Of a DNA stretch of 64,000 bases, positions 1-64,000 are shown one piece after another. Under the pieces are notes generated by a model. It had not been told where the DNA came from. It made no database searches and worked only from the letters and a program-made list of their open reading frames with translations. The position numbers and the translations under genes were made by a program. The stretch covers positions 192,001 through 256,000 of the forward strand of contig CP147778.1 of the NCBI GenBank assembly GCA_037305845.1. The letters run 5' to 3'. Source of the stretch: Candidatus Freyarchaeum deiterrae (GTDB taxonomy: Archaea; Asgardarchaeota; Jordiarchaeia; Jordiarchaeales; Jordiarchaeaceae). How positions within the stretch are numbered: the stretch's first letter is position 1; each line of letters starts with the position of its first letter.

Positions 1-212
1 AGTAGAGTACACTCATTCAATAATCAAGTTTCAGTATTTTCTTACAAAATCGGTTCCTCAGTAACGAGGATTAAAAGGTGTAAAAGTAGTTATGGGAGAA
101 AAAATTGAATTTTTAAAAAAATCTTTCCATTTAATATTTTTACGAAATAGTTTTGTACATTAATGATTATAGGGGTAATTCATAATTGAACTCGCGATGA
201 ATGTTTAGTTGT

Positions 213-1433
213 TTACAGAGCTCCTGTGGTTAGTTCTACGATTCTCTGAATCTCCTTCTCTAAGGATTCGGGTAGGCCGAAAACCTTTACGTCCATGAAT
301 CCTCTAACTATAAGGGAGACTGCTTCCTGCTCTGTGAAGCCTCTGGCTAAGAGATATTGTACCTGTTCTTCTGCTATTTTTCCGACGGCGGCTTCGTGTG
401 AGAGTTCGGTTCCGCTTACGGTGCCTATGAGTTCGGGTATTGCATGGATTTGGGCTTCGTCTGAGAGTAGGAGACCGTTGCATTCGAGGTGTGCTCGGCT
501 ATTTTTGGCGTTGCCTATGAGTATACCTCTAGCGTAAACTTTGACTCTGTCGTTGGCGATGACTCTTGATCTTACATCTGCTCGGGTGTTTTCACCGTCA
601 AGAATTGCTCTCGCCCCGAGGTCAACTTGGGATTCACCGCTTGCGTAGACGGAAGAGTTGAAAATCGCCGTTGACCTGTCCCCTTTTAAATGGGCTGTGG
701 GGTAGGTTTGAATGCTTCTGACCGGCTTAAGGAGCACGTAGTTGTTTATGAAGGTGGAGTCTTCTTCCAGAAGGACTGATGTGCGGGGACGTACATCAAC
801 TTCTTGCTTCCAGCCGTGAATCATCGTGAATGTTAACTTGGATCCCTTTCTTAGGTAGAACTCGGAGACCCCCACGTGGAGACCTTTTCGCAAATTGGGG
901 TGCACAACACACCCTGTTATGACTTGCGCCTCTGAGTGCGGTTCCATTATGATAACGTTGTGAACATTCTGGTCAATATTTTCGTTTGACAGGAACAAGC
1001 AGGATTGGAGTGGAAGGGTAATTTTCTCTCCCTCAAGGACGTGAATGAAGTATCCTTGATCCCATTCTAACTCTGTTAGGGCTGTGTACTTGTCTGTATC
1101 TACCGCAACAAGGTTCCACAAATACTCGTTAAACCAGTCGTACTTATCTAAGGCTTCCTTGGTGCTCATTATTTCAGCTTTACCTTTAAACGTTGTATCC
1201 ATGGAGCAGGAAACAACGGAATGGTCTATTTGGAAAAATGTTCCAGACCTTTCTCTAGTTTTGGGGGTGACACCGCAACTCAGTGCACTCGATTGTATCT
1301 CTTCGGGGAGATCGGATACCTCGGTCTTTTCCCAACCATTCACGTCTCGTGAGTATTCCTCTAGGTTGAGGTCTAACCCGTACGCTGCGGGTTTGTTTTT
1401 CGCGTTTAATGCTCTTTCCCTAAAGCTCGACAT
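213..1433 (-). CDS. sufB: Fe-S cluster assembly scaffold SufB/SufD family (SmsB-like)
   Basis: 406 aa; beta-helix region and C-terminal AHLECNGLLL...ELSHEAAVGKIAEEQVQYLLARG motif; overlaps the upstream ABC ATPase gene. Confidence 0.92.
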   Translation of the reverse strand: MSSFRERALNAKNKPAAYGLDLNLEEYSRDVNGWEKTEVSDLPEEIQSSALSCGVTPKTRERSGTFFQIDHSVVSCSMDTTFKGKAEIMSTKEALDKYDWFNEYLWNLVAVDTDKYTALTELEWDQGYFIHVLEGEKITLPLQSCLFLSNENIDQNVHNVIIMEPHSEAQVITGCVVHPNLRKGLHVGVSEFYLRKGSKLTFTMIHGWKQEVDVRPRTSVLLEEDSTFINNYVLLKPVRSIQTYPTAHLKGDRSTAIFNSSVYASGESQVDLGARAILDGENTRADVRSRVIANDRVKVYARGILIGNAKNSRAHLECNGLLLSDEAQIHAIPELIGTVSGTELSHEAAVGKIAEEQVQYLLARGFTEQEAVSLIVRGFMDVKVFGLPESLEKEIQRIVELTTGAL

Positions 1434-2143
1434 TGATTACACCACCAGTAACCCTCTTTGAGAATGTGGTCAAGTGTTTCTACAGTATCCCCCGAACAAG
1501 CCACGCATCCTTCAATTATAACGTGGGCCCGGTTTGTTCTGACGAAGCGTAGAATGTATCCTTGGTGTGTTATGAGCATCCCAGACTTTCCCTCTAGGAG
1601 TTCGTTTATAGTTTTCCCAATTAGTTCCAAGTTTTCTACGTCAACGCCTGAGTCGGGCTCGTCCAGCATAACGAATTCTGGTCGCTGCGCGAGTATCTGG
1701 AGAACCTCGGAGCGCTTGATTTCGCCACCAGAGAAGCCGTAGTTCAGATCCCTCTCTAGAAAGGCTGTTGAAAAATTCATTTTCTTAGATAATGCCTTCT
1801 CTTTTCCAGCTACTTCCGGGCTTTTTTCACCTATCTTGTTTACAAGGTCCCCCAGCTTCACGCCTCTTATTACTGGAGGGTGCTGGAAAGTAACGCCCAT
1901 TCCTCTCTTGATTCGTTCGTCTGTGGGAAGATTTGTTACGTCCTCTCCTTTAAAGCGGATGCTTCCCGACACAACCTTGTATTTCGGGAAGCCGAGAAGA
2001 GTGAAGATGAGAGAGGTTTTGCCGCTTCCGTTGGGCCCGAAGATAACGTGAACTTCCTTTTCCGGAATTTCCAAGTTAAAATTTTGTAGAACCTTTTTCC
2101 CGTCCACAACGACGTTAAGATTCTCAACTTCTAATATGTTCAA
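1406..2143 (-). CDS. sufC: Fe-S cluster assembly ABC ATPase SufC (SmsC-like)
   Basis: Walker A GPNGSGKT, FSGGEIKR signature, Walker B LDEPDSGVD; C-terminal CNQC. Confidence 0.93.
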   Translation of the reverse strand: MNILEVENLNVVVDGKKVLQNFNLEIPEKEVHVIFGPNGSGKTSLIFTLLGFPKYKVVSGSIRFKGEDVTNLPTDERIKRGMGVTFQHPPVIRGVKLGDLVNKIGEKSPEVAGKEKALSKKMNFSTAFLERDLNYGFSGGEIKRSEVLQILAQRPEFVMLDEPDSGVDVENLELIGKTINELLEGKSGMLITHQGYILRFVRTNRAHVIIEGCVACSGDTVETLDHILKEGYWWCNQCRALGKEH

Positions 2144-2264
2144 CTTCCCTCAACTCCAAAGCGAGAAACTAATACTTGAGGCATCATTAAACTTGACTTA
2201 AGGTAAGATTTTTGATTTATATGAATTTCTGTTCTGAACAGTGCAAGACAATTGAAATCACTTT

Positions 2265-3356
2265 TCAAAAATAGGTTCCATTCAATATTTTTATGAAATA
2301 GTTTAACCCGTTACCTAATTTTAGTAGCTCATTGGTTTTGTAGTCTGATTCTTCCAACACGTTTACTATGTCTTTTTCTAGGTTTTCTGCGATTTTTCCA
2401 TAACCGTAGTCATGAACCATGAGTGCGTTTTTCCTCTTTTCCATATGTCCCTTCGCTTGAAATATTATCAAGGGCACACCATAAACTATGGCTTCGGAAA
2501 TAGTTCCGAATCCCGCTCTGGAAACAATTAGATCCGAAGCGTTTAGGTAGTTATGAATGTCCGGAATGTAACCCATGAATCTCAAGTTTTCAGGAGCTTC
2601 ATCTGCAAGTTCCTTGGAACTCAGTCCTTGGAGACTCACCAGAAAGTGAATGTCAGGGTGCTCATGTGCAATCCTTCTGTAAGTATGAAAATCATTATCG
2701 TTTCCTTCATCGCCATTATGGTAAGGTCTGCCTGTAACCATTACCAAACTGTCTCTCTTGCATAATCCTAGTTCTTTCTTAATCTCTGATTTGGGTCTCG
2801 TTGCATCCCTAGCTATAGGAGGAAAAATCTTTTCGCAGTCCACAAGCTCTGGTCTCAAGTCCATTACAAAACGCTCCGAAAGATGCAGAAATGAGCGCAC
2901 CCGTTCTCCAAACATTATGGGGCGTTCTATTACTGTCGAATAAAAATTCATTCTCAAATTACTCCAACCATATCCATAGGGTATATAGTGTGAGATGTTT
3001 ATTGTTCTCATTCGGGGTATGCTTGTGAGGTGGGGATTGTAATCATTAACAAAAACATTGTATTCTCCACCTATTCGTAGCGACCTAAAAAAATCAAGAG
3101 GGAAATATACGCTTCCTAATATTAATCTAAAAACGGTGGCTGAAGTGTTGAGGTCACCATTCTTTCGGTACACGTATTTTATTCCGTGAAGACTGCTATT
3201 GCAACGCAAATTCATAAGGGAGAGATACTTCACCCTCGTCTTATCGCTGAAAACAAGACACTCAATGTCTTTCATCCCAATTAGTCTTGATACGATTGCC
3301 TCAGTTCTTTGAGCATGACCGAATCCTTCAGTAGTAGGACACAAAACAACCCTCAA
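2265..3356 (-). CDS. Glycosyltransferase, GT-B fold (GT28 C-terminal-like)
   Basis: N-terminal EGFGHAQR; C-terminal DLIVSRAGFGTISEAIVYGVPLI...GHME motif. Confidence 0.8.
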   Translation of the reverse strand: MRVVLCPTTEGFGHAQRTEAIVSRLIGMKDIECLVFSDKTRVKYLSLMNLRCNSSLHGIKYVYRKNGDLNTSATVFRLILGSVYFPLDFFRSLRIGGEYNVFVNDYNPHLTSIPRMRTINISHYIPYGYGWSNLRMNFYSTVIERPIMFGERVRSFLHLSERFVMDLRPELVDCEKIFPPIARDATRPKSEIKKELGLCKRDSLVMVTGRPYHNGDEGNDNDFHTYRRIAHEHPDIHFLVSLQGLSSKELADEAPENLRFMGYIPDIHNYLNASDLIVSRAGFGTISEAIVYGVPLIIFQAKGHMEKRKNALMVHDYGYGKIAENLEKDIVNVLEESDYKTNELLKLGNGLNYFIKILNGTYF

Positions 3357-3686
3357 ATTGGAGTCAACTCTCTTCTCATAGAATATCTTTGTTCAAGCAG
3401 GAGACCTCAAGTTAAGGAGTAACTTATAAATTATCGCTTCCTCTTACAAATAAGATTTTTCTGACCGACGTTTTTATGCGGTTTCAGCTACTTTCCGGCT
3501 ACTATTTTAAGAAACTTGCATTTTTCAGTTATTTGAATAATGAAAAGAACCTCAGCACCAAGAGTGCTATTCGGGAAGGATAATAGCTTTTCAATATTTC
3601 TTTGTTGTACTTTCTGTTTTGCTCGATTAGTAAGCTTCATAAATGCCATTTATACTATAAGTGAGTAATAATTGGGGAAATGCCTT

Positions 3687-5762
3687 ATGAGATCGAGAAA
3701 GACACAAATTGCGATTATACTATGCCTCCTACTGCTTCCACTAATAGGGTTAACAGCAAGCGCAGTGCTTTCCTCTGGTTCTACTAACTATTTTTCAATC
3801 TTTGTTTCATCTGGTGGAAATACTGGCGGGTCTGGTCTTTTAGCGAAGGATGTTACCGAATTTTCTAGACTTTCAGATACTCACTATGGTTTGCAATGGT
3901 CACCCCCACCGGGCTGGGCGGTATCGAATGTGAACATAACGCTATCAAACATAACTGCGCCAACCTACGAGAGGGTGATTGAGGACTATGCTGACCAAGC
4001 CGTCCCTCTAATACAATACAATTACACAAACCCCTTTCAATCGCTTATTTTAGCGGGTATCATGTCCTTTAATTTGACACCTGGGGAACCGGTTTACTTT
4101 AACAAGTTAAGCCTGTTACTTGTCAAGGCTCCCTTTAACGAGAGTGCTTATGTTGACATCGCCATTTATAATGCCACATATAACAGTAGCCTAAACTGGG
4201 TTGTACCCGACCAACCGCTATGGACAGTATCTAATCAATCCCTCATAGGTGATACTCTGGAGTTCAAAAATTTCAGCTTAACCGCCTCCCCTGACCAGTA
4301 CCTTGTTCTGGATCCTCACCTTAACCAAACATACGATAATGCGAATAATGATACTTACTTTATCGTGGCTTGGCAGGACCTATCTACCATTCCAAAAGCG
4401 TCTATCTACTGGTTCTACGCTAATGACACCTCCCATGGGGACAATGGTTACGCCTACTGGGCTTCTTTCAATATTTTTGGTCAACTCGTTGGTATCACCA
4501 ATAGAGATCCCTATTACAATGATACCTTCGACCTTTGTTCAAAGCTGTACTTTAATCCTAATAACGTTACTGCAGGGCCGCCTTTGCCGAGTGATGTGGG
4601 TCTGGAAATAAACGGTACGAGTGTTAACAATATTGGGCCAGGGAGTGGGTGGTGGAGCACTTCTGGAAACCTTTCTGGGAATTCTCTGTTTTTCAATGTT
4701 TCTACAGACTGGAACTCACCAGTGAGCTATAATGCAACCTTCAGCGTCACTTACCAAGATGTCGCTCTCGCAGCTTTAACTCAAACTTTCGTTGCAATGA
4801 GTTTCCTTTATGCTAATTCGGATAATCAAAGTAGGTCAAACGATTACTTGCTTCTGTTTGCTCTAGGTTCTGTTGCGGTTGCTGGAGCTGGTGGTTACAC
4901 CGGCAATAAGAGGAGAACGATTCCGAGAAACGCATTAAGAAGCCTTGAGCACATTATAGTGGACCATAATTCTACTGGTGTTCTTATCTGGACCTTTGAC
5001 TTTGTTTCAATGGAGCAGGATGTAGCTCTAGTCTCAGGATTCATGTCCGCAATCAAATCCTTCCTCGAGGAGATGAAGGTAGGCGGACTCAAAAGACTCA
5101 GCACAGAATTCGGAACATTCATACGAGAAGAGAGCCAGCTGCTAACCGCAACCTGTATAACAAGCGACATAGGACTCAACGAGGAACTCTGGATTAGAGG
5201 CAAGCTTCACAGCTTCCTAACTCAAGTTGAACAGATGCATCGGCAGCAGCTAGAGGGTTGGAAGGGCGACGTAGGCCAGTTCCGTGAATCATTCCCATCG
5301 GTTCTGGGTTCAGTAATAGACTTGGATAGAGTGAATGAGCTTCACAAGCAGAAGGTTGTCAGCCTAAGCCGGAAAAAGAAGGAACTGCAGGGCGAATTGA
5401 ACAAGTACGGAGCGCAGCTTGAAGAAATGAAAGCGAACCATGACTCCGGCAAGCTAAGCGACGAGGAATACACCATAAAGAGACTCAAAACAGAGTTCAA
5501 GTACGACCAGGTTCAGAAGGACTACATATATGCAAGCCTCTTTCTCTCAAAAGCTCCCACTGAAACAGCGGTCACGCCAAAAGCGGCACAAGAGCTTGAA
5601 GAAATCCAGAAACGCTTCATGGAAATAAGGCTAGAGATCGACGAGCTGCGGAAAAAAGAAGTTGATGGAACAATCACTCAGGAAGACAGGGTGAACAATG
5701 AAAAACTCCAAAAAGAACTCATGAGACTCGTAGACAGACTGGACAAAATTCAAAAACGGTAA
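3687..5762 (+). CDS. Membrane-anchored protein with extracellular glycosylated domain, cytoplasmic longin-like domain and coiled-coil tail
   Basis: Signal-peptide-like N-terminus (ATG 3687 preferred over TTG 3672); many N-x-S/T sequons; hydrophobic segment LLLFALGSVAVAGAGGY; IIVDHNSTGVLIW...LVSGFMSAIKSFLEEM; charged helical C-terminus. Confidence 0.75.
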   Translation: MRSRKTQIAIILCLLLLPLIGLTASAVLSSGSTNYFSIFVSSGGNTGGSGLLAKDVTEFSRLSDTHYGLQWSPPPGWAVSNVNITLSNITAPTYERVIEDYADQAVPLIQYNYTNPFQSLILAGIMSFNLTPGEPVYFNKLSLLLVKAPFNESAYVDIAIYNATYNSSLNWVVPDQPLWTVSNQSLIGDTLEFKNFSLTASPDQYLVLDPHLNQTYDNANNDTYFIVAWQDLSTIPKASIYWFYANDTSHGDNGYAYWASFNIFGQLVGITNRDPYYNDTFDLCSKLYFNPNNVTAGPPLPSDVGLEINGTSVNNIGPGSGWWSTSGNLSGNSLFFNVSTDWNSPVSYNATFSVTYQDVALAALTQTFVAMSFLYANSDNQSRSNDYLLLFALGSVAVAGAGGYTGNKRRTIPRNALRSLEHIIVDHNSTGVLIWTFDFVSMEQDVALVSGFMSAIKSFLEEMKVGGLKRLSTEFGTFIREESQLLTATCITSDIGLNEELWIRGKLHSFLTQVEQMHRQQLEGWKGDVGQFRESFPSVLGSVIDLDRVNELHKQKVVSLSRKKKELQGELNKYGAQLEEMKANHDSGKLSDEEYTIKRLKTEFKYDQVQKDYIYASLFLSKAPTETAVTPKAAQELEEIQKRFMEIRLEIDELRKKEVDGTITQEDRVNNEKLQKELMRLVDRLDKIQKR

Positions 5763-5906
5763 CAATTTAACAAGGCTTTAGACGTTCGAGAAATAATTAC
5801 AATCAGTTTCATTCACAGGTAAACCATGTGCATCTGAACTGCGTAAAATTTGGGAATCCTAGTATCTAATCTTCTTTTTTTTATTTTGCTCACAAATACC
5901 AAAATA

Positions 5907-6362
5907 TTATTTTACTTCGCGTCCGCAGTATTTGCAGAATAAGGAATCCCAGTCAATTTCTCTACCACAGGATTTGCAGCAAATACTTTTTATCGCTTCT
6001 GCTGGAATAAAACCACTTGAGAATAAGGAATCAAACATTCTGGAAAGGTTTTTCCACGATTCTTCTAGTTTGTTTACCTCACTTTCTGCAGTCTTTTTGT
6101 CTAATGAAAGCGTTTTAACATCAGACTTGATGATTTCATGACTTATGCTGATGGAAATATGTTTTTGATTCTTGTTGAACTTGACCGTGCCGATGGAGTC
6201 AATGTAACCTGATTTCAGTCTGGTTACGATTTTCCCCTCATCCTCTTCCTTCTCAACTATCATAAATCCCAGATTGCAGAGCCCCTCCTCGATAAGGTCA
6301 GAAACCTCTGCCTCGGATAAGTCAATATCATTAAATTCTCCAGCCCAGTACGATTCCGACAA
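5907..6362 (-). CDS. Hypothetical protein with C-terminal zinc ribbon
   Basis: CKSCG...FCKYCG at the C-terminus. Confidence 0.75.
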   Translation of the reverse strand: MSESYWAGEFNDIDLSEAEVSDLIEEGLCNLGFMIVEKEEDEGKIVTRLKSGYIDSIGTVKFNKNQKHISISISHEIIKSDVKTLSLDKKTAESEVNKLEESWKNLSRMFDSLFSSGFIPAEAIKSICCKSCGREIDWDSLFCKYCGREVK

Positions 6363-6550
6363 TTTTCACTTCACACTCGTCAAAAAATCTTTGAACTATT
6401 CTATTATTCTCCACTATTTCAGATTCTTTAATTTTTCCAATTAACCAACCGGATATAGCCACAATTTCTCGAAAGGTGAAACAATTAGCTTATCCAAGTC
6501 GAAATCGGCGGGTAATGGCAATAATACTTGACTATTAGGTGCGATTGGAT

Positions 6551-7369
6551 TCAAGAAAGCAATAATTTGTTAATTGAACTTATTTCGTCTGGGAAGTTTT
6601 TGGTTAACCTGCTCTTTTTCAAATTCTCCTTAATTATCCAAAGAATATCCGCATCCTGTGAATCTATAAGTTGGTGGACATATTCGAAACCATCCTTTGG
6701 AATTGCTTGAATTACAACACTGACGGAATAGCCTAATGCTTGTCTCAATTTCTTGAACTCCTCGGATTTACGGTCTTTAGTAGCTAGTATCTGGGCAAAG
6801 ATCTTTTTATGCAACTCTAAAGCCCACCGTGCATTCTGCTCATTTCTCAGCAAGGCGGGTTCAGCCACTCCTGCTGCTACTGCCCTCATCGTAAGCCAAT
6901 TATTTTCTGCAATCCAGCCTTCTAATTCTTTCAGAGTTTTTTGGCTTTGCCTCTCTATTAGTTTCTGAAGACCCATTGCTACACCCTCTCTTACTCTCCA
7001 TCTCGCATCATTTGATAATTCTCGTAAAAGTGTTAATGCTTTTTCAAAGAAAACCGAGGAGACTGAGCCAATAGCCCCTATAGCGAAAGCCCCACAGAAA
7101 ACTAGAAATTCTTTTGGATTATTTACTGGTGCTTCATCCGCAGGAAACTGGATTAATTTCAAACATAATTTCCACAGCCTTTCAGAACTTTTGACGAGAT
7201 ACGCCTCAACCACGTCCGCAAACGCCGCGGCTAATTCCAAATTTCCTCTCGGTCCAGGAAGATTACTATTCGAAATCAAATACTCAAAAAGCTTGCCCTC
7301 ATCTTCTGTGTCCAGAAATTCATCTAATAAATTATCCAAATCGTGTTTGTACCTTCCTTTCTTACTCAT
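6551..7369 (-). CDS. HEAT/ARM-repeat helical protein (DNA alkylation repair-like fold)
   Basis: SNLPGPRGNLELA and DARWRVREGVAMGLQ motifs; all-helical. Confidence 0.65.
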   Translation of the reverse strand: MSKKGRYKHDLDNLLDEFLDTEDEGKLFEYLISNSNLPGPRGNLELAAAFADVVEAYLVKSSERLWKLCLKLIQFPADEAPVNNPKEFLVFCGAFAIGAIGSVSSVFFEKALTLLRELSNDARWRVREGVAMGLQKLIERQSQKTLKELEGWIAENNWLTMRAVAAGVAEPALLRNEQNARWALELHKKIFAQILATKDRKSEEFKKLRQALGYSVSVVIQAIPKDGFEYVHQLIDSQDADILWIIKENLKKSRLTKNFPDEISSINKLLLS

Positions 7370-7468
7370 TTAAACATTCACCTTTTTTAAAATGAGTACA
7401 ATCAGTTTAATCATCCAAAAAAGAAAAAGAAGAGAGTAAATTTGGTTTTCAAAAACTTTTGGTTGGCT

Positions 7469-8263
7469 TTATTTTCCCTTGAATGTGGGCTTCCTCTTTT
7501 CAAGGAAAGCCATTACTCCTTCCCGGGCATCCTCACTAACTGTGGCGATGGTTGCCAGTGCTCCTTCGAATATTAGACCCGCATCCAGTGGACCCTGGGA
7601 TCCGAAGTTCAGCGCGTATTTTGCTGCTCTCTGGGCGATTGGTGGCCCATTGGCTAGTTTAAGAGCGTACTCTTTTACCTCTGCCTCAAAGTTTTCGGAT
7701 GATAACACTTTGTTTACCAATCCGATTCTATAGGCTTCTTGCGCGTCTATGGGTTGACCTGAGAGTATAAGCTCTTTAGCTTTGGCGAGTCCGATGAGTC
7801 TGGGCATTCTGATGCAGCCTCCCCATCCCGGTATTATTCCACGATCTACTTCGGGTTGTCCGAGTCTGGAGCCTTCAGCGGCTACTCTGAAGTCACAGGA
7901 CATAGCTAGTTCGCAGCCTCCGCCGAGAGCAAAGCCTCTGATTGCTGCTACTACAAGCTTGGGGAACTTTTCAATTTTTGTGGTTACTTTAGCCAAACAC
8001 AGTGCGGTTTCCATTTGAGCCACAGCCATAGGAACTCCCAGTGTAATTGGTGGAGGTTCTTTAAGGTCAGCTCCTGCGGAGAAGGCCCATGTACCGGAGC
8101 CCATTATGACTACCACGTGAACTTCCTGATCGAACCAGAGTTCGTCGAGAGCCTTTTCAATCGCGTTGATTATAGGAACGTTTAGAGCGTTGGCTTTGGG
8201 TCTGTTCAGAATGAGCCATGCCAAGGGAGGTTCTTTATTCACTTTAAGAATATCTTCTGACAA
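7469..8263 (-). CDS. Enoyl-CoA hydratase/isomerase
   Basis: AFSAGADL, GGGCELAMSCD, GQPEVDRGIIPGWGG, FLEKRKP. Confidence 0.93.
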   Translation of the reverse strand: MSEDILKVNKEPPLAWLILNRPKANALNVPIINAIEKALDELWFDQEVHVVVIMGSGTWAFSAGADLKEPPPITLGVPMAVAQMETALCLAKVTTKIEKFPKLVVAAIRGFALGGGCELAMSCDFRVAAEGSRLGQPEVDRGIIPGWGGCIRMPRLIGLAKAKELILSGQPIDAQEAYRIGLVNKVLSSENFEAEVKEYALKLANGPPIAQRAAKYALNFGSQGPLDAGLIFEGALATIATVSEDAREGVMAFLEKRKPTFKGK

Positions 8264-8585
8264 TTCTCTTAACCCCTTTTTTTTGGAAATACAAACAATT
8301 TGATACTAACTGTTAATGAATGCTTTTCCACCTTTTATAAAAATCTTCCGCAAAAATCTGTGGCGAGAAAAATTATCAAATGATAAAAAAAATCCATAGT
8401 TTAGAGTCATAAAAAATCAAATCATGGAAGCAGAAAGAAACAAGCAAGAATCATTTTATATCAATATTTAACATTAAATTTCTTTTGCAATGGGATGGAG
8501 CCCAAATAATCTGGAAGTATAATTTAAAAAAAGAAAAAACCATTAAAAAAAATCGCGGCTTTTCAGTTTATTTCTTACATCTAAT

Positions 8586-9050
8586 TTATTCTTGCTCTGT
8601 TCCCAGTTTAAGTTGGCATATGGTATCCTTGTTTTCCACGTTGATGCCTATAACTTGACTTAAACCCATACCCTCGATGGCACCCATCATTATAATTGAT
8701 GAAGCGCAAAGAGGGCAGGCATTGTATCCTATGGATTTTCCGTATTTGGCCATTTCTAGCCAGGGGCATTCCTTTATTTTCATGCTAAATTTGTTTTCTG
8801 AGTAGCTCAATTCAAACTCTTTACCTAATACCCCGGTACTTTTGCCTAATGTTTCCAAGTCCCTTACGAGTTCCGGCATGTTTTTGGGTGGTTCCTTGCC
8901 TATAAACTGTTGCGCTAGACTTCCTATCATGGGGCCTAATACTTTGGATGATTGGCGTCCCAGTAGCATTGGTTTTATTCCCATCTTATCTGCAGATCCT
9001 AGTATTGTGCCGAAAACCAGTCCAGTAAAAAAGTCTATGATATTTGACAT
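8586..9050 (-). CDS. V4R/MetOD-like small ligand-binding protein
   Basis: KECPW...ACPLC...TICQL cysteine pattern typical of V4R-type domains. Confidence 0.6.
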   Translation of the reverse strand: MSNIIDFFTGLVFGTILGSADKMGIKPMLLGRQSSKVLGPMIGSLAQQFIGKEPPKNMPELVRDLETLGKSTGVLGKEFELSYSENKFSMKIKECPWLEMAKYGKSIGYNACPLCASSIIMMGAIEGMGLSQVIGINVENKDTICQLKLGTEQE

Positions 9051-9452
9051 ACATTTTTCAACTCCGAAAATTTTTTGGGGAGACTTAAACAGTAAAGGGT
9101 CACTGATACCGATTAGAGACGATTTACTGAGTTTAATCTCGGTTTTGCTTTCCCTTTTTTAAACTCTTGAATTTAGTTGGTCTATAAATATTAATTGTTG
9201 TATAACTATGTTATAAACTGCAATTTAAAATTTGCCTAAATTCTAGCCGCCAATTTTACCGAGAATATTGCCGCGGATAACGCAAAAACAAATTAAAAAT
9301 GAGAAAACGGAGAATAGTTAACAACCAGAAATAAAAGAACCCATTAAAAAACTCGAATCAAAGACCGGACCATCACAAAACAATCTAGTTTTCAGGAAAC
9401 CTAAAACTGAAAAAAAGATAGATTTGTTAATTATTTGTTTCGCAAATTGGAT

Positions 9453-9916
9453 TTATTTTCGTTCCATCTCCAATCCGAGTTTGCATATGGTTTCATTGTT
9501 ATCCACACTTATGCTCATGACTTTATTGAGCCCCATACCTTCTATAACACCCATAAGTATAATCGTTACGCCGCACAGAGGGCAGGCATTGTATCCTAGG
9601 GATTTTCCGAACTTGCACATTTCCAGCCAGAGGCACTGGTTTATTTTCATGCTTAAAATATTTCCCGAATAATTCAATTCGAACTCTTTGCCTAGTACTC
9701 CGGACTTTTACCTACTGTCTCTAGATTCTTAAGTAGGCCTTCTATGTTTTTAGGTGGGTCTCTATCTATAAATTGGTGCCTGAGATTTCCCATTAAGGTG
9801 CCTAATACTTTGGATGCCTGACGACCTAATAGCATTGGATTTATTCCCATCTTATCAGCGGAACTAAGTAGTGTGCCGAAAACCAGACCCGTTATAAAGT
9901 CTTTTAATTCTGACAT
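9453..9916 (-). pseudogene. Frameshifted paralog of 8586-9050
   Basis: Two ORF halves (9692-9937 and 9453-9677) align end to end with the neighbour; one base is missing near 9703 (AGT-CCGGA versus AGTACCGGG). Confidence 0.85.
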
Positions 9917-10216
9917 TATTATTGCCACCCTTTCCAAAATTTTTTAAACGGTTCAAGAACTAAAAGGGTTCTAGATAGTGGATTTGAAATTTTTTTGCGT
10001 GTTTCAACAAATTATTTTTTCGCTTTCGAAAACTCACTCGTTATTAATCAAGTATAATTTAAGAAATTTATATATTTTTCTTGCATACCCGTATTTTGCA
10101 AGTGGAAAAAAAATGCCCTAAGGAAAATTTTCTAAACGCATGTGAAGTAACTAAATTATATAGTGAACCCTGATAATTCATACACAGTTTTGGAATTGTT
10201 CTCAACGACTTTCTTA

Positions 10217-10618
10217 TTAAGACCTTATCATTGTCAAAATCATTTTGAATTTACTTACCGCTTTTAGAGCGTGCGGCTGATTGGCGGGCATTATAACCAT
10301 TTCACCCTCTTTCACGTTGAGGGATTTACCTGAGATTACGATTTCTGCCTCTCCATCGAGAATATGGACTAAAGCATCAAAGGGCGCTGTATGTTCACTC
10401 AGTCCCTGGCCCTCATCGAAAGCAAATAGAGTTACGGTTCCTGCCTTTTTGTCAACTAGTGTTCTGCTCACCACAGCCCCCTCCTGATAATCAATCAAAT
10501 CGATTAACCTTAACGCACGCCCTACGAGTTTTTCGCCACCGGTTGTTTGTTTTTCAACACGCTTCAATCTCTCACCTCCATTTTTTTTAAGAAAGCCAAC
10601 CAAACTATATATACCCAA
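10217..10618 (-). CDS. Cupin-domain protein
   Basis: FAFDEGQGLSEHTAPFDA...GEMVIMPANQPHALKA; true start probably downstream of 10618. Confidence 0.9.
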   Translation of the reverse strand: MGIYSLVGFLKKNGGERLKRVEKQTTGGEKLVGRALRLIDLIDYQEGAVVSRTLVDKKAGTVTLFAFDEGQGLSEHTAPFDALVHILDGEAEIVISGKSLNVKEGEMVIMPANQPHALKAVSKFKMILTMIRS

Positions 10619-10727
10619 TTAGATTTTGCTCAGGTTAGAATGATACCTTAGCATTTATTATTTGCCTCTAATTTTAAAAAAAAGGGTTGAATGTAGTATA
10701 AACCTTTACCTTTGTTTATGAAATTTT

Positions 10728-12629
10728 TTAGATGCCTAGTTTTTTCCTCTTCTCTTCTATATGGGCTAAGATAGCATCCGCTGCTTTTACTGGGTCTTTT
10801 TCGAGTTCAAGTTGGGCACCAGTCACTTGTTTTATATCCTGGGTTAAGAGTTTAACCAAGCTTGGTGCTCCGGTAACGGTTGGTACTGGATTGACGTAGG
10901 TGAATAGTCCCAGAGCTAGGGCGAATATGGCATCGATGGTGGCCTTCTGTTCCATGTATTCGGGTGCAACGGCTGCAACAGGAAGATCCGGCAGTGGTAC
11001 GCCTCCCAAAGCATTTGAAACTGCCGCAAGTAGGTCGGCGAGGCGTCCTGTGTCTGTACAGGTTCCATAGCTGAGAACTGGAGGTACGTTCAGTTTTTCA
11101 CAGATACTTTTCAGACCCGGGCCCGCAAATTTTTTGGCGTCAGGACTGCAGAGTCCCGCGACTTGCATGGCTCCGTTGCCGCATCCCATTGAAAGCACAA
11201 GAATGTCTCGCTTGACCAGTTCCTTGGCTACATTTACACAGTGAACATCCTGACCATGATCCCTTAGCGTGGTGCATGAGACCAGACCGGCTACTCCGCG
11301 CAGGGTTCCATCTTTTATGGCGTCCAGTAGGGGGTCGAGGGTTCCTCCGAGGGCTTCAAGAATGCTTTCGGTGGAGAAGCCTACTAGTGCTTCTCTCATG
11401 GGTAGTTGGGTAACTGGCTCTATGGAGGCTCTGCGTTCCTTAAAGTTGTCGATTGCCATCTGTAGGAGTTGGGCGGCTTGTTTCTCGGCTTTTTCGGGTT
11501 CGTAGTTTAACCTGTCGGTGATGCCTTCGAATGCAACTAGCTCGCTTACTGGTATGAGTTTAAACTTGTACTTTTGGGCGTAAATGGGGTCTATTGGCAT
11601 TGAGCAATTCATGTCTGCTGCGAAAAGGTCTACGCAGCCACTAGCCAGAACGGCTTCCTGCATAATCCAGTTCCCGGTGAAACCGTAAAATGCGTCGTCC
11701 ATTTTCCATCTCTGAATCATTTCTTGACCGGTCTCTATGTTTGCTATGACCCGTAGTCCTTTGGCACCCACTGCTTTTGCTCTCTTCTGCCACTCCGGCT
11801 TTCTAGCCAGTTGAACCATGGCGAACCCTAGGAAAGGTTCATGGCCGTTCGGGAGTACATTAACATAGTCGGGGTTTAATACGCCGAGGTCTACGCGCAT
11901 TGTGTGAGGTCTTGGAATTCCAAAAAGGATGTCTTGGCAGTACTCGTTGACAATCTGGCTCTGATAAGCCATTGCTATACCGAGACGCATGGCTTTGAAA
12001 GCCAAACTCTGATAGTAGCCGTCAACATTGGTGAGGCATGAACTTGTGGATAGCAGCATCTCGCCGTAAACTCCACCGGGAAAGATGTCCAGCTTCTTCC
12101 AAGTTTCTTTACGCTCCTGGGGGGCAAGTGCTTCAACGATTTGGCTTGGCTCATAGTACTTTCTGTTAAAATCTTCTTCCACAAAATCACACAGACGAAC
12201 GGCTATTTCCTTGTCTGTTCCCGAGGTATCTACTCCAAGTCTTTCAGAAAAAGTTCTCAATTTTTCAGACTCTTTAATCTCAAAAGGAGTCTTGCCACTT
12301 ACAGTCGCTCTGAGAGTCTTAACCGTCTGATCGGTGTGGTAATGGTAGGTCGATGCGCCCATCACGTTTCTGAGAAGCATCATGCGCATAGCCATGCCGT
12401 TTGCGGTTATGCCGCAGACTCCCCTCTTGTCTTTTGTTATATCCGCGCGGCAGGGACCGTTTGAACACAGGTCGCATCGTGCTCCTGCCTGGCAGAAAGG
12501 GCATCTTCTATCGGGATCCGGCATCCCTTGGGCTTGGTATCGATCCCATATATTTGGCATGTTGTCTTTTTTGATTCTTTGGTATACTTTTTTTACAGAA
12601 TCATGGTAAGAGATTCTATTTTCCTCCAA
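10728..12629 (-). CDS. cooS: CooS-family (anaerobic CO dehydrogenase / prismane superfamily) protein, atypical active-site variant
   Basis: RCPFC..RCDLCSNGPC..GVCG N-terminal cluster ligands; NGHEP, DMNC, VSCT, MGCG, YGTCTD and MEQKA motifs. Confidence 0.88.
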   Translation of the reverse strand: MEENRISYHDSVKKVYQRIKKDNMPNIWDRYQAQGMPDPDRRCPFCQAGARCDLCSNGPCRADITKDKRGVCGITANGMAMRMMLLRNVMGASTYHYHTDQTVKTLRATVSGKTPFEIKESEKLRTFSERLGVDTSGTDKEIAVRLCDFVEEDFNRKYYEPSQIVEALAPQERKETWKKLDIFPGGVYGEMLLSTSSCLTNVDGYYQSLAFKAMRLGIAMAYQSQIVNEYCQDILFGIPRPHTMRVDLGVLNPDYVNVLPNGHEPFLGFAMVQLARKPEWQKRAKAVGAKGLRVIANIETGQEMIQRWKMDDAFYGFTGNWIMQEAVLASGCVDLFAADMNCSMPIDPIYAQKYKFKLIPVSELVAFEGITDRLNYEPEKAEKQAAQLLQMAIDNFKERRASIEPVTQLPMREALVGFSTESILEALGGTLDPLLDAIKDGTLRGVAGLVSCTTLRDHGQDVHCVNVAKELVKRDILVLSMGCGNGAMQVAGLCSPDAKKFAGPGLKSICEKLNVPPVLSYGTCTDTGRLADLLAAVSNALGGVPLPDLPVAAVAPEYMEQKATIDAIFALALGLFTYVNPVPTVTGAPSLVKLLTQDIKQVTGAQLELEKDPVKAADAILAHIEEKRKKLGI

Positions 12630-12805
12630 TAATATATACCCTCCATCGAATTTTTCCTGAATTATTATGCTCGTATGAATTAATGAGCACTAATCAAGAA
12701 TATCTATTGAAGTTGTTTATTCCGATTTATTATATTTTAAAATTTTTTTATTCTGTTTCATGGTGTTAGGTTCTAAAAAAATAAATAAGATTTTGTGTGT
12801 GTGGC

Positions 12806-13651
12806 TTACTTCGGCTTCTTTATGTTTCCTTTGATGTCTATGACTATTTTGCTTGTTGGAATGTTTTTTCCTGAGCGTTTAAGCGCTTCCTGTATAAGTT
12901 GGTATAGTCCTTGGCAGCAGGGGACTTCCATTGTGACTACCGTTATGCTTTTCAAACTTGACTGTTTAAATATTTGAGTTAGCTTTTCCTCATAGAATTG
13001 AGTATCGTCAAATTTTGGGCAACCGATGACAATCTTTTTGCCCCTCAAAAAGTCTTGGTGAAAGCCAGCGTAAGCATAGGGTACACAGTCTGCAACCACT
13101 AATAAATCAGCGTTAGCGAAGAATGGAGCGTTTGGGGAAACTAATCTTAATTGAACGGGCCACTGACTCAATTCTGATTCCATGTGTCCTGTCTCTGAAA
13201 CTAGTGAAGGATTCTTAGTGTTGCCAGAATCTACTTTTCTTAAATTACTAGAAGAGCCTGAAATCACTTGAGAGATTTCACTCAAACGTTTATCAAAGTT
13301 AATTTCTATTCCTCTTTCATTAAGATACTTTAATGCTTCATCTAGATAATCTTCCTGACCGTGGTCTTTCAAGTGTTGTAGATGGGCTTTTGTTACATCT
13401 GGTCCTTGTTTAACTATGCCTTCAATTGCCTTTCTTTCATTGTAGGGCTCTGCTTCCCTTTCTATTACTTCCATTGCACCTTGCGGGCAGCCCCCGACAC
13501 ATGCGCCCAGTCCATCACATAGGTAATCCCCTATGACTCTAGCCTTTCCGTCGATAACCTGCAATGCGCCTTCGGGGCAGTCGGGAATACAGGCTCCACA
13601 ACCGGTGCATTTTTCCTCATCTATTGAAACGATTTTCCGCTTAGTCTTCAT
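12806..13651 (-). CDS. 4Fe-4S ferredoxin-domain protein of the type found in hcp/cooS clusters
   Basis: CTGCGACIPDCP and CDGLGACVGGCP; QWPVQLRLV, ADCV, GCPK, MEVPCC. Confidence 0.85.
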   Translation of the reverse strand: MKTKRKIVSIDEEKCTGCGACIPDCPEGALQVIDGKARVIGDYLCDGLGACVGGCPQGAMEVIEREAEPYNERKAIEGIVKQGPDVTKAHLQHLKDHGQEDYLDEALKYLNERGIEINFDKRLSEISQVISGSSSNLRKVDSGNTKNPSLVSETGHMESELSQWPVQLRLVSPNAPFFANADLLVVADCVPYAYAGFHQDFLRGKKIVIGCPKFDDTQFYEEKLTQIFKQSSLKSITVVTMEVPCCQGLYQLIQEALKRSGKNIPTSKIVIDIKGNIKKPK

Positions 13652-13656
13652 TTGGT

Positions 13657-13896
13657 TTATCGCTTCCTTTCTGCTATTATTTTCTTACACTCTTCAGCGA
13701 ATTCACAATAGTCTAAGCATGATTGTACCTTTCTTGAGACCTTTCCTCCACAGTTTGGACAGTCTGTCTCGTCTTCATCGGTCCATATTTCAACGCTGCT
13801 CCCACAGTTTGCGCATGGGATATACTCGGGTTTGGGTCGTATGAAGTTACTTATACCGGGGCAGGTTTCCCTATTTTTTTCATTATTTTTATCCAT
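13657..13896 (-). CDS. Small Cys-rich zinc-ribbon protein
   Basis: CPG...CANCG...CPNCG...CLDYCEFAEEC; first gene of the operon. Confidence 0.8.
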   Translation of the reverse strand: MDKNNEKNRETCPGISNFIRPKPEYIPCANCGSSVEIWTDEDETDCPNCGGKVSRKVQSCLDYCEFAEECKKIIAERKR

Positions 13897-13928
13897 TTTT
13901 CTTCACCCGCTTCATTTTTTCATGCTAA

Positions 13929-13944
13929 TATTACAATAGTAATA
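13929..13944. promoter_or_regulatory. Palindrome TATTAC-N4-GTAATA between divergent genes, possible operator
   Basis: Perfect 6-bp arms next to the TATA-like AATATATATA, between the cooS operon and its divergent regulator. Confidence 0.35.
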
Positions 13945-13974
13945 AAATATATATACTTTGTCGTCAATGTATGC

Positions 13975-14406
13975 ATGGAGAATCCTAAAATGTTAATACC
14001 CTGTGAAGTTGCAGTAAAATGCGTCTTACCCGTAGTACGAGCCATGGTGGCCAATGAACTCGTAACAAAATATGATCTAAAACAGGTGGAAGCAGCAAAA
14101 CTTCTCGGAATCAGCCAACCAGCTATAAGTCTATATGGCAGTAAAATACGTGGAAATGCAATTAACTTAGAGAATGAAACCGAAGTTAAAAAGGCGATAG
14201 AAAACTTGGCAGAGCTATTAGCTAAGAATGAACTTTCAAACAAAGATTTCGTACTAATGTTTTGTGAAATTTGTAGAACCATTAGAGCCAAAGGATTAAT
14301 GTGCAGATTACACAAGGCGTTCGAACCCAGTATTGAAATTGAAAAATGTGGACTCTGCTCGCTTATCTCAGATAATGGTTGCATCAAAATTACTTCTAAC
14401 ACATAG
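13975..14406 (+). CDS. Archaeal HTH transcriptional regulator (COG2522-like)
   Basis: PCEVAVKCVLPVVRA...KQVEAAKLLGISQPAISLY..KIRG; C-terminal Cys residues. Confidence 0.85.
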   Translation: MENPKMLIPCEVAVKCVLPVVRAMVANELVTKYDLKQVEAAKLLGISQPAISLYGSKIRGNAINLENETEVKKAIENLAELLAKNELSNKDFVLMFCEICRTIRAKGLMCRLHKAFEPSIEIEKCGLCSLISDNGCIKITSNT

Positions 14407-14487
14407 GAGCTAAAGTATAATTTACTAGCGACATCAAATCATGGAAGATTTTGATTAAAAAAAAGATAATAAAAAATAGGGTAAATA

Positions 14488-15582
14488 CTATTGTTCTATT
14501 TGAATAGTTTTTGATTCGAATAGTTTTTGGATAAATTCGCCGATTTTGGCTGTTGCTTGTTTTGCTTCGGGTAATACTTCTAGTCCGAAAGATTGCCACA
14601 CGTGTGGCATACCATCCCATGTTTCGAAGGTCACGTCCACCCCTGCCTCCTTAGCTCGGTCGGCGAAACGCTTAGCACCACCGTAGAGCATTTCACTGGT
14701 ACTCGCTTGAACTAGTAGAGGCGGTAGACCTTCCAAATCTGCAAAGAGTGGGGAAATCATGGGATCATTTGGGTCTGCTCCCGCTAAATATGCTGGTACC
14801 CACCAAAAAAGTCCGATATCCGCTAAGACTGGGTCAGTTTCGGCGTTTTTCCAAAACAATTCATCAGAGCCACTCCAATCTGTGTCTGGGGAAAGACTAA
14901 CTGCTCCAACTGGTAAGGGTATTCCATCATTTCGCAGCTTCAGAAGCGTCATGAGCGTCAGACTACCTCCTGCGGAGTCTCCGGCGATAACAATATTCTC
15001 GGGTTTGATGCCCTTTGATAGAAGCCATTTGTACGCAGCGATGCAATCTTCTAGCTGAGAGGGATACGCATGTTCGGGTGCGAGCCGATAATCTAAACTA
15101 AGTACGCGCATTTTTGTTAACTGCCCCAAAGCAACGGTGAATAAACGGTGACTATTTGGAGAGCCCAAGACCATACCCCCTCCATGGAAATATAGTAAAA
15201 CTCGGTTTTTCTTTGCGTCTGGGGCCGTCTGCCACTCTGCGGGAACGCCGCCTGCATCGATTTTTTCCACCTTTACATTTTTAGGAATTGGATAAGTTTT
15301 TTGGTCGACATTCGCAGCATAGTCAAAGCCATATCGGAATACCTTAGCTAGTAAAATCATTTCTTCTTTTGTAAAATAACTATAAATGTCGGCTTCCGTT
15401 CCCTTTGTCTTAAAGAAAATCTCATTCCCGCTTATCACTTTTGGATACAGAGCTCCGAAGGTCATCGCCTGGCTCCCTAGGGTTGGAAGATACCCCATGA
15501 CACCTTCAGTCTGATGCTTTACAAAATCGTCAATGAGTTTTAGTACGTCAGGGCGAATTTTGGATCTATTGCAAATTGGCAT
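14488..15582 (-). CDS. Alpha/beta hydrolase, HSL-family esterase (copy 1)
   Basis: HGGG, YRLAPEH, GDSAGG, MPHVW. Confidence 0.93.
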   Translation of the reverse strand: MPICNRSKIRPDVLKLIDDFVKHQTEGVMGYLPTLGSQAMTFGALYPKVISGNEIFFKTKGTEADIYSYFTKEEMILLAKVFRYGFDYAANVDQKTYPIPKNVKVEKIDAGGVPAEWQTAPDAKKNRVLLYFHGGGMVLGSPNSHRLFTVALGQLTKMRVLSLDYRLAPEHAYPSQLEDCIAAYKWLLSKGIKPENIVIAGDSAGGSLTLMTLLKLRNDGIPLPVGAVSLSPDTDWSGSDELFWKNAETDPVLADIGLFWWVPAYLAGADPNDPMISPLFADLEGLPPLLVQASTSEMLYGGAKRFADRAKEAGVDVTFETWDGMPHVWQSFGLEVLPEAKQATAKIGEFIQKLFESKTIQIEQ

Positions 15583-15776
15583 TTCTCATTAACTCCTCCT
15601 TCTCCGATTATTATTTTAAATAATTTTTTTGATTAAAAAATAAGTTGTATAATTTTTATGTTTCACGCATATAAGTTTTATGTTTAAAAGCCGCTTTTCA
15701 TTCTAAATTGTAATAATTTTTTAAATTGGAGTTTTAAAGATGAAAATAAAAAAAAGACTATTATGAATGTGTGATT

Positions 15777-16853
15777 CTATTTGAGTAGGTTTTTTATGAA
15801 TTCGACTATTTTGTCTATTGCTTCTTTTGATTCGGGCAAATCGTGTAGTCCGAATTGTTGGAATACATGCACCATGTTGTCCCAAGTTTGTAAAGTTGCT
15901 TTCACACCAGCTGCTTTAGCTCGGTCGACAAGGCGCTTTGAATCACTGAAGAGCATTTCACAGGTACTCGCTTGAAATAGTAAGGGCGGTAGACCTTTCA
16001 AATCTGCTAAAAGCGGAGAAACCGAGGGATCGCTGGGGTCTGCTCCGTCTAAATATGACGTGATCCACCAAAAAACCCCTTTATCTGCTAGAATTGGGTC
16101 CGTCTCAGCGTTTTCAAAAAACGATTCGTCTGAACCTGTATAATCAGTTAGTGGAGAAAGACAGACCGCTCCAGTGGGTAGAGGTGTCCCATCATTTCGT
16201 AATTTCAAAAGTGTTAATAGCGTCAGAGTGCCCCCTGCCGAGTCTCCTGCGATAACAATATTTTTGGGTTTGATACCCGTTGATAGAAGCCATTTGTATG
16301 CTGCCATGCAGTCCTCTTTTGCTGCAGGATACGGGTGTTCGGGTGCGAGCCGGTAATTCACACTCAATACGCGCATCTTTGTTAATTGTCCTAAGGTGGT
16401 AGTGAACACTCGGTGACTATTCGGAGAGCCTAAGACCATGCCTCCTCCGTGAAAATAAAGTATAACTCGGTCTTTCATTGCACCGGGGGCTGTTTGCCAC
16501 TCTGCGGAAACACCTCCAGCATCAATTGGTTCCACTTTTATATTTTTGGGGATGGGGTACTTTTTTTGTTCGATATTAGCAGCATATTCAAAGCCACTTC
16601 GGTATGCCTTGGCTAGGAAAATCATTTCTTCTTTTGTAAAATAACCGTATAATTCGTCTATTGTTCCCTCTCTCTTTTTCTTGAAAAATTGCTCATTTTC
16701 ACTCATCATTTTTTGGAATAGGTCTGTGAAGTCGAACTCCGGATTCTCTTTTGTACTAAGAAACTCTATGATGCCGTTCGTTTGCTCAGTTAGGAGATCG
16801 TCCGTTAGTTTAACTACATCGGGGCGCATTTTTGATCTATTTACTATTTGCAT
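15777..16853 (-). CDS. Alpha/beta hydrolase, HSL-family esterase (copy 2)
   Basis: HGGG, GDSAGG, MVHVF; paralog of its neighbours. Confidence 0.93.
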   Translation of the reverse strand: MQIVNRSKMRPDVVKLTDDLLTEQTNGIIEFLSTKENPEFDFTDLFQKMMSENEQFFKKKREGTIDELYGYFTKEEMIFLAKAYRSGFEYAANIEQKKYPIPKNIKVEPIDAGGVSAEWQTAPGAMKDRVILYFHGGGMVLGSPNSHRVFTTTLGQLTKMRVLSVNYRLAPEHPYPAAKEDCMAAYKWLLSTGIKPKNIVIAGDSAGGTLTLLTLLKLRNDGTPLPTGAVCLSPLTDYTGSDESFFENAETDPILADKGVFWWITSYLDGADPSDPSVSPLLADLKGLPPLLFQASTCEMLFSDSKRLVDRAKAAGVKATLQTWDNMVHVFQQFGLHDLPESKEAIDKIVEFIKNLLK

Positions 16854-17049
16854 TTTTTATTATCTCCCTCAGTATGTTTTTCGTAATTTTGATTTTAAAT
16901 TGCTATTGTTTCATAAAAATTTTTCCTTTATTATTAGTATTTTTTGATTTAGAATATAGATGTTAGAGAAATAGGATAAAATGTTAAAAATTTTTATTTT
17001 GCACTTTTTAAAATTAAAATGAAAAAAAAGTTTCTAGAAGGTTATGGTT

Positions 17050-18126
17050 CTATTTGAATAGTTTTTTAATAAATTCGCCGATTTTGTCTATTGCTTCTTT
17101 TGCTTCTGGTAAAATTCCTAATCCGAAAGCTTGCCATACATGCGGCATATTATCCCATGTTTCTAAAGTCGTATCCACATCAGCCGCTTTAGCTCGGTCG
17201 ACCAAACGCTTGGAATCGCTGAAGAGCATTTCGCTGGTACTCGCTTGGAGTAGCAAAGGCGGTAAACCGCTTAAATCTGCAGATAGAGGGGAAACCAGGG
17301 GATCATTGGGGTCTGCTCCGGCTAGATATGCTGGTATCCACCAAAAAATCCCAACATCTGCTAGAACTGGATCGGTTTCAGCGTTTTCATAAAACGATTT
17401 GCCAGAAGTCGTAAAATCAGTTAATGGTGAAAGACAGACTGCTCCGGCTGGTAAAGGTACTCCGTCGTTTCGTAGTTTCACAAGCGTTAATAGAGTCAAA
17501 GTGCCCCCTGCGGAGTCTCCGGCGATAACGATATTTTCGGGTTTAATACCTGTTGACAGAAGCCATTTGTATGCAGCCGTGCAATCCTCCGGCTCGGCTG
17601 GATAGGGATGTTCGGGCGCAAGGCGGTAATCCACACTCAGCACGCGCATCTTTGTTAACTGCCCTAAAGTAATGGTGAACAATCGGTGAGTATTCGGAGA
17701 GCCCATGATCATGCCCCCTCCGTGAAAATATAGTAAGACCCGATTTTTCTTTGCGCCAGGGGTGGTCTGCCACTCTGCGGGAACGCCCCCTACGTAAATT
17801 GGTTCCACCTTAACATTTTTGGGGGTGGGGTGCTTTTTTTGGTCGGCACTCGCAGCATAATCAAAGCCGAATCGGAATAACTTGCCTAAGATAAGCATTT
17901 CTTCTTCTGTAAAATAATCCTGAAGGTCGTCTTTCTTTCCCTCTCTCTTGTTCTTGAAAAATTGCTCATTTCCCTTTGCCAGTTTCTGGAATAGTGCTCC
18001 AAAGTTGACCCCTTGATTCTCTTTGGCTTTAAGAAACTCTAAGATACCATTCGATTGCTCCTTTAGAAGAGCATCCATGAGTTTAAGCACATCTGGGCGA
18101 ATTTTGGATCTATTTAAAATTGGCAT
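17050..18126 (-). CDS. Alpha/beta hydrolase, HSL-family esterase (copy 3)
   Basis: HGGG, GDSAGG, MPHVW; paralog of its neighbours. Confidence 0.93.
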   Translation of the reverse strand: MPILNRSKIRPDVLKLMDALLKEQSNGILEFLKAKENQGVNFGALFQKLAKGNEQFFKNKREGKKDDLQDYFTEEEMLILGKLFRFGFDYAASADQKKHPTPKNVKVEPIYVGGVPAEWQTTPGAKKNRVLLYFHGGGMIMGSPNTHRLFTITLGQLTKMRVLSVDYRLAPEHPYPAEPEDCTAAYKWLLSTGIKPENIVIAGDSAGGTLTLLTLVKLRNDGVPLPAGAVCLSPLTDFTTSGKSFYENAETDPVLADVGIFWWIPAYLAGADPNDPLVSPLSADLSGLPPLLLQASTSEMLFSDSKRLVDRAKAADVDTTLETWDNMPHVWQAFGLGILPEAKEAIDKIGEFIKKLFK

Positions 18127-18482
18127 TTTTTATTCTTACTCCTTAGTTTGCTTTTCATAATTTTAATAGTAAATTACGAATTTTTCATAAAAATTTTTCT
18201 TTACAGTACTTTTTTAATCTAGATTTAAAATGTTGGAACGAATGAATTATTATAATCTGTTTTATCTTTGGTCCTTTTTGCTTTTTCATCTTTTTAGTGC
18301 TCTTTCCTCCAGTATCTTGGAGTGTTTTTCTCCCCGACATTTTCATCGAAGTTAGTTTGGTTCAATATTTTTTAGGGTATAAGGCTTGCTCTGAGGCTTT
18401 GAAATCTGGTAAAATTTTTTACAGAGAATAATACTCACTATGCTTTAAGAGAGTGTAGAACTCTAAATGGGGTGGTGAATTT

Positions 18483-19958
18483 ATGCTTGCAGAAGATTGG
18501 ACCAAAAAGTATTTCCAAGCGCTAAATGAGGTCAGGGAGTCCATTGGGCTCTGCCGCATTTTTATCACAGGCTTGAACACTAATATAGATGGACTAAGAC
18601 ATGTCAGGGGCGGGGAGGTAGAACGCATCATAGCGGAGAGAAAACTGGAAAAAGAAATTCAACACAAATTACAGCAACCCCCGAGGGAAATCAGAACATT
18701 TGCGGATGTGCTAGCAGGAATTCTGTTCTGCGCCAAAACTGGTGAGGGAGAAGAATGGTTCATTAAGGATTCCAAAATCGCTGAGATGAACCAGTCTATT
18801 TTTGGTTACGATAGACTGCGCATGGGAGGACAGTGCGGAAATATGACCAATGTGTTAGCTCTTCTGGGCTCCCGAGTTATACCCAATGTGGCGGCTTTAC
18901 CCCCGATGCAGGCAGAGCAATTCACCACGAAGGGGGGAGAAATCATGATACCGCGAATTGAGGGAAAAAGGATCGTTTTCAAAAAACCCTTGGAAGCGGC
19001 GAGAGACAGAGACAAAATCTTCATACACTGGATATTTGAATTCGACAACCAATTCGCAGTCAAAATAAATGAGGAAACCATAAAGGCACCGGTTGAAAAC
19101 CGATTCATCGCTACCTTCGACGACGAGAACATTAAACTAAAAATTGATCCAGCCTTCCAAGAAGGAACCCTCAAAGTAATATCCAAAGTAGGAACCGCTA
19201 TACTCTCAGGATACCATTATCTAAAGAGCAACTACCCCGACGGCTCAAAACCTGAAGACCATATAAAGAACTCCATAGACCTAATTAAATCCTGGAGAGA
19301 AAAGAACCCCGAACTTCGAATACACACCGAGATAGGATTTATCGCGAATAACAAAATAAGAAAATCTATTCTAAACCTTGTCTCCCCAAACATGAATTCC
19401 ATTGGATTAAACGAGGGGGAATTAGCTGACAATCTTTACACACTAGGGCAGAGAAACAATCTCGAAGAAATAAGAGCCCTTAGCGCAACGGAAACCTACA
19501 AAGGAGCAAAGAAAATAATGGAGAAATTCCAGTTGACCCGCATAATAATACACAACCGAGAATACTCCCTCTGCCTAATAAGCTCTAACCACGGAATCAA
19601 ACCCCAAAGTGAACTGCATTCCATACTATTCGGCGCACTGCTCGCATCCGCTCTAGCCTATACCGGAAACTTTCCCACAATCCAAGACGCGGAAAAAGCT
19701 CTAAGAAGCGGGGGACTAAAAATAAGTGAAAAAGCTTTAATAGAGCACCAGAAACTCGCCACTTTTCTTGAAAACGATGAAGGCTGTCTTAAAGAAAAAT
19801 TCCTAAAAGAAGGGTTTACGGAAACAGAACCTTTTATAATCTTCGCTCCGTCAAACCTGACGGAACCAAAGGCGACAGTGGGCTTGGGGGACACCATATG
19901 CTCAGCCAGTCTAGCAGCAGAAGAAGCATTAAAGCGCAGAGAGCAAAAATCAAACTAA
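18483..19958 (+). CDS. ADP-dependent glucokinase/phosphofructokinase
   Basis: NTNIDG, RMGGQ, IHWIFEF, NRFIAT, SIGLNEGEL, PKATVGLGDTI. Confidence 0.9.
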   Translation: MLAEDWTKKYFQALNEVRESIGLCRIFITGLNTNIDGLRHVRGGEVERIIAERKLEKEIQHKLQQPPREIRTFADVLAGILFCAKTGEGEEWFIKDSKIAEMNQSIFGYDRLRMGGQCGNMTNVLALLGSRVIPNVAALPPMQAEQFTTKGGEIMIPRIEGKRIVFKKPLEAARDRDKIFIHWIFEFDNQFAVKINEETIKAPVENRFIATFDDENIKLKIDPAFQEGTLKVISKVGTAILSGYHYLKSNYPDGSKPEDHIKNSIDLIKSWREKNPELRIHTEIGFIANNKIRKSILNLVSPNMNSIGLNEGELADNLYTLGQRNNLEEIRALSATETYKGAKKIMEKFQLTRIIIHNREYSLCLISSNHGIKPQSELHSILFGALLASALAYTGNFPTIQDAEKALRSGGLKISEKALIEHQKLATFLENDEGCLKEKFLKEGFTETEPFIIFAPSNLTEPKATVGLGDTICSASLAAEEALKRREQKSN

Positions 19959-20112
19959 AGAGAAGTTATACTACTTACTTAAGACTGCTTCTCGGTGAAA
20001 ACATAAGACTTAAGTAACTAGTCCTTAGGAATAAAAACAGACAAAAACATGTCAAAAATACCAATTTTCTGTAATCCTAGCTTTCATTCGGTCTGGTAAA
20101 GGAAGGGAGTAA

Positions 20113-21606
20113 ATGTCGGAGAAATATGATGCGATAGTGATTGGAGCGGGTCTTGGAGGACTTTCTTCTGCCGCCACACTTGCCAAGAATGGACAAAAAG
20201 TACTGCTTCTTGAAAAGCATTATAGGCCCGGTGGATATGCAGGTAGTTTCGTGAGAGGGAGATTCGAGTTTGAAATCGCACTGCATGAACTGTCGGGTCT
20301 AGATCTCGACGGCAAGCGTGGTTTTTTCTATAAGGCTTTGGAAAACCTTGGTGTAACAAAGAGGGTAGATTTCATCAAACTTGACACATTATACCGCTCC
20401 GTCTTCCCTGACCTAGAAGTCACGATTCCCGTAGGAAGAGAAAATGCGGAGGGAGTGTTGCTCGACACTTTTCCCCATGAGTCGGAGGGAATAAAGCGTT
20501 TCCTAGACAGAATGAGTAATACCAACGATGCTCTGAGTATGATGCAGCGCGGTGAACTGTCTAAAAAGGAAATTCAGGAGAACTTCTTTGCATACAAGGA
20601 TAAAACTCTAGCGGAGGTGCTTAACGCAGATGTTAAAGACCCCAAAGTCCGCGCTGTGCTCGCCCAGCTCACGGGCTACTTCGGTCTACCACCCTCAAAA
20701 CTTTCGTACGTAATATACGCAACCGGCTTTTACACCTACCTCCGCTACGGTGGAGCCCAAATCCGAGGTACCTCCCAAACACTATCCAACGCTTTTGTGG
20801 ACATCATCCAAGAATTGGATAGCGAGGTCAGATTTAACTGCGGAGTCAAAAAAATCCTCACGGAGGGAGGTAGAGTAACCGGAGTGATAACAGACAAGGA
20901 GGAGAGCATAAAATCGCACCATATTATCTCAAACGTTAACCCTATAACAACCTGCGCAGAACTAATCGGAGTGGACAAGTGCCCTCCCTCAATATTCCAA
21001 ACCATGCAAAAAAAAGAAATCGGGCTCGGAACAACTTGCGTCTACATGGGATTAGATATCTCGCATGAGGAACTGGGAATAGACGAGTTCGAAACATTCA
21101 ATAACTCCAGCTATGATTTAGACGCCTTTTTAGAAAAGGGAAGTAAGAGCATTGAACCAGAGGATGTAGGACTTACTATCTATAATGTCGCCTACCGAGA
21201 TGCCTCGCCTCCAGGAACCACAATAGCTGTGAATACCTCTCTAAGCTACGCCGAACCCTGGTATAAAATACCACCCTCAGAATATGTTAACGCCAAGAAC
21301 AGGGTGGCGGACTTGATGCTAACCAAAGCGGAAAAACTAGCACCCGGAATAAGAGAACACATAGAAGTCGTCGAGGTATCCACACCATTAACCAACATAA
21401 GATACACAGGCAATCCCAGCGGTTCTATCATGGGAACAACTTACGCTCCAAATGACAGTATAATGTACCGGCTGCCCCAGGAAGGACCCTTTAAGGGGCT
21501 TTACTTTACAGGAGCCTGGACTCAGCTTGGTGGCGGCTTCCAGACTTGTATGATGTCGGGTATGATGGCGGCTCAGAAGGTAATAGCTGAGATGACCAAA
21601 AAATAA
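20113..21606 (+). CDS. FAD-dependent oxidoreductase, phytoene desaturase-like family
   Basis: GAGLGG dinucleotide fold, EKHYRPGG, STPLT..RYT, GLYFTGAW...GGG. Confidence 0.88.
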   Translation: MSEKYDAIVIGAGLGGLSSAATLAKNGQKVLLLEKHYRPGGYAGSFVRGRFEFEIALHELSGLDLDGKRGFFYKALENLGVTKRVDFIKLDTLYRSVFPDLEVTIPVGRENAEGVLLDTFPHESEGIKRFLDRMSNTNDALSMMQRGELSKKEIQENFFAYKDKTLAEVLNADVKDPKVRAVLAQLTGYFGLPPSKLSYVIYATGFYTYLRYGGAQIRGTSQTLSNAFVDIIQELDSEVRFNCGVKKILTEGGRVTGVITDKEESIKSHHIISNVNPITTCAELIGVDKCPPSIFQTMQKKEIGLGTTCVYMGLDISHEELGIDEFETFNNSSYDLDAFLEKGSKSIEPEDVGLTIYNVAYRDASPPGTTIAVNTSLSYAEPWYKIPPSEYVNAKNRVADLMLTKAEKLAPGIREHIEVVEVSTPLTNIRYTGNPSGSIMGTTYAPNDSIMYRLPQEGPFKGLYFTGAWTQLGGGFQTCMMSGMMAAQKVIAEMTKK

Positions 21607-21684
21607 GAGAAAAAACTACTGAAATTAAACCTAAAGACTATACTACGCCAAGGAATTTGGCTTCATTAAAAATTATAATTTTTA

Positions 21685-21767
21685 ATTGCGCGATTCTAGT
21701 TGAATCTTATAAGATATAAAAGGATTTGAAAAATTAGTAATTTAGTATAATGGTAAAACTTATTAAA
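21685..21767 (+). promoter_or_regulatory. Conserved promoter copy 0 (ATTGCGCGAT, TTATTAAA 75 nt downstream)
   Basis: Palindrome starts 21685, TATA starts 21760; same spacing as the three other copies. Confidence 0.7.
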
Positions 21768-21789
21768 TTTATGTGTAAGTAGATTGATA

Positions 21790-22160
21790 ATCGAGTCCAA
21801 AATGTTTCCCAACTTAACCCGACAAATCTCAGACCCACCGGGAAACATTGACGGATGAGAAAACGAATCCAAAAATAAAAATGACAATGGTTGTCAACTC
21901 CCACGAAGAGTATATGCACCCACGCACCCGAAAATGCTTACCTGGGAAGGAAAAGGCCCGAGGGGACCAGGGGGATTCCCAGGCGAGCAACTCCATTTTC
22001 ATTAAAACCTCTAACTAGTCACAGATGTAACTTCTAAACTTTCCAGAATTTGGTGTTCTATACTCCATTATGGTTTGAAATGTGGGACATTGCACTGCTG
22101 GTAGGTGGCTTCACAACTTCCCGTGGGAACCGGCGAAGGTAATGTAATAACCCGAAAGAT
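21790..22160 (+). ncRNA. Candidate structured ncRNA (divergent relative of copies 1-3)
   Basis: Stems AATGTTTCCC/GGGAAACATT, TGACAA/TTGTCA, TGCTTACCTGGGAA/TTCCCAGGCGAGCA, CATTGC..TGCTGGT/ACCGGCG..GTAATG; shares CACGCACCC.AAAA with copies 1-3; lies behind the shared promoter; no credible ORF; ends approximate. Confidence 0.55.
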
Positions 22161-22318
22161 AATGAAAAATGGGAAAGAAGGATAAATTATAAAACTAGTG
22201 CTGTAAAAACTGCAACTCGTAAATTTAAGAAAATAGAGTGGGCCTTGAAAAAATCCATATTAAATTCAAGAACGATGAATGGATCGACTAAGGACTAATT
22301 ACTCTTTTTTTCCAGATT

Positions 22319-22897
22319 TTACCACATTTTTCCTTTGTAATGCTGCATTATGGGGCAACCGAGGCACTTTTTTTCTTTGTATCTCTTGCATTCGGTGCAA
22401 AGGTATTCGGATCCGCAGAGCGGTCTATCCATAATGTTTATTTTCATTTGGTAGGGAAGGTTTAGGTCCTTTGCGGCTGAAATTATAATGTTGAATTCGA
22501 CGTCTTTGACCTCTGGTAGTCGTCCTAGGTGGCATTCCACTACCGACTGGAGGGTTGATATATCCTCGCCTATGAGAAGCATGAAGACGCTATTTTTTCC
22601 TGATATTGTGAATCCGTTGAAGAAGTGTGGACAATTTTTGAAAATTTCCAATATTTTTTCGCTGTCTGTAGTGGAAACCTCGACTTTGGCAATATAGAGT
22701 CCCATTTTTAGGGGATTTACTCCGCAAATCCTCTGGAATACGCCCATCTCCTTCAGTTTTTTTAGCCTCATAGCTACTGAGGGTTGGGACAGCTTAATGA
22801 TCTCTGCTATTTGTTCCTGAGGAATATCTGGGTCTTCGCTCAGAAGCGATAATATCTCACGGTCTTTCTCATCCAGTTTAACTGCGGGCTCTGCCAT
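22319..22897 (-). CDS. Lrp/AsnC-family transcriptional regulator with Cys-rich C-terminal extension
   Basis: LDEKDREILSLL..LSQPSVAMRLKKL HTH, RAM domain, C-x5-C-x2-C-x7-C-x2-C tail. Confidence 0.9.
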   Translation of the reverse strand: MAEPAVKLDEKDREILSLLSEDPDIPQEQIAEIIKLSQPSVAMRLKKLKEMGVFQRICGVNPLKMGLYIAKVEVSTTDSEKILEIFKNCPHFFNGFTISGKNSVFMLLIGEDISTLQSVVECHLGRLPEVKDVEFNIIISAAKDLNLPYQMKINIMDRPLCGSEYLCTECKRYKEKKCLGCPIMQHYKGKMW

Positions 22898-22941
22898 ATC
22901 TATTTACCAATTATGGAAATTCTTTCCAGAGTTATAAGAAT

Positions 22942-23024
22942 ATTGCGCAATTTCCGTTAAATCAAATAATTTATAATGAATTTGGCTAAAATAATAATAA
23001 AATATATTAGTTATTTTTATTAAA
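22942..23024 (+). promoter_or_regulatory. Conserved promoter copy 1 (ATTGCGCAAT, TTATTAAA 75 nt downstream), overlapping the divergent Lrp promoter
   Basis: Palindrome 22942-22951, TATA starts 23017. Confidence 0.75.
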
Positions 23025-23046
23025 TAGTTGTACGCTAATTAAAATA

Positions 23047-23400
23047 CGAGAAGCATAGACAAAAACAAGTTTCAACTAACCACACAAAAACCAGGAGAAT
23101 CCACCTGGAAGGTTTAGAAAAACCGTCAAGAAAACTATTCCCCAAGAAAGTGCTATGGCTCCCGCTAAGCTTACTTGAGGGGTGGGCCCCGAATTGCTGG
23201 GGAGGAGGCCCCCCCTAAGTAAGCACAAACCTCGGATGGATGCGCTCAAACGAGAATGCAGTCGATGACTCACGAGTTTAGATGCGTGAATGAAAGAGCT
23301 TCGCAGGCTAGCAATAGTATTATGTTTATTGCTGACCACCCACCCTCTCTCCCTCGCACAGTCTGTGGAGCCCCATTAAACACGCACCCAAAACAGAGTG
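23047..23400 (+). ncRNA. Candidate two-domain structured ncRNA, copy 1
   Basis: Hairpin 23169-23224 containing TGCTGGGGAGGAGG; long stem 23284-23385 enclosing the invariant TGACCACCCACCCTCTCTCCCTCGCA; ends approximate. Confidence 0.7.
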
Positions 23401-23561
23401 ATTAAAAACGGACATGACAAGTTGTGCAGAAGTTTAACAAATGTTACTGAGAATAGAAACAAAGACCTGAACACAGAAAGAGACGAATCAACGCATGACC
23501 CTTTATGAAAAACATCATTAAAACTCAAGAAGTATAACTAAAAAGTTAAGGAGGCAAATGG

Positions 23562-23720
23562 ATGACAAATACTCTTACTATAAGAGAAAAAGCCACACTG
23601 GTAGTGGACTTCGATACCTGGAGAGACTTGAACCAGCTCAAAACCGAACTCGGTCTAAAAACCATTGACGATACCATAAAACATTTAATAAAAGAAAACG
23701 GTAACGGCGGCAAGAAGTAG
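23562..23720 (+). CDS. 52-aa ribbon-helix-helix-like micro-protein (not in ORF track)
   Basis: MTNTLTIREKATLVVDFDTWRDLNQLKTELGLKTIDDTIKHLIKENGNGGKK; AAGGAGG RBS at 23548. Confidence 0.75.
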   Translation: MTNTLTIREKATLVVDFDTWRDLNQLKTELGLKTIDDTIKHLIKENGNGGKK

Positions 23721-24115
23721 AAGCTTTCAAATGCAACGTACATCTATTCAATCTTTCTAGTAAAATGATGTATGCATAGTCAGTTCCTCTGTTTTGCACT
23801 ATCTTTTGATTGTAGAGGTGTAAAGGATTAGGTGAGAATGAATGCCAGAAGTTTATTGTGAGATTAAGAAACGGAAGGTTGATGGGGGATTCTGCGCATA
23901 CATGTGTGAACTCCCAGAAACCGAAAAGAAGATCGCTTACAATCCCTTCAGAGGGATACAAACAGACTGCAGCTTCAGCAAGGAATCCTCATAAACAGAA
24001 GAAGTCAGTATAAATGCCAGATTAGGGCATAGTTCATTTTAGCGAGTCGTCTGCGGTTGAGGAGCATCCCGGCGCACTTTGCAGCCTTTTCTTAGCTATG
24101 CCGATCAATCTGCTA

Positions 24116-24481
24116 CTATTGTAAGTGTTCTTTGATTATACTTAGCAGGTTTTCAATTTTTATAGGTTTGAGTATGTAACCGTCTGCACCCTTGTTTACG
24201 GCTTCGATGGCGCTCCGCATTGTAGGATAGCCGGTAACCATAATTTTGACCATTTTGGGGCTGGCATCATTAATAGCAGCCAGAAGTTTTGTTCCTTCCA
24301 TGTCCGGAAGTCGAACGTCTATTAATGCTAGGTCGTAAGAATTGGTCTTGGTTTTTTCGATTGCTTCATTTCCATTTTCTGCCGTGTCGACGGTGTATCC
24401 TTCTTCTTCTAGTATTTTTGTTAGGATGCTTCTTATGCTTTCATCGTCATCGACAACAAGAATACTGGCAGGCCCACCCAT
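24116..24481 (-). CDS. Stand-alone response regulator (receiver domain)
   Basis: ILVVDDD, LIDVRLPDMEG, MVTG, YILKP. Confidence 0.93.
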   Translation of the reverse strand: MGGPASILVVDDDESIRSILTKILEEEGYTVDTAENGNEAIEKTKTNSYDLALIDVRLPDMEGTKLLAAINDASPKMVKIMVTGYPTMRSAIEAVNKGADGYILKPIKIENLLSIIKEHLQ

Positions 24482-25004
24482 ACTACTCCCACCATTAATT
24501 TTTGTATTTGATTAGAAGATTTCCAAAGTCCCGCATTTTCCAATAGCGCCTTCCGCGTAGATCCATTCATAGTACATTTTTCGCAGTATCGAATAATAAT
24601 ATTTTATAAACCTTGCAAGAATCTACGCTGCACCGTTTTCTACTTTTTCTGAAAAGTCAAATTCTCCTATACGTATATAATCAATGGTTTTTCTTCAGAA
24701 ACTTTTATGGCTCCCAGATTTAATATTATTATTAATCAGTCTAATCATCTTTTTAAGGCGGAAAGCTTCATTTAACTGCCACACTTCTCCTATAAAAAAC
24801 TATTCAAAAAGTATAATAAAAAAGATATTTTATTCACGCTTTATAGATTTAAATGAGCGCTAATAGTTGAGAAATAAATTAGTAGACGATTATAATTGCA
24901 AAAATACAGGCTTCAAATGGAATTTAATTCGAATCTTGAACAGGTCCACAAACCATATCCAAAAGTTGAGGCTAAATTCCGGGGACAATACAGAGGAGCT
25001 AAAT

Positions 25005-27158
25005 ATGGGAAAATTGGTAGAGAAAACGGAACCCGTTAAAATGCGAAAATCAGGGATCGAAGTTCTGGGCGACATCCCTTGGGGAACACACCTCTGTCAA
25101 TTCTACGAAACCAAGGAAGACCTGCTCGATATTCTAGTGCCCTACTTCGCTGAGGGCCTAAGAGACAATGAATATTGTATATGGGTTACTGCCCCACCCT
25201 TGGACACCGAGGAAGCAAGGGCATCGCTTCAGGAAGCGGTTACCGAATTGGAAAATTATGTGGAGAAGGGGCAGATTGAGATTCTTCCATACACGGATTG
25301 GTATCTTCTCAATGGAGAGTTTGACGAGAACAGGGTTCTTAATGGATGGGTGGAGAAAGAGAAAAGTGCCCTCGAGAGGGGTTTTGAGGGAATACGTCTT
25401 ACGGGGAACTTTATTTGGAGTGAAAAGAAATTTTGGAAAAAGTTCGTAGCATATGACGCAAAAATTAGTGAAATAATTGGAAGGCACCGAATGATTGCTA
25501 TCTGCGCTTACTCTCTTGAGAAATGCACCGGAAACGATATTGCTGATGTTATAAGAAACCATGGGAACGCACTGATTAGAAAGGGAAAATCATGGTTCTT
25601 AGTTGAAGACAGTTCGAAACATAGATTGGAAGATAATAAAGTCGTTGGCAGCCTGACAAAGTTAATGAGAAGCGAAGAGAAATATCGGCAACTAATAGAA
25701 AATTTGAATGAAGGGATTTGGCTCATCGATAAGGAATCCAGGACTACCTTCTGCAATGAGCGTATTTCGGAGATTTTGGGATACACGGTGGACGAGATGA
25801 TTGGTAGGAATTTATTTTCGTTCATGGATGAACACGGTGTGGAGATTGCCAAAAAACTGTTAGAACGCCGCAGAGAGGGAGTAAGAGAGGATCATGATTT
25901 CGAATTTATTCGTAAAGATGGGGCAAGGATTTACACGCGTTTAGGTACGTCACCAATCATAGACGAAAATGGAAATTATGCTGGTGCGCTTGCTGCGGTC
26001 ATAGACATCACAGAACGCAGGCGTATGGAAGAAGAACTGGAGAATTCGGAAAAGCGTTATAAGGAACTGTTCAACAACACTGGTGACGCCATCTTCATCC
26101 ATGACTTGGAAGGTAAATTTCTAGAGGTTAACCGTGTAGCCTGTGAACGCCTCGGCTACAGCCGGGAAGAATTCCTACGGATGAGCCCAATGGACATAGA
26201 CACTCCAGAATATGCAGCCATAGTACCTGAACGGATGGAGGAGCTACGCCAGAAAGGTCAAATCATATTCGAAACGGCTCACTTGAGACGCGACGGCTGC
26301 GACTGCATCCGCATACCCACCGAACTGAGCAGTTGCCTCATTGAGTATGATGGAAAGCCAGCTATCCTCAGCATCGCCAGAGACATCACCGAGCGTAAGA
26401 GAATGGAGGAGGAGCTCAGACGTTACTCCGAGCACCTTGAGGAATTGGTCGAAGAGAGAACAAGAAAGCTGAGAGAAGCCGAGCGGATGGCCGCTATTGG
26501 TGAGACTGCGGCCATGGTGGGCCATGACCTCCGCAACCCGCTGCAGAGCATTTTCGGCTTACTTTATTTAGCTAATAAAAACTTGAATTCTCAAGCCACT
26601 TCAAATGGGAAACAGAAAAATGACTTGGCTGAGTTGTTGCAAACAATCGAGGGACAGGTGGACTACATGAACAAAATTGTTTCTGATCTAGAGGATTACG
26701 CGAAGCCAGTGAATCCCCAACTGGTTGCGACGAGCGTACACCAGCTAATCGATGACACATTCTCAGCGAGAACAATTCCTGAAAATGTTAGAGTCTACAT
26801 GGGAATTGAGGAGGACTTACAACTGGCGATTGACCCCACTATGATGCGGCGTGTATTAGCCAACTTGATTGAAAACGCAGTTCAAGCCATGCCAAACGGA
26901 GGCCAGCTGAAGATAAAAGCTTCCAAAAAGGGGGACTCTGTACTTATAGGTGTAGAGGACACAGGTGTGGGCATACCGGGAGAGAATCTGTCCAAACTTT
27001 TCCAGCCGCTATTCACCACCAAGGCTAAGGGGCAGGGGCTCGGATTAGCCGTCTGCAATAGGCTGGTGGAAGCCCATGGTGGCAGCATTACGGTGGAGAG
27101 TGAGGTGGGTAAAGGCTCAACCTTCACAGTCGAAATACCGCTTAAAAAGATGAATTAA
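25005..27158 (+). CDS. MEDS-PAS-PAS histidine kinase (HK1)
   Basis: PWGTHLCQFYE MEDS motif, two PAS/PAC domains, GHDLRNPL H-box, N/G1/F/G2 boxes; start placed at ATG 25005 by the GAGGAG RBS and alignment with HK2. Confidence 0.92.
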   Translation: MGKLVEKTEPVKMRKSGIEVLGDIPWGTHLCQFYETKEDLLDILVPYFAEGLRDNEYCIWVTAPPLDTEEARASLQEAVTELENYVEKGQIEILPYTDWYLLNGEFDENRVLNGWVEKEKSALERGFEGIRLTGNFIWSEKKFWKKFVAYDAKISEIIGRHRMIAICAYSLEKCTGNDIADVIRNHGNALIRKGKSWFLVEDSSKHRLEDNKVVGSLTKLMRSEEKYRQLIENLNEGIWLIDKESRTTFCNERISEILGYTVDEMIGRNLFSFMDEHGVEIAKKLLERRREGVREDHDFEFIRKDGARIYTRLGTSPIIDENGNYAGALAAVIDITERRRMEEELENSEKRYKELFNNTGDAIFIHDLEGKFLEVNRVACERLGYSREEFLRMSPMDIDTPEYAAIVPERMEELRQKGQIIFETAHLRRDGCDCIRIPTELSSCLIEYDGKPAILSIARDITERKRMEEELRRYSEHLEELVEERTRKLREAERMAAIGETAAMVGHDLRNPLQSIFGLLYLANKNLNSQATSNGKQKNDLAELLQTIEGQVDYMNKIVSDLEDYAKPVNPQLVATSVHQLIDDTFSARTIPENVRVYMGIEEDLQLAIDPTMMRRVLANLIENAVQAMPNGGQLKIKASKKGDSVLIGVEDTGVGIPGENLSKLFQPLFTTKAKGQGLGLAVCNRLVEAHGGSITVESEVGKGSTFTVEIPLKKMN

Positions 27159-27418
27159 GCTGAACAAGAAAAGTTATAGATTTTAAAAAATCTCTCTAAA
27201 ACTGGAGCTAAAAAAATAACTTAAATCTCAAAAACAAGCATCAACAAATTTTTAAATTAGAGTGCCTCGAGGAGTAGCAGCCTAAGCTAATAGTCCGGTA
27301 ATTTGCTATTGGAAATTTATGGCTCTTCGTATAGAAGAGTTGATGTTTCATGCACTTTTGTGCAGTACAAGAATCTGTTTTGCTATTTTTCATGAGGTTT
27401 CTGTTGAATTATAAGAAT

Positions 27419-27501
27419 ATTGTGTAATTTCAATTAAATTAAATAATTTATAACAAAATTTTCAATAATAATAATAAATTATCATAGTTAGTTTTATTAA
27501 A
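27419..27501 (+). promoter_or_regulatory. Conserved promoter copy 2 (ATTGTGTAAT, TTATTAAA 75 nt downstream)
   Basis: Degenerate palindrome starts 27419, TATA starts 27494; flanks align with copy 1. Confidence 0.72.
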
Positions 27502-27524
27502 TAGTTTTGCTCTAATTAAAATAC

Positions 27525-27872
27525 AAGGAGCTTTAAAAAAATCTCAGAACCGTCCACTTGGGAGGCATACAAGGACCAGCAGGGAATTCCCCCGAGAAAA
27601 CGCTGGCTCCAGCTCTGCTTGCGGGAAGGGGGATTTAAAACTGCTTGGGGCGGAGGACTCCTAAATGTTGGGAGGAGGCCCCCCACCTTAAGCCCGCGTC
27701 CTCCAGAATGGGCGACTTCAGTGATCCAGTAATACAGAACTAAAAGTTTAAAGCGTGAATGAAAGAGTTTCACAGACCCCAAATAATATTAAGATAATGG
27801 ATAGATGACCACCCACCCTCTCTCCCTCGCACGGTCTGTGAAGCTCCATTAAACACGCACCCAAAACAGAGT
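27525..27872 (+). ncRNA. Candidate two-domain structured ncRNA, copy 2
   Basis: Hairpin 27643-27693 with TGTTGGGAGGAGG; stem GAGTTTCACAGACC/GGTCTGTGAAGCTC within 27753-27858; invariant 26-mer at 27806-27831; ends approximate. Confidence 0.7.
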
Positions 27873-28035
27873 GCCTAAAAAGACTAAAATGACGAATTCC
27901 ATAGCGCATCAGAGAGAGCACAAGCGGTATGAATAAAAACAACTAACCAAAAAACGAATTGAAGTATGACTTTTACGAAAAAAATCATTAAAGCTTTTGA
28001 AAAGTTGATTAAAAAAAAATTAGTGATGAACATAA

Positions 28036-28188
28036 ATGCTCAAAAGGAATAATAGAATAGAAAAAACTACACTGGTAGTGGACCTTAATGATTTAATCTT
28101 GAAAGAACACAGTGCTCTGAAGCAGATCCTGAAAGAAATCACAAAGGATTACTATTCAATACAGCGAAAGAACACAATCTCTCAGTAA
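28036..28188 (+). CDS. 50-aa micro-ORF related at its N-terminus to 23562-23720
   Basis: MLKRNNRIEKTTLVVDLNDLILKEHSALKQILKEITKDYYSIQRKNTISQ; shares EK(A/T)TLVVD and upstream DNA with the copy-1 ORF. Confidence 0.5.
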   Translation: MLKRNNRIEKTTLVVDLNDLILKEHSALKQILKEITKDYYSIQRKNTISQ

Positions 28189-28815
28189 ACGTTGAAAGCA
28201 CGGCTGTAAAAAAGGAGTAATTCTTACAAAACATTCAATTAGACTAAAAAGTCTGGAAGCAAGAAGACGCGCCTGTAAAGATTATTGTCGACCACTATGA
28301 AAGTGTAAGGAAAGATTTAACAAACATGAGCGAAAGGAGAATACGTTTTTGAAGAAAAAACGATCGAGCCCGAGCCCCAAACGCTTTAATAGTTTTAGCG
28401 TCTCTGCCCTCTGATTTTAAACTATTTCATTTCATTAAGTGTTTTATAGCTTGGTCAATGGTTTTAGACTGGGTTCGGTTTTTAGCTTGCTCAAAGCTCT
28501 CCAAGTATAAATTCTGAATACGACCAATCGGAATTTATTACTTCGAAGGATGCCTATAATTTTTATAATATTTCCAATTAATTTTTATCAAATACGCAAC
28601 CCTTTTAAATGAAGACTTCTTGCAGTTTTATTAAATAAGAACTATTTAGAATATTATGATAAAATAGTTAGTGTTAATTAAGCGGTAAGAGTTAGAAATA
28701 GGGTATATAAAAAATTTTTAAAAAACCTCACTGGTATGAGAAGCTAACATTAAACCAGTTGGCATCATATTTAGAGTTAAGAGAAGTCTGAGGGAAGAAA
28801 GGAAGAGGTTAAGGT

Positions 28816-30594
28816 ATGGTAAAATTGGTGGAGGAGATAGAAAATTCTGCCTTGCGAAAATCTGGAATTGAAGTTCTGGGCGACATCCCTTGGGGAACAC
28901 ACCTCTGTCAATTCTACGAAACTAAAGAAGATATGAAAGATATTCTGGTGCCCTACTTCGCTGAGGGCTTAAGAAACAATGAGATGTGTATGTGGGTGAC
29001 CTCAATACCTTTGGGAGTCGAAGAAGCAACAGCGGCGCTTCGGAAAGCGGTTCCTAACTTGGAATATTACGTGGAGAAGGGGCAGATTGAGATTCTTCCG
29101 TACACGGAATGGTACCTTCTCGGCGGAGAGTTTGATATGGACAGAGTTCTGAATGGATGGATTGAGAAGGAAAAAAGCGCTATTGAGCGCGGGTTTGATG
29201 GGTTGCGTCTTACTGGAAACACTTTCTGGCTTCAGCGGAGCCTCTGGCAAAGCTTCGTGGACTATGAAGCAAAAATAAACGAGGTGATCGGGGAGCACCG
29301 AATGGTCGCCATTTGTACTTACTCGCTTAAAAAATGCACCACCAGCGATGTTATCGACGTCATGAGAAACCATGAGAGCACATTGATTAGAAAGGGAAAA
29401 TCCTGGTTCCTAGCTGAAGATGTCACAAAGCGTAAAATGGCGGAGAATAGGGCTACAGAGAGCCGGACACAGTTGAAGAGAAGCGAAGAGAAATACCGCT
29501 TACTAATAGAAAATTTGAATGAAGGGGTTTGGGTTTACGATAATAAAATCTTGACCTCTTTTGTCAATGAGCGCATGGCTGAGATGTTGGGATACACCGT
29601 GGATGAAATGATTGGTAAACATATATTTTCATTCATGAATGAAAAGGGAGTGGAGATTGCCAAAAAAAAGTTAGAAAGCCGGAAACGGGGAATCGCCGAA
29701 GTTCATGAATTCGAATTTGTCCGAAAAAATGGGACTAGAATTTACACGCAAATAGGTGAATCGCCTATCATAGGCGAAGATGGAAATTTTGCTGGAGCAA
29801 TTGCTGCCGTCACAGATATCTCAGAACACAGGCGAATGGAGGACGAGCTTAGAAATTATTCCGAGCGCCTAGAGGAGTTGGTTGAAGAGAGGACAAGAAA
29901 GCTGAGAGAAGCCGAGCGGATGGCTACAGTAGGTGAGCTGGCTGCTACAGTGGGCCATGATCTCCGCAACCCGCTGCAGAGCATTTTCGGCTTACTTTAT
30001 TTAGCTAATAAAAATTTGAATCCTCAAGCCACTTCAAATGGGAAACAGAAAAATGACTTGGGCGAGTTGTTGCAAACAATAGAGGGACAGGTTGACTACA
30101 TGAGAAAAATTGTTTCTGACCTTGAGGATTACGCGAAGCCAGTGAAGCCTCAACTGGTTGAGACCAGCTTACACCAGCTAATCGATGAAACATTCTCAGC
30201 GATAACAATTCCAGAGAAGGTTCAGGTTTCTATCGGAATTCAAGAGGACTTTCCACAGCTGATGGTTGACCAAGCAATGATGCGACGTGTATTGGACAAC
30301 CTAGTTACAAACGCAGTTCAAGCCATGCCAAACGGAGGTCGACTGACGATAAAAGCATCCGAAACAGATGACAATGCGCTCATAATCGTAGAGGACACGG
30401 GTGTAGGCATACCTGAAGAGAATCTCCCAAAGATTTTCCAGCCACTGTTTACCACAAAGCCTAAAGGTCAAGGGTTCGGATTGCCGGCCTGCAAGAGGCT
30501 GGTGGAAGCCCACGGTGGCAGCATCACGGTGGAGAGTGAGGTGGGTAAAGGCTCAACCTTCACAGTCAAAATACCACTCAGAAATATGAAGTAG
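28816..30594 (+). CDS. MEDS-PAS histidine kinase (HK2)
   Basis: MEDS, one PAS/PAC, GHDLRNPL, HATPase_c boxes. Confidence 0.93.
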   Translation: MVKLVEEIENSALRKSGIEVLGDIPWGTHLCQFYETKEDMKDILVPYFAEGLRNNEMCMWVTSIPLGVEEATAALRKAVPNLEYYVEKGQIEILPYTEWYLLGGEFDMDRVLNGWIEKEKSAIERGFDGLRLTGNTFWLQRSLWQSFVDYEAKINEVIGEHRMVAICTYSLKKCTTSDVIDVMRNHESTLIRKGKSWFLAEDVTKRKMAENRATESRTQLKRSEEKYRLLIENLNEGVWVYDNKILTSFVNERMAEMLGYTVDEMIGKHIFSFMNEKGVEIAKKKLESRKRGIAEVHEFEFVRKNGTRIYTQIGESPIIGEDGNFAGAIAAVTDISEHRRMEDELRNYSERLEELVEERTRKLREAERMATVGELAATVGHDLRNPLQSIFGLLYLANKNLNPQATSNGKQKNDLGELLQTIEGQVDYMRKIVSDLEDYAKPVKPQLVETSLHQLIDETFSAITIPEKVQVSIGIQEDFPQLMVDQAMMRRVLDNLVTNAVQAMPNGGRLTIKASETDDNALIIVEDTGVGIPEENLPKIFQPLFTTKPKGQGFGLPACKRLVEAHGGSITVESEVGKGSTFTVKIPLRNMK

Positions 30595-30831
30595 AGTGAA
30601 CAAGGAAAGTATCCAGATTATGGATAATGAAATTCAAGTCTAAAAAGCACCAACAAATATTAAAAAATAAAAGTATTCAAACTGAGGATTTGATTTTTGG
30701 GTTCCGCGTTAATTAATAATATCAACTTTAAATTTTCAGCCAGTAAGGTCATAATCCTGCCCCTCTTGCCTAAGGAGAAGCTTGATCCTTTTTTTTTATT
30801 AGTTATGGGTTTCCTCTGAATTACAAAGAAT

Positions 30832-30914
30832 ATTGCGCAATTCTAGTTAAATCGAATAATTTATAGTGAAATTTATTACACAAATTATGAATTATAATAG
30901 GCAAATTTATTAAA
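30832..30914 (+). promoter_or_regulatory. Conserved promoter copy 3 (ATTGCGCAAT, TTATTAAA 75 nt downstream)
   Basis: Palindrome 30832-30841, TATA starts 30907. Confidence 0.75.
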
Positions 30915-30937
30915 TAGTTACTAGAGATATATACAAA

Positions 30938-31260
30938 GAAGAAAACACTTAGCCCAACTACAAATACAACAGAGTTACACTAATCCTGGCGGTATGGAAT
31001 GGCGGAGGAAATTACAGGGCTCCCAAAAGTGCTTCAACGGAGGATCCCTCAAATGCTGGGAGGAGGAGGGGTCCTCCCGGAAAGCACACGCTTCAACTGA
31101 AGACTGCACTGGAATTGGTAATTCGGAGTTTAACGGGTTGGTTTAACGCGTGAATGAAAGAGTTTCACAGACCCCAAATAAAATTATGATAATGATGACC
31201 ACCCACCCTCTCTCCCTCGCAGGTCTGTGGAGCTCCATTAAACACGCACCCAGAACAGAT
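30938..31260 (+). ncRNA. Candidate two-domain structured ncRNA, copy 3
   Basis: Hairpin 31029-31087 (GGAGGATCCCT/AGGGGTCCTCC) with loop containing TGCTGGGAGGAGG; stem 31148-31247 enclosing the invariant 26-mer at 31196-31221; ends approximate. Confidence 0.7.
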
Positions 31261-31295
31261 TTACTGAGAGAAACGCTAATACGGAGTGATGTAAA

Positions 31296-31529
31296 ATGGT
31301 TGAAGTTGTTAAGACATTTGGTGAGTTAAAATATCTGGCTGAGAATTGGATAAAGGTGTATGATTTAAAGTGTCCTGTGTGTGGCTCACCGGTCTTCGTT
31401 AGACCATTCAATGTGTTCTCGGTAGCGGCAGAGAGTGGTCTTATTGAGATTGAAATGGAGCAGATATGCCAGAATTCAGAATGTGGTTATAGTGCAATCA
31501 GATTTTATGATATTCAAATTCACGAATAA
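31296..31529 (+). CDS. Small zinc-finger protein
   Basis: CPVCG...CQNSECGY; GGAGTGA RBS. Confidence 0.75.
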   Translation: MVEVVKTFGELKYLAENWIKVYDLKCPVCGSPVFVRPFNVFSVAAESGLIEIEMEQICQNSECGYSAIRFYDIQIHE

Positions 31530-31688
31530 TTCTTGAATTCCTAAACCGATATTTATATTGAATGTGTTACCACAGCAGAAATGTTTTTTGATTGGTTTAG
31601 TGAATAAGCTTAATGTCTATATGTTTATGGTTTACTATTATTACTAGATGAGACTGAAAACGTTAGAATTTGAAAGGCTGGGATCGAA

Positions 31689-33419
31689 TTGTTAAAGGAT
31701 GTTTGTTTGGGGACGCACCTCTGTCAATTCTATGAAACTAAAGAAGATCTTATCGATATTTTAGTTCCCTATTTTGCTGATGGTTTAAGGAAGAATGAGT
31801 TTTGTATGTGGGTGACCTCGCCACCCTTGGTAGTTGAGGAAGCGTGGGCTGCACTTCGGAAAGCGGTCCCTGACTTGGAGAAGTACAGGGAGAAGGGACA
31901 GATTGAGATTCTTCCGTACACGGAATGGTACCTTCTCGGCAGGGAGTTTGATATGAATAGAGTTCTGAATGGATGGGTGGAGAAGGAAAAAAGCGCTATT
32001 GAGCGTGGTTTTGATGGGTTGCGTATTACTGGAAACACTTTCTGGCTTGAGAGGAGCCTCTGGCAAAACTTCGTTGACTATGAGGCTAAAATAAACGAGG
32101 TGATAGGGCAGCATCGAATGATTGCTGTCTGCACTTACTTTCTTGGAAAATGCACCGGCAGCGATGTTGCTGATGTTATAAGAAATCACCAAAGCACGCT
32201 GATTAGAAAGGGAAAATCTTGGTTTATGGTTGAAGATGTTTCAAGGCGTAGATTGGCTGAGAATAAGTTTACAGAGAGCCGGACGCAGTTGAAGAGAAGC
32301 GAAGAGAGATATAGTCTGCTAGTCGAACACTTGAATGAAGGCGTTTGGGCTGTAGATGATAAAGGTGTTACTACCTTTGTTAATGAGCGTTTAGCGGAGA
32401 TGTTGGGATACACCGTGGATGAGATGACTGGTAAGAATTCACATTTATTCCTAAATGAAGAGGGTGTGGAGATTGCTAAAAAAAATTTGGAACTCCGCAG
32501 GCAGGGAATTGAAGGACAGTTCGATTTCGAATTCGTTCGTAAAGACGGAACAAGGATGCTCGGTCGAGTAGGTGCAACACCACTCTTCGATGAAAATGGA
32601 AACTTTGCAGGATCGGTTAGTGTAATCATGGACATAACAGAACGCAAGCGATTAGAGGAGGGTCTTAGGCAGTATTCCGAACACCTTAAGGAGTTGGTGG
32701 AGGAAGGGACTAGAAAGCTGAGAGAAGCTGAGCGGATGGCTACTATAGGTGAGACTGCGGCTATGGTGGGCCACGACCTCCGCAACCCGTTACAAGCTAT
32801 AGTTGGCTCGATCTATTTGGCTAGTGCAAAGTTGAAGTCCATATCCAGACTTAGCCAAGTAAAACAAAAAAGTGACGTAGGGAATCTGTTGCAGACGATT
32901 GAGCAACAGGTGGACTACATGAACAAAATTGTTTCCGATCTTGAGGATTACGCTAGACCGTTAAAGCTTCAACTCGTCGAAACTAGCTTGCAACAGTTAA
33001 TTGATGATACATTATCAACATTGACTGTTCCTGAAAATGTTAAAGTATTCATTGGGATTGAAGAGAATCTTCCAAGTATGATGGTTGACCCCACAGCGAT
33101 TCGACGTGTACTCTCTAATTTAATTACAAATGCCTTTCAAGCCATGCCGGGCGGAGGGCAACTAACGATACGAGCGTCCAAGAGTGAGGACTCTGTTATT
33201 ATGAGTGTTGAGGACACGGGTGTAGGCATATCTGAAGAGAATCTCTCAAAGATTTTCCAGCCGCTGTTCACTACGAAGTCTAAGGGGCAGGGTTTTGGAC
33301 TATCCGTCTGCAGGAGATTGGTGGAAGCCCACGGTGGCAGCATCACGGTTGAGAGTGAGGTGGGTAAAGGCTCAACCTTCACGGTCAAAATTCCTCTCAG
33401 AAAAAAGATGAATAATTAA
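31689..33419 (+). CDS. MEDS-PAS histidine kinase (HK3), 5' end eroded
   Basis: MEDS, PAS, GHDLRNPL, HATPase_c; in-frame TGA at 31671 where HK1/HK2 have CGA. Confidence 0.85.
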   Translation: MLKDVCLGTHLCQFYETKEDLIDILVPYFADGLRKNEFCMWVTSPPLVVEEAWAALRKAVPDLEKYREKGQIEILPYTEWYLLGREFDMNRVLNGWVEKEKSAIERGFDGLRITGNTFWLERSLWQNFVDYEAKINEVIGQHRMIAVCTYFLGKCTGSDVADVIRNHQSTLIRKGKSWFMVEDVSRRRLAENKFTESRTQLKRSEERYSLLVEHLNEGVWAVDDKGVTTFVNERLAEMLGYTVDEMTGKNSHLFLNEEGVEIAKKNLELRRQGIEGQFDFEFVRKDGTRMLGRVGATPLFDENGNFAGSVSVIMDITERKRLEEGLRQYSEHLKELVEEGTRKLREAERMATIGETAAMVGHDLRNPLQAIVGSIYLASAKLKSISRLSQVKQKSDVGNLLQTIEQQVDYMNKIVSDLEDYARPLKLQLVETSLQQLIDDTLSTLTVPENVKVFIGIEENLPSMMVDPTAIRRVLSNLITNAFQAMPGGGQLTIRASKSEDSVIMSVEDTGVGISEENLSKIFQPLFTTKSKGQGFGLSVCRRLVEAHGGSITVESEVGKGSTFTVKIPLRKKMNN

Positions 33420-33757
33420 AAAAAGAGGATAAAAACATCCGGATCACTGAGGATTGAGAACCCTTTCCCAGAAGTATAAACACTATACTTATCGGATGAC
33501 AGAAGCAATCAATTAATTGAATGTCTTCTTCTATCGACTGTAAAAATTATTTTTATTTTAGGCAGCTTTTTCAATTTTGGGAAAGGGAAGGCAGGATCCA
33601 ATAATAAATGGATTGAAGATTCTGGTGGCTGCTCCGTCGTTTTAATTCTACGTTTTTTCCTTTTCCTTGCTTTTGTGGGAAAAATTTATATAAATCTACT
33701 CATTGTTTACTACTTGATGTTGTATAGCTCACCGAATTGCGAACTGGAGGAATGACA

Positions 33758-34273
33758 ATGAGCCGAATACGCGGTGAAAAAAAGTCAACTGAAATAGAAC
33801 CTAAGGAAACAAGACCTATAGTCTATCGTCCTTTCGATGAGCTCTTTGACGACTTTAGCAGAAGCTTTGATGAACTCATGAGACCTTGGTTTGACATAGT
33901 ACCCTCAAGACGAACGCTGGAGTTAGGAGCAGTGACTCGCTTCCCAAAGGTGGACTTGGCGGATAATGGTGACAGTTATACCGTCACTGCAGAGCTCCCT
34001 GGACTTTCCAAGGATCAGGTGAACCTTAACATTACTAAAAACAGTCTAGAAATCAGCGGAGAGGTGAAAGAGGAGATGGAGGAAAAAGAAAAAAATTACC
34101 TCCATAGAGAGAGATCCTACACCTCATTCAGAAGATACCTAGTCTTCCCGGATGAAGTTCTCCCGGAGAAGGCTGAAGCAGATATTAAAAAGGGAATCCT
34201 CACTTTGAAGGTTCCAAAAAAGGAGCCAACTCCAGTAGAGGAACCTGTTAAAGTCGAAATAAAGGAGGAGTAA
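33758..34273 (+). CDS. Small heat-shock protein Hsp20
   Basis: PKVDLAD..AELPGL..ERSY..FRR..GILTLKVPK alpha-crystallin domain; GGAGG RBS. Confidence 0.93.
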   Translation: MSRIRGEKKSTEIEPKETRPIVYRPFDELFDDFSRSFDELMRPWFDIVPSRRTLELGAVTRFPKVDLADNGDSYTVTAELPGLSKDQVNLNITKNSLEISGEVKEEMEEKEKNYLHRERSYTSFRRYLVFPDEVLPEKAEADIKKGILTLKVPKKEPTPVEEPVKVEIKEE

Positions 34274-34284
34274 GGGGATTAGGT

Positions 34285-34312
34285 GGGCGAATTCTCTTTT
34301 CGCCCTTTTTTT
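34285..34312 (+). terminator. Hairpin plus U-tract after hsp20
   Basis: GGGCGAA/TTCGCCC stem followed by T7. Confidence 0.6.
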
Positions 34313-35366
34313 ATTTATCATTAAAGAGTTTTGCCGATTACTGTGAAGCAATGTGTAAAAATTATGTGCCCTCGACTCCCAGCTTCGGAAACCCTTTAAG
34401 GATTGAAGTAGGGCGAGATTGGCACCAAACGAATGATGCCTCTGGCGTTAAGGGCCAGTTGAGTAAAAGGGTTGAAATAAGGGAGGAGATTCCGCTTCCT
34501 TGTTTAGCGGGTTCTCAGAGACCCTTTGAAGAGCTGTTTGTCGCTCAATAACCTCACGATTAATTTCGAGCAAGCAGGTCCCAAAAACTTGCTTTCATAT
34601 CCTTGGGCTATCAATCGTGGAGTAATTGAACGTAAACCGTATTCCTCCCCCAGCTCTTTGGGGTATACTGAGAGTTCAAAGACCATGTTGATCCTTGAAC
34701 TTAAACCCGTTATATAAGCGGAACTCCATCAGGATTCAGAAGCTCTCAATAGTTCAGAGTATGACACAGTGTAACGCATTGAAGATTCACACGAGAAAGA
34801 GGATCGGGTAATTGTACGGTCATTCACAATTTACAGCATTCAAACATTCTCTAGAGTTTTCTCTCCAAAATTCGCTGAAGTCAGTATTTCAGAGTATTAA
34901 ACATTTTTTAGTACGACGTTGCGTAAGATTCAATGAACGGATCGGCGAATGCTTAAAATTTCCTTTCATAGTAACTATTGAATAATAGTGTAGTTGAGGC
35001 ACCTCTTGGAGATTTATTATTATCCCGATCCTCCTTGATATGGGTTAAGGTATTTGCCTCTTGAACTTGATTATATAGGGGCTGATATCAGCTTGATTTT
35101 GTATTACATAAATAGAAGTTTAGCTTAAAATTTAAGCGGGCTCTTTTTTTGAGTTTTTAAAATGGTGTGGGAGAATTTAGATTAATTCTCTTTGCTCTTG
35201 TGAGCATAAGTGATAGTATAACATTTTTATAACGCATCCCTTAATATGAGTATCCAAATTTTGTAAACGCTTCAATGATAAACTAAGTTTTGCTTCACTC
35301 TGCTTTCAAGGATAGAAGCATTTTTAAGGCAAATTCGTAATATTTTTTGAATAGTGTTTTGAATTT

Positions 35367-37100
35367 TTGGAGGTTAAGAGCTTGAGTGGAGATGGTAAAG
35401 AGGATTCTTTATTTGAGGTTGAATTAGATTTTGAGAATCCGAGTCCTTGGGTGCGTCCGAATCGACCTTGGGAGAAGATGTATCAAAATGTGGTCTATGA
35501 AGGGAAGAAAGTAAATCTTCCAAAGACCATTAAATATCCCGAGATACCCATTCACTATATCGGGCGGCAGGCGGCGCTGGATTATCCGAACAATGTGGCG
35601 GTGTATTATCATCCAGAGGAGAAGAAGTACACTTATCGGGAGCTTATGTATTTCAGTGATAAACTGTCAGCGGCGTTAGCGGACCTTGGGATAGGGAAAG
35701 ATGACGCCGTGGGTATATATATGACTAATACGCCTGAATTCGTCTTTTCCATCTACGGTATAAGTCAAACTGGAGCGGCGGTTACTCCCATAAACCCCTT
35801 GCTGAAAGCTCCGGACATTGTTCATATGGTGAGGGATAGTGGCATTATAAAGTCTCTGATCTGTACCTCCAATCTTTATCCTTCGGTGCAGCAGGCATCG
35901 GAGGAGGTAGAATTGGAAAACGTGATAGTGGTGGGTCAGAAAATACCGGGAACCATGGATTTCTGGGAAGTGACGGAGAAGTATCCGCCGAAACCACCCG
36001 AGGTTACCATAAACCCCAGGGAGGATGTGTGTGCGCTGATGTATAGCGGAGGAACTACTGGGCTGCCCAAAGGCGTGATGCTAACCCACTACAATATAGT
36101 TGCGGATGTCTTAGCGAGCGGTTATTCTCAGATTGGAGAAGATAGGTCTGTATATGGAAAGGATACCATTCTCGCCACCCTGCCGATATGCCACGTATTC
36201 GGTTTTACAATGGTACAAACGTATTTTTATGGAAAGAGCATGATAATAATGTACGCTGGGTTTGACGCGGATTTGGTAATGAGAGATATTGAAAAGTATA
36301 AGAGCCGTGCGTTCGTAGGAATTCCGCTCATGTACTTTGTGATGGTTAACCATCCCAACTTCAGAAAGTATGACCTCTCGTCTTTGAAATTGGCGGCTTC
36401 TGGAGCAGACACACTGCAAGGCACGGTTTCTGAGGAGTGGAAAAAAGTCACAAAACTCGACGTGGGTCAGGGTTACGGTCTATCGGAGGCAGGTCCCGTA
36501 ACGCACAGTCAACCCGTATGGTTGCCTAAAATTGCAAACAGTATAGAAATACCATTAATAGATACGGATGCAAAAATCGTGGACTTGGATACCGGAACCC
36601 AGGAACTACCCCCAGGAGAAATTGGTGAACTCATGGTCCGGGGACCGCAGATAATGAAGGGCTACTGGAAACAACCCGAAAAAACGAAAGAAGCCATAAC
36701 CGAGGATGGCTGGCTGCACACGGGAGACCTAGCGCAAATGGATGAAAACGGTTACTTCTACGTAGAAGGGCGATTCAAAGAGATAATCAAGTATAAGGGT
36801 TACAAGGTGTTACCCGACGAGGTTGAAGATAAACTGTACCAGCACTCCGCGGTTTTCGAGTGCGCCGTGGTCGGGGTACCGGAACCAAAGGTAGGGGAAA
36901 CTATCAAAGCATTTGTGGTAGTAAAGGAAGAGTATAAGAATAAAATCACGGAGCAGGAAATAAGGGATTGGGCTAAGAACGAGATGGCGGGATACAAGTG
37001 GCCCCGAATAGTGCAGTTCATTGATAAGCTTCCGAGAACTCCAGTTGGAAAAGTTTTCAGAAGAAAACTAAGAGAAATGGACCAAAGCAAAGAAGCCTAA
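35367..37100 (+). CDS. Long-chain fatty acid-CoA ligase (ANL family)
   Basis: YSGGTTGLPKG, QGYGLSE, GWLHTGD, LPRTPVGK. Confidence 0.92.
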   Translation: MEVKSLSGDGKEDSLFEVELDFENPSPWVRPNRPWEKMYQNVVYEGKKVNLPKTIKYPEIPIHYIGRQAALDYPNNVAVYYHPEEKKYTYRELMYFSDKLSAALADLGIGKDDAVGIYMTNTPEFVFSIYGISQTGAAVTPINPLLKAPDIVHMVRDSGIIKSLICTSNLYPSVQQASEEVELENVIVVGQKIPGTMDFWEVTEKYPPKPPEVTINPREDVCALMYSGGTTGLPKGVMLTHYNIVADVLASGYSQIGEDRSVYGKDTILATLPICHVFGFTMVQTYFYGKSMIIMYAGFDADLVMRDIEKYKSRAFVGIPLMYFVMVNHPNFRKYDLSSLKLAASGADTLQGTVSEEWKKVTKLDVGQGYGLSEAGPVTHSQPVWLPKIANSIEIPLIDTDAKIVDLDTGTQELPPGEIGELMVRGPQIMKGYWKQPEKTKEAITEDGWLHTGDLAQMDENGYFYVEGRFKEIIKYKGYKVLPDEVEDKLYQHSAVFECAVVGVPEPKVGETIKAFVVVKEEYKNKITEQEIRDWAKNEMAGYKWPRIVQFIDKLPRTPVGKVFRRKLREMDQSKEA

Positions 37101-37398
37101 GCAAACCCCAAAGAGGGAGAGAAATTACAAGACTGGCTAATTCTCTTTTTTTTTTTAAATAATTTATATTCTTGGTCTATTTTTCAGGGATCAGACATTT
37201 TTGGTAACAAAAGTTAAAAACGGGTTAGAGCATATGCCTTCCAATTTTTTTTGAAACTAGTTGGTGAGTAGAACTAAATAATTCTTTTATGAAACTGGCA
37301 AACATGCGCTAAATGACTTGAAAAAATAAAATAGAGCCAGATTTCCTTTTCTTTCCTCCCAAAAAACCGCTGCTCAAGATTCCGCGACGTTATTTAAT

Positions 37399-37947
37399 TT
37401 ATATTTCTTCGTCTAGTTCTTTTTGTTTTTTGGATGCGGAGCCGGTGCGTACCCAGTCCCAGACCCAGGCCAGCATCTCGAAGAATTCCATGACCTTTTT
37501 CTGGGCGTCGGGGTTGTCTCCCGCTATGGCTTTGGCTAGTCTCTCCTTTTCCAGGTTTAGGAGGTCTCGGAAGTAGTCGAAGTGGCTTCCGGCGTAGGCT
37601 ACGATTTCCTTAAGGAGGGTCACGGAGTCTCTCTCGTAGTAGTCTCTCAGGAATTCGATTAGGGCTGTGCGGAATTCGTCCCTCAGATTCGTGAATAATT
37701 CAGATTTTTGGAACTCGGTGAAGAATTTGTTGGTCCACACCACCTCGCGGTCACCGAACTCGGAGTCGCCGATGCCGAACGCTAACAGTCTGTCGGCGGA
37801 CTCGTTGAAGGAATACCCGTAGCGATGCGCGTACTTCCAGATCTTCTCGTACATGTCCCTGGGAACCCGCAGAGTAACCTTAACCAGTTCCTCAGGCTCA
37901 AACCTTCTAGGCTTACCAGGCATAAAAAACACTCCAAATAAGCTCAA
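37399..37947 (-). CDS. Putative DNA-binding protein with N-terminal Arc/RHH-like domain
   Basis: VKVTLRVPRDMYEKIWKYAHRYGYSFNE; start probably ATG 37923. Confidence 0.65.
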   Translation of the reverse strand: MSLFGVFFMPGKPRRFEPEELVKVTLRVPRDMYEKIWKYAHRYGYSFNESADRLLAFGIGDSEFGDREVVWTNKFFTEFQKSELFTNLRDEFRTALIEFLRDYYERDSVTLLKEIVAYAGSHFDYFRDLLNLEKERLAKAIAGDNPDAQKKVMEFFEMLAWVWDWVRTGSASKKQKELDEEI

Positions 37948-38131
37948 TACAATTATTCTACATTAACATTAAGACTCCGATATAAATATTATTGGAAAAC
38001 CAATAGCGCAATTCTCACCTTTTCATTATTATTATTATTTATAATGTAAATAATAAATTACTAAATTACAAGTTTTTATAATAAAAAAAGGGATAGGGAA
38101 TTTGAGCTAACAGACCTGTTAGCAGTCTTTT

Positions 38132-38392
38132 CTAGGTGCTTTGTCTGCTGAGCCGAATCCTTATGCGACCGTACGCGAAGATGGCGAATCCTCCGACCCA
38201 AACCACAGCCAATCCTATGAGCGACGTGAAGAGTACGGGCAGTGTGGATACCCCGTTAAGCCCGGTTCCAATCACCATCGAGAGACCCAGACCAACCACG
38301 AAAGCGATGACAGTTACTACCATTAGAATCCAGCCCCAAAGGCTGAACCGTTCAAACAACGCGACATTAGCCATATCCCTCAAGACCTCCAA
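38132..38392 (-). CDS. Small two-TM membrane protein
   Basis: Two hydrophobic helices; directly downstream of the large surface protein gene. Confidence 0.7.
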   Translation of the reverse strand: MEVLRDMANVALFERFSLWGWILMVVTVIAFVVGLGLSMVIGTGLNGVSTLPVLFTSLIGLAVVWVGGFAIFAYGRIRIRLSRQST

Positions 38393-38406
38393 ACTTCATT
38401 TCTCAC

Positions 38407-41073
38407 TCACTCACTTTCCGTGTTTGCTTCACTCTCGGATCCGCCGGAAGACCTACTGAACGCCTTTCTCAGGCGTGCAAACCGTTCCCTAAGCATAATC
38501 AGCATTACCCCAGGAATCTGAACCAGCATCCGCCTATCTTGGTATCCTATGTAGATGCCTCTCGCTACTACGAAGATTGTGCCAATGGCCATTATGCCCA
38601 GTGCTACTAGTGCTAGTGGATTTACTATCAGTGACATGTGTGGGACTGGTATTCCGCTCAGGGATGCGCTGTTCATTTCGAGGATTGTTGATGATGAAAT
38701 TGATGGGGTGTTGCTTGTGTAGAGTGTGCCTGTGAGGATGACTCCGCCGTTGATTACTGCTGCGGCGGGTGATACAATCATGGAGCCCATGATGTTGGTG
38801 CCTCCGTTGATCATGGTCACACCGGACATTACGGTGTTTCCGGTGATGGTCATTACGCCGTTGATTGTTCCCAGGCCGCCCATGCTCATGATGCCGTCGG
38901 TCGCCATGATGCCGGTTATGCTCATGGGTATCGTTAACTTGAAGTTGCCGTTCATGGTCACTCGTCCAGCGTTTGTTACTGTTCCGGACACGTCGATCTG
39001 GTCGCTGGTGATGCTGGTGTTGCTGTGGATGGTGGTTCCGGTTGGGCTCATGTCTATTTCGCCGTCTACTGTTACCACTCCGTTGGTTAAGGTCATGGTG
39101 CCGATTGTTTGCATGTAGCCGTTGGATACCTTGATGGTTCCGGTTCCGCTCATTAAGCCGTTGTTAATGTTCAGGGTTGAGTTGGATATGGAAACCGGTC
39201 CGTAAATGGTGCTGCTTCCCATCTTGAAGGAGTCTCCCTGTATAGTGGTGTTGCCGTTGACCGTGGTTGTTCCCAGAGAGTTTATCTGGTCGCCGGTAAT
39301 GGAGATTGTGGTGCCTGTGATGAATGAGCCGGTGCTGTTCATAACCATAGTGCTTCCGCTGGGGACTTTTATCGCACCGTTGGTTATGGTCATGGAGCTA
39401 TCGCTTGAAGCAATCATTGTGCCGGCAATAGTTAGGATCATTGTGCCAGTAGTTTGGTCGTTTATGTTCAAGTTTCCGTTTACGGTTATGTTGCCCTGCA
39501 TGTTGCTGTTTCCTGAGATTCCTATGTTTCCTTGCAGGGATGGATTTCCAGTAATCTTCATTGTGCCGGTTGAGGTTATGTTGCCTCCGATTGTAGTGTT
39601 TGAAGCGCCGTACATGTATATTCCAGTGGAGTTCATGTTCATCGTTCCACTGGTGATGTTCATTCCGCCGTTAACTATGTTCATTGTGCCGTTTGTTTCC
39701 ATGCTTCCGCTCGGAAGATTAAGGGTCACTGCTCCAGACATCAGGCCGCTGTTCACGTTCATCTGTCCTGAGATTGTTACTGGGGCTTGCAGGTTGTTGT
39801 ATCCGGTGATGGTTACATTGCCTTGTATTGTTTGGTTTCCATTTACGAGCATGCTGCCCGTGTATGAGAAATTGCCGTTTGTTACCTGGTTTATGTTCTT
39901 AATGTCTGAGTAGCCGGATGTTGAGATGCCACCGTTCGTGATGTAAGTATTGCCAAGGCCAGTTATACTCTGATTCGTGGTTGAGATGTCCATTTCCGCC
40001 TTGGGATAATGGTCGCTATTTAGGAGGGTTATCGCTGGCCCCGAGTCGTTGTCCAAGAACCAGTAGCTTATGGGGGAACTTGAATTCATGTAGATGTAGG
40101 TGTCGATTAGAACCATTACACCACCTTCGGTTAGGCTGCTTCCTACGGCGAACCAGGGACCCCAAGAGTCAAAAATCGTTCCGGGCATAATTTCCATGTA
40201 TCTGGTGCGCGTTGTAGCTCCGATACCGAGGCTGAGGAGACCGAAATCTCCATTGCTGTTAATCTGGGTTACGTTGGCTATCCCGTTGTAGTTTGTACTT
40301 GAACCTTGGCCTCCCCACAGGTTAACTTGAGCAGATACGGGTAGTACATAGAGCCCTACTGCGGTGATGTTAAACCAGTCGTGGGTTATCCAGATGTCTA
40401 TACTGGAAATTAATGTATTGGGCCATTCGCTGTGTATGTAGAGTTCGCCAGTGTTGACTCTGATTGCGTCGCTGCTTAGAAGTGTGAGGGCATTTACACC
40501 GCTCACGGTGGTTCCTATGTAGCCGCCTTCTTTGCAATCGACGTACTGGTAGTAGTCTGTGATGTTAAAGTAGACCCGGCTCCCTGTGTTATAATTTCCC
40601 ACAGATAGGGATCCATTAGCGGAGTTCACCGCTGGCCAGGTGCTGTTTCCGCCTATGATTATGCTTCCTCCGGAATTTGTGGGTTCGCCTAACAGGATTG
40701 CATCTCCCGTTATGTTCATTGTTCCGTTGGCCATGAGGGGTGAGCCGAGAATCACTTGCTGAGCGTTCGATACAGCCAAGTTCCCGTTCAGGGTAGTGTT
40801 GCCGTTAACAGTCATGTTCCCAATAAAGGATAAACCGTCTGTACCGCTCTGTCCTTGTGGTGGGTTACTTTTGAGGGCTATGCCGCTGCTGGGGTTCGTA
40901 CTACTTGTCTGTGGTAAAGCGTAAGCTTGAATTTTACCCGATGCTAGGGGTATGACTAGAATACAGGTCAAAAATATGATTGCTGATAGTGCTAATAGAG
41001 TGTGTTTGGTTCTTCCTCCAAAGAGTCTAGTTTTTCGCGTGTGTGTTGTACTGTTTCTTTTGCTTCTTTCCAA
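38407..41073 (-). CDS. Large secreted, membrane-anchored beta-solenoid surface protein
   Basis: Signal peptide, G/T/N/I/M-rich ~6-residue periodicity, many sequons, C-terminal TM helix with basic tail. Confidence 0.8.
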   Translation of the reverse strand: MERSKRNSTTHTRKTRLFGGRTKHTLLALSAIIFLTCILVIPLASGKIQAYALPQTSSTNPSSGIALKSNPPQGQSGTDGLSFIGNMTVNGNTTLNGNLAVSNAQQVILGSPLMANGTMNITGDAILLGEPTNSGGSIIIGGNSTWPAVNSANGSLSVGNYNTGSRVYFNITDYYQYVDCKEGGYIGTTVSGVNALTLLSSDAIRVNTGELYIHSEWPNTLISSIDIWITHDWFNITAVGLYVLPVSAQVNLWGGQGSSTNYNGIANVTQINSNGDFGLLSLGIGATTRTRYMEIMPGTIFDSWGPWFAVGSSLTEGGVMVLIDTYIYMNSSSPISYWFLDNDSGPAITLLNSDHYPKAEMDISTTNQSITGLGNTYITNGGISTSGYSDIKNINQVTNGNFSYTGSMLVNGNQTIQGNVTITGYNNLQAPVTISGQMNVNSGLMSGAVTLNLPSGSMETNGTMNIVNGGMNITSGTMNMNSTGIYMYGASNTTIGGNITSTGTMKITGNPSLQGNIGISGNSNMQGNITVNGNLNINDQTTGTMILTIAGTMIASSDSSMTITNGAIKVPSGSTMVMNSTGSFITGTTISITGDQINSLGTTTVNGNTTIQGDSFKMGSSTIYGPVSISNSTLNINNGLMSGTGTIKVSNGYMQTIGTMTLTNGVVTVDGEIDMSPTGTTIHSNTSITSDQIDVSGTVTNAGRVTMNGNFKLTIPMSITGIMATDGIMSMGGLGTINGVMTITGNTVMSGVTMINGGTNIMGSMIVSPAAAVINGGVILTGTLYTSNTPSISSSTILEMNSASLSGIPVPHMSLIVNPLALVALGIMAIGTIFVVARGIYIGYQDRRMLVQIPGVMLIMLRERFARLRKAFSRSSGGSESEANTESE

Positions 41074-41540
41074 TTACTCTCTCCTCTTTTTTTTATTTTG
41101 TAGATTTGCTACAAAGTTTATTATTAGTAGGATTTCATTAGAGCCGATCTAAAAAATTGTAGAAACGCGCCTCTTCTACTCCTATCTGAAGACTTGGCGC
41201 CTTTTTTTATTTAAATGTTTTGTCAAATGCTGTATTTTTACGGCGTTTAACTATCTCAATATCAAGAGAATGCACATTTTCATGTATGCCTCTTTTATTG
41301 GAAGCGTTTGCAGTTTCTTTAGTCTTCCTTGACTATAATTTGGATCTTTTAGAAAATTTCCCATTCTAATCGATTCTGAAGAAAAAGAGGAAGAGGGGAA
41401 ACTTATTTTTTGAAGATAATATTCCTATCTACTTTCCCTTCTTTTTTTTCTTTACAACAAATTTGGCGATTTTGATGCTAAACCAAAAAAGGGGAGAAAG
41501 TCGAACTTATTTTACGATAGCTGCTTTTAGGGCTTATTCC

Positions 41541-42227
41541 TTAGGCTCTTCTTCCTTTAATTACCATTTCTGTTCCCAGAGGGTAAATCCAGATTACCAG
41601 TGTGAGTAGCATGAGCCATTCTGGAATAGCACCGTAGAGCACGGTGAGAACTCCGAGAGCCCAGCCCGCTGCCCACTCGAAGTATCCAATGTACTGTACC
41701 GCCTTTGAGAAGAATGAGGAGGAACGCATACCGAGACTCAGCACTCCCGCTACTAGGGCGACAGGCATCCAGAAGAGGACTGAGAACGTGTAATGGTAGA
41801 TCCCTGTGACCTCTGAAAAGAGTCCGATACCTATTAGGGATGCAACTGCAAAAATACCTATAAGTACCCCGATCTTCGCGGTTCTGGTGTACTCTAATGG
41901 TTTAAGCAGCGTTGGAAAGACTGGGAAAAATAGAACGCCGGTAATAATTAACCCTACATTAAACATGTAAGAGGTGGTGCCCACTCCTAGGTCACTGATG
42001 GCCTGATAATTCCAGTGATAACCCAAGTTAGGATAAGGAATCCATATCCTAAAATCGAAAAACCTGACGGCTAGGGGCATCGAAATAGAAGCACTAGAAT
42101 AAAGAAACACAGCACCCAAAATACAAGCAACGGCGATACTAATAGCTATAATCCCAACAATTCCACCAATCAGGGTATATCGTCTACTCTTAGGTGTAAC
42201 TGATTTCTTGCTCGTCACAAATATCAC
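41541..42227 (-). CDS. DUF998-like membrane protein
   Basis: QAISDLGVG..FN.GL, IGLFSE, conserved His, GAIPEW; multi-TM. Confidence 0.75.
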   Translation of the reverse strand: MIFVTSKKSVTPKSRRYTLIGGIVGIIAISIAVACILGAVFLYSSASISMPLAVRFFDFRIWIPYPNLGYHWNYQAISDLGVGTTSYMFNVGLIITGVLFFPVFPTLLKPLEYTRTAKIGVLIGIFAVASLIGIGLFSEVTGIYHYTFSVLFWMPVALVAGVLSLGMRSSSFFSKAVQYIGYFEWAAGWALGVLTVLYGAIPEWLMLLTLVIWIYPLGTEMVIKGRRA

Positions 42228-42433
42228 CGTGTTATAAAATGTATAATTTATACTCGTTCAAAAAGGCTATTATCCTTTTCTCTAAAGAAATTTCACTACA
42301 GCAGAACAAGCTAATCAAACATGAAATCATTTTAGAAACTCGACGGGAATGTTAACATCTCTAAAAAAAGGGCTCAGAAATAAAAAGGGATGGGGATAAT
42401 TGGAGTATGCTGTGGTCTCCGCTTCTTAGATTT

Positions 42434-43117
42434 TTAGGACGTTCTTCCCTTAATCAGCATCGTAATGCCCGCAGCGTAAACCCAGATTACCAGTATTAAG
42501 AGCATAATCCACTCTGGAACAGCGCCGTAGATTCCACTGAGAACCAAGGTGGTCAGACCGCCTACCAGTTCGAAGTAACCGATATACTGAGTAGCCCTCG
42601 GGAACAGTGAGGTTGAGCGCATGGCGAAACTTAGAACTCCAGCCGACACGGCGAAAAGTGACCAAAAGAGTACAGAGAAAAGCGGATGGTAGAACCCCGT
42701 AGTCTCCGGAAAGGCTCCTATACCAATCAAGGCTGCACCAGCAACAATTCCAATCACTACGCCAATCTTCGCTGACCTAGTATATCCTAGAGGTTTAAGC
42801 AGCGTGGGAAAGAATGGTAAACAGACAACACCGGCAATCATCAAACCCACGTTAAATATGAAAGCTGAAGGACCCACACCAAGATCACTTATCCACTGAG
42901 TAGTCCAGTTATACCCAAAATTAAACCAAGGATACCATATTGTACCCCCGAACAAATCGAGGGAGTAGAGCCTCAGAGGGGAACTTGTGTAAAGCAGCAC
43001 GGAACCCAAAATGCACGCTACTGCGAAGCTAATAAGCCCAACTGCAATAATTCCACCAATCAGAGTGGATGATACGCCACTGGACGAAGTAGACTTCGTT
43101 CTTGCCACATAAATCAC
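42434..43117 (-). CDS. DUF998-like membrane protein (tandem paralog)
   Basis: QWISDLGVG, IGAFPE, YHPLFS, GAVPEW; start moved from 43252 to the GTG that aligns with the paralog. Confidence 0.75.
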   Translation of the reverse strand: MIYVARTKSTSSSGVSSTLIGGIIAVGLISFAVACILGSVLLYTSSPLRLYSLDLFGGTIWYPWFNFGYNWTTQWISDLGVGPSAFIFNVGLMIAGVVCLPFFPTLLKPLGYTRSAKIGVVIGIVAGAALIGIGAFPETTGFYHPLFSVLFWSLFAVSAGVLSFAMRSTSLFPRATQYIGYFELVGGLTTLVLSGIYGAVPEWIMLLILVIWVYAAGITMLIKGRTS

Positions 43118-43364
43118 CACATTAACAAAATATATATGCTGAAATCCATTCAGAACCAAACTATTATTTTTTTCCCAAAAAAATCGACTCCAAAAACACT
43201 CGAAAAACTGACAGATAAAAAAAATAGAGAGAGATATGCCCAACTGGCGCAATCATCGCTTTTACGGGGTGTTGGTCTGAGCTGGTGTGGAAAAACTAGC
43301 CGAATAAAGTTTGGAAAAATTTAGATTATTTAAAAATGCTCGTGCTTAAGTGGTTCGTGAACAG

Positions 43365-43619
43365 TTATTCGTCCTCGGAATCCTCTCCTACTCCTTCTTC
43401 CTCTTCCTCTTCTTCTTCCTGTTTTTCCTCTTCCTGTTCCTGTTTTTCCTCTTCCTGTTCCCGTATTTCCTTTTCTTCTTCCTGTTTTTCCTCTTCCTCT
43501 ATTTCGTCTTTTTTTCCGAATTTTTCTTCATTTTGGATTACTTCTTCCTCTTCCTGTACGAGTTTCTTGTCTCTTTCTTTCTCTTTTTCGAAACCTTTCA
43601 CTTTAGCTTTTTTAGGCAT
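43365..43619 (-). CDS. Small highly acidic, low-complexity protein
   Basis: GGAGG RBS; basic N-terminus followed by EQEEEKQ repeats and a poly-Glu tail. Confidence 0.65.
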   Translation of the reverse strand: MPKKAKVKGFEKEKERDKKLVQEEEEVIQNEEKFGKKDEIEEEEKQEEEKEIREQEEEKQEQEEEKQEEEEEEEEGVGEDSEDE

Positions 43620-43742
43620 TCCGCGAACCTCCTTAAAGCGCTAATACCCAAAAAATAGGGATGCTTTTAATTTTTTCTCTTCATCAACTACGCTTTCATA
43701 GTAGTTGCTCTCACTATTTTTTTCTAACTATTTTCAGCTATT

Positions 43743-45158
43743 TTAAATCGGCGGCTTCTTATCCCGCCAGGGGAAGGCCTTCTCGAATGCTCTTGAAGCT
43801 TGAAGCACGCCTAGTTCGTTGAAACGGTCGCCCACAATCTGGAGACCCACGGGGAGCTTATCTTTGGTGAAGCCGCAGGGAACCGAAGCCGCTGGTACTC
43901 GGGTGAAGTTAAATGGAAGACTGAACGCTACCCAGCCTGTTGGCCCCACAGTTTTTCCATCGATCTCGTTGGGACCAATTCCTACGTCTATTTTGAATGG
44001 TGGGACTGCGTTTGTCGGAGTTAGGAGAAAATGGTAATTCTCAAAAACTCTTCTAAGCTGATTCCACAATTCTTTGCGCCGGTACTCGATCTTAACGTAG
44101 TCCGTGGCCTTGATATGATCCGCCAGCCAGAGAAAGTCTAGGTACGGCTTGTAAGCCACTTTCTTCCATTCTTCCATCCGATCTCCAACTGTTGCAACAA
44201 TATCCGCGACCTCCATGCTGACAAAATCCGCGCCCATGTCAAGTAGATTCAGCTTAACTTCTTCCACCACGCAGCCCATACTATGAAAGGAAAAAGCTGC
44301 ACGTCTCACGATCTCCGCAACCTCTGGGTCAACTGCTGCAAAACCCAGATCGGGACTGAAAGCAAACTTCTTTCCCTTTACGCCCTTCTCCAAGTTTTTA
44401 AGGTAACTCTCCTCCGAAGCTGGTAGTGAGAGATAATCCCTGCTGTCCGGTCCCGCCATAACGTCCATCATTGCGGCGGCGTCCGCAACTGTCCGGGTGA
44501 TGGGCCCTTCAACGGCTAATGTTTCAAAGCCTGGCAGCTGAGGCCAACGCGGAATACGCCCCAGATGTGTTTTCAGGCCGTAGACGCCACAGAAATTAGT
44601 GGGAGTCCTTAGGGAACCTCCCCAATCGTTACCGGTTGCTATGGGACACATGCCCGCAGCCACCGCAGCCGCGGAACCCCCACTTGAGCCTCCGGGGGTT
44701 CTAGTTGTGTCCCAGGGATTTCGGGTGACTCCGAAAACGGGATTGTCCGTGATGGCGACCAAGCCGAACTCCGGTGTATTAGTCTTGCCCAATATTATGG
44801 CACCGGCGTTCCGCAGCCGCTCTACAAGAACCGCATCCTCGTCGGCAATATAGTTCTCGTATAGCTTCGAGCCCCAGGTGGTTCTAACTTTTTTGACTAG
44901 AGTGTTATCCTTTATGACGACAGGTACACCGTGCAGAGGCTCCAACTTCTTGCGGTCCTTAACAGCTTTCTCGGCGGCAACAGCCTCTTTTTTGGCAGTC
45001 TTCTCGGTTAGTGTTACGATAGCGTTAAGTTTAGGATTCACTTTTTTAATTCTTTCAAGGAAAGCGTCGACAACCTCTACCGGCGATAATTTACCGTCTT
45101 TTATTGCTTTGGAAAGCTCTAGAGCACTCATCCAGAAAATTTCTTCTTCTTGAGCCAT
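43743..45158 (-). CDS. Amidase signature family protein (copy 1)
   Basis: GVPVVIKD, GKTNTPE, GGSSGGSAAAVA, GNDWGGSLR. Confidence 0.93.
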   Translation of the reverse strand: MAQEEEIFWMSALELSKAIKDGKLSPVEVVDAFLERIKKVNPKLNAIVTLTEKTAKKEAVAAEKAVKDRKKLEPLHGVPVVIKDNTLVKKVRTTWGSKLYENYIADEDAVLVERLRNAGAIILGKTNTPEFGLVAITDNPVFGVTRNPWDTTRTPGGSSGGSAAAVAAGMCPIATGNDWGGSLRTPTNFCGVYGLKTHLGRIPRWPQLPGFETLAVEGPITRTVADAAAMMDVMAGPDSRDYLSLPASEESYLKNLEKGVKGKKFAFSPDLGFAAVDPEVAEIVRRAAFSFHSMGCVVEEVKLNLLDMGADFVSMEVADIVATVGDRMEEWKKVAYKPYLDFLWLADHIKATDYVKIEYRRKELWNQLRRVFENYHFLLTPTNAVPPFKIDVGIGPNEIDGKTVGPTGWVAFSLPFNFTRVPAASVPCGFTKDKLPVGLQIVGDRFNELGVLQASRAFEKAFPWRDKKPPI

Positions 45159-45705
45159 GAAAAACCACCATTTTTAAAGGATATTTAGGGAAGTATAACT
45201 ATTATAAAATTTCCGTTCTCCGGTTATGTCCACTTATTATCGATAGCCGCCTTAAAAAATAAAACTTATCCAAATGAGTTGAGCGATTTAAGTTAATTAG
45301 TAATTTTTCGATAATGTCATGCTGCTATATTTTGCCATATTGTTTTAATTGTTCTATGCGTTCTTTGATCCTATTTTTCTCACCATTATTTTTATGTTCT
45401 TCTTCATTATATAGAATATTTCTCTTATAGAAGGTGCTATTCTCCTTGAATGCCCTCTTCAAAACTTTTCCGTCTACGTCTGATGGGATAGCTAAACTGG
45501 TAAAAATAGGGGTGAGTTGAGTTTTAATGGTTTTTATATAAAGAATTCCGATTATTTTGCAGCAAACTCAGCGTGTCAACTTCCTACTTCAATAGCTTTA
45601 CGTTGTTTTGCTTCTTTTGGCTTTTTAGATTTCTTAACCATTTTACCTTTTCCCATTTTTGATTTGCCTCCTTTAATGTTGAATATACGTAAATCATATC
45701 TATTC

Positions 45706-45795
45706 CAACTTCTACCGGCGATAATTTACTGTCTTTTATTGCTTTGGAAGGCTCTAGAGCGCTCATCCAGAAAATTTCTTCCTCTTGAGAGCCAT
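45706..45795 (-). pseudogene. 5' fragment of a third amidase gene
   Basis: About 28 codons nearly identical to the 5' end of 43743-45158, with a 2-bp insertion after the ATG; the upstream promoter region is also retained. Confidence 0.8.
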
Positions 45796-45931
45796 TAAAA
45801 TCCTCCATTAAAGCATATTTAGAGAAGAGTAAATGATATAAAACTTATCCCTCAAAAAATTGTTCCATAATCTTCTTGTTTCTTAAACGCTTTCCACATG
45901 TTTAGATTCCTTTTTCTGGGGATGTTTGAGA

Positions 45932-46369
45932 TTAAAGTATTTGTTCGATTATCTCGGCTGCATCTTTGACAAAATTTGGACATATGGTCCTAAACAGTTT
46001 TTTCTCCTTTGCCAACTTCATTCCCTCGGGGGTGCTTACATCGCAGCCGAGAAGCTCTCTGCAGACGATTGATCCATTCCGAGACTTGAATTTGTTGACA
46101 AATTCTTTAACCATGCGGTAAGCCTTCTCTTTTGACTCCACATCCTCAACTCTTGTCTGCCCATACTTGAGCCCGATGACCATAAACGCCCCAGTCACCG
46201 CTCCGCAAGTTTCTCCCATGCGGCTCATTCCGCTGCCAAAGGCTCCGGAAATCTTTAAGGCGATTTCACGATCCAGACCAAAAAATTGTGTGCCGTATGT
46301 TGAAAGTATTGCCTGAGAACAGCTGAAGCCTTCTTTGAAAACAGAGACCGCACGCTCAACATTATTCAA
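45932..46369 (-). CDS. C_GCAxxG_C_C family putative redox protein
   Basis: FSCSQA, ETCGAVTG, IVCRELLG, ICP. Confidence 0.88.
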   Translation of the reverse strand: MNNVERAVSVFKEGFSCSQAILSTYGTQFFGLDREIALKISGAFGSGMSRMGETCGAVTGAFMVIGLKYGQTRVEDVESKEKAYRMVKEFVNKFKSRNGSIVCRELLGCDVSTPEGMKLAKEKKLFRTICPNFVKDAAEIIEQIL

Positions 46370-46521
46370 TTTTTAATCCTCCAATTTTTAGGGGTAAGGA
46401 AAAATTTTTCTCTCCGCTTCCGCCACAAAAATGTATTTATGAACAACAGAGTTTCTTATATAGAAATAAATGTTATGACCCACTGATTAAGAAAAGTAGA
46501 AAGACATGAGGTAATCGTCAA

Positions 46522-47331
46522 ATGACCAGGAAAATAGATAGGATAAGGATTTATCAGGTAGATTCTTTTACAAACCGAGCCTATTCGGGAAATCCGGCAG
46601 CAGTCTGTATATTATCCGAATTGAAGGATGAAAGTTGGTTGCAGGTTGTTGCAAGAGAATTGAATCCATTGTCAGAAACGGCTTTTCTCCATAAGAAAAA
46701 GGATGGGTATGATCTGCGCTGGTTTACTCCGAAAGAAGAAGTTGACCTATGTGGCCACGCAACACTCGCCAGTGCTCACATTTTGTGGGAGACTAATCAA
46801 CTAAGGGAAGATGAGGAAGCACGCTTTCATACACTAAGCGGACTCCTAACAGCTAAAAAACAAGACGAATGGATAGAGCTTAATTTTCCAGCAGAAGTTG
46901 AAAAAGAAGCAGACCCACCGAAAGAACTACTTGAATCACTGGGCATAGAAGCGAAATACGTTGGAAAAAATAGATTCGATTACTTAATAGAGGTTGAATC
47001 AGAGGAAACCGTAAGAAACATTACACCCAACTTCGAACTGTTAAAAAAAGTAAACACAAGAGGAGTAATGGTTACAAGCACCTCTGCCTCAAAAGAGTAT
47101 GATTTTGTCTCCAGATTTTTCGCTCCAAGAATAGGAATAAACGAAGACCCGGTCACAGGCTCCGCGCACTGTTGCCTAGGACCCTACTGGAAAAAGAAAT
47201 TAAAAAGAGACGAATTTTTAGCTTACCAAGCCTCGGAACGCGGCGGAATCATAAAAGTCAGAGTAGGAAAAGAACGCGTTTACCTAGGAGGCCAAGCGGT
47301 AACAGTACTAATCGGAGAACTAGTAGCATAG
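46522..47331 (+). CDS. PhzF-family isomerase
   Basis: GNPAAV, LSETAF, VDLCGHATLA, EDPVTGSAH. Confidence 0.92.
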   Translation: MTRKIDRIRIYQVDSFTNRAYSGNPAAVCILSELKDESWLQVVARELNPLSETAFLHKKKDGYDLRWFTPKEEVDLCGHATLASAHILWETNQLREDEEARFHTLSGLLTAKKQDEWIELNFPAEVEKEADPPKELLESLGIEAKYVGKNRFDYLIEVESEETVRNITPNFELLKKVNTRGVMVTSTSASKEYDFVSRFFAPRIGINEDPVTGSAHCCLGPYWKKKLKRDEFLAYQASERGGIIKVRVGKERVYLGGQAVTVLIGELVA

Positions 47332-47400
47332 AAAAAAATGCTTAAAGGTCGTCCTACATACTTCGCCTTTTTTTAGCTTCAACTGCATCATCAAGGAGGT

Positions 47401-48810
47401 TCAAATCGGCGGCTTGTTATCTCGCCAGGGGAAGGCCTTCTCGAATGCTCTGGAAGCTTGAAGCACGCCCAGTTCATTGAAACGGTCGCCCACAATCTGG
47501 AGACCTACGGGGAGCTTATCTTTGGTGAAGCCGCAGGGAACCGCTGCTGCTGGTTGATGAGTGAAGTTAAAAGGAGCAGTGAGCGTCCAGCCCTTATCGC
47601 CTAGGGGCTGCCCATCAATCTCCGAAGGACCCAAACCCAAACTTGAATCGAATGCTGGAATCCCCGTTATTGGAGTTATTAGAAAATCATACTTCTCAAA
47701 CACTTGCCTAACCTGTTCCCACAACCCTTTACGGTGATACTGAATTTTAACATAGTCCGTAGCTTTAAGGTTGTCCGCCACCGACAGAAAGTCCAAGTAA
47801 TTTGGAAAAGCTACCTTTTTCCACTCCTCTATACGGTTCCCGAAAGCTGCAACTGTTTCGGAAGCCAACTGGGCAACAAAATCGGGTGCCATGTTTATGA
47901 GGTCAAGCTTCACCTCTTTCACATCACAACCCAGATCCTCAAAAGAGAAAGCAGCCTTTTCAATAATATTGCCGACCTCCTTCTCAATCACCGCGTATCC
48001 CAAATCTGGGCTGAAAGCGAATTTCTTCTTTTTGAAATCGTCCAAGTTTTTGAGATAGCTTACCCCTGACGCAGGCAGACTGAGGTAATCTCTATGGGAC
48101 GGGCCGGATATCACGTCCATCACTAGAGCTGTGTCCGCGACCGTTCTTGTAATGGGTCCCTCAACTAGCATGGATTCCCAGCCAGGCAGAGTCGGGTAAA
48201 TGGGAACGCGTCCCAAATGCGGTTTCAAGCCGAAAACGCCGCAAAAATTGCAGGGAATCCTGATAGAACCCGCACCATCGCTACCTATAGCAATGGGGGA
48301 CATGCCTGCAGCCACTGCCACCGCGGAGCCTCCGCTGGAACCTCCGGGGGTCTTACGCGTATCCCAGGGATTCCTAGTCGGTCCGAAGAGAGGATTATCC
48401 GTAATAGCAACCAGACCGAACTCCGGCATATTGGTCTTGCCCAAAATAATTGCACCCGCCTTCACCAGCCGTTCAACGACAACCGAGTCCACATTAGAAA
48501 CATTGTACTGGTACAGTTTGGAACCATAGGTTGTACGGGAACCATTGACTGGTATGTTATCCTTAATAGCGACTGGAACACCGTGAAGCGGTCCCAGTTT
48601 CTTATGGCTCTTCACCGCCTTCTCTGCAAACTCAGCCTCCTTCTTAGCCCTCTCCTCTGTCAATGTTATAAAGGCGTTAAGTTCAAGATTCACCCTATGG
48701 ATCCTATTTAAAAAAGCCTGCACAACATCGACCGGAGATAGCTTGCCCTCTTTTATAGCCTTGGCAAGCTCCACTGCACCCATCCAGATAATATCCTGAG
48801 TCTGAGCCAT
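47401..48810 (-). CDS. Amidase signature family protein (copy 2)
   Basis: GGSSGGSAVAVA, GSDGAGSIRIP; paralog of 43743-45158. Confidence 0.93.
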   Translation of the reverse strand: MAQTQDIIWMGAVELAKAIKEGKLSPVDVVQAFLNRIHRVNLELNAFITLTEERAKKEAEFAEKAVKSHKKLGPLHGVPVAIKDNIPVNGSRTTYGSKLYQYNVSNVDSVVVERLVKAGAIILGKTNMPEFGLVAITDNPLFGPTRNPWDTRKTPGGSSGGSAVAVAAGMSPIAIGSDGAGSIRIPCNFCGVFGLKPHLGRVPIYPTLPGWESMLVEGPITRTVADTALVMDVISGPSHRDYLSLPASGVSYLKNLDDFKKKKFAFSPDLGYAVIEKEVGNIIEKAAFSFEDLGCDVKEVKLDLINMAPDFVAQLASETVAAFGNRIEEWKKVAFPNYLDFLSVADNLKATDYVKIQYHRKGLWEQVRQVFEKYDFLITPITGIPAFDSSLGLGPSEIDGQPLGDKGWTLTAPFNFTHQPAAAVPCGFTKDKLPVGLQIVGDRFNELGVLQASRAFEKAFPWRDNKPPI

Positions 48811-49154
48811 TAAAATCCACCATCATTTAAGCCTACTAAGAGAAGCGCAAATAATATAAAACTTATTCTATGTTCCTCCACTGGTCTCAAAAATGTGATA
48901 CTTCTTAAGCAATTATAAGAAAATTATTGAGAGACTGAATAAGAGCAGATTCCCACATTAGGAAGTTGAGTTATCGCATAATAATACTTAAGGGAGACCG
49001 GCGTAGGCTACTTCGGTAGTGTATCTTTTCCCCCAATCTGGGTAAATCAGCCACCACTTAGAAGAAGCCTCTCCACCCACAAAAAATGTATGACAGACTT
49101 TATATTTGTCAACTACTTTAAATATAACTGCCTCTCACATGAGAACAATCTTTT

Positions 49155-49703
49155 TTGGAGGTTATTGGGATGCCAGAGAGAGGAGAGTATCCAAAGCAAT
49201 TTGAAACGGTGTTGAAACTCAGGGATGGAACAGAAGTTTTTGTAAGGCCCCTAAAAATTGAAGACAGGGACAAACTTTACCAATTGTATGTTTCTCTCTC
49301 AAAGCAAACAAACTATGAACGCTTCTTCTCAAGAACACACATCACCATGGAGATGGTGGAAAAATGGAGCGATGTAAACTACATAGACAGCATGGCCCTC
49401 ATAGCAATAGCAAACGAAGATGGAGACGAGAAAATAGTTGCGGACAGCCGATTTTACCTCGACAAGAATACGGGGGAAGCCGAGGGCGCAATAGTCATAC
49501 TCGACACCTGGCAGGAGAGAGGAGTCGGAACGAAACTCATAGAATACGGCTTAGAAGTAGCGAAAAAAATGGGAGTCAAAAAACTCCGAGCAGACATCGC
49601 CCCAGACAACAGGAGAATAATACACGTAATGAAGAAACTAGGCTTTCAAGTAAAGTGGATACCAGACATCGGCGGTTACGAAATCAACTTAACTCTAGAA
49701 TAG
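49155..49703 (+). CDS. GNAT N-acetyltransferase
   Basis: LRDGTEVFVRP..WQERGVGTKL..N..KKLGF; start may be ATG 49170. Confidence 0.88.
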   Translation: MEVIGMPERGEYPKQFETVLKLRDGTEVFVRPLKIEDRDKLYQLYVSLSKQTNYERFFSRTHITMEMVEKWSDVNYIDSMALIAIANEDGDEKIVADSRFYLDKNTGEAEGAIVILDTWQERGVGTKLIEYGLEVAKKMGVKKLRADIAPDNRRIIHVMKKLGFQVKWIPDIGGYEINLTLE

Positions 49704-49850
49704 GAAAACCAAAGAAAAAGCCACACCCAAAAAAGTTAGCACAATTTTGCTGCCCCTAAGTTTTTGATTCTTCCAGTTCACCCTTACAAGCCCCAGTAAA
49801 CGTAAAACTTAAATGTCTACGTATAAAGGGATGTTTCGGAGGTAAATGAA

Positions 49851-49997
49851 TTGGTGGAGAAACTTCTTGCTAAATGCCCAAGGTGTGGTGCGGAAATTGA
49901 GGTTAAGAGATCAATGAGATGGCGGCTGTCGGTAGAGGGAAATTGCAGCGCCTGCGGAATACACTTCACAACTCCGACATTTTGGGAAAAAAAATAA
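49851..49997 (+). CDS. 48-aa zinc-finger micro-protein (not in ORF track)
   Basis: MVEKLLAKCPRCGAEIEVKRSMRWRLSVEGNCSACGIHFTTPTFWEKK; GGAGGT RBS. Confidence 0.7.
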   Translation: MVEKLLAKCPRCGAEIEVKRSMRWRLSVEGNCSACGIHFTTPTFWEKK

Positions 49998-50316
49998 AGT
50001 GATTGTGGAATGGAAAATTCCTTATTCCTTCCTGTCTCCTTTACCAACAATCCATCTATCATCTGAAAAGTAATCACTCTGCAATCATAACTCCAAATGT
50101 TCAAATGAAAAAAGGAATTCCTCGTTCTCAAAATTTTTTATGGGAAGCAGTGGAAGCACCAGAAATGATACTTACAGAGGTTCTTATATTTTAAAAAGAC
50201 ACAAGACCATAATTGGATGCGAAAAAAACCCATCATCATTTGTAGTAGAAGAACCCTTTAACCAAACAAAATTCACGCTATTAAGGAGGAAGAATAAGAA
50301 TAGAGAGGGTTTCACC

Positions 50317-50679
50317 ATGCTAACAATACCAGTATCATTAGAGATTAAGACCCAGCAGAGAAAACAAGTAGCGACCACGATAACCATGGATTTGTATAAC
50401 ATGATTACTTCCAAAATTGGAATCTATGGATCATTAGCAGCCTATATAAGATACTTAATTTTGAGGGATAACGACCAGAACTATAATGCAAACCTCAGCA
50501 TGGTGACCACTTATCGGCAAACAACACTAGAAATAACCCAAACCAAATTCATGAACCCGCCCAGAAACACAAGCGATGACAAAAACGCCAATAATTGCAA
50601 CCCTAATTTTGCAGGATACGGCGACTTACACCAACAATTAATACTAGAACTAAAAAGCAAAATCAGAAAAATAGACTAA
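50317..50679 (+). CDS. Hypothetical protein, possible N-terminal RHH
   Basis: VATTITMDLYNMI..GSLAAYIRYLILRD; start at ATG 50317 after GAGAGGG. Confidence 0.55.
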   Translation: MLTIPVSLEIKTQQRKQVATTITMDLYNMITSKIGIYGSLAAYIRYLILRDNDQNYNANLSMVTTYRQTTLEITQTKFMNPPRNTSDDKNANNCNPNFAGYGDLHQQLILELKSKIRKID

Positions 50680-50968
50680 CTAACTACTAAAGCAATATAA
50701 ACAACTACAAGAAGAAAAAAAATCATTACTCTACTAAGATGAAAAGAAAAGAAAAAAGTTCCCCCCCCTTTTTCCAGATTCAATTAAAGGTTTCTCTAAA
50801 GGAGAATATAGGCCGTCTTTTCGAGACTTTTGTAAACCAAAGCAAGTATTTGAATACAACCTACCTGCAGAGAGATTCAGTCCTGTAGCGTACCCGTATC
50901 CATCGGTTTATTTCCAGTGGATGGGTAAAAAGTAAGTGTTCCTTTTTAGCTCAGTTTGTAGTAACACT

Positions 50969-51550
50969 TTACTGCACAGGAGCAGTTTTTAGTTTATGAG
51001 CATTATTATTACTCTCTAGTTCTGGGGCGCTACCCTTGCGACTTTTCGCGGTGCGCTTTGATTTACTTTTCATTAGGCTTTCTAGGTATTTTGTTTCCTC
51101 TTCGTCGAGGTAGCGGTATGTTCCTTGACCCCAGTTTACACCAAATATGTCTTTGGCTTTAATGCCTTTTATCCAGTTTTCTTCGGGCATGGGTTTGAAT
51201 TCTTTGAAGTACAACCAGTAATCGTTCCTTCCAGTCTCGACGTGGTCGACTTCCGATGTTGCCCATAGGACAAGCGTGTTGTCTGTGTCGGGAAAAACGA
51301 AAAACACTTTCCCGTTTGCTTTTTCAAAGGGTTTATCGCTTACCCAGCGATACTCGGTGCAGAGTGTTGACTCGTAGCACCAGAGACAGGCGCATGTTCC
51401 ATTCTTGTCTGTTTTGAATACGCCAGTATCAGGGAATCTCACATCAACTATCTGTTTACTGCACTTGAAGAGACGGGGATCCTTATCAGCATTCGTACAT
51501 TTACCCATCCATTTCTGGTTATTAAACGCTACACGAATTACAATATCCAT
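50969..51550 (-). CDS. Hypothetical protein
   Basis: 193-aa ORF with plausible composition; WGQGTYRYL motif; several Cys. Confidence 0.7.
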   Translation of the reverse strand: MDIVIRVAFNNQKWMGKCTNADKDPRLFKCSKQIVDVRFPDTGVFKTDKNGTCACLWCYESTLCTEYRWVSDKPFEKANGKVFFVFPDTDNTLVLWATSEVDHVETGRNDYWLYFKEFKPMPEENWIKGIKAKDIFGVNWGQGTYRYLDEEETKYLESLMKSKSKRTAKSRKGSAPELESNNNAHKLKTAPVQ

Positions 51551-51890
51551 TACAAATTCCCTTCATTTCTCACTTTTTTAAATTGTTTAGACACAATTCA
51601 GTTCAAAGGGATGGTACGAGGACATTGATTGTTTCACGGTCAGCGTGGAACAGAGCAGAGGGGAGGTAAAGCAAGTCCAACTTTTTACCTATTGGAGTAC
51701 ACTAATTCCTCTTTCCATTTTTCATGTTGGTCTAAATAAGAATAAGTCCAAATAGAAATATAAACATTTTCATTTTCGAAACCTAATAGAACCGACCTTT
51801 TAAGCAATTAGTTCGATACTCAAACAGGTCTCTTTTAGGTATCTTCAGAAGAGGAATTTAAGCGAAGCCTACCAAGCCGGATAATATTTG

Positions 51891-52103
51891 TTAGGCGACA
51901 CTACCTTTGAGACTTATTGAAATCGGTCTGTCCTTAAGTGTGCTCACATTTAGAATGGAGAAGCCGATAATGTTTCCTTCCATATCGACCCTTTCCATTA
52001 CTGCGTCGTTCTCTGTTTCTCTGAAGTAACCTGCTTTTATCTCAAATATGACTTCTAGATAGTCTCCCTCCTTATCATACCAAACTGTTATCTCCTTTCC
52101 CAT
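51891..52103 (-). CDS. DUF2283-family protein (putative antitoxin)
   Basis: WYDKEGDYLEV...GNIIGFSIL. Confidence 0.85.
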   Translation of the reverse strand: MGKEITVWYDKEGDYLEVIFEIKAGYFRETENDAVMERVDMEGNIIGFSILNVSTLKDRPISISLKGSVA

Positions 52104-52402
52104 AATATCTCACCTTTTTTTACCGTGTTCGTAAGGTACGCAGTTATAATAAACAAATCATCAATTAATACTTTAACTGCGACACATAAATATTTCTCGG
52201 TAACCGATGTAACCTTATAATATCTGTAAAATAGTTCAACAAGAGGGTCTGACCTTGACTTGATAACTATATCCGGATTTAATAAAGTTTCAAATATTTT
52301 GTCAATTTGCCCAGACATTTCTGTATGTTTTGCTTCAATATACTTTTGTCGTTCATCTGTCAATCGAATTAGCCTATTGTGAACATCTTTAAAACGTTTC
52401 AT
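52088..52402 (-). CDS. RelE/DUF4258-like putative nuclease toxin
   Basis: IRLTDER..HxEM..TLLNPD...FIITAY; overlaps the DUF2283 gene. Confidence 0.75.
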   Translation of the reverse strand: MKRFKDVHNRLIRLTDERQKYIEAKHTEMSGQIDKIFETLLNPDIVIKSRSDPLVELFYRYYKVTSVTEKYLCVAVKVLIDDLFIITAYLTNTVKKGEILWERR

Positions 52403-52542
52403 TCATCTACACCAATGTTCCTATTATTTTTACTACATCGCCCAATCACGGATACACTAAATCCCAACTTCAATCCATCCTGTGAGACTACCACTGCACA
52501 ACTTCGTGTCATCTTCGATTCAGATGAATTAAAAAAAAGTCG

Positions 52543-52737
52543 TTAATATTTGTCGTATCTGATCTCTCTCAGCTTCTTCAAGTACTCTGTGCTCGTGGCT
52601 CCATTTGGAACAGCTTCTTTAAAGGCGCCTAGGAGCTCGTCGACAACACTCTTGCTAGTGACCTCTGTCTTGACCTTGTACCCCATGTTTTTAATGAATT
52701 CCACCAGGTCTTTCAACTCAACGGGCACAAAACTCAC
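52543..52737 (-). CDS. Small antitoxin-like protein
   Basis: LLGAFK...STEYLKKLR C-terminal pattern typical of archaeal VapB-type antitoxins; no intact toxin follows. Confidence 0.5.
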   Translation of the reverse strand: MSFVPVELKDLVEFIKNMGYKVKTEVTSKSVVDELLGAFKEAVPNGATSTEYLKKLREIRYDKY

Positions 52738-53078
52738 CTAAAAATAGTATCGCTGGACTATCTTCTTAAACATTTATCCTCCTATGGTTTCAATGTAATC
52801 TTTTTACTTAAAAAATTTAAAAAATTCGACAAGGATGAAAAGCGGATTATAGTTTAAATACAGAAGATTATTATACTTCCTTTTAAAAGTAAAATTGATA
52901 ATAACCCAAATAAAATTAAAGGCGAACACAAGCAATCTTTATACATTACCTTAACTCCGCATTAGGTTTGGAGCAATTGTCAGGAATCGCATGATCGCTA
53001 TTCGCATAATTTTCTATCAACCTGAAACGCTCAGATTTGGATGTTGTTAAATTTAGAAGTTAAGTTTGAGGGAAACTA

Positions 53079-53294
53079 ATGCGTTCAATAAAAATAATCG
53101 TTGAAAAACATCCTGAGGGATATGTGGCGTATCCTCTTGGACTAAAGGGTATAGTGGTTGGAGAAGGAGACACCTATGAGGAAGCTCTTGCAGATGTAAA
53201 ATCCGCTATCCTTTTTCACATCGAAACATTTGGGGAAGAGTCTTTTGAAGTGGAGGATATAGAAGAAGCCTTTGTAACAGAAGTAGCAGTATAA
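53079..53294 (+). CDS. hicB: HicB-family antitoxin
   Basis: GYVAYPLGLKG.V.EGDTYEEALADVKSAI. Confidence 0.85.
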   Translation: MRSIKIIVEKHPEGYVAYPLGLKGIVVGEGDTYEEALADVKSAILFHIETFGEESFEVEDIEEAFVTEVAV

Positions 53295-53530
53295 TGAAAT
53301 TTCCCAGAGATGCACCAAAACGCAAAGTTATAAAGACTTTAGAAAATCTAGGGTTCCGGATTGTAAGAGAGGGGAATCATATCTCAATGGAAAGAGAAAA
53401 TCCCGATGGTACTAAAACACCATTAACTATACCAAACCCTAAAACAATAAAAGGTCCCACTTTAAGAACAATTTGCAGGCAAGCGGATATATCTAGGGAG
53501 GAGTTCCTTAGAATTTACAACAAAGCCTGA
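53294..53530 (+). CDS. hicA: HicA-family toxin
   Basis: LENLGFRIVREGNHISM..LTIP..TLRTICRQA; TAATG translational coupling. Confidence 0.87.
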   Translation: MKFPRDAPKRKVIKTLENLGFRIVREGNHISMERENPDGTKTPLTIPNPKTIKGPTLRTICRQADISREEFLRIYNKA

Positions 53531-54368
53531 ATCAAATCTACTAATTATTTTTAGGAATTCCCAAGAAATAGGGAAAACAGAAAACTCGAAGGATCAGAGA
53601 ATCTGAAAGATTTTAAATTTGAGAAATAATTCTAAATTAGTGAAACTTTATATCCAAAACCGTGTTTATGAGACGCAGCGAAATAAAATGAATAGTCTAA
53701 AAAGCGATGACAAGTGTTCCATGGAAAAAGGGGTCCTATGCCGCATATAAGATAGTGGATAAATTAGTAGAGGATAATAAAATTTTCAGGAATTCAGATA
53801 AAACTAAACTTGTGGAGTTTTTATCATCTCTGATGGAGAAGTTGCCTCCTTAACAAAGGATGTCTGTTACCGATGATAAGCTGACTGATAAAATTGAAAA
53901 AATAATGTTGGCAGAAGCGACCATTTAAGTATTCAACGAAATAAGCCCCGAACAAATGGCTTCTTTTGAAGCGGCAACGAAAAAAATGCGTTAAAACTTG
54001 ATTTGAATTAAAAATCATTTTTCAGAGGAGTCAGCTGACAAATTCATCAACTCTCTTTTTTATGGCACGCACCTGAGTAATAAGTATTTAAATTCAGCAT
54101 ATACAATGAGAAAACTTAAAAAACTCGAAATACGCGTTTGAGCATACTAGATTCATCAAAGAACAAAAAGGGATTGTGGAAGAGGAATTTAACGAAACAC
54201 GTAGAAGATAATTAAGAACACCAAAAAGGGAATAGCTAAGCTCAAAACAAAACCGTCAACAATAAAAAATAAAAAAACGAGCAAAAAAATACGATAAAAT
54301 AATGAACAAAAATAAAACCAAACAACCTCAAAAAAAATAGTATGTTACGCTAACAGAAGGTGTAAAAA

Positions 54369-55247
54369 ATGAATTATAAAGACGAAGAAGATGATAAGGA
54401 AGAAAACAACGAAGAAGAAGAAGAAGAGGAAGAAGAAGAAGATTCTGATGAAGAATCCTGGGAAGATGAAGTTTTTGCAGAAGAAGAACCAGGAGAAAAC
54501 GAAACCGAGGATGAAGCAAGCCTAAGACTGCTAATAGTCCTACTGGACGACAGAAACGATAAAGAGCGCGCAAACGCGGTAGAGGCTATAGCAGATTACG
54601 CTACCCAAGGAATAACAGACAAGAACGCCCTACCCAAACTCGTCAAAATGCTGGACGACAAATACGAGGATGCACGCCTCAACGCTGCATTAGCCCTTTC
54701 TAATTACGCAGGTCAAGGACTCACGGATCCTTCCGCTCTACCAAAGATCGTGAAAATGCTGAATGACGACCCGGAGGTAGTAGTATTCGCCGTAACCGCC
54801 CTCGCAGCCTACGCTAACGCAGGGCTTACCGACAAGTCCACCCTACCAAAATTCGTCCAGCTACTGGATGACGACGAAATACGCATGTTCGCCCTAACCG
54901 CCCTAGCCGCATACGCCTCCAAAGGACTCCCAGACAAAACCGCACTACCCAAACTCACACCACTGCTCGACGACAGCGACGAAGGAATACGAATGTACAC
55001 CCTAGCCACAATCGGAGCCTACGCCCAAGCAGGAGCCACAGACAAAACCATACTACCAAAAATAGTAGAACTACTAGAAGACGGATACGTCTGCACACAA
55101 GCCTCAGAAACACTCGGCAAATACGCAGAAAAAGGACTCACAGACAAAAACGCCGTACCCAAACTCAAAGAACTCCTAAAAGACGAAGAATACCACGACA
55201 AAGCCCAAAACGCCCTCGACAAATACGCAGAAAAAGGACTCAAATAA
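54369..55247 (+). CDS. HEAT-repeat protein with acidic N-terminus
   Basis: Poly-Glu/Asp leader; ~38-aa repeats ALPKLVKMLDD...ALAAYA.QGLTDK. Confidence 0.85.
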   Translation: MNYKDEEDDKEENNEEEEEEEEEEDSDEESWEDEVFAEEEPGENETEDEASLRLLIVLLDDRNDKERANAVEAIADYATQGITDKNALPKLVKMLDDKYEDARLNAALALSNYAGQGLTDPSALPKIVKMLNDDPEVVVFAVTALAAYANAGLTDKSTLPKFVQLLDDDEIRMFALTALAAYASKGLPDKTALPKLTPLLDDSDEGIRMYTLATIGAYAQAGATDKTILPKIVELLEDGYVCTQASETLGKYAEKGLTDKNAVPKLKELLKDEEYHDKAQNALDKYAEKGLK

Positions 55248-55459
55248 ATAAACAACTCAACAAGCCAAAGTGAAACACCCACAAAACCCAAAAACAAGTC
55301 CACCCAATGAGCAACAACACCAGAAGCGTGAACACGAGGCAAAAGCTTCCAGTCAACTCTTCACTTACTTCACTTAACTTTTTTATTTTAACAGGAAATT
55401 AGTTTAGTTAACAGACACACATGTGTGTATGTATGTATTTTATCGTGGGACTGAGAGGT

Positions 55460-56407
55460 ATGGATAAAGAATTAAGAAAAAAGTTGAGCGAGGAACAACA
55501 GGACACAGTGGAAAAGGTTGAAAGTACCCTGGAGGGAGTTGCCGAGATTGAGGACTGGGAATTCGAAGACCAGGTCCTAAGGCTCTTCTCAGACTCGAAC
55601 CTAACCCTCCACATCGACTTTGAAAGCAAGAACCTCTACCTCTACTCCGAGGACAACTACGGCGCATCCGCCCCCCAAGGCGAAACAGTAGAAGAAGTAG
55701 CCAACTGGTTCCGAATGTACGCCGACCAAATGGAGAAAGAACACAAAAAAATGCTGGACCTGGGCTTCGCCCCGGAAAACGTGGAACACGAAGACGTATC
55801 CGACATATTCTGCCTCTACAGCAAAGCCTACCCCCTCGACCAGTTAGACGACCTGACGAAAGACCTGAAAAAACTCAACCAACTATGGGACGAGACGGAG
55901 AACGAGTGGAAAAAACTCTACCCGGGAACCCAAGACGCTGAAGACCAGAAAAACTACGAGTACGAAGACGAAGAAAACCTGATGGAACTCGTGGAACAAC
56001 TAGGAGACCAGGACAAACAATCACGAATGAACGCACTAATAGCCATAGGAGACTACGCCTGCGACGGACTCACAACCAAAACCGCCCTACCAAAACTAGT
56101 AGAACTACTGGACGACCAAGACACAGAGATAAGAATGAACGCATTGTACGCACTCGGAGACTACGCCACCGAAGGACTCACAGTTGAAACCATACTACCA
56201 AAACTCACAAAACTACTCGACGACCAAGACGAAAGAGTACGCAGCGGAGCAGCATACGCCCTAGCCACCTACGCCACCAAAGGACTCACAATCAAAACAG
56301 CCCTACCGAAACTCGCAAAACTACTAAAAGACAAAAGCGAGGAAACAAGAGACTACGCAGCGTACGCCCTCGACGAGTACGATGAAAAGGGACTAAAACC
56401 CACATAG
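55460..56407 (+). CDS. Protein with C-terminal HEAT repeats
   Basis: Repeats ALPKLVELLDDQD..RMNAL.ALGDYA.EGLT; start at ATG 55460 after GAGAGGT. Confidence 0.85.
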   Translation: MDKELRKKLSEEQQDTVEKVESTLEGVAEIEDWEFEDQVLRLFSDSNLTLHIDFESKNLYLYSEDNYGASAPQGETVEEVANWFRMYADQMEKEHKKMLDLGFAPENVEHEDVSDIFCLYSKAYPLDQLDDLTKDLKKLNQLWDETENEWKKLYPGTQDAEDQKNYEYEDEENLMELVEQLGDQDKQSRMNALIAIGDYACDGLTTKTALPKLVELLDDQDTEIRMNALYALGDYATEGLTVETILPKLTKLLDDQDERVRSGAAYALATYATKGLTIKTALPKLAKLLKDKSEETRDYAAYALDEYDEKGLKPT

Positions 56408-56814
56408 ACACCAACCAAAAAAACTGGCGCATCTTTATTCAGACTAAATAATCCTACCCTTTCGCTTTTCTAAAGGACAGCATACTTTTTTTTATTCTTA
56501 AATGGCCTGATTACAACTTCTTAAATAAGGAAAGAAATAAGAGAATTTTTGAAGCGTCTAATAGCAATGGAAAAAGAAAAAGTCAAGTCTTCTCCGAATC
56601 GCTTACCAAAGCTTCTAGGATAGAATGCCCCGCTAAATCTATTATTCACGGATTAAACCCCGACCCCTAGGCATCTATCAGCGAAACCCCCACAGCAACC
56701 AGTCAAGTAGTCCGCATAGTTATCAATCTGAACACTTTACCTCAACCAATAAATTTATTTCGAGAGTTTTACATAAATAACCACAGTCAACCTCGAGAAG
56801 GGAGTGATAAAGAA

Positions 56815-56970
56815 ATGAAATGTAAGGTAATATCAGCCGCAGGCGTCAGGAAAACCGAAGTACTAGAAGAAAAAATTAATGACTGGCTAAAGTTCCAGAG
56901 CAAAGCCCAAATCAAAAACGTGGTCACACTGGGCGATTGGAACTGGGTAGTAATTTTCTACGAGGAATAA
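56815..56970 (+). CDS. 51-aa micro-protein, Cse60/DUF2758-like (not in ORF track)
   Basis: MKCKVISAAGVRKTEVLEEKINDWLKFQSKAQIKNVVTLGDWNWVVIFYEE; GGAGTGA RBS. Confidence 0.7.
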   Translation: MKCKVISAAGVRKTEVLEEKINDWLKFQSKAQIKNVVTLGDWNWVVIFYEE

Positions 56971-57138
56971 TCATCGAAAATCCCAAACCAATCCAACACA
57001 CTTTTTTACAAACACACCCGCTCCAAAACTTATAAGAAAGAAACACACACTCATAGAAATGAGTCTGGAACAAATAATAGTTCCCTCATTCAAACCCCTT
57101 TAAGATTCTCTCCAAGTTTCTTTGATTTTTAGTTCTTT

Positions 57139-57543
57139 TCAAATCTTATTTAGAGCTTCAATAACGCCTTCCACCGATTTGCAGATTACCTTCATTGGAA
57201 CTTCAATGATTAAATTTATATCTTCTACGTTTGAGAAGGTTCGGCAGTCGGTTTTCAGTCCAATAATGGGTTTACCCAGAGCCGCCGCGTACCCGATTTC
57301 GAAGGCTACACCGCACTCGACATCTATTCCATCCAGCACCGCAACCACCACCTCACTCTTCTCAAGTGCTCTTATGTCATTTTTATAAATAGTGGTTTTC
57401 TCCTCCTTTGTCGGCTCCTTTATGAATAATTCCTCCTGAGCCATCCAAACTTCAAAGCCAGCTTCCCGGAGTCCTTTGGCGATTTTCTCATTGAATGCTA
57501 GTTCGCCTTCGCTGAACAAGGGGGCAGACAAGTAAATCTGCAT
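57139..57543 (-). CDS. Nucleoside 2-deoxyribosyltransferase family protein
   Basis: IYLSAPLF...DIRAL...DVECGVAFEIGYAAALGKPI; start at ATG 57543 after GGAGG. Confidence 0.88.
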   Translation of the reverse strand: MQIYLSAPLFSEGELAFNEKIAKGLREAGFEVWMAQEELFIKEPTKEEKTTIYKNDIRALEKSEVVVAVLDGIDVECGVAFEIGYAAALGKPIIGLKTDCRTFSNVEDINLIIEVPMKVICKSVEGVIEALNKI

Positions 57544-57911
57544 TAAACATCCTCCTTTATTGATACGCAAATAAAGGGGTAATACGTGAAGCCAATTCAC
57601 TTTTTGTATTTCCCTAAACTGACAATACTGAATTTGATGTTGTTCTAGTGGACTTATCAATCTTTGGAATAATTAGGACTATCACAACATAAAACTACGT
57701 TTATTAAAGAGCTAATATCGCACATGCCTGTGTAGGGCTTGTCTTGTTCTACGGACACAAATTTATCTCAACTTAATAATTGATTTTATTTATAAATTTC
57801 GAAAATTTTTGTAAAAATTTTATAATGGATTTAAAAATGTATTTTTAATAAATAAGTCTATTATTTCAATTAACTTTCTTATCCAATGATAATTGAATTT
57901 AAGTCAATTTG

Positions 57912-58078
57912 GATCGAAATGTATAATAAGTGGTAACGTACATCTATAATTTGATCTAAATTTCATATAGATATATAAAAAATTAAAATAAGATCTAGAA
58001 AGATTTATATATTATTTAGATCTAGATATAATCTGATGAAGAAAGTGATCTTTAATATATTAAACAGCTTTATTGATC
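57912..58078. repeat. Cluster of six GATC sites upstream of the DGQHR gene
   Basis: GATC at 57912, 57953, 57992, 58019, 58047 and 58075 in very AT-rich DNA. Confidence 0.7.
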
Positions 58079-58116
58079 CTTAAATAATTCTGACCCAATA
58101 ATGGAGGTGAATTTAA

Positions 58117-59298
58117 TTGGAGTTTAAACATGTTTGGAAAGTTATTCAATGGGGATACGGCGAAGGTGCAGATAGAACCGCTCTGTATTTACTTAGCGTA
58201 CCAGCTAGGACTCTAATTGGGAAAGCGGACGTTTACCGGAGAACTCCAAAAAGGAGAAATGGATACCAGCGGGAAATTTCAGATGTACGACTAGGAAAAG
58301 GTAAGTATGGAGTAGCCGGCTACCTGTTGAATCAAATGGGTTTATTCCCAACATCTATTCTTGTGAATGTAAGAAAAGAAGAAGCGAAACTTGAGTTCGA
58401 AGAGGAAGAAAAAATAACGGATAATATTTCAGTTGGAAAGCTCGTTATACCTGACGATGTTATGTGGTATGTAATAGACGGACAACACCGGGTACTAGGA
58501 CTGAATGCAGCTTTGAGCGAGGTAGACGAAATCGGAGAGTATCCATTACTTGTTACAATGACAAATGAAAAGATATTCTATGAGATGTTGATTTTTTATA
58601 TGGTAAATAGTAGAGCAAAATCTGTGCCAACAGATTTGGCTTATAAAATTCTTCAGAGAATGTTATATGATGAGGAGGCATCTAAATGGATAGAGAATGA
58701 AATAATGAGGGGAGCGGATAGAAGAAAAGCTGTTGCCGCAACGATAGTTGATTACCTAAATATTAAGGAAGAATCTCCCTTCAACGGAAGAATTCAGGAA
58801 ACTGGAGAAGCTAGGAAACATGAGCATGTGACAACTGATGGCACATTAACACGATACGTAATTTTTATTCTTAAGGAAAAAATCTTCGAAAATATGCTTG
58901 ATGAAGCAGTAGCAGATCTTCTAGCAGATTACTGGGGAGCCATAAAAGAAATTTACCCTAAATGTTTCGATGCCAAGGAACATGAAGACTACGCGTTATT
59001 AAGTACACTTGGGTTGTCAAGCATGAGCAGGCTTTTTCCAGTAATTTATGGGTATTGCTCCAAGGATGGAGATGTCTCAAGAGGAAACATGGAAAAATAC
59101 TTGAGATATCTTCTAGAGGAAACACCGAAACTTAAAGAACCTGACTTTCAACGACCTATTACTGACAAATGGTGGAATAAGGCAGATGGCCCAGGAACAA
59201 TTCACGGATCGGGAGAGGGCCATTACACAAGAATTGCAAATAATTTTGCCCAAAAAATAGCTACAGTTATTTCAAAGAAAAAAGGCGGTGACACTTAA
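58117..59298 (+). CDS. DGQHR-domain protein (DndB/ParB-like)
   Basis: GYQRE..FPTSIL...VIDGQHR...VNSRAKSV. Confidence 0.9.
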   Translation: MEFKHVWKVIQWGYGEGADRTALYLLSVPARTLIGKADVYRRTPKRRNGYQREISDVRLGKGKYGVAGYLLNQMGLFPTSILVNVRKEEAKLEFEEEEKITDNISVGKLVIPDDVMWYVIDGQHRVLGLNAALSEVDEIGEYPLLVTMTNEKIFYEMLIFYMVNSRAKSVPTDLAYKILQRMLYDEEASKWIENEIMRGADRRKAVAATIVDYLNIKEESPFNGRIQETGEARKHEHVTTDGTLTRYVIFILKEKIFENMLDEAVADLLADYWGAIKEIYPKCFDAKEHEDYALLSTLGLSSMSRLFPVIYGYCSKDGDVSRGNMEKYLRYLLEETPKLKEPDFQRPITDKWWNKADGPGTIHGSGEGHYTRIANNFAQKIATVISKKKGGDT

Positions 59299-59429
59299 GA
59301 CGCTAAAATTTGGCGTTAAACAATAATGGGAATAAAATCAATTCTCTTTACTCCTATTTTTTGTAAGTTTTCTGTCTCACTTGAATTTGGTTTATTCCCA
59401 AATCGGAAGATAGGAGGAGTCTCGGAAAA

Positions 59430-59894
59430 ATGAAAGTAAGAATCATCCCTTGCGATAAAATGTATATAATTTATTACCTCGGAGAGTACGAATACGGCGA
59501 TGGAATAGAGATATATGATATAGGCTGCGGTAAAGAAAATTACATCTTTTTCTATAAGGATAGAGAACCGATAATGGAGATAAACAATTACAATCTACGA
59601 GAAGAGATGCTTATAGAGGCAGACTATATTGCCGAAATCCGGCGAAACTGGTTAGGCGATTTAATAGTAACTATTATTATGCCTTACGGAGACAATGAGT
59701 ACAGAATACCAGAAAGTCTAATGGAAGTGGATAGAGTTGTTGTGCATGATTTCGAAAGGAAACTCATTTACAGAATGGTGGAAAACGGAGCAAATATTTT
59801 TTTCAAAGCTGGAAGGACGAATAGAATTATTCCGTATGGAGAGGCAAAAAAAGAAATTGAAGATGTTTTTACTTTAGAATTTTTCTGCATGTAG
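59430..59894 (+). CDS. Hypothetical protein
   Basis: 154-aa ORF with AGGAGG RBS. Confidence 0.7.
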   Translation: MKVRIIPCDKMYIIYYLGEYEYGDGIEIYDIGCGKENYIFFYKDREPIMEINNYNLREEMLIEADYIAEIRRNWLGDLIVTIIMPYGDNEYRIPESLMEVDRVVVHDFERKLIYRMVENGANIFFKAGRTNRIIPYGEAKKEIEDVFTLEFFCM

Positions 59895-60000
59895 ATATAT
59901 TTATCAGAATTTTACTATTCTATTTTGCTTATAAGATACCTAATGCAGGTTAGCTTGCAGAGAATTTGTACTAAATCGTGAAATTCTGAGAAAATTATTT

Positions 60001-60507
60001 TCACAAGTCTATCCCTATCACATAAATAGGTACTTGTATAGCGCTCTTAAAATGTGGAAGATATCTGACAACTTTTTCGAAAGTCAATGATCCTTCCCAG
60101 TTCTGGTTATAATCTTTTTTCATCCGATTCTGGAATTCTCTGGTTGTGACAATGTAAACGCTCACATCGATTTTATCTAGTCCAGAATAAGAGGCTACCT
60201 GAAACTTTAGAAGGTCTATTCCTATAAAGGAGGAGTGCCCGAACTCGACTTCTATGCCTACTCTTTCCTTCAAAAAGTCCATTTTTGCACCCGGATCTCC
60301 CGATTCGTCGAAAACAGATGGCTGACTTTCCCATCCCTTGGTAACGAATAGATTTTCAAGTACCTTGTTAAAATTAGGACGAGACAAAGAAGAAATTTCG
60401 ATATTCGGATTTGTGAGCACATTTTCAATCTCTTGTTTTATAGTTAATTTACTGTTTAAGACCTCTTCAGCGAATCGATAGGAAAATTTCCGTAATCTTA
60501 ATGTCAT
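60001..60507 (-). CDS. BglII/BstYI-family PD-(D/E)xK endonuclease
   Basis: GWE...KMDFLKERVGIEVEFG...DLLKFQ...TFEK...VPIYVIGI. Confidence 0.82.
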   Translation of the reverse strand: MTLRLRKFSYRFAEEVLNSKLTIKQEIENVLTNPNIEISSLSRPNFNKVLENLFVTKGWESQPSVFDESGDPGAKMDFLKERVGIEVEFGHSSFIGIDLLKFQVASYSGLDKIDVSVYIVTTREFQNRMKKDYNQNWEGSLTFEKVVRYLPHFKSAIQVPIYVIGIDL

Positions 60508-60816
60508 TCATCGTGTCTCCCTATATTGTGAAAAGTAATTTTAAAGTTACATTTTTTCCTTTCAAAAGTATTATTTGTACCATTACGTTATTAATATTTA
60601 TCATTAATTTGGATTTCAGTTCTGCCTTGAGTGTAGACACATGTAAGATTTTTGATTTTATTCATCTTCTTCTTGACTGGATGTATGAAACCTTCTTTAG
60701 ATTATATTAATTTAATACATCTTCAGTATCGATATTGTTTGCTTATAGCTCATATAAAAGAATAGAATTAAAATCTAGCAAATAAGGCTAAATAGTTGAT
60801 TAAAAAGGGAGTGCAT

Positions 60817-61263
60817 ATGAAAGAATATATCAGAGACGGTAGAGCACCGATACCTGAATCCGAGATTGTCTCTAAAAGAATGAGCGCTGTCAGAGGCAAA
60901 CATACAAAACCCGAATTAGCTTTAAGAAAGGCTTTAAGGGAAATAGGCTTGGCAGGCTATAGGCTCCATTGGAAAAAAGCGCCAGGGCGACCAGATATAG
61001 CATATCCTAAGAGGAAGGTAGCGATATTCGTCCATGGTTGTTTCTGGCATCGATGTCCATACTGCAATCCTCCTTTGCCGAAAACACATACCGACTTTTG
61101 GATAAATAAATTTGAGAGGAACAAAGAAAGAGATATCGCGAAGGTACGCGCTCTTGAAGATGCTGGTTGGAAAGTATTCATATTCTGGGAATGCGAGATA
61201 AGGAAGGATGCCTTAGAGTGCGCTAAAAAGGTAAAGGATTTCATTGAAAGTGTACCACGATAA
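60817..61263 (+). CDS. vsr: Very-short-patch repair endonuclease
   Basis: SKRMSAVRGKHTKPE, GRPDI, FVHGCFWH, FW..KFERNKERD, IFWECE. Confidence 0.92.
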   Translation: MKEYIRDGRAPIPESEIVSKRMSAVRGKHTKPELALRKALREIGLAGYRLHWKKAPGRPDIAYPKRKVAIFVHGCFWHRCPYCNPPLPKTHTDFWINKFERNKERDIAKVRALEDAGWKVFIFWECEIRKDALECAKKVKDFIESVPR

Positions 61264-61596
61264 TATATAGCACCATAATATTCGTCGCCATATAAACGAT
61301 TACATCATTTAGTTAACACTAACTAAAGATGCACCCTACTTAAATAAGCATTTTAAAATCTTTATTTTATAAAAGACGCTTTATTATGATAGTATTAAGT
61401 TGTTATCAAATTTTATTAAATGGTTTATAAATGCATTAAAATTTGAAAAACATAACTCAAAAAGAAATCATTTTGAAACATTGCTTATTTTTTGTAAAGA
61501 ATAATATAGAAAAGACATTTATTATTGTATAGTAATTACATTATTTAGTAATCTTCATTTGATAAGTGATAAAACTGCTAGTTGGTGGGGTCGGCA

Positions 61597-64000
61597 ATGG
61601 AAAGTGGTGAATTTTTACGTTGTTCGCGTTGTGGAAAATTAACCGATGTCCGAAAAAGCGATGTAGAAGAGAGCGAATGGGATAGATACGTATGCTCTGA
61701 ATGCGAAGGTGAGGAATACGGTCAAGTGTTCGTTAATTGGATTCAAGATAGGATAAGCCCTTCTACGAGTGAAGATACTACAGGTAGGTTCGTTCTGAGA
61801 GAATTGGTTCAGAATGCTGATGATGTTGAAGCGGAGATAATGGTTCTACGATTCTGCAAAAAAGCGTTGTATGTTTACAACGATGGTTTCGGTTTCCGGT
61901 CTTCAGTAGACAACGGGCCAGGCGACTTTGAGAGAATATCCAGTGTATTGGCCAAACCAAAAGAGAAGGAGTTTTACACATCTGGGAACTTTGGTACCGG
62001 ATTCCAAACAGTATACCTCTTTACTAACTTCCCAGAAGTCCATTCCAATGGCAAATCGTTCAGATATGACCCTACAGGTCCCAAGAAAGAAGCATTAGCA
62101 GGCAAGGATAAAATCGGTTCACCGTATCATGATAGGAAGAACAAAGGAGCGGTGTTCAGGCTGCCTTGGCGAACAGAAAGGAACGCTGTGGTCAAAGACA
62201 AATTCTTCAAAGATAAGGAACTCTGGAAAAGGTGGGATGAGGACGACACTTATGAACTGTTCAAGGAATTGAGAGAATACTTACATGATTCCCTCCTCTG
62301 TTGCCAGCATTTGAAAAAAATCCGTATAATCTGGGAGGGAGATAACGTTAATGAGGGCTATCAAGCAGAGAGGGACTTCATATTAAAATACATCGATAAT
62401 GATGGAAAGATAGGAAAAGTTACAGAAGGTAAGGGAAGAGGCGGCCTTTTACCAGAAGACTGGAAGTATGAGGACAAGAAAGAGTTCAAGTATTTTATAG
62501 GTTCAACTTTCGTCTCGAACCGTTCTGTAAAGGAAGATAATATAACTATCATACATATAAAAAATGAAGATGATAAGACCTCTAAGATGGACATCAAGAC
62601 CCTAACAGGGAGTTCTTGTAGGTTATGTAAAGAAAGTTATGAAAGGTATTTTGAATCATTAAAAAAGGAAAACGCCATCAAGAAGAGCGATATCCATATT
62701 CTTATACCACTCTTCAAATGGGAAAAAAGGGTTGGAGAGAAACGGAGGAAAGCATGGACATATAGTGTTATACCATTACCAAAGGAGAGTGGGAATAACT
62801 TCACGTTCACAGCCCACCTTTTCCCTAAGCAGACAAGGGAATCTTTCGAAATCCATCAAGAAGAGGCTAAGAGAGAATGGCTGGAAAACGTGCTTCAGAG
62901 CGGAGCACGCCTTTTTCTAAGAACATACGAGCTCTATATAAAAATGGTCCATGGGATGGAAGAGCTCGATGATGAGACGAAGCAGGCAATGATTCTAGAC
63001 TACCTCCCAGCACAAAAATTATCAGATTGGGTAAAAGTCCCACTTGATGACACCGAAAAAAAAGCCAAGTTTTTGTTCGGTTGGGACAGGATACCTGGAA
63101 ACGATAACGATAGGCTCAGAGAAACTCTAATACATGATTTTGGTATTGATTGGGCGAAAAACGCAAAAATCGAAAAAACCGATCGTGGTAAGATTATAAG
63201 GGTTATCACTGTGAAGAACCAAATCTTACTGAAACTGAACGATGAAAACACAGAGGTATCGCTAATCTATGGGGCTAGAACCAGTAGGTTATCTGTGAAA
63301 ATGGAAAATAACGACATAAACATATATGAACCTCCCTTAGATGAGTACGTTTTCGCTGAAGTTTTCAGTAAAGAGATATTAGTTTCTGATGGCGAATGGC
63401 ATACACCTTTAGGTTCAGAAGAATTTATACCGTTCCCGAGGAATGAAAAGGAACGGTGGTTATTGGATAAGATGGACATAGTTACCTTTACCGACTCTTT
63501 CTTGAAGCATCCCAGGTTCAAAGAATTGCAAGAGTTCAGAAAACGATTGATGGATGAAATAGCAATGACAGATGGGAGATTCGAATCCTATTACAACAAA
63601 TATTTCTTTGATCAGATTAAGGATACGAACGGGAAGGTGACATATGGAAGCGCTACCATAGATAAGGAGTTGATAGAGAACCTTATTGAGCATTGCTTAG
63701 TGAGCCCTTGTGCTCGAATAATGGACTCGTTGAAAATCATACCCAATAAGCAAGGAACACTTTGTAGCCCAAAGGAACTTAGAAAAGAGCCTGAAGGTGA
63801 CTTTAGAGAATTAAGGAGTATTATACCGTCTTATCTCTATCCTCACGAGGACTTCGAGTCGAAGGTCAAGGTATACATCAACGAAATAAATGACCCTATA
63901 GAGCTGCTAGAAGGCATTAAAGAGAACAAGGTGATTTTAGAGAATGATACGAAATTGACCAGGATGTGTTATGAATGGTTGGAGAAATCGGATAAGAAAC
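61597..64000 (+). CDS. Large sacsin/NOV-like GHKL ATPase with N-terminal zinc finger; 3' end outside the window (not in ORF track)
   Basis: CSRC..CSEC, LRELVQNADD, YNDG, GNFGTGFQTVY, GAVFRLPWR, YSVIPLP...FTAHLF; no in-frame stop seen before the window edge. Confidence 0.88.
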   Translation, partial: MESGEFLRCSRCGKLTDVRKSDVEESEWDRYVCSECEGEEYGQVFVNWIQDRISPSTSEDTTGRFVLRELVQNADDVEAEIMVLRFCKKALYVYNDGFGFRSSVDNGPGDFERISSVLAKPKEKEFYTSGNFGTGFQTVYLFTNFPEVHSNGKSFRYDPTGPKKEALAGKDKIGSPYHDRKNKGAVFRLPWRTERNAVVKDKFFKDKELWKRWDEDDTYELFKELREYLHDSLLCCQHLKKIRIIWEGDNVNEGYQAERDFILKYIDNDGKIGKVTEGKGRGGLLPEDWKYEDKKEFKYFIGSTFVSNRSVKEDNITIIHIKNEDDKTSKMDIKTLTGSSCRLCKESYERYFESLKKENAIKKSDIHILIPLFKWEKRVGEKRRKAWTYSVIPLPKESGNNFTFTAHLFPKQTRESFEIHQEEAKREWLENVLQSGARLFLRTYELYIKMVHGMEELDDETKQAMILDYLPAQKLSDWVKVPLDDTEKKAKFLFGWDRIPGNDNDRLRETLIHDFGIDWAKNAKIEKTDRGKIIRVITVKNQILLKLNDENTEVSLIYGARTSRLSVKMENNDINIYEPPLDEYVFAEVFSKEILVSDGEWHTPLGSEEFIPFPRNEKERWLLDKMDIVTFTDSFLKHPRFKELQEFRKRLMDEIAMTDGRFESYYNKYFFDQIKDTNGKVTYGSATIDKELIENLIEHCLVSPCARIMDSLKIIPNKQGTLCSPKELRKEPEGDFRELRSIIPSYLYPHEDFESKVKVYINEINDPIELLEGIKENKVILENDTKLTRMCYEWLEKSDKK

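Follow-up and report, generated by a model that had tools for sequence, protein, structure and literature searches.

Tandem upstream sites are used by the Lrp-type activators Ptr2 of Methanocaldococcus jannaschii and Ss-LrpB of Saccharolobus solfataricus, and the site of FL11 spans 13 bp. Short palindromes are also recognized by ribbon-helix-helix (RHH) proteins, for example MetJ and CopG. BarR, the beta-alanine-responsive Lrp-type regulator of the Sulfolobales, binds as an octamer to three to five regularly spaced semi-palindromes in the divergent barR/aminotransferase intergenic region; its site is 15 bp, and it represses its own gene and activates its target (PMC10201364). The genome-wide binding of Ss-LrpB is treated in PMC4046817. 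Among RHH-fold proteins, aCcr1 binds a 9-bp palindromic box (PMC9976878).

The promoter cassette described here is closest to BarR-type divergent Lrp control regions, a kind already known. In both systems an Lrp-type gene is divergent from its target, semi-palindromic AT-centred boxes stand about 30-32 bp apart (centre to centre) between the two promoters, and repression of the regulator gene and activation of its neighbour can both come from a single bound oligomer, which for the present locus is a prediction. The boxes here are, however, 13-bp YTAT-N5-ATAR elements in place of the TTG-N9-CAA of BarR. The regulator has an invariant Cys-rich tail in addition, an extra GC palindrome is present in the control region, which has been copied to nine other loci, and the ancestral target, predicted here from sequence, is a long leader RNA with an RHH gene. 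As with Ptr2 and Ss-LrpB, two or three regularly spaced palindromic sites lie directly upstream of BRE/TATA, the promoter-proximal site abuts the core promoter, and a small regulon extends, by prediction here, beyond the regulator's own gene. In contrast to those systems, the consensus sequences are not alike and the whole 100-bp unit, not the sites alone, is common to the targets because it was spread by duplication. The aCcr1/CdrS system (PMC9976878) likewise combines an RHH-fold protein of ~55 aa with a short palindromic box common to a set of promoters. Box A of the present cassette differs in lying ~75 nt upstream of the TATA box, the RHH protein here has no sequence similarity to aCcr1/CdrS, and its pairing with Box A is putative.

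The window, which is the whole 64,000-nucleotide stretch analysed, had been described as containing four palindrome-TATA pairs on the forward strand, at 21685, 22942, 27419 and 30832. All four are confirmed by the pattern ATTGYGYRAT-N65-TTATTAAA, with an offset from palindrome start to TATA start of exactly 75 nt in each; the four matches compare with 0.00 in 100 dinucleotide shuffles. The genome scan proposed in the original prediction returns six copies of this strict pattern in the whole genome. Searches with nhmmer and with a sequence-only covariance model both recover exactly 10 module copies in the 3.58-Mb genome of this Asgard archaeon, probably Ca. Freyarchaeum deiterrae; the copies align over 108 columns without a gap. 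Mean column identity across the copies is 78%, with invariant runs in four blocks: Box A is GAATATTGCGCAAT, Box B is TTATAATTTATAA/G, Box C starts 31 nt after Box B, and the TATA block is TTTATTAAATA. At the predicted TATA, TTATTAAAT is invariant in 10/10 copies, and conservation continues for ~30 nt downstream. The copies in the window and the adjacent regulator gene are as follows:

21673..21780, forward strand: module copy c1 (Box A 21685-21694, Box B 21707-21719, Box C 21738-21750, TATA 21760-21767)
22319..22897, reverse strand: Lrp/AsnC (FFRP) regulator of 192 aa, with wHTH, RAM-type domain and Cys-rich C-terminal tail
22930..23037, forward strand: module copy c2 (Box A 22942-22951, Box B 22964-22976, Box C 22995-23007, TATA 23017-23024)
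27407..27514, forward strand: module copy c3 (Box A 27419-27428, ATTGTGTAAT; Box B 27441-27453, Box C 27472-27484, TATA 27494-27501)
30820..30927, forward strand: module copy c4 (Box A 30832-30841, Box B 30854-30866, Box C 30885-30897, TATA 30907-30914)

Boxes B and C are 13-bp semi-palindromes that occupy columns 35-47 and 66-78, 31 nt apart, in 10/10 copies and in the orthologs; their centres are 31 bp, or three helical turns, apart. Box A stands 24 nt from Box B, out of phase with the B-C spacing. The TATA centre is ~19 bp past Box C, and Box C is centred near -45 of the predicted rightward start. Most copies in this genome deviate in Boxes B/C from the consensus at one to three of its eight specified positions; Box C of c4 (TTATGAATTATAA) is a perfect YTAT-N5-ATAR. 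The conserved core of Box A is AATATTG, which is lengthened to the palindrome ATTGCGCAAT in this lineage.

Copy c2 is shared by its own transcript and the divergent lrp gene, and it is the copy that lies ~45 nt from the Lrp start codon (22897, reverse strand), a distance previously ascribed to c1. Copy c1 is situated past the lrp 3' end, is oriented towards the gene, and is found in this genome only; in the congeners, the amine oxidase gene and the 3' end of lrp are separated by ~70 nt. We regard c2 as the ancestral position of the module. In 5/5 other species of the genus, an orthologous module has a divergent Lrp gene on one side and, on the other, a long leader RNA with an RHH gene after it. 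The spacing of this module is identical in the five congeners and the spacer sequence is replaced, the B-C spacer being swapped for a G-rich run of equal length. Identity to the orthologs is ~83% in the boxes and ~48% in the spacers, and the columns conserved among paralogs are those conserved across species (odds ratio 6.6, Fisher p 1.4e-5). A paralogous regulator, Lrp-B (62% identical), has its own divergent module with equal spacing and canonical boxes at positions A and B; this module drives no RHH gene and has no GC palindrome at position A. In four species a c8-type module precedes a 51-aa Cys-rich gene (PWM 11-30, compared with a null maximum of -31). For one module, the orthologous copies have ATTGTTTATT in place of the palindrome. 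In other species the module does not accompany the orthologs of the c6/c7 gene family, so much of the regulon would be recent.

Of the ten units, four are leader or non-coding RNAs adjacent to MEDS kinases. The other six encode proteins: one Roadblock protein, three longin/Roadblock-like paralogs, and two further proteins of 168 aa and 1071 aa. The six copies outside the window precede Roadblock/longin-like proteins, small Cys-rich proteins and one large protein. Neither inverted-repeat ends nor a transposase, as expected for a mobile element (MITE or IS end), is present in the ORF maps around the ten copies; what the copies share is the module alone, plus variable one-sided flanks. As for an rRNA-operon promoter, nhmmer with filters off returned nothing better than E = 2 in the 1.5 kb upstream of the single 16S gene (at 1804896). 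The predicted products of the four promoters in the window are listed here:

21790..22310, forward strand: predicted c1 transcript, non-coding, ending at a T7 run just before the lrp stop codon
23047..23561, forward strand: predicted long leader RNA of c2, with a conserved two-helix hairpin core and the motif UGGGAGGAGG
23562..23720, forward strand: RHH protein of 52 aa, first ORF of the ancestral transcript
27524..28188, forward strand: c3 leader RNA and a degenerate RHH ORF (28036-28188) without helix 1
30937..31529, forward strand: c4 leader RNA and a 77-aa Cys-rich ORF (31296-31529)

The four promoters had been said to read into structured sequence and not into an ORF. The latter holds, as no forward-strand ORF of at least 60 aa occurs for 360-540 nt after any of them. 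Structure is borne out for the c2 leader, whose folding (z = -2.37) is equalled by 1/100 shuffles, but not for the whole c1 transcript, which is no more structured than its shuffles (z = -0.57). An alignment of the c2 leader with its paralogs and four species has 26 consensus pairs, five of them with compensatory changes; a comparison with Rfam gave no family match. The RHH protein, whose family is found in Frey/Jordarchaeia only, matches Pfam MatP_C RHH (E 0.003). Its AF2 model has an extended N-terminus and then two helices, and in Foldseek its top matches, at weak E-values (0.2-2), are RHH DNA binders without exception.

The modelled structure indicates that the 22319-22897 protein has the Lrp fold, with both the wHTH and the RAM domain. 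The N-terminal wHTH matches Pfam HTH_24 (5e-14) and HTH_AsnC-type (1.1e-12), both over the cut-off, and its helices lie at 10-21, 27-33 and 38-50 of the AF2 model. The C-terminal domain scores 17.9 bits against AsnC_trans_reg, under the cut-off of 25; AF2 nevertheless models the RAM beta-alpha-beta-beta-alpha-beta order (E68-76, H79-86, E92-97, E104-110, H113-124, E130-138). The pLDDT of the model is 79, and lower in the Cys tail (53-70). By Foldseek, ~150 residues align to PH0140, FL11, AsnC, Lrp and LrpA (E 3e-11 to 1e-8), with PH0140, the FL11-DNA complex 2e1c and AsnC at 1e-10. Across phyla, the recognition helix hardly varies within this subfamily. Four tail cysteines (C161, C170, C178, C181) are invariant in the family alignment, and this Cys-rich tail suggests a metal or redox signal.

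A motif of the same form as Boxes B/C recurs upstream of lrp genes elsewhere. YTAT-N5-ATAR is found in 50/74 regions upstream of Cys-tailed Lrp homologues outside Jordarchaeia, compared with 5/86 AT-matched control windows, and in 55/80 lrp-upstream regions, compared with 7.7 +/- 2.7 in shuffles. The form CTAT-N5-ATAG occurs in 23 lrp-upstream regions and in none of the controls. Where sites are paired, a distance of 31 nt dominates (13/32 pairs; 19 PWM hits at +/-31), although the 31-nt pairs outside the genus come mainly from one order, Methanomassiliicoccales, and are therefore not independent. Both the family motif and the 31-nt pairing match Boxes B and C (columns 35 and 66), not ATTGCGCAAT. 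In the Jordarchaeial loci L039, L041 and L042, the lrp start codon stands 74 to 76 nt from the start of Box B, which precedes it, a distance that is also seen in several Thermoplasmatota.

On this evidence, our preferred reading, to which we give a probability of about 60%, is that a ~100-bp cassette from the lrp control region was copied and that oligomers of the adjacent Lrp on Boxes B and C control ten units. At its origin the cassette would have been a bidirectional regulatory region, with an autoregulated Lrp/FFRP gene on one side and a divergent leader RNA-RHH operon on the other. Oligomers of the adjacent Lrp would occupy Boxes B and C and, from there, control the rightward TATA as well as their own leftward promoter. 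Duplication to nine further places in the genome would then have placed ten transcription units under one operator. Given the rigid 100-base cassette in front of each, the ten transcripts probably form one regulon. We infer binding, autoregulation and co-control from sequence features, as we do the transcription starts, the signal and whether regulation is positive or negative. Box A is conserved as well as Boxes B/C and is left unexplained by this model; Boxes B/C, being AT-rich and TATA-like, could partly be promoter elements.

In the original prediction, the Lrp instead binds the GC palindrome as an upstream activating site 75 nt from TATA, and Boxes B/C would be promoter context. This is unlikely, although the ten copies and the Lrp-adjacent orthologs conserve the palindrome, which sits ~45 nt from the lrp start codon and has its centre ~74 bp from the TATA centre, close to seven helical turns. 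In addition, the Lrp-B module has a canonical family box (TTATAGTGTATAA) at position A, so this position may be an ancestral Lrp site. However, TTGCGCAA upstream of lrp is limited to this genus, being absent at all 74 homologues outside it despite the conserved recognition helix. Its half-site centres are 5 bp apart, a poor fit to the 13-15-bp AT-centred sites of an Lrp dimer, c8-type orthologs keep only its left part (AATATTG), and the genome has no further match to the extended Box A word at <=2 mismatches. The four proposed sites stand as copies of one promoter/operator unit, tied to the Lrp by synteny, but the likely docking sites are probably the two AT-rich Boxes B/C, which the family motif fits, and not the palindrome. 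For Box A, the RHH protein (23562-23720) is a plausible candidate binder. It is possible, if tentative, that this protein binds the palindrome and feeds back on lrp and its own operon, with the Lrp using Boxes B/C; such dual control is compatible with the preferred reading. The Pfam, AF2 and Foldseek results support the RHH fold, short palindromes of 8-10 bp are targets of RHH dimers (as in the aCcr1 box, PMC9976878), and the putative TATA/BRE or transcription start of lrp coincides in part with Box A. RHH family and palindrome are both confined to Frey/Jordarchaeia and both missing from the Lrp-B module, but this compares just two paralogous systems. Box A also lies ~100 nt upstream of the rightward start, beyond simple occlusion, yet is kept in lrp-less copies, and the genome has one intact RHH gene, the c3 version lacking helix 1.

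The remaining explanations dispense with a shared regulator at Boxes B/C. Box B (AATTTATAA) resembles the archaeal TATA consensus on both strands and might be a second TATA ~50 nt upstream of the main one, or the leftward TATA of lrp; a leftward start ~26 nt from Box B would fall in Box A and leave a 45-nt lrp leader with a GGTGA Shine-Dalgarno. We consider it decidedly unlikely that Box B is no regulator site, as the family motif is enriched about tenfold over AT-matched windows and has conserved C/G flanks, a fixed N5 and 31-nt pairing, none of which a TATA box needs; an operator may also overlap a TATA box, with both roles coexisting. Duplication itself is indicated by homology past the module, which runs left of Box A into the lrp 5' region (that of c2) in c2, c4, c5 and c6, and ~75 nt downstream of TATA in c4/c5. 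There is very little likelihood, in our view, that recent segmental duplication and gene conversion explain everything, with the 75-nt offset reflecting common descent and no shared regulation. Copies c6, c7 and c8 do precede paralogous genes, the boxes of c8 are closer to other copies in this genome than to c8 orthologs, and gene conversion could inflate the apparent conservation of the copies. Against this, spacers have diverged to about 50% while the boxes are near-invariant, the conserved columns are the same ones from species to species, the B-C spacer has retained its length with a replaced sequence, and modules of the same design occupy three orthologous loci genus-wide.

The modules in the window are interspersed with signalling genes:

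24116..24481, reverse strand: stand-alone response-regulator receiver (Pfam Response_reg 1.9e-31)
24867-27158, 28816-30594 and 31689-33419, forward strand: three tandem MEDS-PAS histidine kinase paralogs, interleaved with c3 and c4

The kinases match Pfam MEDS (1.7e-44), PAS, HisKA and HATPase_c, carry repeat families D1, D3, D4 and D6-D8, and are possibly co-transcribed with c3 and c4. The receiver gene is convergent with the RHH gene, and this synteny is kept in the congeners.

The four palindrome-TATA pairs of the original prediction were borne out: ATTGYGYRAT followed by TTATTAAA 65 nt on is found on the plus strand at 21685, 22942, 27419 and 30832, and dinucleotide shuffles gave 0.00 matches to the ATTGYGYRAT-N65-TTATTAAA pattern. 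The genome-wide scan that had been proposed both confirmed and enlarged this set. Exactly ten copies are present in the whole genome (a single contig of 3,576,204 bp, 40.7% GC, in which the window is G000:192001-256000), as found by both nhmmer and a sequence-only covariance model (R1). They can be aligned without gaps over 108 columns at a mean column identity of 78%. The palindrome and TATA box are just two blocks of this longer unit, referred to here as the module.

Conserved blocks in the ten-copy alignment
Columns 9-25: Box A, GAATATTGCGCAATTTC
Columns 35-47: Box B, (T)TATAATTTATA(A/G)
Columns 66-78: Box C
Columns 85-97: TATA block, TTTTATTAAATA

Four of the copies (c1-c4) lie in the window. 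The palindrome that had been placed about 45 nt from the start codon of the Lrp gene (22897, minus strand) was wrongly identified as that of copy 1; it belongs to the second copy. The first copy instead sits beyond the Lrp gene's 3' end and is oriented towards the gene. The genes behind the six copies elsewhere in the genome (c5-c10) are unrelated.

Genes behind the copies outside the window
c5: Roadblock/LC7 protein (Pfam 25.7 bits, cut-off 23)
c6, c7 and c8: three proteins paralogous to one another, 177-189 aa
c8, first ORF: 51-aa Cys-rich protein
c9: 168-aa protein
c10: 1071-aa protein

As the module precedes unrelated genes, it behaves as a portable promoter/operator cassette. The nearest ESM Atlas clusters of the c6, c7 and c8 proteins are confined to Asgard archaea, one of them bearing the label Roadblock/LAMTOR2 or Fuz_longin; this label, like the Atlas results for the c6 and c9 proteins, is a lead only. 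NCBIfam has no named equivalog for the Lrp, RHH (ribbon-helix-helix) or Roadblock protein. At c5, two Roadblock/LC7 genes are convergent (L014:3336-3701 and L014:3776-4156), of which only the first is behind the module. No stand-alone copy of the extended Box A word was found in the genome outside the modules at up to 2 mismatches, and the three other exact palindrome 10-mers (1624031, 2879336, 1766199) are without the rest of the module. An rRNA-type promoter was considered and rejected, with nhmmer finding nothing better than E = 2 within 1.5 kb upstream of the single 16S gene.

The adjacent regulator is a bona fide Lrp/AsnC (FFRP) protein. Its AsnC-type HTH hits exceed the Pfam cut-off, its AF2 model comprises an HTH plus a beta-alpha-beta-beta-alpha-beta domain, and Foldseek matches it to PH0140, FL11-DNA, AsnC and Lrp at ~1e-10. 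Its closest homologues carry the annotation Candidatus Freyarchaeota, Jordarchaeia or Jordarchaeum. The family is widespread in archaea. This protein has a tail with invariant cysteines and belongs to a subfamily with invariant Cys at positions 89, 161, 170, 178 and 181 and a CLGCP motif (family alignment A3) that is found in Halobacteriota, Thermoplasmatota, Methanomassiliicoccales, Nezhaarchaeota and Asgard archaea. The Cys tail is likely to serve in metal or Fe-S sensing.

Because the family shows almost no variation in its recognition helix (LSQPSVAMR.KKL), we fetched 80 homologous lrp loci and compared their upstream regions. This comparison argues against the GC palindrome as the Lrp operator, as originally predicted, and in favor of Boxes B and C. 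Among the 80 loci, the palindrome (TTGCGCAA) is found upstream of lrp in those of Jordarchaeia only. The motif YTAT-N5-ATAR, by contrast, is present in 55 of the 80 regions, compared to 7.7 +/- 2.7 in shuffles (maximum 13), and its strict form CTAT-N5-ATAG in 23 compared to 0.7. When Jordarchaeia are excluded, it is still found in 50/74 regions versus 5/86 AT-matched windows from the same loci. The commonest spacing between paired motifs is 31 nt (13/32 pairs, with 19 PWM hits at +/-31), though these pairs come mostly from Methanomassiliicoccales and so cannot be counted as independent. In the module, Boxes B and C are sites of this type exactly 31 nt apart. In addition, the distance from the start of Box B to the lrp start codon is 74 to 76 nt in three Jordarchaeial loci, and likewise in several Thermoplasmatota.

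Boxes B and C also resemble the sites of Lrp-type regulators in being 13-bp semi-palindromes with AT-rich centres at a spacing of three helical turns, whereas the GC palindrome departs from this geometry (it is 10 bp long with a GC core, its half-sites lying 5 bp apart). An example is BarR, which binds 3-5 semi-palindromes at regular spacing within the intergenic region of a divergent gene pair (PMC10201364). No match to a third or fourth phased box was seen by eye at columns 4-16 and 97-109. On the basis of these motifs, Boxes B and C are likely to be the Lrp sites. The boxes of this genome are degenerate and hence no exact YTAT-N5-ATAR pair 31 nt apart occurs anywhere in it; the exact pattern is therefore unusable for finding further regulon members.

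Comparison with five other species of the genus (G001-G005) supports the proposed regulon and its tie to the adjacent Lrp. In all five, the module is flanked on one side by a divergently transcribed Lrp ortholog of 192-194 aa and on the other by a leader of ~470 nt, beyond which come a 59-60-aa ORF and a convergent response regulator. In four (G001, G003, G004, G005), the Lrp-adjacent copy is the sole match to the strict Box B-to-TATA pattern. Several congeners also encode a paralog, Lrp-B (62% identical), with its own divergent module of equal spacing driving a 270-aa Cys-rich protein. A third type, orthologous to c8, precedes a 51-aa gene in G001, G003, G004 and G005 and has PWM scores of 11-30 against a null maximum of -31. 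With all three types present in congeners, the design is old in the genus and has been expanded in the genome studied here. The latter has lost Lrp-B and its module and retained the 270-aa gene, which (at 3161732-3162544; compare L118, L119 and L025) is 82% identical and now lies behind a PdxT-like gene. No module was found at the orthologs of the c6/c7 gene family in congeners, nor upstream of the only full-length Cys-tailed Lrp paralog in this genome (616007-616573, 29% identical).

Common descent and functional constraint could each account for the similarity of the ten copies, and there are signs of both. Judging from their flanks, the copies are products of duplication: in c2, c4, c5 and c6, similarity extends leftwards from Box A into sequence corresponding to the lrp 5' region, and c4 and c5 have ~75 nt past the TATA box in common. 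The pattern of conservation across the module is evidently not neutral, however. Columns at least 90% conserved in the ten paralogs are those identical in the five other species (37/10 versus 22/39; odds ratio 6.6; p = 1.4e-5), and identity to orthologs is ~83% in boxes compared to ~48% in spacers. The B-C spacer in four congeners is a G-rich run unrelated in sequence to its counterpart here, but of exactly equal length, so that the 75-nt offset is kept.

Box A has a conserved AATATTG core. The GC palindrome is carried by the modules adjoining the Lrp orthologs and by the G000 copies, while the c8-type orthologs have ATTGTTTATT at this position, which in the Lrp-B module is occupied by a canonical family box. 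The G000 c8 copy (L015:6146-6253, equivalent to 614253-614360) contains GCGCA in Box A together with a G000-type Box B and TATA box, but its positional orthologs in four species (L136-L139) contain GTTTA and differing boxes. This implies gene conversion or selection for a shared factor, and points to possible concerted evolution among the G000 copies. The RHH protein whose gene lies on the ancestral transcript (23562-23720, plus strand) is a tentative candidate for the Box A factor, compatible with Lrp acting on Boxes B and C. Support for its fold comes with weak statistics owing to the protein's small size, and its family was found only in Frey/Jordarchaeia. Archaea have small RHH regulators that read short palindromes (PMC9976878). 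A small ORF behind c3 (28036-28188) is a decayed RHH gene, in which a 10-residue deletion removes helix 1 and the upstream RNA core is retained.

The four sites had been described as reading into structured non-coding sequence. There is no plus-strand ORF of at least 60 aa behind them for 360-540 nt, but structure is upheld for the copy-2 leader (z = -2.37 against shuffles) and not for the copy-1 transcript (z = -0.57). The leaders of c2, c3, c4 and four species share a two-helix core of 6 and 10 pairs, enclosing an invariant GACCACCCACC loop, with a UGGGAGGAGG motif upstream. Compensatory changes affect a single pair of the outer helix (GCGUG/CACGC), where CG, UA and GC variants are seen.

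Leader hairpin core (outer helix, 9+9-nt internal loop, 10-bp inner helix)
23320-23440
27795-27905
31140-31255

A relaxed bulge-helix-bulge is one way of drawing the internal loop, though distant orthologs keep only 3/4 of its central pairs. Rfam detected no family in the window at gathering thresholds; relaxed-threshold matches to sau-5949 (E 0.69) and CcsR1 (opposite strand, E 0.87) were dismissed as chance-level.

A more speculative reading, with a probability of roughly 35%, is that this Asgard genome has been partly rewired by copying of a complete promoter/operator cassette. A metal- or redox-sensing Cys-tailed Lrp and a lineage-specific RHH protein would jointly control structured RNAs (leaders or non-coding), the MEDS sensor kinases and several 'eukaryotic signature' proteins of Roadblock/longin type, with boxes evolving in concert, as in the palindrome acquired by c8. 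If so, the 31-bp-spaced YTAT-N5-ATAR pair would be a previously undescribed operator for an Lrp subfamily of Halobacteriota, Thermoplasmatota and Asgard archaea. There is no departure in kind from known Lrp-type control. The new elements are a candidate consensus for the operator of the Cys-tailed subfamily, which is widespread and uncharacterised, the spread of a cassette by duplication, a predicted target set in an Asgard archaeon and an additional palindrome. To our knowledge, gene-specific transcription control has scarcely been characterised in Asgard archaea, and we know of no genetic system for Candidatus Freyarchaeum deiterrae. The locus offers a set testable in vitro: a defined regulator and a second candidate, a 100-bp target with four separable elements, and ten natural promoter variants in one genome with orthologs in five species. 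The probable regulon has also grown by whole-cassette duplication, including onto Roadblock/longin-like genes, which bear on questions of eukaryogenesis.

Other features of the window were recorded. Three tandem MEDS-PAS-HisKA-HATPase kinase paralogs (24867-33419), 77-86% identical in parts and each with a module copy ahead, lie beside a stand-alone receiver (24116-24481), an arrangement suggestive of a signalling cluster in expansion. Three tandem gene paralogs of ~1.27 kb each occupy 14439-17899 on the minus strand. Arrays of 102-108-nt repeats at 54574-56407 are, at a guess, HEAT/PBS-lyase-like.

Follow-up and report, generated by a model that had tools for sequence, protein, structure and literature searches.

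A conserved structured RNA of the Asgard archaeon Candidatus Freyarchaeum deiterrae with a predicted bulge-helix-bulge splice motif

Few substrates of the archaeal splicing endonuclease have been described outside tRNA and rRNA (the cbf5 mRNA and the Thermoproteus SRP RNA). In Thermoproteus tenax, the SRP RNA is permuted and circularised by EndA (Plagens et al. 2015, PMC4731332), while in the Desulfurococcales and Sulfolobales the cbf5 pre-mRNA carries a bulge-helix-bulge (BHB) intron with relaxed motifs cut by a hetero-oligomeric EndA, for which a regulatory role has been proposed (PMC2738675). In yeast, the pairing between the HAC1 5'UTR and its intron was proven by compensatory mutants and blocks scanning (PMC5114014). 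The lineage of our host has tRNAs that are almost all interrupted, the most intron-rich known. Here we describe a structured RNA element of this lineage whose domain 2 reads as a BHB splice motif of the hBHBh' type, a feature missed by the preliminary description of this DNA.

The element resembles these systems in part. Like the T. tenax SRP RNA, whose BHB is formed by leader and trailer, it would be a non-tRNA transcript with a BHB, in a lineage that likewise has a heterotetrameric EndA and RtcB and is rich in tRNA introns, but it is devoid of SRP features, a normal archaeal SRP RNA is encoded elsewhere in the genome, and the predicted Freyarchaeum circle would measure 81–93 nt. With the archaeal BHB tRNA introns and circles, such as the tRNA-Trp intron containing a C/D guide (PMC12558985), it shares the canonical hBHBh' form, cut sites equivalent to 37/38, and ligated exons that also give a 5-bp stem with a 7-nt loop; in contrast, it has no tRNA body, it shows A/G32 and A/C33 instead of Y32-U33, and its putative intron is conserved in sequence, occurs in 1–3 stand-alone copies, and has no conserved C/D boxes. 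As in the case of cbf5, the BHB intron would belong to a transcript that is neither tRNA nor rRNA, whereas the Freyarchaeum intron lies outside a coding frame and its splicing restores no conserved ORF. The Freyarchaeum RNA belongs to none of the SRP, tRNA-intron, or cbf5-intron RNA families.

The host is an Asgard archaeon of the Freyarchaeia with a complete genome of 3,576,204 bp (3.58 Mb in PMC11291895), and the whole stretch analysed here, called the window, comprises 64,000 nucleotides of it. Three copies of the element lie in the window among an Lrp gene, a response regulator, and MEDS-PAS histidine kinases (Table 1), and a whole-genome search found no further copies in the host. Each copy follows a conserved promoter block, rich in A and T, whose TATA-like box is also conserved in the homologues; for copy 1, the predicted transcription start is at ~23050. 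The promoter block is found ahead of genes at about 10 genome loci. Several of the genes behind this ~110-bp block, which contains a ATTGCGCAAT-like palindrome followed by the TATA, are small (sites at G000:C1 614354, 3422567, 527197, 952114, 611210, and 3319805), and some of them look by eye like longin/roadblock proteins; a regulon defined by the shared block is possible. A fourth block at 21680-22000 (+) is followed by a GCUUAC-closed purine-loop hairpin (21936-21988) resembling domain 1 and by a CACGCACCC word; the BHB domain is absent there, the models R1 and R2 have no match, and this is probably a decayed copy. Further downstream, at 31647-31689 (+), a TGA falls within the N-terminal homologous region of the third MEDS kinase, and the ORF restarts at TTG.

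Table 1. Features of the three copies and of their neighbours (window positions).
Feature	Position	Strand	Basis or remark
Lrp/AsnC regulator	22319..22897	-	divergent from the RNA promoter; conserved neighbour
TATA-like box, copy 1	23017..23024	+	sequence; inside the ~110-bp promoter block
Domain 1 hairpin, copy 1 (5' exon)	23169..23224	+	folds; stem paired though sequence differs in homologues
Apical motif UGCUGGGGAGGAGG, copy 1 domain 1	23195-23208	+	3' end belongs to the stem
Domain 2 with hBHBh' motif, copy 1	23284..23385	+	closes an 11-14-bp stem; genome-wide BHB scans
BHB parts, copy 1	h 23284-88/23381-85; H 23289-92/23374-77; AAA bulges 23293-95, 23378-80
Predicted 85-nt BHB intron / circular RNA, copy 1	23295..23379	+	from the cut rule (PMC2738675)
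C/U-rich single-stranded intron loop, copy 1	23336..23359	+	CCACCC head is the only family-invariant part
52-aa RHH-like micro-ORF	23562..23720	+	profile and cluster matches
TATA-like box, copy 2	27494-27501		sequence
Domain 1 hairpin, copy 2	27643..27693	+	motif 27666-27678; fold
Domain 2 with BHB, copy 2	27753..27858	+	predicted 89-nt intron 27764-27852; loop 27809-27832
TATA-like box, copy 3	30907-30914		sequence
Domain 1 hairpin, copy 3	31029..31087	+	motif 31054-31066; fold
Domain 2 with BHB, copy 3	31148..31247	+	predicted 83-nt intron 31159-31241; loop 31199-31221
77-aa Cys-rich micro-ORF	31296..31529	+	35 nt after copy 3

Homologues were gathered by means of a covariance model and from metagenome contigs reached via the Lrp and micro-ORF neighbours, giving 13 distinct full sequences, which all come from a single genus of Freyarchaeia (Asgard) or from close metagenomes; Ca. 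Jordarchaeum madagascariense is a genome of the same genus as the host. Five other genomes of the genus carry one copy each in the same synteny, and the orthologous layout runs from Lrp through the divergent promoter, domain 1, domain 2, and an RHH-like ORF of 52–61 aa to a convergent response regulator. Searches of other Asgard genomes, 145 of them in one search and more in further ones, revealed no member of the family, scans of viral sequences and of a first genome collection gave no matches, and a metagenome scan with a low-complexity loop pattern gave chance matches only. Rfam contains no match at gathering score, besides two chance matches, and a literature search of limited coverage found no published description of this BHB RNA family. 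On the same-family contig L151 (2975-4079), the response regulator adjoins a 5'-truncated Lrp with neither RNA nor micro-ORF, which is either a deletion or an assembly break.

The loops of the three window copies are identical. In the tree of the 5' exons, copy 3 groups with L132b (96/96) and copy 1 with L132a (87/90), and in the tree of the introns copy 2 groups with copy 3 (96/95); the sequences suggest that the intron region has been homogenised between paralogues, either by gene conversion or by an RNA-mediated process. Given these identical loops and apparently homogenised introns, the window copies are not independent and overstate conservation. On contig L132 (4445-4565 and 9495-9617, L132a and L132b), the introns are 95% identical vs. 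64% for the exons, and the introns of copies 2 and 3 likewise resemble each other more closely than the exons do.

At the base of domain 2, one strand reads GCGUG, AAUG, AAA, and GAG, and the other CUC (CCC in copy 1), CAUU, AAA, and CACGC, which together form a canonical hBHBh' with an outer helix, a central helix of 4 bp that is followed on its 3' side by a 3-nt bulge in each strand, and an inner helix. This geometry was found in its canonical orientation in 13/13 homologues, with A as the first nucleotide of both bulges; the central pairs are 4/4 in nine homologues, including all the window copies, and 3/4 in the other four, while the reversed orientation gives 0–1 pairs. In the domain-2 structure, 94% of the cells are paired and there are nine two-sided changes, far above slid controls, with the relatedness of the 13 sequences inflating the shuffle control. 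When the 14 nt of the junction are shuffled, a canonical BHB arises 0.2–0.5% of the time, and the published null rates for this motif are 1–8% (bioRxiv 10.64898/2026.10.13.758758). Genome scans returned 10–20 BHB matches in 7 Mb (both strands), three of them being the window copies, and 0–3 matches per shuffled strand. The host genome also encodes two EndA paralogues (alpha and beta), located near G000:C1 1921033 and 1733162, and one RtcB.

The same 14 nt can also adopt a register that is not a BHB and that is, by nearest-neighbour energies, more stable by ~1 kcal/mol in the window copies and by 5–6 in the divergent clade, where a C-C or C-A mismatch interrupts the central helix. Both this lower energy and the mismatch in four genomes would suit an unspliced linear sRNA or protein-binding RNA, with the base of domain 2 being an ordinary A-rich internal loop of incidental BHB look. 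Many BHB positions are invariant, hence giving no covariation signal, and the G-U strand bias is not clear-cut. We nevertheless hold the unspliced RNA to be unlikely, as the exact 4-bp/3-nt/3-nt geometry and its orientation are kept in all 13 sequences, only in the BHB register can the invariant CA and UG pair with each other, and the chance rate of the BHB is under 1%.

The reading that we consider probable, judging from sequence and structure, is that the transcript is an EndA/RtcB substrate releasing a small RNA, probably circular, whose C-rich loop is exposed. The promoter divergent from the Lrp gene would drive a precursor of 300 nt or more, in which domain 2 would act as a tRNA-less BHB intron; the two-subunit EndA would cut each 3-nt bulge behind its second nucleotide, following the cut rule of PMC2738675, and RtcB would ligate the ends. 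The predicted introns measure 85, 89, and 83 nt in the window and 81–93 nt across the family, and the released RNA, probably a covalent circle, would have a stem of 11–14 bp presenting an open pyrimidine loop with the invariant head CCACCC. The joined exons would retain domain 1 and a short hairpin, and the exons spliced in silico show this as a 5-bp stem with an NNUGAAA loop, forming no tRNA and no conserved ORF. The circle most likely would act in trans through its anti-Shine-Dalgarno (SD)-like loop, either by base pairing or as a protein-binding decoy, and the SD-like loop of domain 1 would be a separate conserved element of the 5' exon that may touch the intron loop by a few G-C pairs in the precursor. 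The analysis establishes the structure, the BHB geometry, its conservation, the synteny, and the presence of the enzymes, while transcription, cleavage, circularisation, and the function of the loop are inferences.

Several other identities were tried and rejected. An intron-containing tRNA gene was discarded given that ARAGORN at relaxed score finds none in the 13 spliced sequences and that A/C occupies position 33, and an interrupted or split tRNA-Ser(UGA) because there is no cloverleaf. For a box C/D guide, CUGA is present in only 4/13 and there is no box C, while for an H/ACA guide the ACA is 19 nt from the would-be pocket (14–16 nt expected); neither has a 4+4 rRNA match. A permuted 5S rRNA (~120 nt) or SRP RNA does not fit a length of 81–93 nt in one genus only, with the SRP RNA elsewhere in the genome. 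Short ORFs run across the RNA, namely a 29-aa signal-peptide-like frame in copy 1 and a 60-aa gene call in L132, and protein coding was rejected because these ORFs are broken in homologues by 1–2-nt indels and an AUG-to-CUG change. A miniature pre-rRNA shows no sequence likeness to the host 16S processing stem, a MITE or DNA inverted repeat does not agree with just three syntenic copies without target duplication, and a GGA quadruplex fails because the motif holds only three G-runs in some homologues (L146). A likeness of the 3' strand to U6 was dropped because this strand is merely the complement of the stem.

Regarding the other RNA genes of the host, no match to a standard 5S rRNA was found in its genome and ARAGORN reports only 17 tRNAs there, both of which are consistent with a permuted 5S rRNA and with heavily interrupted tRNAs. 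A 5S-like word near 525989 (-) has no Rfam match. The 16S rRNA has an insertion of ~31 nt near its 3' end (G000:C1 1806442-1806520), and upstream of the 23S gene, at G000:C1 1833361, there is a second 16S 3' end, now decayed, that carries the same strand of the processing stem.

The preliminary description had proposed that the apical motif of domain 1 pairs over about 12 bp with the C/U-rich loop of domain 2, as a kissing or pseudoknot contact or as a switch masking the loop. Its coordinates and letters are correct (UGC at 23195, GGGAGGAGG to 23208, and CCUC-U-CUCCC-UC-GCA at 23344-23358), and 12/12 pairs can be drawn in copies 1, 2 (with one G-U), and 3, with duplex energies of -21.2, -17.1, and -18.4 kcal/mol. 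Shuffled loops pair about as well (p = 0.048, 0.084, and 0.040 for copies 1, 2, and 3), and so do other G-rich 14–15-mers of the same transcript in copies 1 and 2 (-19.7 and -18.1). Of the two motifs that it calls single-stranded, the one in domain 1 is so only in part, for it caps a strong local hairpin; in most homologues 7–9 of its 11–12 nt are unpaired, the 3' AGG/GAGG is stem, and opening it costs 5–12 kcal/mol in the window copies. The complementarity is real but weak as evidence and barely goes beyond composition, since the loops are identical and apparently homogenised, the shuffled loops are nearly equal, and the last 3–4 nt of GGGAGGAGG are usually in the domain-1 stem.

Comparison among the homologues is less favourable still to the long register. 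The nine copies of the clade of the window keep 10–12/12 pairs with both sides nearly invariant and without any compensatory change between the two motifs; two one-sided changes, UGU:GCA and UGC:GUA, keep a G-U pair, and the UGC:GCA end is disrupted by GGC, which occurs in three related sequences, and by UUC. The motifs also vary independently, the outcome that the preliminary description had itself named as refuting its proposal: in the four genomes of one other clade, L144-L147, CUGGGAGGAGG is unchanged letter for letter, while its CUCUCCCUCGCA partner, the 3' part of the loop, is now A/U-rich, so that the pairing falls to 4–6/12 at -8.3 kcal/mol, no better than shuffles, and the two apparently compensatory cells are isolated A-U matches in one broken copy. 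Pairing a motif with its cognate partner gives no advantage over crossed combinations (permutation p = 0.18). As the loss of the partner in L144-L147 is a single evolutionary event, a clade-specific contact is still conceivable.

A pseudoknot or switch of 10–12 bp that masks the loop, possibly specific to the clade of the window, is therefore quite unlikely in our estimation, although the pairing would be net favourable by -1.8 to -12.6 kcal/mol in the nine copies after the opening costs and before any pseudoknot penalties, and the extra GAG of copy 3 and L132b leaves the whole motif in the loop. Apart from the 4/13 homologues that lost it despite an unchanged domain 1, the shuffled-loop p values span 0.04–0.44 and the register requires opening of the local domain-1 stem. 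A duplex exceeding one helical turn is also topologically difficult to form between two closed loops, which counts against it. Because the two motifs lie on opposite sides of the predicted 5' splice site, any contact would be between exon and intron and would form in cis only before splicing; in the BHB context, the long register would thus either gate splicing or keep hold of the intron until its release, as in HAC1.

The only register open to 13/13 homologues is GGG-A-GG:CC-A-CCC. It connects the two invariant single-stranded words through five G-C pairs that flank an A-A mismatch, and some homologues add a U-A pair. The divergent clade has no better duplex, and as a short family-wide kissing contact this register may help to fold or regulate the precursor. 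However, the invariant letters show no covariation, its -7 to -8 kcal/mol is not better than for shuffled loops (p 0.68–0.94), the runs GGG/GGGG and CCCA/CCCC change in length independently of each other, and an SD-like word is by nature complementary to an anti-SD-like one; we regard this contact as doubtful. The AGGAGG of domain 1 pairs 6/6 with the host 16S tail, and GGAGG and GGUGG are ~10-fold enriched ahead of starts in the host genome. The long and the short registers are each compatible with splicing. On the comparative evidence, the 12-bp duplex appears to be dispensable for the function of the family, and what survives of the proposed pseudoknot would be, at most, a clade-specific or a much shorter contact.

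The alternative of a riboswitch-like leader for the downstream micro-ORF had been held most plausible for copy 3, and a thermometer-like 5' leader was considered along with it. The Cys-rich micro-ORF 35 nt behind this copy is real; the leader is not supported, because the downstream gene varies among the copies and pairing of the loop to the start regions behind the RNA is poor. An RHH-like ORF does occupy a fixed place in the orthologous loci, kept ~150–180 nt behind the RNA in nearly all homologues (the 52-aa ORF of copy 1 matches the MatP_C RHH profile with E 0.003, below cut-off, and RHH_1/DUF7557 clusters at 0.90), and no clear terminator follows directly after domain 2 in copy 1, both of which would agree with a leader. 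Against it, the element has no Rfam match, there are four downstream contexts (RHH-like, decayed RHH, Cys-rich peptide, and, in L132b, a kinase), the distance between RNA and ORF varies between 35 and about 180 nt, pairing of the loop with the downstream start regions or SD reaches only -4 to -12.8 kcal/mol, and in copy 2 the RNA outlasts a decayed ORF. Copy 3 itself is a derived context, and its Cys-rich micro-ORF is not conserved behind L132b, the orthologue of copy 3. A leader function is thus improbable.

Bacterial anti-SD sRNAs of the CcsR/cuckoo and RNAIII type have C-rich loops, and they share with the Freyarchaeum RNA an exposed loop of this kind able to pair with purine-rich start regions; in contrast, the only Rfam match to CcsR1 is at chance level (E 0.82) and on the opposite strand, and no conserved target was found. 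No conserved trans target for the C-rich loop appeared among the start regions of the host genome or with the cognate loops of relatives, the real loop having 27 strong start-region partners vs. 17–23 for shuffled loops. The start region of the convergent response regulator (24466-24516, -) pairs with the C-rich loop at -25.8 kcal/mol, within the top ~0.3% of 2034, and the six further genomes or contigs tested with their cognate full loop reach only -10 to -17.

There is also a likeness to HAC1, where an upstream exon is complementary to the intron of a non-spliceosomal, tRNA-ligase-type splicing event ahead of a DNA-binding protein. This is an analogy only, with the putative Freyarchaeum pairing unconserved, and the nuclease here would be EndA and not Ire1. 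By this analogy, the SD-like loop of the 5' exon would pair with the C-rich loop of the intron and lock the precursor and the RHH ORF until EndA/RtcB act, and the freed circular anti-SD RNA would then regulate the neighbouring two-component genes, as a prokaryotic HAC1/XBP1 analogue, a scheme to which we give very little credence.

In the preferred reading, that of an EndA/RtcB substrate, the apparent product is a small excised circle from a conserved, promoter-driven gene placed in a signalling locus of an Asgard genus. If this is true, the tRNA-splicing machinery in close relatives of eukaryotes would produce circular RNAs dedicated to regulation.
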